A stretch of 37,104 nt of DNA from NCBI GenBank assembly GCA_002269645.1, contig NIVC01001107.1, positions 1 through 37,104 on the forward strand, given 5' to 3'. Positions 1 through 37,104 of the stretch are shown here, one piece after another (position 1 is the stretch's first letter; each line of letters starts with the position of its first letter). A program made the translations under genes and the position numbers. Below the pieces are notes generated by a model that saw nothing but the letters and a program-made list of their open reading frames with translations, was not told where the DNA came from and did no database searches. This stretch comes from Macrostomum lignano (Eukaryota).

Positions 1-77
1 AAAGTTCTTGAGCATTCGCTGAACTGTAGGAGGGTGGCACTGCGGCTTGGTGTTCTGACTGTTGGGCCTGGAATAGG

Positions 78-946
78 GAATAGAAGCTGAACTGGAGTGA
101 CCAGAGCAAGCACTGGAGTGAATAGATACTGATCTGGAGTGACCAGAGCACTGGAGTGAATAGATACTGATCTGGAGTGACCAGAGCAGGCACTGGAGTG
201 AATAGAAGCTGATCTGGAGTGACCAGAGCACTGGAGTGAATAGATACTGATCTGAAGTGACCAGAGCACTGGAGTGAATAGATACTGATCTGGAGTGACC
301 AGAGCAGGCACTGGAGTGAATAGAAGCTGATCTGGAGTGACCAGAGCAAGCACTGGAGTAAATAGAAGCTGATCTGGAGTGACCAGAGCAAGCACTGGAG
401 TGAATAGAAGCTGATCTGGAGTGAATAGAAGCTGATCTGGAGTGAATAGAAGCTGATCTGGAGTGACCAGAGCAAGCACTGGAGTGAATAGAAGCTGAAC
501 TGGAGTGACCAGAGCAAGCACTGGAGTGAATAGAAGCTGAACTGGAGTGACCAGAGAAGCACTGGAGTGAATAGAAGCTGAACTGGAGTGACCAGAGCAA
601 GCACTGGAGTGAATAGAAGCTGAACTGGAGTGACCAGAGCAAGCACTGGAGTGAATAGAAGCTGATCTGGAGTGAATAGAAGCTGATCTGGAGTGACCAG
701 AGCAAGCACTGGAGTGAATAGAAGCTGAACTGGAGTGACCAGAGCAAGCACTGGAGTGAATAGAAGCTGAACTTGGAGTGACCAGAGCAAGCACTGGAGT
801 GAATAGCATACATGAATGATACTGATCTGGAGTGACCAGAGCAAGCACTGGAGTGAACAGAAGCTGGTCTGGAGTGACCAGAGCAAGCACTGGAGTGACC
901 AGAGCAAGCACTGGAGTGAGCAGAAGCTGATCTGGAGTAACAAGCA
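78..946. repeat. Minisatellite built from two 21-bp monomers (ctggagtgaatagaagctgat / ctggagtgaccagagcaagca), mostly a 42-bp dimer
   Basis: Direct reading; both monomers share the ctggagtga head. Confidence 0.92.
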
Positions 947-1430
947 CGGCATTTCAATAATAAAACTCTTGAAAGCTGTATCCACTATAATAATTACGGT
1001 TGTACAATATATTTATTCAATGTAAACTTTTAAATTGCTTAGCGGAAATAAAAAAAAACAAATTTAAAACTTAGTTCAAAAGCATAGCAAGAACGCCTGG
1101 TTGTGTAAGCGCTATGAGCATTATTGTGTGTGTAGACAGCACATTCTAAGGTGTCTCGTACTGATAAAGCAGTCTGTAAAGTTAACGTAAAATCATCAAA
1201 GCTTAAGGCCATTTAAGGTCAAATTTAATAATGGACGGAATGCTTAATTGTATAGTTTTTTAGGCTAGGCATTTACACGCACACATCTAATTTATGTAAA
1301 TACACCTTGATAAACTTTATATAATTTACTTGGTAATTACTGCAAATAAGATAGTTGGTTAGATAATGGGATACAGTAAACAAGGTGGGCATAGCAACTG
1401 AGGATATGAGAGGCCCAGAAACTGACACTA

Positions 1431-1723
1431 TGGGATGCTGGTGGCCCAGCAACTGGGGATCTGGGAGGCTAGAGGTCCAGCAACTGGGGATATGGGAGGC
1501 TGGTGGCCCAGCAACTGAGGATCTGGGAGGCTGGCCCAGCAACTGAGAATTTGAGAGGCTGGCCCAGCAACTGAGAATCTGGGAGGCTAGAGGCCTAGCA
1601 ACTGAGGATCTGGGAGGCTGGCCCAGCAACTGAGGGTCTGGGAGGCTGGCCCAGCAACTGAGGATCTGGGAGGCTAGAGGCCTAGCAACCGAGGATCTGG
1701 GAGGCTGGTGGCCCAGCAACTGA
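1431..1723. repeat. 28-31-bp minisatellite (ggctggcccagcaactgaggatctggga), ~10 copies, just 3' of the DNAAF4 stop
   Basis: Direct reading. Confidence 0.9.
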
Positions 1724-1750
1724 CGGATTCCAGCAACACACTGAAGACAA

Positions 1751-4700
1751 TCAATCGTCCACATCGTCCAGTCCATCACCATCATGCTCCTCCTCATCCT
1801 TGGCCGCGGCCGCTTCAGTTCGGCGAAGGTCTTCGGCAATCTCGGCATTTTCCGGCTGCAGTCTGGCAGCTTCGCGCAGTTCAATGACAGCCTTGGCGTT
1901 GGCGCCGAGACCGCACAGGGCGGCAGCTCTGCGGCAGTGTGCTCGCACCCTGGCTAGTCGGTTCTGCTCAACAGGCGGCTGCAACAGCTCTAAGGCTTTG
2001 GAAGCGTCTTCCATAGCTTTAAAATAGTTGCCAAGGCGGAGGTGACAGGCCGCTCGATTGGAATAGAGCGAGTGCATCTCGCTTTTCAATGAGATCGCGT
2101 GCGAATACGCGTTGATAGCGGCTAAGAAATTGCCGAAGCAAACAGCCGGTTGCCTTTGTCGCGCAGCCAGACTGGGTCCGCTCGCGGTCCGACAAGTCCG
2201 CGGCGGCATCTCCTGGCTCAGCTGTGGCGTCTGCCTGACGGCGGGCGTTCCGCTTGCTTGCGCAGCCACTGGATGGTGCATGATTTTGGGTTTACTTGTT
2301 ACTTTGCGATTTGTTGTTATTAGTGACTCTATCAGGTTGCAGTTTATTGTGGTTGTTGAATCTATGAGGTTGCAGTTTATTGTGGTTGTTGAATCTATGA
2401 GGTTGCAGTTTATTGTGGTTGTTGAATGTATGAGGCTGCAGTTTATTGTGGTTGTTGAATCTATCAGGTTGCAGTTTATTGTGGTTGTTGAATCTATGAG
2501 GTTGCAGTTTATGTGGTTGTTGAATCTATGAGGTTGCAGTTTATTGTAGTTGTTGAACTTTTGAGGTTGCAGTTTATTGTGGTTGTTGAATCTATGTCTA
2601 TGAGGTTGCAGTTTATTGTGGTTGTTGAATCTATGAGGTTGCAGTTTATTGTGGTTGTTGAATCTATGAGGTTGAAGTTTATTGTGGTTGTTGAATGTAT
2701 GAGGTTGCAGTTTATTGCGGTTGTTGAACTTTTGAGGTTGCAGTTTATTGTGGTTGTTGAATCTATGTCTATGAGGTTGCAGTTTATTGTGGTTGTTGAA
2801 TCTATGAGGTTGCAGTTTATTGTGGTTGTTGAATCTATGAGGTTGCAGTTTATTGTAGTTGTTGAACTTTGAGGTTGCAGTTTATTGTGGTTGTTGAACT
2901 TTGAGGTTGCAGTTTATTGTGGTTGTTGAATCTATGAGGCTGCAGTTTATTGTGGTTGTTGAATCTATGAGGTTGCAGTTTATTGTGGTTGTTGAATCTA
3001 TGAGGTTGAAGTTTATTGTGGTTGTTGAATGTATGAGGTTGCAGTTTATTGTGGTTGTTGAACTTTTGAGGTTGCAGTTTATTGTGGTTGTTGAATCTAT
3101 GAGGTTGCAGTTTATTGTGGTTGTTGAATCTATGAGGTTGCAGTTTATTGTGGTTGTTGAATCTATGAGGTTGCAGTTTATTGTGGTTGTTGAATGTATG
3201 AGGATGCAGTTTATTGTGATAGTTGAACTTTTGAGGTTGCAGTTTATTGTGGTTGTTGAATGTATGAGGTTGCAGTTTATTGTGGTTGTTGAATCTATGA
3301 GGTTGAAGTTTATTGTGGTTGTTGAACTTTTGAGGTTGCAGTTTATTGTGGTTGTTGAATCTATGAGGTTGCAGTTTATTGTTGTTGTTGAATCTATGAG
3401 GTTGCAGTTTATTGTGGTTGTTGAAATTTTGAGGTTGCAGTTTATTCTGGTTAATAAATCTATGAGGCTGCAGTTTATTGTGATTGTTGAATCTGAGGCT
3501 GCAGTTTATTGTGGTTGCATAATGAGGTTGCAATTGTCCCCTCAACATATTATAAATTAATTATTTCACACTGATTATTAATTAACCAACGTACCTCCTC
3601 TTCCAGCGCCTTCTGCGACTCCCTCTCTGGAGTTGGAAACACCCTGGCAGTGAAGCTGACACCGATGCGGCCAGGCTCGCGAACTCCCAGCACCGATTCC
3701 ACCGATATCGGCTGCTTTCGATTTGACTGCGTCAGCTGCTCAACCTGGCGAGTTTCTTCTTCTGAGCTTTCGTCAGCTGCGAAACTTTTCACGCCTTTTT
3801 CCTCCTGCTCTATAGCAGCAGATTCCTCCGCTGCAATCTCTTCGCGAAACACCCGTTTAGCATCCTGACGCAGACGCTCCTGACGCAGACGAAACTCTTC
3901 GAGTTCGCGCATCGCCGAGTCGCGCTCGGCCTGTTTGGCAGCTTCAATTCTGGCTCGATCAGCATCCTCAAGCTTCATCTGCTCTTTCAGGCTGAGCTGC
4001 TCATTGGCTCGGTGGCCGGCTTTGGCCGCGGACTCGGCTGCTTGAAGCCGCTCGGCCAGGCGGACCATCGACCGGTCGCGAATCTCACGGGTCACCGATT
4101 TGTCCTCTGGGGCAGCGGCGGCGGCGGTGGGATCTTGTTTGTCTGTCCCCTTTCTCTTCTGTCTATTTACCTGTCTCTCCCCTCTACCTGTCTCTGCCTC
4201 TTTCTCTTCTGTCTATTTACCTGTCTCTCCCCTCTACCTGTCTCTGCCCCTTTCTTTTCTGTCTATTTACCTGTCTCTCCCCTCTACCTGTCTCTGCCTC
4301 TTTCTCTTCTGTCTATTTACCTGTCTCTCCCCTCTACCTGTCTCTGCCTCTTTCTTTTCTGTCTATTTACCTGTCTCTCCCCTCTACCTGTCTCTGCCCC
4401 TTTCTCTTCTGTCTATTTACCTGTCTCTCCCCTCTACCTGTCTCTGCCTCTTTCTTTTCTGTCTATTTACCTGTCTCTCCCCTCTACCTGTCTCTGCCTC
4501 TTTCTCTTCTGTCTATTTACCTGTCTCTCCCCTCTACCTGTCTCTGCCTCTTTCTTTTCTGTCTATTTACCTGTCTCTCCCCTCTACCTGTCTCTGCCCC
4601 TTTCTCTTCTGTCTATTTACCTGTCTCTCCCTCTACCTGTCTCTGCCTCTTTCTTTTCTGTCTATTTACCTGTCTCTCCCCTCTACCTGTCTCTGCCCCT

Positions 4701-7214
4701 TTCTTTTCTGTCTATTTACCTGTCTCTCCCCTCTACCTGTCTCTGCCCCTTTCTTTTCTGTCTATTTACCTGTCTCTCCCCTCTACCTGTCTCTGCCCCT
4801 TTCTTTTCTGTCTATTTACCTGTCTCTCCCCTCTACCTGTCTCTGCCCCTTTCTCTTCTGTCTATTTACCTGTCTCTCCCCTCTACCTGTCTTCTGCTCC
4901 TTTCTCTTCTCCTGTCTATTTTCCTGTCTCTCCCCTCTACCTGTCTGCTCCCTTCTACCTGTCTCTTCCCATGTAACTGCCTCTGTCTTTTTCTGTGTCT
5001 CCCACCTCTCCCTATCTATTCCCGTCTACCTGTCTTTTTTCTCTACCTACCTCTCCCTGTACCTATCTCGACCCCTTTTCCTGTCTCTTCCTCTCTACCT
5101 GTATCTGCCCCTTTATCTCTCTTATTTCCCATACCTGTCCCTTCTCTACTTCTTATCTCCACCTGTCCCTTTCCCTGTCTCTTCCATATCTACCTGTCCC
5201 TTCCGTCTATCTGCCTTGTCTTATCTACCGCCTCTTCCCCTCTACCTGTCCTGTACTCTACCATTTCTCCCCCTCTATCTATCTCCTCCTTTGTCTCTTT
5301 CCCTCTCTTCCCTCTCCCCACCTGTCTTTCTACCTCAACCATGCTTAACTGTTATTAAATTTGTAACTGTCAGTCTGAAGTAGTAGTTCTTGACTTTCCC
5401 TTAGTAGCAATACTTTCATGCCTTCATAGGATAAATAGGCATTAATTACCGGCATTATCAATCATCAATTGTGGCCAAGAAATTTGCTCCATTTTGGTGG
5501 CAGTGACCTGCATAATACCGCTGTCAGCCACACATGTTGATTGATCTTCTGAGATTGGCTGATAGAAAAAGCACTCAAAAATGTATGGCGAAAACGATAC
5601 CTAAAAATTAATAAAATATGTTTCTTTGGCTAAGAAATTGCTCATAGCTAAGCAGATTAAATATTCAAAAAATCCCTTTCCAAAGGTCAAGCAGACTTTT
5701 TGACTTGAAATGCATTGTAAAACTGTTGGAGAAAAAAATGAATTACTGAATTCTGATTTTGATAAAGATTGTATCACACTAGGATTTTTATTTGTCAGTT
5801 TACTAGGCCCTAACTGAATTTTGACACTGATTTGAATTGCACCATATTGCTAATCTACAGTGTGGAATCATATAGTACCATACTTCATATTGATATTCTG
5901 TAACTATTGTCTTAACTTTAATAAAGACTAATACTAACTGCCTAGGTAATTGATTATAATAGCTGCCTAGTGACTTTTACTCTACCTAATTCAATGTGAG
6001 TGTTTAACAAAACTATAACTACTATAATTCACAATATTGAAACAATAAGAGCTAGCCTAGATATGAAATGACAGAAAGGCTAATGTAGCAACCTAGTTTG
6101 AATTTTAGTAGAAAAAATAATTTTTTGAAATATTTTTTTAACATAAAGAAAACTTAACAAAAGAAATAAAAATAGAAACATCATGTTAATGATAAAAGTA
6201 TCATGCCAAACAAAGAAAAACATTTTGTGAAACATAAAAGAAGTGTTATGTCAAAAAAAACAAAGAAACAAAGAAAATAAAATAGAAAGAAGCAAAGACA
6301 AAGACCATGTCACAACCAGAAACAACTAAGTTGCAACTAGAGGTGAAAAAGTCACATTGATCAGAAAATAAGATAAGATAAGATGATAAGATAAATTATA
6401 TTCAAATATACACACTTAAAAGCAAGTGATATTTTTATACTTTTATAGTTGAAAGCTTATATATTTCTTGTAATATTTTTAAACATAAGACATAAAGCAG
6501 TTTTATAGTTTTCTACCAAAGGGAATTAGGGGAGGGGGTATTTTAATATAAGTGATATTAGGATATAATGGCTAGGCTAGCCTAGTCAGCTCATTTAATA
6601 CTCTTTGATAGTAAAAGGAACAACTTAAAATGCAAAATTGTTAGTATAGGGTAGGCCTAAAAGAAAATAAAAAAAAAGAAAATTAAGGATTGAATTTGCA
6701 TAAAAAATGAGATAGCTTTAAAAAATGAATCCGTTTTAAGTATAGTGTTTTGTGGTACCAATTTACGTATATATAAAAATATATTATGTTTAAACAGTCA
6801 CTGCTCCAAGAATATTTCATTTTCATTTGAAAGATATATTTCTCTAGTTTTTTATGCATATTTAAATATTTTTGACTTTTACAAAATCAGTTCAATGTGT
6901 AGGCCTAGCAAATTGAATTTTAAAGTTATTGAATAGTCCATTTTTTATTATTTTCAACTTATACTAACCTCATTTGAGTCTCAACTCATAGATATATAGA
7001 TCTACTATATTAAAATAACAAACTAAAAATTATAAAATTATATAAAAATATAGCATGCAACGTGTTTAGTTATACTTTAAATAAAACTAACCTTTAAGTA
7101 TTCTGATGTTAATACAATATCAACCTTTGATGCAGGTATTCCTTTAAGTGGAATAGAAACAACAACATTCTGAAGGCTGTCACACCATTTAAAATCTTTA
7201 ATAAAAATAGGCAT
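1751..7214 (-). CDS. DNAAF4: Dynein axonemal assembly factor 4 (DYX1C1 orthologue), 4 exons, ~446 aa: 7214-7092, 5600-5450, 4142-3595, 2268-1751
   Basis: Manual translation. Exon 1 MPIFIKDFKW...IPLKG...SEYLK and exon 2 VSFSPYIFECFFYQPI...W form the CS/p23 domain. Exon 3 has the coiled coil and IGVSFTARVFPTPERES. Exon 4 has WLRKQAE...WLRDKGNRLF..GNFLAAINAY..LYSNRAACHL TPR repeats. All match human DYX1C1 as I recall it. All introns are GT-AG with compatible phases (0,1,0). Exon 4 needs three 1-nt corrections (+1 at 2247, -1 at ~2179, -1 at ~2135). Confidence 0.93.
2330..3530. repeat. 33-bp minisatellite (tgaggttgcagtttattgtggttgttgaatcta) filling DNAAF4 intron 3
   Basis: Direct reading; explains the MRLQFIVVVES and NNHNKLQPHRF repeat ORFs. 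Confidence 0.95.
4143..5340. repeat. 50-bp pyrimidine-rich minisatellite (regular to ~4890, then degenerate CT-rich) filling DNAAF4 intron 2
   Basis: ctgtctatttac recurs at 4159, 4209 etc. (period 50). Confidence 0.93.
5620..6350 (+). mobile_element. Old, diverged Helitron 5'-module fragment in DNAAF4 intron 1
   Basis: Homologous to 8710-9160: gctaagaaattg-N16-ttaaatattc, caaaggtcaagca, gacttgaaatgcattgtaa, ataagagctagcctagat. Followed by degenerate catgt-containing 23-bp-like units. Confidence 0.75.
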
Positions 7215-7725
7215 TTTGAATTTTGTGCTTGGTTTTATTAAATGAAAATTTCTTCAGCCAGGCTTAGTCAAATATAAGCATAAATAATACTGCATAACAT
7301 AAGCGCTAAATGATTAGAACATGTTAGCTAGGCCTATTACTTAACAATTTAGATATTCAGAACATCGTACATTTGAATTTAATCGTCTGCCGTAACTGTT
7401 ACAGATATGAAGCAGCAAATTACAGGTTACAAAGCAATCGTTAGATTTCTGTCCGGCACGTGGAAAATTGGAATGCAAAACTTTAAAAACAATTTAGTGC
7501 CAAGTATCATAGAAAGCAGTTTTAAGTATAACAAAATATTCAATTAGCCAGTTTATCAACTAACAGCCTACTAACTACGATGATTACAAATATTTGTGTT
7601 TTTTTTGACAGTTTAAGTCACTTTAGTCTACTGTTATAATAGGCATGTTAAGAAAAATAAAGCCAGATTGGATTTCTTCCCGGTGTCAAATTCGACGGCG
7701 ATTCGAAGTCGATTCGAAGTCGATT

Positions 7726-8594
7726 TCCAATATACTAATCCAATAAACTAAAAATCAAAACTATGTACCTTTAGGAACCTTCGCTTAACTTGACTCTACA
7801 TGGTCGAAATTTCGTGGGGTTTTCTGCATTCGATGCGTATTGATGGTGCGCTGGTACACAAAATTTTGCTAAGAAATTGCTTCATTTTTTCGGGCTTAAA
7901 TATTCGAAAAATTCGATTTTCTCCCTGTTTTTTAAAGTTCAAACAGTTCTTTCCGATTGAGAAGCAGTCTGACTGCCGATGGAATTGTATTGCATCATAA
8001 CTCATTTTGCTAAGAAATTGCTTCATTTTTTCGGGCTTAAATATTCGAAAAACTCCATTTTCTCCCTGTTTTTTAAAGTTCAAACAGTTCTTTCCGATTG
8101 AGAAGCAGTCTGACTGCCGATGGAATTGTATTGCATCATAACTCAGTGCCAACTATAGCATTGGTTCTCTACACTCGCGTGGAGAGCTATACAAGCGTTG
8201 AAAGGTTGCGCAACACCTTTTAGTTATCGAAATTGAGGGGCGGGTGTCGCTATTCAATTTGTCCTGGGCATTGGCTTGGTTGTTAATTTCAATGCATCAA
8301 CTTGCAGGCCTCTTACTGTAGCTGGCGCTGAATGTACACCTTTTGAATTTGAATGCTTTATACTCGTAGCAGGAATGTTCAATCATTGTTTGTGCTTCGA
8401 GTTTTTTACTTTCAGAAGAGAGCCTTGTATTGCTGGAAAAAGCTAGAAACGCTGAGTTCGGGAATATAATTTCTATGCTGAGATTCGAAAAATTAAAAGC
8501 ACAGCATTAAAAAGAGGATTCCTATGAATTTTACTTCTAAATATACTAAATCTCTAATATTTGTTTGTTTGTATGTTTGTCCATAACGCTCTAG
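7726..8594 (+). mobile_element. Helitron unit 0 (diverged, non-autonomous) with a 141-bp tandem duplication at 7863-8145 and a second 5'-end-like fragment at 8536-8594
   Basis: TCCAATATACTAA start; diverged copy of the shared module; ends in CTAG (8591-8594) without a visible hairpin. Confidence 0.6.
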
Positions 8595-9084
8595 TCCTAT
8601 ATACTAAAAATGGTCTGTCTGTGTCTATGTGATCGATTAGAGAAAAAATGGCTGGACCGATTTTTTTCAAACTTGCACTGTTCGATCAGAAATTTTCCCG
8701 TGACTGTACATGCATCGTGGCTAAGAAATTGTTCGATGCTAAAGGCATTAAATATTCGAAAAACATGCTTTTTTGCAAAGGTCAAGCAAACTTTTCGACT
8801 TGAAATGCATTGTAAGAATGCTAGAGAAAAAACTGACTGGTTAAATTCTGATTCTGAAATAGATTGCATCATAGCTGAATTGTAACTCCAGCTTGAATTG
8901 CGTCGCAGTATTGAAAATGCGGTGTGGAAGCGTAGCACCAGACTTGATTTAGATTGCGTAACCATATTCTCAACTTTAATTGAGACTGATACTGACTTGC
9001 CTGGGAAATTGATTATGTCATAACTGCTTCGCGAGTAAGTGTTGAATTATATAAGTGCTACAATTTCATTTATAAATTCGATAA

Positions 9085-9150
9085 GAGCTAGCCTAGATGT
9101 GAACAGACTGGACTGCAAATGCAGCGACCTGGGTTCGAATCTTAGTAGTG
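9085..9150 (+). pseudogene. tRNA-derived (SINE-head-like) segment in the Helitron 5' module; copies at 20365-20430, 16813-16875 and (diverged) 6050-6110
   Basis: A-box-like TAGCCTAGATG, arm ctgga-CTGCAAA-tgcag (GCA anticodon position) and T-arm ctggg-TTCGAAT-cttag with B-box GGTTCGAATC. No convincing acceptor stem. Confidence 0.6.
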
Positions 9151-9159
9151 GAAAGTTTG

Positions 9160-9270
9160 AATCATGGCAAAACCAGAGTTTGAATCATGGCTAAACGAGA
9201 GTCTGACTCATGGCTAAACCAGAGTTTGAATCATGGCTAAACCAGAGTTTGAATCATTGCAAAACCAGTT
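9160..9270. repeat. 23-bp repeat (aaaccagagtttgaatcatggct), ~4-5 copies
   Basis: Direct reading. Confidence 0.85.
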
Positions 9271-9692
9271 TTGTTAAAAGTGATACTGATTATCACTGAT
9301 ATTGATGATATCACTGATATCAGTGATACTGGTAACTCTGATAAGAATTTCACTATGTCAAAAGTACATAGCTGTATCAACCCCACTGGCGAGACAGTCA
9401 TAAATAGATTACATTCACAGTTTTTTTCACTGGCTGGCGCAGACCAGTGTACATTGTGAGCCCTCTGCCCCGGAATTTGGACACACGGGCCTGGAGAGCC
9501 CACACCCCAAATCATAGGTTTTTTAGATTTAGACCCCTTTCTTCTTTATCGATTTTTCAGTTTCTACCCTGCGTCTTAAGATAAGCTCCAATTCAGCCCA
9601 CTGGATGATAAATAGCCTGTAATAGTTTGGCTCAAGGGCACCTTATCTGATTCTTCAGACATCCAAATTCACAAACTTTCATCTTTCAAACC

Positions 9693-10700
9693 TTAGAATC
9701 TCTTAGATCCCAATCCTAAATTCATAGAATCTCTTATATCCCAATCCTAAATTCACAGAATCTCTTAGATCCCAATCCTAAATTCACAGAATCTCTTAGA
9801 TCCCAATCCTAAATTCATAGAATCTCTTAGATCCCAATCCTAAATTCACAGAATCTCTTAGATCCCAATCCTAAATTCATAGAATCTCTTATATCCCAAT
9901 CCTAAATTCATAGAATCTCTTAGATCCCAATCCTAATCTCATAGAATCTCTTAGATCCCAATCCTAATCTCATAGAATCTCTTAGATCCCAATCCTAAAT
10001 TCATTGAATCTCTTAGATCCCAATCCTAAATTCACAGAATCTCTTAGATCCCAATCCTAAATTCACAGAATCTCTTAGATCCCAATCCTAAATTCACAGA
10101 ATCTCTTATATCCCAATCCTAAATTCATTGAATCTCTTAGATCCCAATCCTAATCTCATTGAATCTCTTAGATCCCAATCCTAAATTCATAGAATCTCTT
10201 AGATCCCAATCCTAAATTCATTGAATCTCTTAGATCCCAATCCTAATCTCATTGAATCTCTTAGATCCCAATCCTAAATTCATAGAATCTCTTAGATCCC
10301 AATCCTAAATTCACAGAGTCTCTTAGATCCCAATCCTAAATTCATGGGATCTCTTAGATCCCAATCCTAAATTCATAGAATCTCTTAGATCCCAATGCTA
10401 AATTCTTAGAATCTCTTAGATCCCAATCCTAAATTCACAGAATCTCTTAGATCCCAATGCTAAATTCAGAGAATCTCTTAGATCCCAATCCTAAATTCAT
10501 AGAATCTCTTATATCCCAATCCTAAATTCTTAGAATCTCTTAGATCCCAATCCTAAATTCACAGAATCTCTTAGATCCCAATGCTAAATTCACAGAATCT
10601 ATTAGATTCCAATCCTAAATTCATAGAATCTCTTAAATCCCAATCCTAAATTCATAGAATCTCTTAGATCCCAATCCTAAATTCACAGAATCTTATATAT
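9693..10700. repeat. 31-bp minisatellite (agaatctcttagatcccaatcctaaattcat), ~32 copies
   Basis: Direct reading. Confidence 0.95.
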
Positions 10701-10814
10701 CAATCCTAGATCATTGCTTAGCCTAATTGGGTTCATTGCATAACAGAACTAAGATCATTGCTTAGCGTAATTGGGATCATTTGGCATAACTAAGTTGGGA
10801 TCCTTGCATACTAA

Positions 10815-11256
10815 ATTGGGATCAAGGCAAACCAGAATAGGATCGGATACAATCGGATCCCAATTTAGTTGTGCCATGAAAGTTAATAAGTAATAGTGAA
10901 ATTAATGTAGGTAAATATTAGGTGAATATATAGCAGGTTGGCTGCATATCAATGGGCCTTGAGATTGTGGTTGAAATAACGTGTTCGCTGCTTTTTCACG
11001 ATTCAGAGGTTCTTCCACTCTAAAACTGAGGGTATGCAGCCATGAGAGAGAGGTTTGAAGCAGCTTCAGCAAACCTAGAGACTTGTGATAGCTAAGCTTT
11101 TTGTGTGACGTTGAGTGCGTGAACTTAACTTGCCCCAGTGAATGCCTCTGACCAGCAGTGCAGAGTAAAGCAAGCCAACAAGCAGTAGGATTGACACCAT
11201 TATTCTTGCAGTCAAATGCAATGAACTGTGCAATGATACTGTCTTGTTGGCGGAGC
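10815..11256 (+). repeat. 442-bp direct repeat, copy 1 (copy 2 at 15709-16150)
   Basis: Read as identical by eye from attgggatcaagg to ttggcggagc. Confidence 0.92.
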
Positions 11257-11682
11257 AATCTGCGAATTCATCATCTCTACTGTCTTTGTAAGTAAGTATT
11301 CACAAAGCAATTATTAAACTCATCAGTTGTCATTGAATTCCCTTATTTATAATATGTTATTTTGCATACTTTCATATGGATGTTTGTTTAGTTAAAAACT
11401 TTCAATTAAGCTCCAAAACTTCATTATAGGTTCTAAATTGATCATAGCAATGAGCTGTGTCAGTTAAGTTTCTTATTTTCATTTAGGAGTAAGAAAAAGC
11501 AACACGAAACACTTATTTATCCAGTAAACAGAATTATTTATTTTATTTATTTAGAATTCTTTAAATTCTCAAACACATAAATAAAAAAATCAAGAAATCA
11601 TATCAAGTTAATTCCACAAACAAATTGAATTTAATTATTCCGCTGCTGCTGCTGCTGCGGCTGTTGCTTTCTTTTCTTTTCT

Positions 11683-11734
11683 TCACTCCGACCTCCGACC
11701 GCCCGCAGGCGGCCGGGGCGGGGCCGGGTGCGGC

Positions 11735-11778
<44 letters not shown>

Positions 11779-11779
11779 C

Positions 11780-11823
<44 letters not shown>

Positions 11824-12065
11824 CTGCTGCTGCAGCCGCATGTCGGCCAGGTCCGGACACCGGGCCACAGGGTGACCTCCACCGCAGAGATAACAGGCCA
11901 CTGTTAAGTTTGGAAAGTGCAATTTTACTCAACAGGTGGTTTCGAAAGACTTAATTACAGTAATGATACTTAGAAATGAGACTTACTAGGTTTTCTAGGG
12001 TGTCCACCACCGCGGCCTCCTCGCCGCCTGCCGCCGCCGGAAAAGAAGTTCTGGGTAAACTTCAT
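11683..12065 (-). CDS. Small 2-exon nucleic-acid-binding-like protein (~98 aa): RGG-rich segment, CX2CX3HX4C zinc knuckle, Q33 tract; exons 12065-11987 and 11900-11683
   Basis: ATG at 12065 gives MKFTQNFFSGGGRRRGGRGGGHPRKP. An 86-bp GTAAGT...TTAACAG intron (phase 1) joins it to MACYLCGGGHPVARCPDLADMRL-Q33-PHPAPP. TATATAAA lies 75 bp upstream and AATAAA downstream (~11540). A 1-nt shift would extend the C-terminus to ...EEKKRKQQPQQQQQRNN (stop at 11631). Confidence 0.68.
11735..11834. repeat. (CTG/TTG)n microsatellite = poly-Gln codons on the minus strand
   Basis: 33 CAG/CAA codons. Confidence 0.95.
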
Positions 12066-12138
12066 TTGTGGAACAGTGGAGTTAAACAGTGGAACTATAC
12101 AGTGGAAATTATACGAGCGTGTCGTACGCTCACTCTGG

Positions 12139-12789
12139 TTTATATACGCTCACTCATGTCAAGCAAGGATTAGCGAGATTGGTTTGAAAACCTTGCTAAC
12201 GAAATGAAACTCATTTCATTTTTTTAAAGCCCGTTTCAGCTTAGGCAAAAATGAATACCAGCTTAGGGCCACCCCCAACCCCAGTTAAAATCGTGTGAGG
12301 CTTCATTGGTGAGCGTCATGAGGCTTTAGCTGTTTGTGATTACTGAAAAGTCGCACTAGGTTGGGGCTTGCACTGGCAGTTTAATGAAATCACTTTAGTT
12401 GAATACAAAGTTTACTGCTATTGGCTGACTTGAAACCCTCTATTTTTAGCCACGTTAGCCACACGCCGCACTGGCTTCCCAATTACAGTGTACATTTAAG
12501 ATCTTTTTTGTGTCCTATTATTGAAGTGTGTCGAAAACAGATTGCATAACAAGTCGCACCACACTCGACTCTGACACCCCACACAGTGTACATAAAGAAA
12601 GAACGTAAAAGCTAAGGCAATCACCAGCCAATCCACAACAAGTAGCCCAGTGGGTGGATTAGAACAAAACTCTCTCTGATTGGTTAGCCAGATCTAAATT
12701 GATCTTTACATGGCACCCTCTATTGGCATGAGTCATCACAGTTAGGGTTGTCCGAAACGAAATGCTGCAATATAAACTGGCACAATTGG
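12139..12789. promoter_or_regulatory. Putative bidirectional Pol II promoter
   Basis: TATATAAA on - (12146-12139) and TATAAA on + (12771-12776). CCAAT/ATTGG at 12178, 12305, 12420, 12479, 12628, 12679, 12722 and 12785. TGAGTCA at 12729. Confidence 0.6.
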
Positions 12790-12882
12790 CCTTGATGCTA
12801 AAACTATCAAACCACAAACCGTAAAGACCTTATCAGTGAAATTTTTATAATCCATATTTTTGGCAACTATCAATCGAGCAAT

Positions 12883-14291
12883 ATGGAGTCAACCGAAGGA
12901 GCCAAGAAAAGCAAAGCGTGTATCTCTGCTCTGCTTCCGGGCCTGATGCACGCTGCAATCGTTGGCCTCGTAATGAGGCTGTCCAAAATCACGGACTTTG
13001 AAGGCAAAAGAGGACCAGGCCAAGTGTTTTCCTTTATCCTCTGTGACGACACCGGCGATATACGTGTAAGCGTGTTCGGAAAGGATCTTAAGCCTTTCCT
13101 GGAGGTGTGTCGTGAGGGCGTCGCCGTCCGCATATCCGGCGGCTGGGTGAAGAAGGCGGATCCCAAATACAGCACTACGGACAATGAGCACGAGCTAACA
13201 GTTTCAATTGACCAACGTGGAACCATTGTGAGGACCCTCGAGACCGTCACTCGACGTGCACCAAGCTATAAGAAGATAAAAGAGATTTCGGACTGTGAAA
13301 TGAAAATGTAAGTTAACTTGTTGCAATTGTTAAAAATAAAATGGAAAGGATTTGGAATATATATTCCCACTAAATGTTAGGTTAGCCAATTATTTCTAGG
13401 GAAACTTATTTAAATCAGTCAGTGAAGTTGCTTAGTGAATGAGTTAATGCATTCTTGTAAGTTCACCCTTTGCCTCACATATCTCAGGAATGTTAACGTC
13501 TATGGCACGATTTCTGCTGTCCAGAAACCAACGGAAGTTAAAACCGGTTCCGGAAAACTTATCAACCTGGCGAAAGTGACGCTTGTTGATCAGTCTGGGT
13601 CCTCCGTGTCGTGCACATTTTGGGCCAGCTCTACTGCCCAAGTGAATGACTGGTCTGTGGGCGACGTTCTAGCGATTCATGGTGCTCAAGTCCAGGAATA
13701 TTCCCAGACAATCAGTCTCGGATGTTCGAAAGCGGAAATTCAGCATTGGCCAGAAGACTCTGCTGATGTCTCCGACATTACCCAGTGGTACAAGGATGCG
13801 CTTTCTAGCCAACAGTGCTTCGAGGAGCTACGGGTGACGCAAAGCTCCCAGCGGGAGAAATATGCTAACCGTGACGACGAAATGGTATTACAGTACCCAG
13901 AGCGAATGTTCGACCAATTCGATGAGGTGCGAAGAATTAAAGTGCGATTTGGGGACAAAGAGGTAAGTTGATTTTACGAGTATTACGTGTGGGTTAAATA
14001 GAAATATGGTGTCAGAGAACGTACTAAAGAAGCAATAAGTGATTGACTGCTTAGATTCATTATTAACTTGTTCAATGAGGCCTCTTATCTCTAAAGATTA
14101 GGTTTATTCATTCATTCAAGAGTAATATGAATATAAAAAATTGATTAAATTCATATATAAATTTCATTTCACAGGTGACATTTTCCCGAGATCATATCAA
14201 CAGAAGTCAGCAGATCCCCGCTATGTCAACCCCTAAGGCTCCCAATGTGTCCGAGAAGCCTGGGCCATCACATGATTTCATGGACGAGTAG
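12883..14291 (+). CDS. RPA70 (RPA1)-like single-stranded DNA-binding protein, OB folds A and B only, 3 exons (12883-13307, 13488-13962, 14175-14291), 338 aa
   Basis: GQVFSFILCDDTGDIRVSVF, VKKADPKYS...ELT, VTLVDQSGSSVSCTFW and VLAIHGAQVQEY parallel human RPA1 DBD-A/B as I recall them. GT-AG introns in phase (2,0); no frameshift; AATAAA at 14305. Lacks RPA70N and the DBD-C Zn ribbon. Confidence 0.88.
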
Positions 14292-14469
14292 GACTTGAAA
14301 GACTAATAAAGATGCAATTAACGTGAGTAATGCTTGAGTGCATTTTTGTCTGCCAGTAGCGCATCTGAGTTCGATAGCCATCACAAGTAGTTTAACCTGA
14401 TATGTATAATACGGCCCGATGAGACGTATCAGGTAAATCCTGCTTTATTCACCTAATAAATTAAAATTA

Positions 14470-15710
14470 GATGGGATCATAATGGAATTGGGATCAGTGA
14501 TTAGCTAAGCAAAATGATTAGCTAAATTGTGTTCATTGCATAACAGAACTGAGATCATTGCTTAGCGAAATTGGGTTCATTGCATAACAGAACTGAGATC
14601 ATTGCTTAGTTAAATTGGGTTTATGGCATTACAGAACTGAGAGCATTGCTTAGCTAAATTGGGTTCATTGCTTGTTCATTGGGTTCACAGAATCTCTTAG
14701 ATCCCAATCCTAAATTCATAGAATCTCTTAGATCCCAATCCTAAATTCATGGGATCTCTTAGATCCCAATCCTAAATTCACAGAATCTCTTAGATCCCAA
14801 TCCTAAATTCATAGAATCTCTTAGATCCCAATGCTAAATTCTTAGAATCTCTTAGATCCCAATCCTAAATTCACAGAATCTCTTAGATCCCAATGCTAAA
14901 TTCACAGAATCTATTAGATTCCAATCCTAAATTCATAGAATCTCTTAAATCCCAATCCTAAATTCATAGAATCTCTTAGATCCCAATCCTAAATTCATAG
15001 AATCTCTTAGATCCCAATCCTAAATTCACAGAATCTTATATATCAATCCTAAATCATTGCTTAGCTAAATTGTGTTTGTGGCATAACAGAAGTGAGATCA
15101 TTGCTTAGCTAAATTGTGTTTGTGGCATAACAGAAGTGAGATCATTGCTTAGCCTAATTGGGTTCATTGCATAACAGAACTAAGATCATTGCTTAGCGTA
15201 ATTGGGATCATTTGGCATAACTAAGTTGGGATCCTTGCATACTAAATTGGGATCATAGCAAACCAGAATTGGAATTATCGCATAATGAAATTGGGCTCAT
15301 AGCATGATACGAATGGGATCATTGAAGAATGGAAAATTGGATTCATAGTTTACCAGAATTATGATTAGTAAGAGGGGCGTCCGTAAGGTAATGAAAATTT
15401 TCTGCTACGAGTTGGGATCAAGGCAAACCAGAATAGGATCGGATTGGGTTCCCAATAGCCAATTGGGTTCCCAACCCAATAGCTAAATTGTGTTTGTGGC
15501 ATAACAGAAGTGAGATCATTGCTTAGCTAAATTGTGTTTGTGGCATAACAGAAGTGAGATCATTGCTTAGCCTAATTGGGTTCATTGCATAACAGAACTA
15601 AGATCATTGCTTAGCGTAATTGGGATCATTTGGCGTAACTAAAATGGGATTATTGCATAACTAAATTGAGATCCTTTCATAACTAGATTGAGATCATTGC
15701 ATAACTAGAT
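14470..15710. repeat. 44-bp repeat family (gcataacagaactgagatcattgcttagctaaattgggttcatt) in blocks 14500-14680, 15050-15250, 15480-15700; also 10710-10810
   Basis: Period 44 (gcataac at 14538 and 14582). Confidence 0.85.
14688..15050. repeat. Second array of the 31-bp minisatellite, ~11-12 copies
   Basis: Shares ordered diagnostic variants (catgggatct, caatgcta, ctattagattcc, cttatatatc) with 10330-10700. Confidence 0.93.
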
Positions 15711-16150
15711 TGGGATCAAGGCAAACCAGAATAGGATCGGATACAATCGGATCCCAATTTAGTTGTGCCATGAAAGTTAATAAGTAATAGTGAAATTAAT
15801 GTAGGTAAATATTAGGTGAATATATAGCAGGTTGGCTGCATATCAATGGGCCTTGAGATTGTGGTTGAAATAACGTGTTCGCTGCTTTTTCACGATTCAG
15901 AGGTTCTTCCACTCTAAAACTGAGGGTATGCAGCCATGAGAGAGAGGTTTGAAGCAGCTTCAGCAAACCTAGAGACTTGTGATAGCTAAGCTTTTTGTGT
16001 GACGTTGAGTGCGTGAACTTAACTTGCCCCAGTGAATGCCTCTGACCAGCAGTGCAGAGTAAAGCAAGCCAACAAGCAGTAGGATTGACACCATTATTCT
16101 TGCAGTCAAATGCAATGAACTGTGCAATGATACTGTCTTGTTGGCGGAGC
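15709..16150 (+). repeat. 442-bp direct repeat, copy 2
   Basis: See 10815-11256. Confidence 0.92.
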
Positions 16151-16929
16151 CTTCTGCAAGTGCATCATGTTTACTGTTTGTGGGTAATATTTTTAGGTGC
16201 AATGCAATTTTTTCTTTTTTCATTGTACTGAATCCCATTACTGTCCCATTACTGTCGTTTTCTGACATTACTCAGTAGTCACAACTTGTTTCTGTCGAAA
16301 AAATAATTTAACAAACGAAAGAGGAAAATCGCTGAATTCTCTACATTTGGAGTTTGTTTTCTTATAATGTCATAATGATATGTATTTGTATAATAATAAT
16401 TTTGCCAGATGCTCACTCAATTGTTGTTGTTTTGTTGTTTTCAATGTGTTTTGCAATTGAAGAAATACAAAAAATGTTTCAGTGGACAAAGACCAGTCCC
16501 ATGATTCATGAATCTGCACACCTGGTACCTGCCTTATTCTATTTTAAAAGATAAATTGTCAGGCATGCATTTATAATGAAGAATGATACAAAATGGATTA
16601 CTAAGAAAAGAGGTCAGATGAGAAATAGGATCTGATCAGAACTGGAATCATTAAGAAAAAGAAAGGAGATTAGAAATTGATCCATTGATATTTAATTAGC
16701 CATTGATATGGCTAATTAAATGATATGGTATGATATGGCTATAAATTACTTTTTACTCTAACCGATTTGCTATAAGAATTAAATTATAAGGGCCACAATT
16801 CAAGACAAGAGATAGCATAGATGCGAACAGACTGGACTGCTAATGCTGCGACCTGGGTTCGAATCTTAGTAGTGCAAAAAGATTTTTTTATTCAAAAACC
16901 TTAAAAACACAAAATGCTAAACACAAAAA

Positions 16930-19310
16930 AGCACAATGTCAAACATTAAAGAGCCACCATGTCAAACATTAAAGAGCCACCATTTCAAACCTAAAAGAGC
17001 CACCATGTCGAACATTAAAGAGCCACCATGTCAAACAATAAAGAGCAACCAGGTCAAACATATACATGACTCCATGTCGAACATTGAAGAGCCACCATGT
17101 CAAACATTAAAGAGCCACCATGTCAAACATATACATGACGCCATGTCGAACATAAAAGAGCCACCATGTCGAACATTAAAAAGCCACCATGTCAAACATT
17201 AAAGAGCCACCATTTCAAACCTAAAAGAGCCACCATGTCGAACATTAAAGAGCCACCATGTCAAACATTAAAGAGCAACCAGGTCAAACATATACATGAC
17301 TCCATGTCGAACATTGAAGAGCCACCATGTCGAACATTAAAGGGCCACCATGTCAAATATTAAAGGGCCACCATGTCAAATATTAAAGAGCCACCATGTC
17401 AAACATTAAAGAGCCACCAGGTCAAACATGAAAGTGCCACCATGTCTAACATTAAAGAGCCACCATGGCAAAAATATACATGACTCTATGTCGAACATTC
17501 AAGAGCTACCATGTCAAACATATACATGACTCCATGTCAAACATTAAAGAGACACTATGTCAAACATTAAAGAGCCACCAGGTCAAACATGAAAGTGCCA
17601 CCATTTAACACATTAAAGAGCCACCATGTCGAACATTTAAGAACCACCATGTCAAACATAAAATAGCCACCATGTGAAACATATACGTGACTCCATGTAA
17701 AACATTAAAGAGCTACCATTTCAGACATATACATGACTCCATGTCAAACATATACGTGACTCCATGTTAGACATTAAAGAGCCACCATGTCGAACATTAA
17801 AGAGCCAACATGTTAAAAATACAAGAGCCACCATGTCAAACATATACATGACTCCATGTCAAACATTGAAGAGACACCATGTCGAACATAAAAGAGCCAC
17901 CATGCAAAACATAAAAGAGCCACCATGTCTAACATTAAAGAGCCACCATGGCAAACATATACATGACTCCATGTCAAACATTGAAGAGCCACCATGTTAA
18001 ACATATACATGACTCCATGTCAAACATTAAAGAGACACTATGTCAAACATTAAAGAGCCACCATGTCAAACATATACATGACTCCATGTTGAACATTCAA
18101 GAGCTACCATGTCAAACATATACATGACTCCATGTTGAACATTCAAGAGCTACCATGTCAAACATATACATGACTCCATGTCAAACATTGAAGAGCCACC
18201 ATGTCGAACATAAAAGGGCCACCATGTCAAATATTAAAGAGCCACCATGTTAAACATTAAAGAGACACCAGGTCAAACATGAAAGTGCCACCATGTAAAA
18301 CATTAAAGAGCCACCATGTCGAACATTTAAGAACCACCATGTCAAACATAAAATAGCCAACATGTGAAACATATACGTGATTCCATGTAAAACATTAAAG
18401 AGCTACCATATCAGGCATATGCATGACTCCATGTCAAACATATAACGTGACTCCATGTTAGACAATTAAGAGCTACCATTTCGAACATTAAAGAGTCAAC
18501 ATGTTAAAAATACAAGAGCATCCATGTCAAACATATACATGACTCCATGTCAAACATTGAAGAGACACCATGTCGAACATAAAAGAGCCACCATGCAAAA
18601 CAAAAAAGAGCCACCATGTCTAACATTAAAGAGCCACCATGTCAAACATATACATGACTCCATGTCGAACATTACAGAGCCACCATGTCAAAGATAAAAG
18701 AGCCACCATGTCAAACATAAAAGAGCCACCATGTTCAATATTAAAGAGCCACCAGGTCAAACATGAAAGTTCCACCATGTAAAACATTAACGAGCCACCA
18801 TGTAAAACATATACGTAACTCCATGTCAAACATTGAAGCGACACCATGCCGAACATAAAAGAGCCACCATGTCGAACATAAAAGAGCTACCATGTCAAAC
18901 ATTAAAGAGCCACCATGTCTAACATTAAAAAGCCACCATGTCCAACATTAAAGAGCCACCATGTCAAAAAGTAAAGAGCCACCTTTTTGAACATTAAAGA
19001 GCCACCATGTCAAACATAATAGAGCCACCATGTCAAACATAATAGAGCCACCATGTCAAACATAATAGAGCCACCATGTCAAACATTAAAAAGCCACTTT
19101 GTCAAACATAGAAGAGCCCCCATGTCAAACATAGAAGAGCCCCCATGTCAAACATAGAAGAGCCACCATGTCAGACATTGAAAAGCCACCGTATCAAACA
19201 TAAAAGAGTTACCATGTACGAGCGTAGAACAAAAAAGAGCCACAATGTATAACATAAAAGAGCCACCCTGTTAAACATAAAAGATACACAATTTCAAACG
19301 TAAAAGTAAG
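16930..19310. repeat. 23-bp minisatellite with two monomer types (aaagagccaccatgtcaaacatt / atatacatgactccatgtcaaac), ~100 copies
   Basis: Direct reading. Confidence 0.95.
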
Positions 19311-19371
19311 CGAATTTTAAAGGAGCCGCTATAATGCTAAGGAAATTGTCGCACTAGCTACTTATTGTCTG

Positions 19372-19730
19372 GTGGATGCTTACTATTTGGGGATGCTATC
19401 TATCTTGGGGATGCTTGCTATCTTGGGATGCTTCTATCTGGGGGACGCTTGCTATCTGGGGATGCTTGCTATCCGGGGATGCTTGCTATCTGGGGGATGC
19501 TTGCAATCTGGGGGATGCTTGCTATCTGAGGGATGCTTGCTATCTGGGGATGCTTGCTATCTTGGGGATGCTTGCTATCTGAGGGATGCTTGCTATCTGG
19601 GGGATGCTTGCTATCTGGGGGATGCTTGCTATCTGGGGGATGCTTGCTATCCGGGGGATGCTTGCTATCTGGGGGATGCTTGCTATCTGGGGGACGCTTG
19701 CTATCTGGGGGATGCTTGCGGTCTTGGGAT
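19372..19730. repeat. 18-19-bp G-rich minisatellite (gggggatgcttgctatct)
   Basis: Direct reading; same family at 33545-34335. Confidence 0.93.
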
Positions 19731-19839
19731 GATTTCTTTTTGCAATGCACTTCATTTGAGCAGTTTGTCTGTTGTCTTTTTGAAGGATTTTTGGCTGTTT
19801 TTTTGTTACTTGTAGAGAACAGAGATTCTATCCAGATGT

Positions 19840-19866
19840 CCCCCATCGGGGGGCGAAGATTGCGAG
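19840..19866 (+). terminator. Degenerate Helitron 3' terminus of unit A (ccccc-atc-gggggg ... gattgCGAG)
   Basis: Aligns with 34555-34583 (cccc-gaa-ggggg ... gattgCTAG); followed directly by TCC. Confidence 0.65.
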
Positions 19867-20477
19867 TCCTATATACTAAAAATGAAAATCTTGCTTGTTT
19901 GTTTGTACGCAATCGATTAGAGAAAAAATGGCTGGACCGATTTTCATGAGACTTGCACTGTTCGATCAGAAATTTTCCCGTGACGGTACATGCATCTTGG
20001 CTAAGAAATTGCTCCATGTTAAAGCGATTAAATATTCGAAAAACATGCTTTTTTGGAAAGGTCAAGCAAACTTTTCGACTTGAAATGCATTGTAATAATG
20101 CTAGAGAAAAAACTGACTGGTTAAATTCTGATTCTGAAATAGATTGCATCATAGCTGAATTGTAACTCCAGCTTGAATTGCGTCGCAGTATTGAAAATGC
20201 GGTGTGGAAGCGTAGCACCAGACTTGATTTAGATTGCGTAACCATATTCTCAACTTTAATTGAGACTGATACTGACTTGCCTGGGAAATTGATTATGTCA
20301 TAACTGCTTCGCGAGTAAGTGTTGAATTATATAAGTGCTACAATTTCATTTATAAATTCGATAAGAGCTAGCCTAGATGTGAACAGACTGGACTGCAAAT
20401 GCAGCGACCTGGGTTCGAATCTTAGTAGTGGAAAGTTTTTTAATAAAAGCTTTTATTCAAGGACAAATAAAGGACAA

Positions 20478-22290
20478 AAGGCGTCATGTAAAAAAATCAT
20501 AGAAGTGTCATGTAAACAATCATAGAAGCGTCATGTAAACCATCATAGAAGCGTCATGTAAACCATCATAGAAGTGTCATGTAAAAAATCATAGAAGCGT
20601 CATGTAAACCATCATAGAAGCGTCATGTAAAAAATCATAGAAGCGTCATGTAAACAATCATAGAAGCGTCATGTTAAAATAATATAAGCGTCATCTAAAA
20701 TCATAGAAGCGTCATGTAAACAATCATAGAAAAGTCATGTAAAAAATCATAGAAGCTTCATGTAAAAAATCATAGAAGCGTCATGTAAAAAATCATAGAA
20801 GCGTCATGTAAACAATCATAGAAGCGTCATGTAAAAAAATCATAGAAGCCTCATGTAAAAAATCATAGAAGCGTCATGTAAAAAATCATAGAATCGTCAT
20901 GAAAAAATCATAGAAGCGTCATGTAAACAATCATAGAAGCGTCATGTTGAAAATCATATAAGCGTCATGTAAAAAATCATAGAAGCGTCATGTAAACAAT
21001 CATCGAAGCGTCATCTAAAAAGTCATAGAAGCGTCATGTAAACAATCATAGAAGCGTCATGAAAAAATCATAGGAGTGTCATGAAAAAATCATAGAAGCG
21101 TCATGTAAACAATTATAGAAGCGTCATTTAAAAAAATCATAGAAGCGTCATGTAAACGATCATAGAAGCGTCATGTAAAACTCATAGAAGCGTCATTTAA
21201 AAAAATCATAGAAGCGTCATGTAAACAATCATAAAAGCGTCATGTAAACAATCATAGAAGCGTCATGTAAAAAATCATAGAAGCGTCATGTAAAAAGCAT
21301 AGAAGCGTCATTTAAAAAAATCATAGAAGCGTCATGTAAACGATCATAGAAGCGTCATGTAAAACTCATAGAAGCGTCATTTAAAAAAATCATAGAAGCG
21401 TCATGTAAACAATCATAGAAGCGTCATGTAAACAATCATAGAAGCGTCATGTAAAAAATCATAGAAGCGTCATGTAAAAAGCATAGAAGCGTCATGTAAA
21501 AAGCATAGAAGCGTCATATAAAACTCATAGAAGCGTCATTTAAAAAAATCATAGAAGCGTCATGTAAACAATTATAGATGCGTCATGTAAAAATCATTGA
21601 AGCGTCATGTAAACAATCATAGAAGCGTCATATAAAAATCATAGAAGCGTCATGTAAACAATCATAGAAGCGTCATGTAAACCATCATAGAAGCGTAATG
21701 TAAAAAATCATAGAAGCGTCATCTAAAAATCATAGAAGTGTCATGTAAACAATCATAGAAGCGTCATGTAAAAAATCATAGAAGCGTCATGTAAACCATC
21801 ATAGAAGCGTCATGTAAACCATCGTAGAAGCGTAATGTAAACAATCATAGAAGCGTCATCTAAAATCATAGAAGCGTCATGTAAACAATCATAGAAGCGT
21901 CATGTTAAAAATCATAGAAGCGTCATGTAAACAATCATAGAAGCGTCATGTAAACCATCATAGAAGCGTAATGTAAAAAATCATTGAAGCATCATGTATA
22001 AAGCATAGAAGCGTCATGAAAAAATCATAGAAGCGTCATGTAAACAATCATCGAAGCGTCATCTAAAAAGTCATAGAAGCGTCATGTAAACAATCATAGA
22101 AGCGTCATGAAGAAATCATAGGAGTGTCATGAAAAAATCATAGAAGCTTCATGTAAACAATCATAGAAGCGTCATGAAAAAATCATAGAAGCCTCATTAA
22201 AAACTAATGAAAGTGTCATTTAAAAAATCAAGAAGCATCATGGTAGAATAAAAGAAGCGTCATGTCAGACATGAAAGGTGTCATGTAAAA
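20478..22290. repeat. 23-bp minisatellite (catagaagcgtcatgtaaaaaat), ~78 copies
   Basis: Direct reading. Confidence 0.95.
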
Positions 22291-22299
22291 ATTAAATGA

Positions 22300-23060
22300 A
22301 GCTATAGTGCTGGGCTAGGGAGAAAAACTGAGACGTCAAGGCTCACAGAGAATAACTGAGATTACGCGGGGGGGGGGGGGTTTCTGAGATGTCAAAGCAA
22401 AAGTCAGAAGCTGCTTCAAAGTTCATGTACTTTACTCAATTTTTTTATTACATTCTTTTTTGGCTCGCCACAGGGGGGGCGCTGATAGAAGAAGAGTCAT
22501 GTAAAAAATAAAAGTAGCACAATGTATACATAAAAGAAGAGTCATGTCGAAGTTAAAAGATTCATTTGGGAATTGCTACGATGTCAAAGCTTGGTGGAAA
22601 TCGTTATAGTGCTGTGATTCTTAAAGAAGGAATCACTAAAATGTCAAGGCTTAGGGGAGAAGAATTGCTGAGATTTCAAGACTTTAGGTTGGGTTAAAGT
22701 TAGGTTTAGGTCAGGTTTGGGTTGAGGGTTAGATTTTATCGGGTTTCAAGGTTAACGGGGGGTTTTTTAGATTTCAAGGTTTATGGAGGCCATCGCTGAC
22801 ATGTCAAGGCTTACGGGGGGAATAGCTGACATGTCAAGGCTCACGGGGGTATAAATGAGATTTCAAGGCTAAAGTCAGAAGCTACATGTAGTTTATTGAA
22901 AACTTTTTATTACATTATTTGATGCCTCCTCAGGGGAGGGATCGCTGATAAAAAAGCGTAATGTAAAAAATAAAAGAAGCTTCATGTCGAAGTGAAGAGA
23001 TGCATTTGGGAATCCCTACGATGTCGAGGCTTGCAGGGAATCGCTATAATGCTGTAGTAG
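22300..23060. repeat. Degenerate duplication (22385-22615 vs 22857-23055) with ~25-bp gctgacatgtcaaggcttacggggg subrepeats
   Basis: Shared aaagtcagaagct, ttattacatt, catttgggaat..ctacgatgtc, tataatgctg. Confidence 0.7.
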
Positions 23061-23637
23061 CGCTATAATGACTCTTTATATACTCATTGTATGCTCTCCC
23101 ATATCGCAAACCCCTACTTTATAGCAACTCCACAATTCAAGCCAGAGCCATTGATAAAGCAAGGAGGGTCTGCTCAGTGTTGCGTAATAAATTCCAATAC
23201 TTATATGCTCTTGGTTGATATTGAATTCAATATAATTATTACCTTAGCTTACTCAGCGTGCCGTATCCAGACGCTGAATTAGCGATAAGCTTTTTAGCTC
23301 AGGACAGATGTACACATATTTGAAACCCCAAACACTGGAGTCACGAGCGCTCAATTCATTGAAATTGCCGCGCACATTTCATTCACTTTGAATGTGCTTT
23401 TAAGGCAAGACTTTAGCCTGCCTCTTGAACTGGGTTTTCTATAAAGATTCATCGCATCAGCAAAATCTCAGCTTAATAATCCTCTCACCTACCTTTATTA
23501 GTACATTGACAACTACTGTCTTGATTAAACAGTTTCTGCCTACACCATTTGATCCATAACTGAGATGTCTTCTGGTATCTGATACTAATTATCTACTGAA
23601 TCGCCATTTATTATTTACTTTTTTACATTAAACTATT

Positions 23638-23866
23638 CATTTCATACTTTAGTACCGCAGTTGTATAATTATATTTGTAATTATTCATTCATACTTTAGT
23701 ACCGCAGTTGTATAATTATATTTGTAATTATTCATTCATACTTTAGTACCGCAGTTGTATAATTACATTTGTAATTATTCATTCATACTTTAGTACCGCA
23801 GTTGTATAATTACATTTGTAATTATTCATTCATACTTTAGTACCGCAGTTGTATAATTATATTTGT
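23638..23866. repeat. 47-bp tandem repeat, ~4.8 copies, ~105 bp upstream of the RepHel ATG
   Basis: catactttagt at 23643, 23690 etc. Confidence 0.92.
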
Positions 23867-23971
23867 AAAAAGTAGCAACTACTATTACAACTAGATTAAA
23901 CTTTTATTCCGTATTCTTTTTACCGTATTTCGTATATTTCTATCCGTACTTACTAAGTATCAATAATAGCT

Positions 23972-26900
23972 ATGGGTCGCCGTGGAGCAAGTCATTTAAA
24001 GAAAAGCCGTGAGGCAAAAAAAAGGCGACGTGAAGAATCTAGCGCTGAGCGCGAAGCCCGTTTGGAAACACGACGGCAGCGGGACTCAGAGCGCCGAGCC
24101 CGTGAGACTGACGCCCAGAGAGCTGCTCGGCTCGAGGAGCTGCGGCAGCGGGACGCAGAGCGCCGGGCTTGCAAGACTGACGCTGAGAGAACTGCTCGGC
24201 TTGAGGAGCTGCGGCAGCGGGACGCAGAGCGCCGGGCTTGCGAGACTGACGCTGAGAGAGCTGCTCGGCTCGAGGAGCTGCGGCAGAGGATTGCTGCCAA
24301 CCGAGCCTGCGAGACTGACACCGAGAGAGCTGCCCGCCTGGAAGACATGCGGCAGCGAGAAGCTGACCGCCGTGCTTCCGAAACAGGATACGAGCGTTTG
24401 GATCGTCTCGAGGCTGAGCTATTACGTCGCCGGAGCATTTGGGCTTCGAGGTAAGTCTGCTGATCTATACCTATAACGGTTACTCTTCTGCTTTTGTTGA
24501 TTTAAACTGCACCGTTTTTCTCTGGTCTCTTTTTTTCTTTTTGTATAGCTGATGATTGCATCGTTCTGTATTACCTTGAATTTTTGCATTTTGCATTTAG
24601 TTTAAGCAGATTTCATTAAGAATACTTAAGTAAGACCTGCAAAATATAATTTACCTTTATCACTTCAGCCCCTTACATATCTTCAGTCACAATTTTTTAT
24701 TTGACTGACCATTTTCCCTCTCAATTTTAGACAGGAAAATAGTGAACCAGCAGCAGCGGCTCAGGTATCTTTTAATCAATTGAGCATAGTTCCCATGATG
24801 GAAATTGTTTTTTTCACGCTGTTTGTGATCAGTTGCGAGGCACCGCACTTGAAACCGATGCTGCTTCATTGAGGCACAATTTGTCAAGCCGCGCGGCAGA
24901 GCTGGTGCCACAGTTGATTGCCGAAGGCTTTGTTTTCCTAGAGAATGCGGATGCCATAATCGAAGCTTCATTTACAGAGGGAACTTATGTGCCTGATGAA
25001 ATCGTGCCCCTTTTAAGTCGCTGCTTTCCGGTTGACCTGGTTATTTACCAGCGCAATGGAAGTGTGCTGCAGCACTTTATGTCCTTCGCGCAGCCTCCTC
25101 TGGCTGTTGTGCGCCTGGTTCTGAGCAATGAGCACTATGAATCTCTGAGACTCCGAGATCCTTTGCAGGGAATAGAGCCTATGGAGGACCGGGAGTTCCC
25201 CGTTCCTGCTGCAAGTAGAGCACCTGCTGCAAGGACCAGAGTCAACTGGCGCAAGAGACCTACTGGCTCAGCTGCTGCTACTTCTGCTCCTGGCACTCGT
25301 GCGGAGACTCAAGCTGGAAACGAAGCAGAAGCTCAGCAGAGGTAATTTCTGATGGGCGGCGATTATGCTATACAAGTTTTTACTCTTTATAGTAATCCCA
25401 CTAAAGGACAGGGATCAGAAAAGTGAGCCACAAACGATACTTAAGCAGGCATGCTTATTGAGGTTTTTATAACAGTTTTTACATAGAAAATAATTGTTCC
25501 GTTCATTCTCACATTATCAGGTGCTTAAACCTCCCTGTGGCTAACTTGATTTTTTTACTCAATTTCGTCCGCTATTTTTAACTTTAACTTACTCTAAAGA
25601 GACACTTTCAGTGACTGGAAAAATAATGTTAATAAAATTAACTGACACTCTGCCGAAAATTTATTGCAGGAACTCCGACCAGCCAAGACCAGAAGTGCCG
25701 ACCCATCAGTGTGGCCGCATGAATTCTGTGTGCAAGTTCTGCGGCGCATTGCGCTGGGACAAGGAAGCCGAGTTTTGCTGCGCCAAGGGCAAAGTGAAAT
25801 TGCCTGTCCGGACTGTTCCGCCAGTGTTGGCTGACCTATACGAGCGTACACCGGAAGGCATGAGAAGAGCAAGGAGTTCCTGGCCAACATCAGGAGCTAT
25901 AACTCGGTTCTGCACCTGACGTCATTCGGTGCTGATCTGCGACCCACGCCTGGTGGTTGGAACCCGAGCTTTGTGATCAGCGGAAAGTTGTACCACAACA
26001 CTGCGCCGCTGCTAGCTGATGCTCCGAATGCGCCTAGGGGCTGGCAGGTGTACTTTATGGACCGCGAGCTCGAAAGCCGCCTCAGCCTCAGCCAAAGAGT
26101 GAAGCCTGAGCTGCTGCAGTTGCTGCAAGGATTGCTTCACGAGTGCAATTCCTATGTGCGGAGTCTGCGAGCTGCAGCGCAGCGAATCAGCGAAGATCCT
26201 CAGCTGTGCGATGCGCGGATTGTGATTCACCCAGATCGACGCCCGGCTGGTGAACACATTCGGTAAGCTGCATTTTTCAAACATGGATATTTTAGTAGAA
26301 TCTTCTAATATAGTATAATAAATTTGATTGAAACCCCGTCTGTCCACAATAAGGCGGTACAATCTGCCCACGGCAAACGAGGTCGGAATCCTAATTGTCG
26401 GGGATGCTGAGGAAGCACCGAACAGTCGTGAAGTCGTCATCCAACTGCGAGGAGGTGACACCAAGCGCATTTCTGAGACACACAGATCATACGATCCGCT
26501 AGAGTACGTCCTTCTGTTTCCGAACGGAGAGAGCGGCTGGTATCCCGAGCTTCGCATGACCAATGGCCGCAAACTGACGCCCATGAAGTATTACGCCAGC
26601 GAGATCATGGTGCGAGCCGACCAGTTCAACGTGCTGCACCACGGCCGGCGGCTGTTTCAGCAGTACCTGGTGGATCAGGCGGCCAAGATCGAGTCGGAGA
26701 GGCTTCTCTATTTGCGTACTCATCAGGAAGACCTTCGCAGCGAGACCTACAGTGGGTTGCGTGATGCCCTGTTTGCAGCTGATGGACTGCACACTGGAAA
26801 GGAGCCGAAGGAAATTGGAAAGCAGGCGCCCGTGTTTCTCTCCTCAAGCTTCGTGGGCGGACCGCGATATCTGATGGAGCGGCTCCAGGACGCCATGACT

Positions 26901-29900
26901 TACGTTCAGAAATTCGGCAAGCCGGATCTGTTCGTGACGGCGACTTGCAATCCGAAGTGGCCAGAGATCACCGCTGAACTGCTGCCAGGACAGCGGCCAG
27001 AGGATCGTCCTGACATCGTTACTCGTGTCTTCGAGCTTAAGAAGAAGGCCCTCGTGTCGGAGCTCAGACATCGCTTTGGAGTGGAAGCCGCGCACGTTTG
27101 TTCTCTGGAATACCAGAAGCGCGGTGAGTTCAGTTGATCAGAAATAACTTATTCATTACACTTTGCTTTCTGCTGAGTTCAAGCCTCACTGATGTTTCTA
27201 CCTTGCTCTAGCATGCTCCCTTCCAGTAAATACTTTTCTGGTTTGATTTTCATTTCACTGAAGGACTTCCACATGTGCACTTTCTACTGTGGCTGGCCAG
27301 CGGACACCGAGTAACTCCAGATCGGTACGACGCGCTTGTGTCTGCGGAGATCCCAGACCCACAGCTTGAGCCGGTGCTGCATGAGCTGGTCAAGACGCAC
27401 CTCATCCACGGACCATGTGGGGCGGATAACCCAGCCTGTCCCTGCATGGAGAAGGGGAAGTGTACCAAAGGCTTCCCGAAGGACTTCCAGTCGGTGACGA
27501 TGTCTAGCGAAACCGGTTACCCGTTTTATCGGAGACTGTCACCAGAAATGGGCGGCTTCACCATCGACAAATTATGCAAGGGCCGAACCATTCGTATGGA
27601 CAACAGGTGAGTAAAAAAGGGATTTCCACATGAGTGAGCTGCCCGCCCATCTTAGCATTCTTTTATTAGCTAAGTTTTTACAATTCTGGTTCAGAAAATT
27701 CTAGCATTGCTTCTTTCTGCTTTGCTGAAAAATTTACCATCTTGAATTTAAAGCATTCATTTAAAATTATTAACAAGCAACGAACCCGGAATTCCCTTCA
27801 AAACGCAAGGTGGGTCGTGCCATATAATCGAGAGCTGTTGCTCATGTTCAACTGCCACCTGAACGTTGAAGTTTGCGCGACGGTTCGAGCCGTGAAATAC
27901 ATCATTAAATATTTACTCAAGAATGGCGACATGGCAACCTTCAAAGTTGACGCTGCTAAGAATTCAGCGAAACCCCAGGCGCCTGCAGCTGCAGCTGAAA
28001 GTCAGCGCACTGCCAATGAGAAGGTTGCCAAAGAGCCACGAGACGAAATCGATGAGTACCTGTCTGGTCGCTACATCGGGCCCATGGAGGCTGTGAATAC
28101 CATTTTGGGCTTTGAAGTTATTATCTTTTTGACTTTGTGACTTACAAACGTTCATTATAGTTATGCAGTGACAAAACTTAAGCTGTGTTTCCCGAGTGTT
28201 AACTTATTTACTTCCCAAAGCTCTTTCGCCATTTTCCACCATCTCCCAGGTGCACAACCGCTTCCCACCGGTCATTCGCCTCTGCGTACACAAGCCGGGA
28301 GAGCAGCTTGTCTACTTCAACGAGCAGACCGCAGCAGCCCAAGCGAAAGCGCCTCGAGATTCGACTCTGACAGCATTCTTTAAGTTGTGCCTCAGTGACG
28401 CTTTTGCTCGGCGCCTGCTCTACACGGAGGTGCCGTCCTATTTCGTCTGGCACCAAAGTGAGCGCGCGTGGCGCCGAGGCAAGATGGGCGACGAAGTCGA
28501 AGGTCACCCTGGTGTGAAGCGCAGCAAGAACATCTCTCGGATGTACACGGTGAGCCCGAGGGCAGGGGACTTGTTTTACATGCGCCTGCTCCTCCTGCAT
28601 GTCCGAGGGCCCACCAGCTTCGAGTCGCTGCACACGGTGGATGGAGTGCTGCACACGGATGCCAAATCTGCCTGCATGGCACTCGGTCTGCTGCATCGTG
28701 ACGACCATTGGCAACGATGTCTGGCTGAGGCTGTCCAATCTCGCATGCCAAGAGCCCTCAGGCACCTACTCGCTGTCATTCTGATCTGGGGAGAGCCGGA
28801 TAGCGGACTGGACCTGTGGAACGCATTCGCAGAGGACCTTGGCGAAGATCTACGCTACCACAACCCACATCTAAGTACAGAAGAGGTCACCGACATGACG
28901 TTGCGCGAGCTGCAAAGCCTGCTGACCTCTATGGGCGGTCGCAGCTTGCGAGAGTACGGGCTGCCAGCCGCCTCTGCCATGCCTTTAGTAGGGCCTATGC
29001 AGTTCAACACGGACGAGCAGGCTGAGATAGCGAGGACGCGCCTGCCAACGCTGACCGACGAACAGAGGGCCGTGAACGAGGCAGTGACTGCCGATCTGAC
29101 TGCCGGCTCTGGCGGACTGCATTTTCTGGACGCTCCAGCTGGCTCAGGGAAGACCTATTTGCTAGAGGTTTTGCTGGCGTTTGTAAGAAGCCGCGGAGAA
29201 GTCGCCCTGGCCGTAGCGTCATCTGGCATTGCAGCCACTTTACTACCAGGTGGACAGACGGCGCATTCCACGTGAGTTTTAAACTTCATGGTTTTTAATT
29301 TTGCTACATTTAACTTTCTGCATGTATTGGTGCATAGTACATGTAATCTATCTATATAACGGCATGATTCGAGGTTTTGATTTTTCTTTAAAATTAATTC
29401 AAAGAAAGAAATATAAAAATTGTATGTAATTTTTTTCAGCTTCACAATCTGCCGAAACAATCTCAGAAAATTGATTGCTTACATTCAAGAAAAAATTCTG
29501 ATGGCCTGTGCACAATTTCATTCTCTCCAGTTTCAAGATCCCAGTTCGACTCGTTCGCTCGGAGAAGGACGTCTGCTCGATTAGCTCGCAGTCAAAGCAA
29601 GCAGCGGTGTTGCGGACGGTTCGGCTCATCGTCTGGGATGAGATTTCAATGGCCAACCGGAAGGACCTGGAGACTGTCGAACGAAGTCTGCGAGACGTAC
29701 GAAGGCAAGATCGCCCTTTCGGTGGAGCTGTGATTGTGTGCTCCGGAGACTTTCGACAACTGCTGCCTGTCGTGAAAAGCGGAACGCGAGCCAACACGTG
29801 TTTGCGTGCGTCAGCCGATCCAAGTTTTGGCCATTGTTTCAGCGGCACCGCCTGAGGACCAACATTCGGCTGCTGAGGAGTTCCGATGCGGCACTGTATG

Positions 29901-30890
29901 AGCGCTACTCGAGACTTCTGATTCAGGTGGGATGTACACTGTACTTTTTATACCGTACTTTTGATTGCTGTAGGTTGTTTATTTTCTACCTGGCTTTTCT
30001 GATAATAGATTACGTAACCAGTGATTTTTGATATCTAAAACCAACTGTTATTTATGATTATACTTATCAAGTCTTTATGTTGGAAACGTAATTTTGCTTT
30101 CTCTTTTATCCGTTTTTCGTTCACAGATCGGTTCTGGTTTGGTCCCAGAAGATTCGGACGGAAACATTTCGCTGCCTGCCAAGATCTTGTTGCCAGCAGA
30201 GGCCAGCCTGACGGACCTTATCAAATTCGTTTATCCGTCATTTGAGGCCTCGGCGGAGAGAGAGGTCTACTTGCAAATAGAGCCATCCTGGCACCCTACA
30301 ATGACTCCGTCAATGCCATCAATGAGCACTGCCTGGCCATGTTCCCTGGGACACAGCGCGAGTACCGATCAGTGGACAGCGTTGCAGACGAGGATTCGGC
30401 AACTCACTTCCCGCCCGAGTTGCTGAACCAGCTCGATGCGCCAAATTTTCCAACGCACCTGCTGAGACTCAAAGTTGGCATGCCAATTGTGCTCCTGCGC
30501 AACCTCAACCCACCGCGGCTTTGCAACGGCACCCGACTCATTATCCTAGCGCTGGGCGAGAACGTGCTGCGCTGCAAAGTGGCTGCCGGCCAGTTCACCG
30601 GCGATGAGATCCTGCTGCCGCGGATCCCTCTGGTGCCGAACAACGCGGACCTGCCCGTAGCATTCAAACGGCTGCAGTTTCCGGTGAAGCCAAGCTTTTG
30701 CCTGACTATCCACAAGTCCCAGGGGCAGAGCTTGGAGACTGTCGGCATTGACCTGACTGTGGGATGCTTTGCTCACGGACAGCTCTACACTGCTCTGTCT
30801 CGAGCCAAGAATGCAGCGAATATCCGGGTCAGGATGCCGGGAACCACGACAAAGAACGTCGTTTATCCAGAGATTCTCACACGAGATTAG
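23972..30890 (+). CDS. Helitron RepHel (OTU protease + Zn finger + HUH Rep + Pif1-family SF1B helicase), 9 exons, ~1762 aa: 23972-24450, 24731-25341, 25670-26262, 26354-27123, 27264-27606, 27810-28116, 28250-29271, 29531-29926, 30127-30890
   Basis: Rep/N motifs: CKFCGALRW..E..CC..GKV, RRYNLPT, GKPDLFVTATCNPKWPEI, EYQKRGLPHVH, WVVPYN, KYIIKY. Helicase motifs: APAGSGKT, IVWDEISM, GDFRQLLPV, LKVGMPIVLLRNLN, RLQFPV...TIHKSQGQSL, HGQLYTALSR. All 8 introns are GT-AG with consistent phases. Four -1 frameshifts (~24793, ~25860, ~29791, ~30271); correcting them gives 5289 nt = 1763 codons. Confidence 0.93.
24070..24420 (+). repeat. Coding 69-bp (23-aa) repeat ETDAERAARLEELRQRDAERRAC, ~5 copies, in RepHel exon 1
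   Basis: Period 69 (24104 to 24173); charged helical repeat of the kind seen at animal RepHel N-termini. Confidence 0.85.
24785..25150 (+). other. OTU-type cysteine protease (deubiquitinase-like) domain of RepHel
   Basis: VP(H)DGNCFFHAVCDQL (catalytic D-x-x-C) and VVRLVLSNEHYESL (catalytic His). Confidence 0.8.
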
Positions 30891-32059
30891 CGCTGATTAT
30901 GCATGACTTATAAGTATGTCTTTTTTAGTTCTATTAAATTAAAGTCTTATAGTGAAATGAAAAACTCAAAGTTTAGACAATAAATTAAGCATAGAGGATT
31001 TACACGCCTAAAGCAAAAGAATGTAGCCATCACGTGCTAGCACAAAGCAAGGACCACTAGTAGATAAGTAGATTCTACTTAAGTAGTCCGTGGCACAAAG
31101 CTGACAGAAGGCCAGAAAAAAGTCAATTTCAATTTGTGAACTGGTTTTGAACAACGGTTTCTGTTCTGTCGATTTCACAACCTTAAATTTCACAACCTCA
31201 AAATCAGTTTTTCATTTCACTGTTACGATATGTATCATGATTTACTTACAGCCTTTGATATGTATGCTTGCTACTATTATACTCTTACCGTAAATCTGTA
31301 TAGTATGCAGGGAATTTGTAAGCTATTCCATATTCATAAAGTATAAACTTATTTTTAAATAGCTTATATTTAAGGCAATACCTTTATTAAATCCCCAAGA
31401 TGCTTAATACCAGTACAACCGCAGTTATTGAGCAGTTATTAATTTCAATTAGTTTCAATAATGCTGGTGCCCACCATCACAGCTTTTCACCTCCCATCGC
31501 AGTAAATGTGCACCAGCAATATATGAAGAAAAATCCTACTATAATGCTATATTCCGCGAAAAAAATCTGGCAATTCTTTCATCAATATCTGATTCTGTAG
31601 AATACTAACTAGCTTATTCATACTTATTTTTACTCTGGAGACTGTATTTTACCTGCTACTATGAGTACTTTATACGCATTTAGTTTATGTATTGATGTAC
31701 AAGTATTCTACGAGACTCCAGCTCGTGGCGGGACTTTCCACTATGGCTAAATTTATAATATAGTAAAGTGCACGTTACATTCGCACTGAAGCCATGAAAA
31801 GAGTTAAACTGAAGTGGAAAGTCCTGAATGATGTCTTCCGTCTTTCTCATTTCAATAGCACCACTTATTTTAAGAGTGCAGTATCGATTCAATGTAACTG
31901 TCCTGTTTATCAAGACAAAGTGGAAAGCCTTTGGGCTGAGTAGGAGAGTCTTTAAATAAGTTGGAAATTATTGACTCACAGAGTTTCTGAACTAAGATAC
32001 TTTACTTTATACTGACTGATCTATTGCTTAACTACACATTGCTAACAGAGAGTTGCGTT

Positions 32060-32520
32060 GATGGGGGAATACTATTGATATGGGAATGCTGTTCATGGGG
32101 CAATGCTGCTGGTGGGGGAATGCTTTGGATTCTTTGGATTGGGATTATTTGGACGGGGGTTTGGACGGGGGTCAATTATTTTTTGATGGGGGATTATTTG
32201 GATGGGGATTATTTTTGGAGGAGGGATTCTCTTTGGATATGGATGGAATGAGGGATTGGGGGATTTTTTGGATAGGGATGAATGGGGGATTCTTCGGATA
32301 GGGATGGATTGGGGGATTCTTTGGATGGGGATTCTCTGGATGAGGAATTTTTTGGATTGAGATTCTTTGAAATGAAGCTTCTGTGTATGCGGGATTCCTG
32401 GTATATGGGATTCATTGGATGGGGAATTCTCCGGATCGGGATTCTATCGATGAGGGTTCTTTGGATGGGGGATTCTTTGCATGTGAGATTCTTTGCATCG
32501 GGGATTTTATGGATGGGGAA
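32060..32520. repeat. Degenerate ~16-bp G-rich repeat (gggggattctttggat)
   Basis: Direct reading; related to the 18-bp family. Confidence 0.8.
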
Positions 32521-32545
32521 AACTGTGGTTGGAGTTTGGACGGAA

Positions 32546-32573
32546 AGCCCCAACGGGGGTTGGAATTGGCTAG
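32546..32573 (+). terminator. Helitron 3' terminus of unit B (hairpin + CTAG)
   Basis: ag-cccc-aacg-gggg-tt stem-loop, 8 nt spacer, CTAG. Confidence 0.8.
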
Positions 32574-32989
32574 TCCATATACTAAAAATGGTCTGTCGGA
32601 ATCTATCTATCTATTTAGGTATGCGATCGATTTTAGCAAAAGCGGCTGAACTTATTTTCTTAAAACTTGCACTGTTCGATCAGAAATTTTTCTGTGACGG
32701 TACATGCAACGTGGCTAAGAAATTGCTCGATGCTAAAGGGATTAAATATTCGAAAAAAATACTTTTTTGCAAAGTTCAAGCAGCTCTTTCAACTTAAAAT
32801 GCATTGTAAGAATGCTAGAGAAAAAACTGACTGGTTGAATTCTGATTCTGAAATAGATTGCATCACAATAGGCATCGTCTGTGAATACTGGCTGAATTTT
32901 GACACTGAATTGAATTGCGTCACAGTATTTATAAAAACGCAGTGTGGAAGAATAGCACCATACTTGATTTATATTAACCGAAAATAAAA

Positions 32990-33500
32990 GGAATATTGCA
33001 CTTGATAAACCTAGGATTATTGCACGTTATAAGCCAAAGATTATTGCATTTGATACACCAAGGATTATTGAACTTGATAAGCCAAAGATTACACTGCGAT
33101 TGATTAAACCAAGGATTATTGTACTTGATAAGCCAATGATTATTGCACTTGATAAACCAGGGATTATTGCACTTGATAAAGAAAGGATTATTGCACTTGA
33201 TAAGCCAAGGACTATTGCACTTGATAAGCCAATTAGGACTATTGCACTTGATAAGCCAAGGATTATCGCACTTTGATAATAAGGAAAATTGCACTTGATA
33301 AGCCAATGATTATTGCACTTGATATGCCAAGGATTATTGCACTAGATTAGAAAGGGCTATTGCACTAGCTGAGACATCGATTTTTGGACTTGATGAGTAA
33401 AAGATTATTGCACTAGCTGAGAAGCTGATTATTGCGCTGTCTAAAAAAGAGATTATTGCGCTCGCTGAGACGTGGATTGTTGCACAACGTGAGAAAGCGA
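32990..33500. repeat. 24-bp minisatellite (ggattattgcacttgataagccaa), decaying toward its 3' end
   Basis: Direct reading. Confidence 0.9.
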
Positions 33501-33544
33501 TTATTGCATTAGCGGAGGTAACATTTGCACTAGCTACTTGCTGT

Positions 33545-34335
33545 CTCGTGGATGCTTGCTATCTGGAGGATGCTTGCTCTCGAGGGGGGATACTTGCTAT
33601 TTGGGAGGGGGTGGAGGGTACTGCATGGCTACATGTATGGGATTCTTTCTATCCAGGGATGCAATTGCTATTTAGGGATTTTTAATTGCTATCTGCAGGA
33701 TGCTTGCTATCTGGGTGGATGCTTCTATAATATCTGGAGGTGCTTGCTATCGGCAGGATGCTTCTATAATATCTGGAGGGTGCTTGCTATCTGCAGGATG
33801 CTTCTATAATATCTGGGGGGGGGGGTGCTTGCTATCTGCAGGATGCTTCTATAATATCTGGGGGGGGGTGCTTTCTATCTGAGTGTGGATGCTTCTTTCT
33901 GGGGGATGCTTGCTATCTGCAGGATGCTTGCGATCTGGGTGGATGCTTCTATATTATCTGGTGGGTGCTTGCTATCTGGGTGGATGCTTCTATCTGGGGG
34001 ATGCTTGCTATCTGCAGGATGCTTGCTATCTGGGTGGATACTTCTACAATATTTGGGGGATGCTAATTGCTATCTGCAGGATGCTTGCTATCTGGGTGCA
34101 GATGCTTGCTATCTGGGGATGCTTGCTGTCTGCAGATGCTTGCTATCTGGGGTGATCTGCTTGCCATCTAGGGTGATGCTTGCTATCTAGGGTGATGCTT
34201 GCTATCTGGGGGATGCTTGCTATCTGCAGATGCTTGCTATCTGGGGTGATGCTTGCTATGAGCATTAGGGGATGCTTGCTATCTGCGCTAGTTGCTTACT
34301 TTTGGGGGGGTGCTTGCTATCTGGGGGATGCTTAA
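33545..34335. repeat. 18-19-bp G-rich minisatellite (gggggatgcttgctatct family)
   Basis: Direct reading. Confidence 0.93.
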
Positions 34336-34551
34336 TTGCTGTCTTGGGAATATTTTCCATTTAGAGGGAGCTATATTTTGTTGTCTGTTTGTTAATTTTA
34401 GAGAAAAAGTGATTCATAACAAACACCTTTGTCCATGACAATTTTACGAATCAGGTGATTTTTAAAAGTGAAGAAGGAATTGGTTCTTAAGAAAATTAAA
34501 TATGCTTTTTTAATTGTTTTCCATGAACAATTTTTGCTCCTTGCTTATTGG

Positions 34552-34583
34552 GCGCCCCGAAGGGGGCCGCACTAGATTGCTAG
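34552..34583 (+). terminator. Helitron 3' terminus of unit C and of the whole array (hairpin + CTAG|T)
   Basis: gcgcccc-gaa-gggggccgc, then actagattg-CTAG-T. Confidence 0.85.
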
Positions 34584-36122
34584 TTTCTTCTAAAGTCGAA
34601 TTCATGCAGTTTAACTAATAGAGGTCGAAAATTCGACGTCGATTCGAGTTACCACGACAGTTTTAACAAAATAAATATCCCATTTAAATAAGCACTCATC
34701 TGTAAAATTTTGTTTATCTTTGGGCCTGGTTTCTTTTTATTTTTAGTCATGAAACGTTCTTAGTTAGGTTATTTTGCAGCACACGATAATTAATGGAGCA
34801 GGTTTAAATTAATGACGTGAAATTTGCAGTTTTAGTGGCCTGGGCAAAAAAGCACCAATATAGTTAGAAAGTTTGCTTAAAATTTGCAATTTTGAAGTCT
34901 AAGATACAGTTCTGGATCAGTAATCCATTCAAAATATCATTCGCAGCATGTCAGCAAATTAATTTTGTCTTGTTGACAGTTTTTTTCACCAAGTCAGCTA
35001 TGTAATTGTCAATTAACTTGCCAGTAGGCATATGCTCTATAGACTTTTTTCTAAACTTTTGGTTATTGCATGGGGTTGTTAGTCATAGCATCAATATATG
35101 GGGTCGTTCTGATCAGCAGCCATTATTATATTAAGTATAATTATTTTTTACGATCATATATTGTCATACTAGGAAGAATTACTTGTATTAGCATTTGCAA
35201 CTATCACCATTTGCTTGTTGTCCCATTAACAACATCACCTTGTAAAATATCAAATCTAACATTTTGTTTGATACGTAGAGCCAATAGGCTTTTGGCCCAT
35301 ATGTGGAACATCCTTGCTTTGGCTATTAAAAAAATTACTTTTTCATTGCTACAGGTTTTTATTGCTTTCCTTGTTATGTCATGAAATCATCAATTATGTT
35401 ATGATAATATTTATGCCTTATGTATGGTGATGCTAAAAAACATTTTGGCTTATTTTTATCCATTATATAATCACTATGCAAGAAAATCTCTATTAACTTA
35501 TAAAATTAAAGTCTAATGATGTGAAACATAAACTTTTATTTTCTTTACAATTAAAGAATCATATTTTTATTTTTAGGCTTCTCTTATTGTTAAACTCTTG
35601 AGATTAATTAGCCTAATTATTTCAGATCTCAGATAATTGCTATATAAATGGTGTACTATTATAAATCAATTGCTCATTTTATTACTTTTGATACAGTACT
35701 GCACTTTAATGGCTTGCAATAATAGTAATTATTTTACTCATAGTAATATGTCCCACTTAAACCATAAGCTATACGAGTATTATCAATTCTAAACTTTTGC
35801 TATAAATTTTTGATCGTTGTTACTGAACAATACAAAATACATATTTGAATTGGTCAGGGTTAAGTTGAGCATTTTAAAATACGAAGGGAATTTCAAATAT
35901 TTTGGAATAAATACTCAATATTTTCATTTCATATAGGTCTAATGTATATTTACAACTTTCTACATCTTCCGCACTATTGCTACATTCCTTGATCTATACA
36001 AAATGCATTCTATAATTTATCCTTTCAGAGTAAAATGATGGCCTCACGAAATATCAACGAGAAACTTCACAAGACACTGCTGAGCTTCATTAATTTTGAA
36101 GGGGCTTCTGATGCTCATGAAT

Positions 36123-36520
36123 TTACAGGGCGCGTCTCAGAGCCAGGTCACGAACGAACGCCACGCCGCCGGCCGAATCCGGGGCGCCGGCGTCAGCCGC
36201 AGCAGCCAGTCGACGAAACGCCGAGTGCGCGCCTGCCTTCGCCATGGTAGGGGGTGCCTGCAGCGTTAGCAGCAGCACCTGCACAGGCTGTGGGCAGTAC
36301 GACTCGGCGCAGATGATGTGGCCAGCAAGCTGGATCGTCGCGGACGGCGCAACAGGTCGCTTGGACGGACTAGGCCGGCGTGGTGATACAAAGCTGCGTT
36401 GGTCACCCGCTCGTGGCCGATTTTGAAAGCGGCGCGCAGCAGGCCAGCGTGCGCCGCGTCAACTTTTTGCTCGAGCCAATCCGTCAGCGTCCAGGTCTCG
36501 TCATTTCACAACAGGACAGC
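36123..36520 (-). mobile_element. Decayed 3' fragment of an RTE-like non-LTR retrotransposon ORF
   Basis: Minus strand reads ETWTLTDWLEQKVDAAHAGLLRAAF...VTNAALY...QLAGHII...LLLTLQ...RRQARTRRFVD...LADAGAPD across 3 or more frameshifts, stop at 36123-36125. This is the typical post-RT C-terminal region. Confidence 0.75.
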
Positions 36521-37104
36521 ATCATTTTTTTGCTGTTTAAGTACGAGCTCAAAGACGCAGATTATTTAAGTTCATTTTTTATAAGTTTGTTGTTCGTAGT
36601 TTTGTTTTTCTCTAATTTCATTGTATTACGTGTTTTTGACTCGTCTTTTTGTTGGCTTATCTACCATGGCTTCTCTTTTTAATTTATTGATATAAATAAA
36701 ACTATTTTCCAGCTTCTAGTCTTGCATTTTATGCGGTAATTTTTTTCTGCTTTATGCCACGCATTCAAAAGATATATTAGATGATGTCACCCTCAGTGTT
36801 GAATATTTAATTTAGTTATTTCTTTACATAATTTGGCCCGCTTTAGGGCTAGATTGAAGGGCAAATATAAAAAAGTATCCCAAATTTCAGGCAGAAAAAT
36901 TCGACTTCGAATCGACGTCGATTTTTACACCGGGTTGTTCAACTAGCATTGCATGCCAATTAGTATATTAGTCCACATACATGTAAATACGTTCAGCTTG
37001 GCAGTGAGCATTGGTTCGGAAGTCCATCTTTACTAAGAGTACTTCAGTCATGTTATTTTTATTCTTTAATGTTTCAATATTTAGTATAACTGATAACTGA
37101 TATA

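What the first reader, a model, noticed from the sequence alone, without database searches (positions are those of the whole stretch)
11631..14310. Hidden divergent gene pair inside a Helitron: RPA70-like SSB plus an RGG / zinc-knuckle / poly-Q micro-protein on a shared promoter
Seen: splicing an 86-bp GTAAGT..TTAACAG intron turns two GC-rich patches into a ~98-aa ORF (RGG segment, CYLCGGGHPVARC, Q33). It sits head-to-head with an intact 3-exon RPA70 A+B gene, 817 bp apart, with a TATA box facing each gene. The ORF track misses its first exon. Known: RPA-like genes occur in some Helitrons (mainly plant); RGG boxes and CCHC knuckles bind or chaperone single-stranded nucleic acid; CX2CX3HX4C spacing is typical of BEL/Pao gag knuckles. 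Inference: a co-expressed two-gene ssDNA-handling module that serves the RepHel of the adjacent unit, i.e. a three-protein rolling-circle system. I do not know of this combination being described.
Basis: partly seen in the sequence, partly recalled or inferred. Interest (0 to 1): 0.85.

Follow-up and report, generated by a model that had tools for sequence, protein, structure and literature searches.

The report
Flatworm Helitron's two-gene accessory cassette

Summary
An 86-bp intron joins two GC-rich patches into a 98-aa ORF (RGG, CYLCGGGHPVARC, Q33). It sits 817 bp head-to-head with an intact 3-exon RPA70 DBD-A/B gene.

- **Location:** the pair lies inside a canonical Helitron unit (5' TC at 8595; hairpin plus CGAG at 19840-19866). 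This unit has no RepHel. It abuts head-to-tail a second unit (19867-32573) that carries RepHel.
- **Conservation:** the head-to-head pair recurs in all 6 loci of this RPA clade where upstream DNA is available. These are the window, four M. lignano contigs and one unrelated Logan contig.
- **Same unit as RepHel:** in M. lignano the pair sits in the same unit as RepHel; RepHel is full-length in two of the four copies.
- **Coding evidence:** the four zinc ligands, the phase-1 intron just before the knuckle and a polyQ tract are conserved. Window versus Logan copy gives pN 0.33 against pS 0.81.
- **RPA-like protein:** dN/dS is about 0.15, and the AF2 model matches RPA70 A/B.

The micro-protein has no hit among 5.8 billion proteins or in the Helitron papers I searched.

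**Caveats:** function and expression are untested, and the window's own RepHel carries an 8-bp frameshift.

**Verdict:** a new variant of a known kind, namely a Helitron with a new accessory gene.

The parts
8595..19866 (+). Helitron unit I (11.27 kb). It has canonical termini and no RepHel, and it carries the accessory gene pair.
   Evidence: The 5' end TCCTATATACTAAAAATG at 8595 and the hairpin plus CGAG at 19840-19866 align with ends in M. lignano loci. No RepHel-like ORF lies inside the unit.
8595..9158 (+). Conserved 5' terminal region of the Helitron ('A').
   Evidence: It is 95% identical to 19865-20438 and 89% to 32620-32865. It is 88% identical to M. lignano L001.
11631..11639 (-). 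Candidate polyadenylation signals (AATAAT/ATTAAA) of the micro-gene.
   Evidence: Read directly from the sequence, about 45 nt after the stop codon. Inference only.
11683..11900 (-). Micro-gene exon 2: zinc knuckle CYLCGGGHPVARC, Q33, Pro-rich tail and stop codon.
   Evidence: Translation. The knuckle and following residues are conserved in L007, and the four ligands also in M. lignano.
11901..11986 (-). Micro-gene intron: 86 nt, GTAAGT...AACAG, phase 1.
   Evidence: A phase-1 intron sits at the same place, 1-2 codons before the first Cys, in L007 (97 nt) and in M. lignano L001 (135 nt).
11987..12065 (-). Micro-gene exon 1: MKFTQNFFSGGGRRRGGRGGGHPRKP.
   Evidence: The orthologous exon in L007 reads MKIINNFYGSPSPFGRRRRRGGREGKKK.
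12066..12882 (.). Divergent promoter region of 817 bp. TATATA at 12141-12146 faces the micro-gene and TATAAA at 12771-12776 faces the RPA gene. It holds 8 CCAAT/ATTGG boxes.
   Evidence: CCAAT boxes: 8 observed against 1.8 expected (P about 0.0015). TATA spacing (-76/-112) is similar in M. lignano L001 (-90/-110).
12883..13307 (+). RPA-like gene exon 1 (OB fold A).
   Evidence: Pfam PF01336 covers residues 26-102. The AF2 model has pLDDT above 95 here.
13488..13962 (+). RPA-like gene exon 2 (OB fold B plus the conserved C-terminal region).
   Evidence: Pfam PF16900 covers residues 132-215. The first intron lies at the same position in the protein alignment in L001, L002, L003 and L007.
14175..14291 (+). 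RPA-like gene exon 3 and stop codon. AATAAA follows at 14305-14310.
   Evidence: The motif VTFSRD... is conserved in P0001 and P0002.
10708..11300 (+). Direct repeat B flanking the pair. Its partner lies at 15601-16191.
   Evidence: 94% identity over 596 bp. It has no counterpart in the M. lignano loci.
19840..19866 (+). 3' terminus of unit I: hairpin CCCCCATCGGGGGG, a 9-nt spacer, then CGAG (CTAG in the other copies).
19867..32573 (+). Helitron unit II (12.7 kb) carrying RepHel. It lies head-to-tail with unit I.
   Evidence: 5' TC end at 19867 and hairpin plus CTAG at 32548-32573.
23972..30887 (+). Multi-exon RepHel gene (STPRs, OTU-like, Helitron_like_N, PIF1 helicase). It is disrupted by an 8-bp insertion at about 25838-25845.
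   Evidence: Pfam hits. It is 62-86% aa identical, piece by piece, to M. lignano RepHel. The frameshift is seen against 6 copies.
32574..34583 (+). Helitron unit III: a short non-autonomous copy (about 2 kb).
   Evidence: 5' end-like sequence at about 32574 and hairpin plus CTAG at 34555-34583.

Best explanation
Shown:
- Window 8595-34583 is a head-to-tail array of three canonical (HLE1-type) Helitron units of a Macrostomum flatworm.
- Unit I has lost or never had RepHel, but keeps a self-contained two-gene cassette. The two genes are transcribed outward from an 817-bp CCAAT-rich region with one TATA box facing each gene.
- Gene 1 encodes a 338-aa protein made of the two central ssDNA-binding OB folds of RPA70 (DBD-A and DBD-B) plus a conserved C-terminal region of unknown fold.
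- Gene 2 encodes a 98-aa, largely low-complexity protein with one CCHC-type zinc knuckle flanked by an Arg/Gly-rich segment and a polyQ tract.
- The cassette is an ancestral part of this Helitron clade, not a passenger of this one copy. In M. lignano it sits between the same termini as a RepHel that is full-length in two of four copies. In another genome (Logan run SRR24204725) the same pair occurs with the same intron and the same knuckle spacing.

Inferred:
- Both proteins are element-encoded helpers that act in trans on any copy with matching termini.
- RepHel nicks at the 5' TC end and its Pif1-type helicase peels off one strand.
- The RPA-like protein coats and protects the displaced strand or circle without needing the host RPA trimer.
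- The knuckle protein acts like a retroviral nucleocapsid-type chaperone or adaptor. It could bind single-stranded nucleic acid through the knuckle and basic flanks, help or stabilise the short GC hairpin that signals termination, or concentrate the components through its polyQ and basic disordered regions.
- Unit I would thus be a RepHel-dependent copy that still supplies the two helpers.
For: Termini: the 5' TCCTATATACTAAAAATG end and the CCCCCnnnGGGGG hairpin plus CTAG recur at 10 junctions. One is a solo insertion flanked A|TC...CTAG|T (L002).

RepHel domains: Helitron_like_N, PIF1, Pif1_2B and STPRs are present. There is no endonuclease or DUF6570 domain.

RPA-like protein:
- Pfam hits score above cut-off and PDB 1jmc/1fgu give E about 2e-13.
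- The AF2 model has pLDDT 85.6, and the top Foldseek hits are RPA70 A/B (1jmc TM 0.77).
- F65, Y96, W187 and Y213 align with the four base-stacking aromatic residues of human RPA70 (alignment; residue numbers from memory).
- dN/dS is 0.14-0.17 with dS above 1.2, including the C-terminal region.

Micro-gene:
- An orthologue in L007 has the same exon/intron plan and CX2CX3HX4C spacing.
- BLASTP gives E 3e-11. pN is 0.33 against pS 0.81, and 17 of 25 identical residues use different codons.
- The M. lignano orthologue has a canonical CX2CX4HX4C knuckle after a phase-1 intron.
- The Cys, Cys, His, Cys ligands are invariant.
- The polyQ tract is encoded by mixed CAA/CAG codons (20/13) in M. lignano.

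Co-occurrence: the pair is present in 6/6 loci of this RPA clade and 0/2 loci of other RPA lineages.

Same unit as RepHel: seen in L001, L004, L005 and L006, with full-length RepHel in L004 and L006. The M. lignano RPA clade sits on at least 4 contigs at 90% identity or more.

Orientation: the cassette is inverted relative to the 3' arrays between the window and M. lignano. That fits a self-contained bidirectional module.

Mechanistic background: ssDNA intermediates, and the hairpin as terminator (PMC4778049).
Against: - There is no expression or splicing evidence. Neither the window nor the M. lignano micro-protein, spliced or unspliced, was found among 5.8 billion predicted proteins.
- Pfam zf-CCHC does not reach reporting level for either knuckle. 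PDB matches to nucleocapsid knuckles are weak (E 0.006-0.03).
- Apart from the knuckle, the M. lignano protein has a different make-up (Pro/Tyr-rich, polyQ before the knuckle, Arg-Ser tail). The flanking chemistry is therefore not conserved.
- Helraiser RepHel alone transposes in human cells (PMC4778049), so helpers are not essential.
- HELIANO's authors consider such extra genes possible ancient captures that are not essential (PMC11417382).
- Related Macrostomum Helitrons (L002, L008) do without the knuckle gene.
- Two of the four M. lignano copies have a disrupted micro-gene.
- The window's RepHel is frameshifted.
Confidence: 0.6

Rival explanations
1. The small protein works on RNA, not on the transposition intermediate. 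It would be an SR-like or RGG-type RNA-binding factor that promotes splicing, export or translation of the Helitron's own intron-rich transcripts, or interferes with host silencing. The RPA-like protein would still serve the ssDNA step.
For: - The M. lignano orthologue ends in RRRSRSRSRSRS directly after the knuckle. From memory, this is the knuckle-plus-RS arrangement of the splicing factor SRSF7.
- The window and L007 versions have Arg/Gly-rich segments, which typically bind RNA.
- One of the best gap-free matches to the window knuckle is the eIF3g knuckle (2mjc).
- RepHel has about 9 introns here.
Against: - The RS tail and the RGG segment are each lineage-specific. The only shared element is the knuckle, which binds ssDNA and RNA alike.
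- The constant head-to-head linkage is with an ssDNA-binding protein gene, not with RepHel.
Confidence: 0.2
2. The pair, or at least the micro-gene, is captured host sequence that rides along as a passenger. It would be kept intact only because the copies are young or because the host uses some copies. It has no role in transposition.
For: - Helitrons capture host genes often, and extra domains are viewed as ancient captures (PMC11417382).
- L002-type and L008-type Helitrons lack the micro-gene.
- Some copies are broken.
Against: - The cassette persisted through divergence that saturated synonymous sites (dS above 1.2 for RPA; pS 0.81 for the micro-gene). Over the same span the protein sequence, zinc ligands, intron phase and head-to-head layout were kept. 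This argues for selection over a long period within the element lineage.
- No host homologue was found for the micro-protein.
Confidence: 0.15
3. The micro-ORF is not a gene. It would be a CAG microsatellite next to a chance Cys/His pattern, perhaps within a non-coding upstream antisense transcript of the RPA promoter.
For: - The sequence is low-complexity and has no Pfam hit.
- There are no database homologues.
- The repeat tract is CAG-rich (27 of 33 codons).
Against: - The orthologous ORF in L007 has the same start (MK..NF), the same intron phase and the same knuckle, and pN is well below pS.
- The M. lignano orthologue has a canonical knuckle.
- The motif background is about 1 per 325,000 codons.
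Confidence: 0.05

Closest known systems
RPA-like genes of Helitron-like elements, for example plant Helitrons and the 358-aa RPA ORF of the mite Helentron-Mo-1A (PMC4067079). RPA is listed as a recurrent extra domain of HLE1 and HLE2 in PMC11417382.
   Same: A stand-alone protein of about 340-360 aa with RPA70 DBD-A and DBD-B, encoded next to RepHel inside the element. HELIANO reports RPA enriched downstream of RepHel in HLE1, which matches the position seen in the M. lignano copies.
   Different: - Here it has two introns and lies on the opposite strand to RepHel in the M. lignano copies.
- It carries a conserved C-terminal region with no known domain.
- It is always paired head-to-head with a second small gene.
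Canonical Helitron (HLE1), including the reconstructed Helraiser (PMC4778049).
   Same: It has a 5' TC end, a 3' CTAG preceded by a short hairpin, A|T target flanks (L002), a RepHel with a HUH Rep domain and a Pif1-type helicase, tandem head-to-tail copies, and non-autonomous derivatives that share the termini.
   Different: - Helraiser needs only RepHel, whereas this clade carries two extra genes.
- The hairpin is only a 5-bp GC stem.
- The units are packed with minisatellite arrays.
- In this window the coding functions are split over two adjacent units.
Retroviral and retroelement nucleocapsid CCHC zinc knuckles (PDB 1cl4, 2ihx, 2ec7) and the eIF3g knuckle (2mjc).
   Same: They share a Cys-X2-Cys-X3/4-His-X4-Cys pattern with Gly before the His and basic flanks. 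These are the best, though weak, sequence matches in the PDB. Nucleocapsid proteins are small, basic and disordered, and they chaperone single-stranded nucleic acids.
   Different: There is no capsid or Gag context, only a single knuckle, and a polyQ tract. The gene is its own two-exon gene in a DNA transposon. Zinc and nucleic-acid binding are untested.
SRSF7 (9G8)-type knuckle plus Arg-Ser tail (from memory, not tested).
   Same: The M. lignano orthologue has a CCHC knuckle followed directly by RS repeats.
   Different: There is no RRM domain. The RS tail is absent from the window and L007 versions.

Membership tests
Canonical Helitron (HLE1) | 5' terminus begins with TC. | tested here: met
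   TCCTATATACTAAAAATG at 8595 and 19867, and at about 32574. The same end occurs in L001, L002 and L005.
Canonical Helitron (HLE1) | 3' terminus is CTRR, preceded by a short palindrome about 10-12 nt upstream. | tested here: met
   CCCC(C)nnnGGGGG plus a spacer of about 10 nt (8-13) and CTAG at 32548-32573 and 34555-34583, and in L001, L002, L005 and L006. Unit I has CGAG at 19863-19866. The stems are only 5 bp.
Canonical Helitron (HLE1) | Insertion between A and T without a target-site duplication. | tested here: inconclusive
   This cannot be judged in the window because the units abut each other. It is met for the related solo copy L002 (tatata|TC...CTAG|tattg) and for the 3' side of L006 (CTAG|tcg).
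Canonical Helitron (HLE1) | RepHel protein with a HUH Rep domain and a Pif1-like helicase. | tested here: met
   Unit II has Helitron_like_N at E 4e-45 and PIF1 at E 5e-45, with no endonuclease. It has one frameshift. Unit I has none and is therefore non-autonomous.
RPA70 DNA-binding core (DBD-A/DBD-B OB folds) | Two tandem OB folds recognised by the family models. | tested here: met
   PF01336 scores 52 bits and PF16900 scores 47 bits; both cut-offs are 27.
RPA70 DNA-binding core (DBD-A/DBD-B OB folds) | Three-dimensional similarity to solved RPA70 A/B structures. | tested here: met
   AF2 pLDDT is 85.6. Foldseek top hits are 1fgu, 4gop_C and 1jmc, with E about 1e-18 and TM 0.77 to 1jmc.
RPA70 DNA-binding core (DBD-A/DBD-B OB folds) | Aromatic residues that stack on ssDNA bases (human F238, F269, W361, F386; numbering from memory). 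| tested here: met
   F65, Y96, W187 and Y213 align to them. W187 is invariant in the clade.
Cellular RPA70 orthologue | N-terminal DBD-F and C-terminal DBD-C with a zinc ribbon for trimer formation. | tested here: not met
   The protein is 338 aa and the OB folds start at residue 14. The C-terminal 117 aa have no Pfam or PDB match. Identity to cellular-length RPA70s is only 20-30%.
zf-CCHC zinc knuckle (PF00098) | CX2CX4HX4C spacing. | tested here: not met
   The window and L007 have CX2CX3HX4C. The M. lignano orthologue has the canonical CX2CX4HX4C. The shorter spacing occurs in eIF3g (2mjc) and in a LINE ORF1 (PMC3391268).
zf-CCHC zinc knuckle (PF00098) | Match to the Pfam model. | tested here: not met
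   No zf-CCHC hit at E of 1 or below (window) or 0.1 or below (M. lignano). The model is very short.
zf-CCHC zinc knuckle (PF00098) | Four metal ligands conserved among orthologues. | tested here: met
   Cys, Cys, His and Cys are invariant in three lineages.
zf-CCHC zinc knuckle (PF00098) | Zinc and nucleic-acid binding. | not testable with these tools
   This needs purified protein.
RGG/RG box protein | Clustered RGG repeats conserved in orthologues. | tested here: not met
   The window has RRRGGRGGG and L007 has RRRRRGGREG. The M. lignano orthologue has none.
Retroelement Gag (BEL/Pao or other) | Capsid-like domain next to the knuckle, within a retroelement. | tested here: not met
   There are no Gag-family hits and the ORF is only 98 aa. 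The gene has its own promoter, intron and stop codon inside a Helitron.

The most novel reading that the evidence does not exclude
Some animal Helitrons run a three-protein rolling-circle machine. RepHel would work with an element-encoded RPA-like strand-coating protein and with a nucleocapsid-like zinc-knuckle chaperone. The chaperone would handle the single-stranded circle or the terminator hairpin. This would be a convergence between a DNA transposon and retroelements or ssDNA viruses in their use of a small basic knuckle protein.
Probability: 0.3. Interest if true: 0.7.

Novelty: new variant of a known kind. Interest (0 to 1): 0.55.

Why it matters
Helitron transposition has been reconstituted only with RepHel. 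The role of the extra genes that many families carry is an open question, and they are often dismissed as captures.

Here, a second, unannotated accessory gene is locked head-to-head with the RPA-like gene through long divergence. That is the signature expected of a functional partner, not of a passenger.

It gives concrete, cheap experiments:
- Binding of the two proteins to the element's ssDNA and hairpin.
- The effect of each protein on transposition frequency and on read-through at the terminator.

It also shows that domain-based Helitron surveys miss small, spliced, low-complexity genes.

If the knuckle protein proves to be a chaperone for the single-stranded intermediate, it would link DNA rolling-circle transposons to the nucleocapsid strategy of retroelements.

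Tried and rejected
- **Protein database searches for the micro-protein.** I searched with the window version and with the spliced M. lignano version. Neither gave a hit, so there is no annotation and no transcript-derived evidence.
- **Pfam on both micro-proteins.** Only low-complexity noise came back.
- **AF2 of the RPA-like protein with a 4-sequence alignment.** The model was unusable (pLDDT 38.8). I repeated it with 60 sequences.
- **Global alignment of the intergenic regions of the window and M. lignano.** They are not alignable, so only motif content and spacing were compared.
- **C-terminal 117 aa of the RPA-like protein.** No Pfam or PDB sequence match was found.
- **Further relatives.** P0022 is not on record. 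L009 is too short. L003 has no upstream DNA.
- **Literature.** 'Helitron + RPA + zinc knuckle' gave 0 papers. 'Helitron + CCHC' gave 37 papers; of the 15 listed I opened only the top-ranked one, and there CCHC referred to retroelement nucleocapsids. The run accession SRR24204725 was not found. HELIANO supplements are not held.
- **Considered and rejected.** Helentron/HLE2 membership was rejected because there is no endonuclease or DUF6570 domain, and the ends are TC...CTAG. A Gag remnant was rejected because there is no capsid domain and the gene has its own structure. Ordinary host genes were rejected because the pair lies inside Helitron termini and is multi-copy.


Full report
**1. Observation**

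On the minus strand, an ATG at 12065 opens a 79-nt exon encoding MKFTQNFFSGGGRRRGGRGGGHPRKP. A GTAAGT donor at 11986 and a TTAACAG acceptor at 11901 remove 86 nt. The second exon (11900-11683) continues in phase 1 as (M)ACYLCGGGHPVARCPDLADMRL, then 33 Gln, then PHPAPPRPPAGGRRSE and a stop. The product is 98 aa.

On the plus strand, an ATG at 12883 opens a three-exon gene (12883-13307, 13488-13962, 14175-14291). Both introns run GTAAGT...CAG. The product is 338 aa. The two ATGs are 817 bp apart. TATATA (12141) and TATAAA (12771) face outward, 76 and 112 bp from the respective ATGs. Candidate poly(A) signals close both genes (11631-11639 and 14305-14310).

**2. The RPA-like gene**

- Pfam places an OB fold at residues 26-102 and REPA_OB_2 at 132-215, both above the curated cut-offs.
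- The best solved relatives are human RPA70 DBD-A/B (1jmc, 1fgu; E about 2e-13).
- In that alignment F65, Y96, W187 and Y213 fall on the four aromatic residues that stack on ssDNA in RPA70. The residue numbers F238, F269, W361 and F386 are from my memory of the 1jmc paper. The spacing of 31, 92 and 25 residues fits.
- A first AlphaFold run on four sequences failed (pLDDT 38.8).
- With a 60-sequence alignment built from the exhaustive search, the model reached pLDDT 85.6, with both OB folds above 95.
- Foldseek then returned RPA70 A/B structures as top hits (1fgu, 4gop_C, 1jmc; TM 0.77 to 1jmc).
- The protein lacks DBD-F and DBD-C, so it is not a cellular RPA70 orthologue.
- Its last 117 residues match nothing known. 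They are nevertheless as constrained as the OB folds: dN/dS is about 0.14 against M. lignano copies, with dS of 1.2-1.9.

**3. Where the window comes from, and the Helitron frame**

The closest proteins are hypothetical proteins of the flatworm Macrostomum lignano (63% and 44% identity) and a Logan contig. Non-coding repeats of the window are 88-95% identical to M. lignano contig NIVC01004209. The window is therefore M. lignano or a close relative.

A self-comparison shows many minisatellite arrays and a 570-bp segment repeated at 8593, 19865 and 32620. Aligning these copies with the M. lignano ones exposes the junction ...CCCCCAnCGGGGGG-(about 9 nt)-CTAG|TCCTATATACTAAAAATG.... This is a Helitron 3' end (short hairpin plus CTAG) abutting a Helitron 5' end (TC).

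A pattern scan gives the following ends:
- 5' ends at 8595, 19867 and about 32574.
- 3' ends at 19840-19866 (here CGAG), 32548-32573 and 34555-34583.

In M. lignano contig NIVC01000822 (L002), the same ends bound a solo 11.3-kb element flanked A|TC...CTAG|T.

The ORFs at 23957-30887 carry STPRs, a sub-threshold OTU-like segment, Helitron_like_N, PIF1 and Pif1_2B. There is no endonuclease and no DUF6570 domain. By the criteria summarised in the HELIANO paper (PMC11417382), this is an HLE1, that is, a canonical Helitron.

The window therefore holds three head-to-tail units:
- Unit I (8595-19866) carries the gene pair and no RepHel.
- Unit II (19867-32573) carries RepHel and no pair.
- Unit III (32574-34583) is short and non-coding.

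**4. Does the pair travel together?**

The M. lignano RPA cluster (at least 90% identity) has members on four contigs. I fetched all four. In every one, a two-exon gene lies on the strand opposite the RPA-like gene, about 0.9 kb upstream of its ATG where the gene is undisrupted (L001: 918 bp). It ends in ...GLCRFCLRRGHIAAECRDLPRRRSRSRS.... In every one, a RepHel gene lies convergently downstream of the RPA-like gene.

- In L004 and L006, RepHel is full-length (86% aa identity to the window's helicase C-terminus).
- In L001 and L005, RepHel is truncated.
- In L001 and L005, both termini are visible and enclose RepHel, the RPA-like gene and the knuckle gene in a single 14.4-kb unit. The 5' ends are at 20797 and 14600; the 3' ends are at 6418 and 235.
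- L006 ends with CTAG|T next to unrelated DNA.

The exhaustive HMMER search with the RPA-like protein found only eight clusters at E below 1e-30. One of them led to a 2.7-kb Logan contig (L007, run SRR24204725). Its RPA exon 1 is only 50% identical to the window's.

Upstream of it on the opposite strand, 866 bp ATG-to-ATG, lies the following:
- Exon 1: MKIINNFYGSPSPFGRRRRRGGREGKKK, phase 1.
- A 97-nt intron, GTAAGT...CTCAACAG.
- Exon 2: (I)TCYLCAGPHPVRRCPALAKQRQQQQQQQ, running off the contig end.

This has the same architecture as the window gene, the same unusual CX2CX3HX4C spacing and the same start (MK..NF).

The pair is thus present in 6 of 6 loci of this RPA clade where upstream DNA is available. 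It is absent from the two other Macrostomum Helitron types examined (L002 and L008), where the RPA-like gene follows RepHel on the same strand.

**5. Is the micro-ORF coding?**

- Window against L007: BLASTP gives E 3e-11. 25 of 50 aligned residues are identical, and 17 of those use different codons. The Nei-Gojobori proportions are pS 0.81 and pN 0.33.
- Across the three lineages, the four metal ligands are invariant. The phase-1 intron sits one or two codons before the first Cys.
- The motif is otherwise almost absent from the six-frame translations of all DNA examined: 1 other hit in about 325,000 codons.
- The polyQ tract is encoded by 27 CAG and 6 CAA in the window, with only synonymous interruptions. 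Part of that pattern is a duplicated block. In M. lignano it is encoded by 20 CAA and 13 CAG. That is not what a pure microsatellite looks like.
- Outside the knuckle, the M. lignano protein differs. It has a Pro/Tyr-rich N-terminus, the polyQ lies before the intron, and an Arg-Ser tail follows the knuckle. The conserved core is therefore one knuckle embedded in fast-evolving, basic, Gln-rich disorder.
- Pfam does not report zf-CCHC for any version. The best PDB sequence matches are retroviral nucleocapsid knuckles and the eIF3g knuckle, at weak E-values.
- Neither version has any homologue among 5.8 billion predicted proteins. Only its first exon was called as a gene, in one of the four M. 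lignano loci (L006).

**6. Promoter region**

The intergenic sequences do not align between lineages, but they share a design:
- One TATA box lies 76-112 bp before each ATG.
- CCAAT/ATTGG boxes are in excess: 8 against 1.8 expected in the window (P about 0.0015), and 5 against 1.9 in L001 (P about 0.05).

This amounts to two outward-facing core promoters with a shared CCAAT-rich spacer. Co-regulation is plausible but untested.

Relative to the 3' terminal arrays, the cassette is inverted between the window and the M. lignano family. That fits a self-contained module whose orientation within the element does not matter.

**7. Caveats specific to this window**

- The RepHel of unit II carries an 8-bp insertion at about 25838-25845. 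It shifts the frame relative to six M. lignano copies. As assembled, it is not an intact partner.
- Most other breaks between its ORF pieces have plausible GT-AG introns. I did not complete the gene model.
- The 3' end of unit I reads CGAG instead of CTAG.
- A 7-bp tandem duplication (CTCCGAC twice, 11686-11699) sits next to the micro-gene's stop codon. Without it, the ORF would run on as ...GGRSEEKKRKQQPQQQQQRNN*. The present C-terminus may therefore be a recent truncation.

**8. Mechanism**

Shown: a conserved, selected two-gene cassette inside canonical Helitrons. One product has the fold and the key residues of the RPA70 ssDNA-binding core.

Established background: Helitron transposition proceeds through a single-stranded intermediate made by the HUH nuclease and the helicase. 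The 3' hairpin acts as the terminator, and read-through occurs. RepHel alone suffices for Helraiser in human cells (PMC4778049).

Inferred:
- The RPA-like protein coats the displaced strand or circle.
- The knuckle protein acts as a nucleocapsid-like chaperone or adaptor for single-stranded nucleic acid.
- Both act in trans, so that a RepHel-less unit such as unit I still contributes helpers.

Rivals are an RNA-level role, a passive captured passenger, and a non-coding artefact. They are weighed in the rival explanations.

**9. Comparison with what is known, and novelty**

RPA-like genes in Helitron-like elements of animals are documented (PMC4067079, a 358-aa DBD-A+B ORF in a mite Helentron; PMC11417382). 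Tandem Helitron arrays and non-autonomous derivatives are also ordinary.

I could not find the following anywhere:
- in the main text of HELIANO's account of its 20 recurrent extra domains, where the word 'zinc' does not occur and none of the domains named is a zinc knuckle. The full list is in a supplementary table that was not held;
- in full-text searches;
- in protein databases.

What is missing from all of these is a small CCHC-knuckle gene paired with the RPA-like gene. Repbase consensus annotations could not be consulted.

I rate this as a new variant of a known kind. It is of moderate interest to transposon biologists, and higher if the chaperone role is confirmed.

Noticed in passing
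window 25838-25845: An 8-bp insertion (ATACGAGC) in the RepHel gene of unit II shifts the reading frame relative to six M. lignano copies. The adjacent RepHel is therefore a pseudogene, or the assembly has an error here.
   Followed up: yes
window 11686-11699: A 7-bp tandem duplication (CTCCGAC twice) sits immediately before the micro-gene stop codon. Without it, the ORF would continue as ...GGRSEEKKRKQQPQQQQQRNN*, through a basic KKRK patch and a second short polyQ.
   Followed up: partly
window 19863-19866: The 3' terminal tetranucleotide of unit I is CGAG, where all other copies have CTAG. The same unit-to-unit junction, with CTAG, is 90% conserved over 2.7 kb in M. lignano L001 (6661-4018). 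The two-unit arrangement may therefore be propagated as a composite by terminator read-through.
   Followed up: partly
window 9692-10716, 14515-15736, 16896-19307, 19351-19733, 20467-22303, 32987-34333; also 75-947, 2304-3532, 4140-5253: Large minisatellite arrays fill most of the non-coding space of the Helitron units and the left part of the window. Their periods are about 31, 44, 23 and 18 bp inside the units; the arrays in the left part of the window have periods of about 42, 33 and 50 bp. They generate many long spurious ORFs.
   Followed up: partly
window 10708-11300 and 15601-16191: A 593-bp direct repeat (94% identity) brackets the gene pair, each copy preceded by the 31-bp array. It has no counterpart in the M. 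lignano loci. It may mark a duplication or recombination that placed the cassette in this unit.
   Followed up: partly
L004 about 7600-8700 (M. lignano NIVC01000382): An ORF about 490 aa long interrupts exon 1 of the knuckle gene in this copy. I read it as a retroelement fragment (reverse transcriptase / RNase H-like) from the translation alone and did not test that. L006 has a frameshift in the Pro/Tyr-rich part of the same exon.
   Followed up: partly
L002 436-11713 and L008 about 9000-11755 (M. lignano): Related Helitron families have RepHel followed by an RPA-like gene on the same strand and then the 3' hairpin, with no knuckle gene. All RPA-like lineages share the position of the first intron. 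This suggests a single ancient acquisition of the RPA gene, followed by inversion and gain of the knuckle gene in one clade.
   Followed up: partly
P0016 / L010 (GCA_964258995.1, CAXVIE010000190.1): This is a 4022-aa gene model spanning 43 kb with 26 RPA-OB-like stretches (E 3e-118 to the window protein). It is probably an annotation that fuses many tandem Helitron RPA genes in another genome.
   Followed up: no
window 24776-25342: The RepHel N-terminal region contains an OTU-like segment (DGNCFFHA motif) that scores below the Pfam threshold (E 0.011). It is preceded by STPR repeats. OTU in HLE1 elements was reported only recently (PMC11417382).
   Followed up: partly
window 7739-7756: A second, more divergent Helitron 5'-end-like sequence (TCCAATAAACTAAAAATC, preceded by A) lies upstream of unit I. 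A partial copy of the 5' terminal region lies at 5627-5776. More degraded units probably lie to the left.
   Followed up: no
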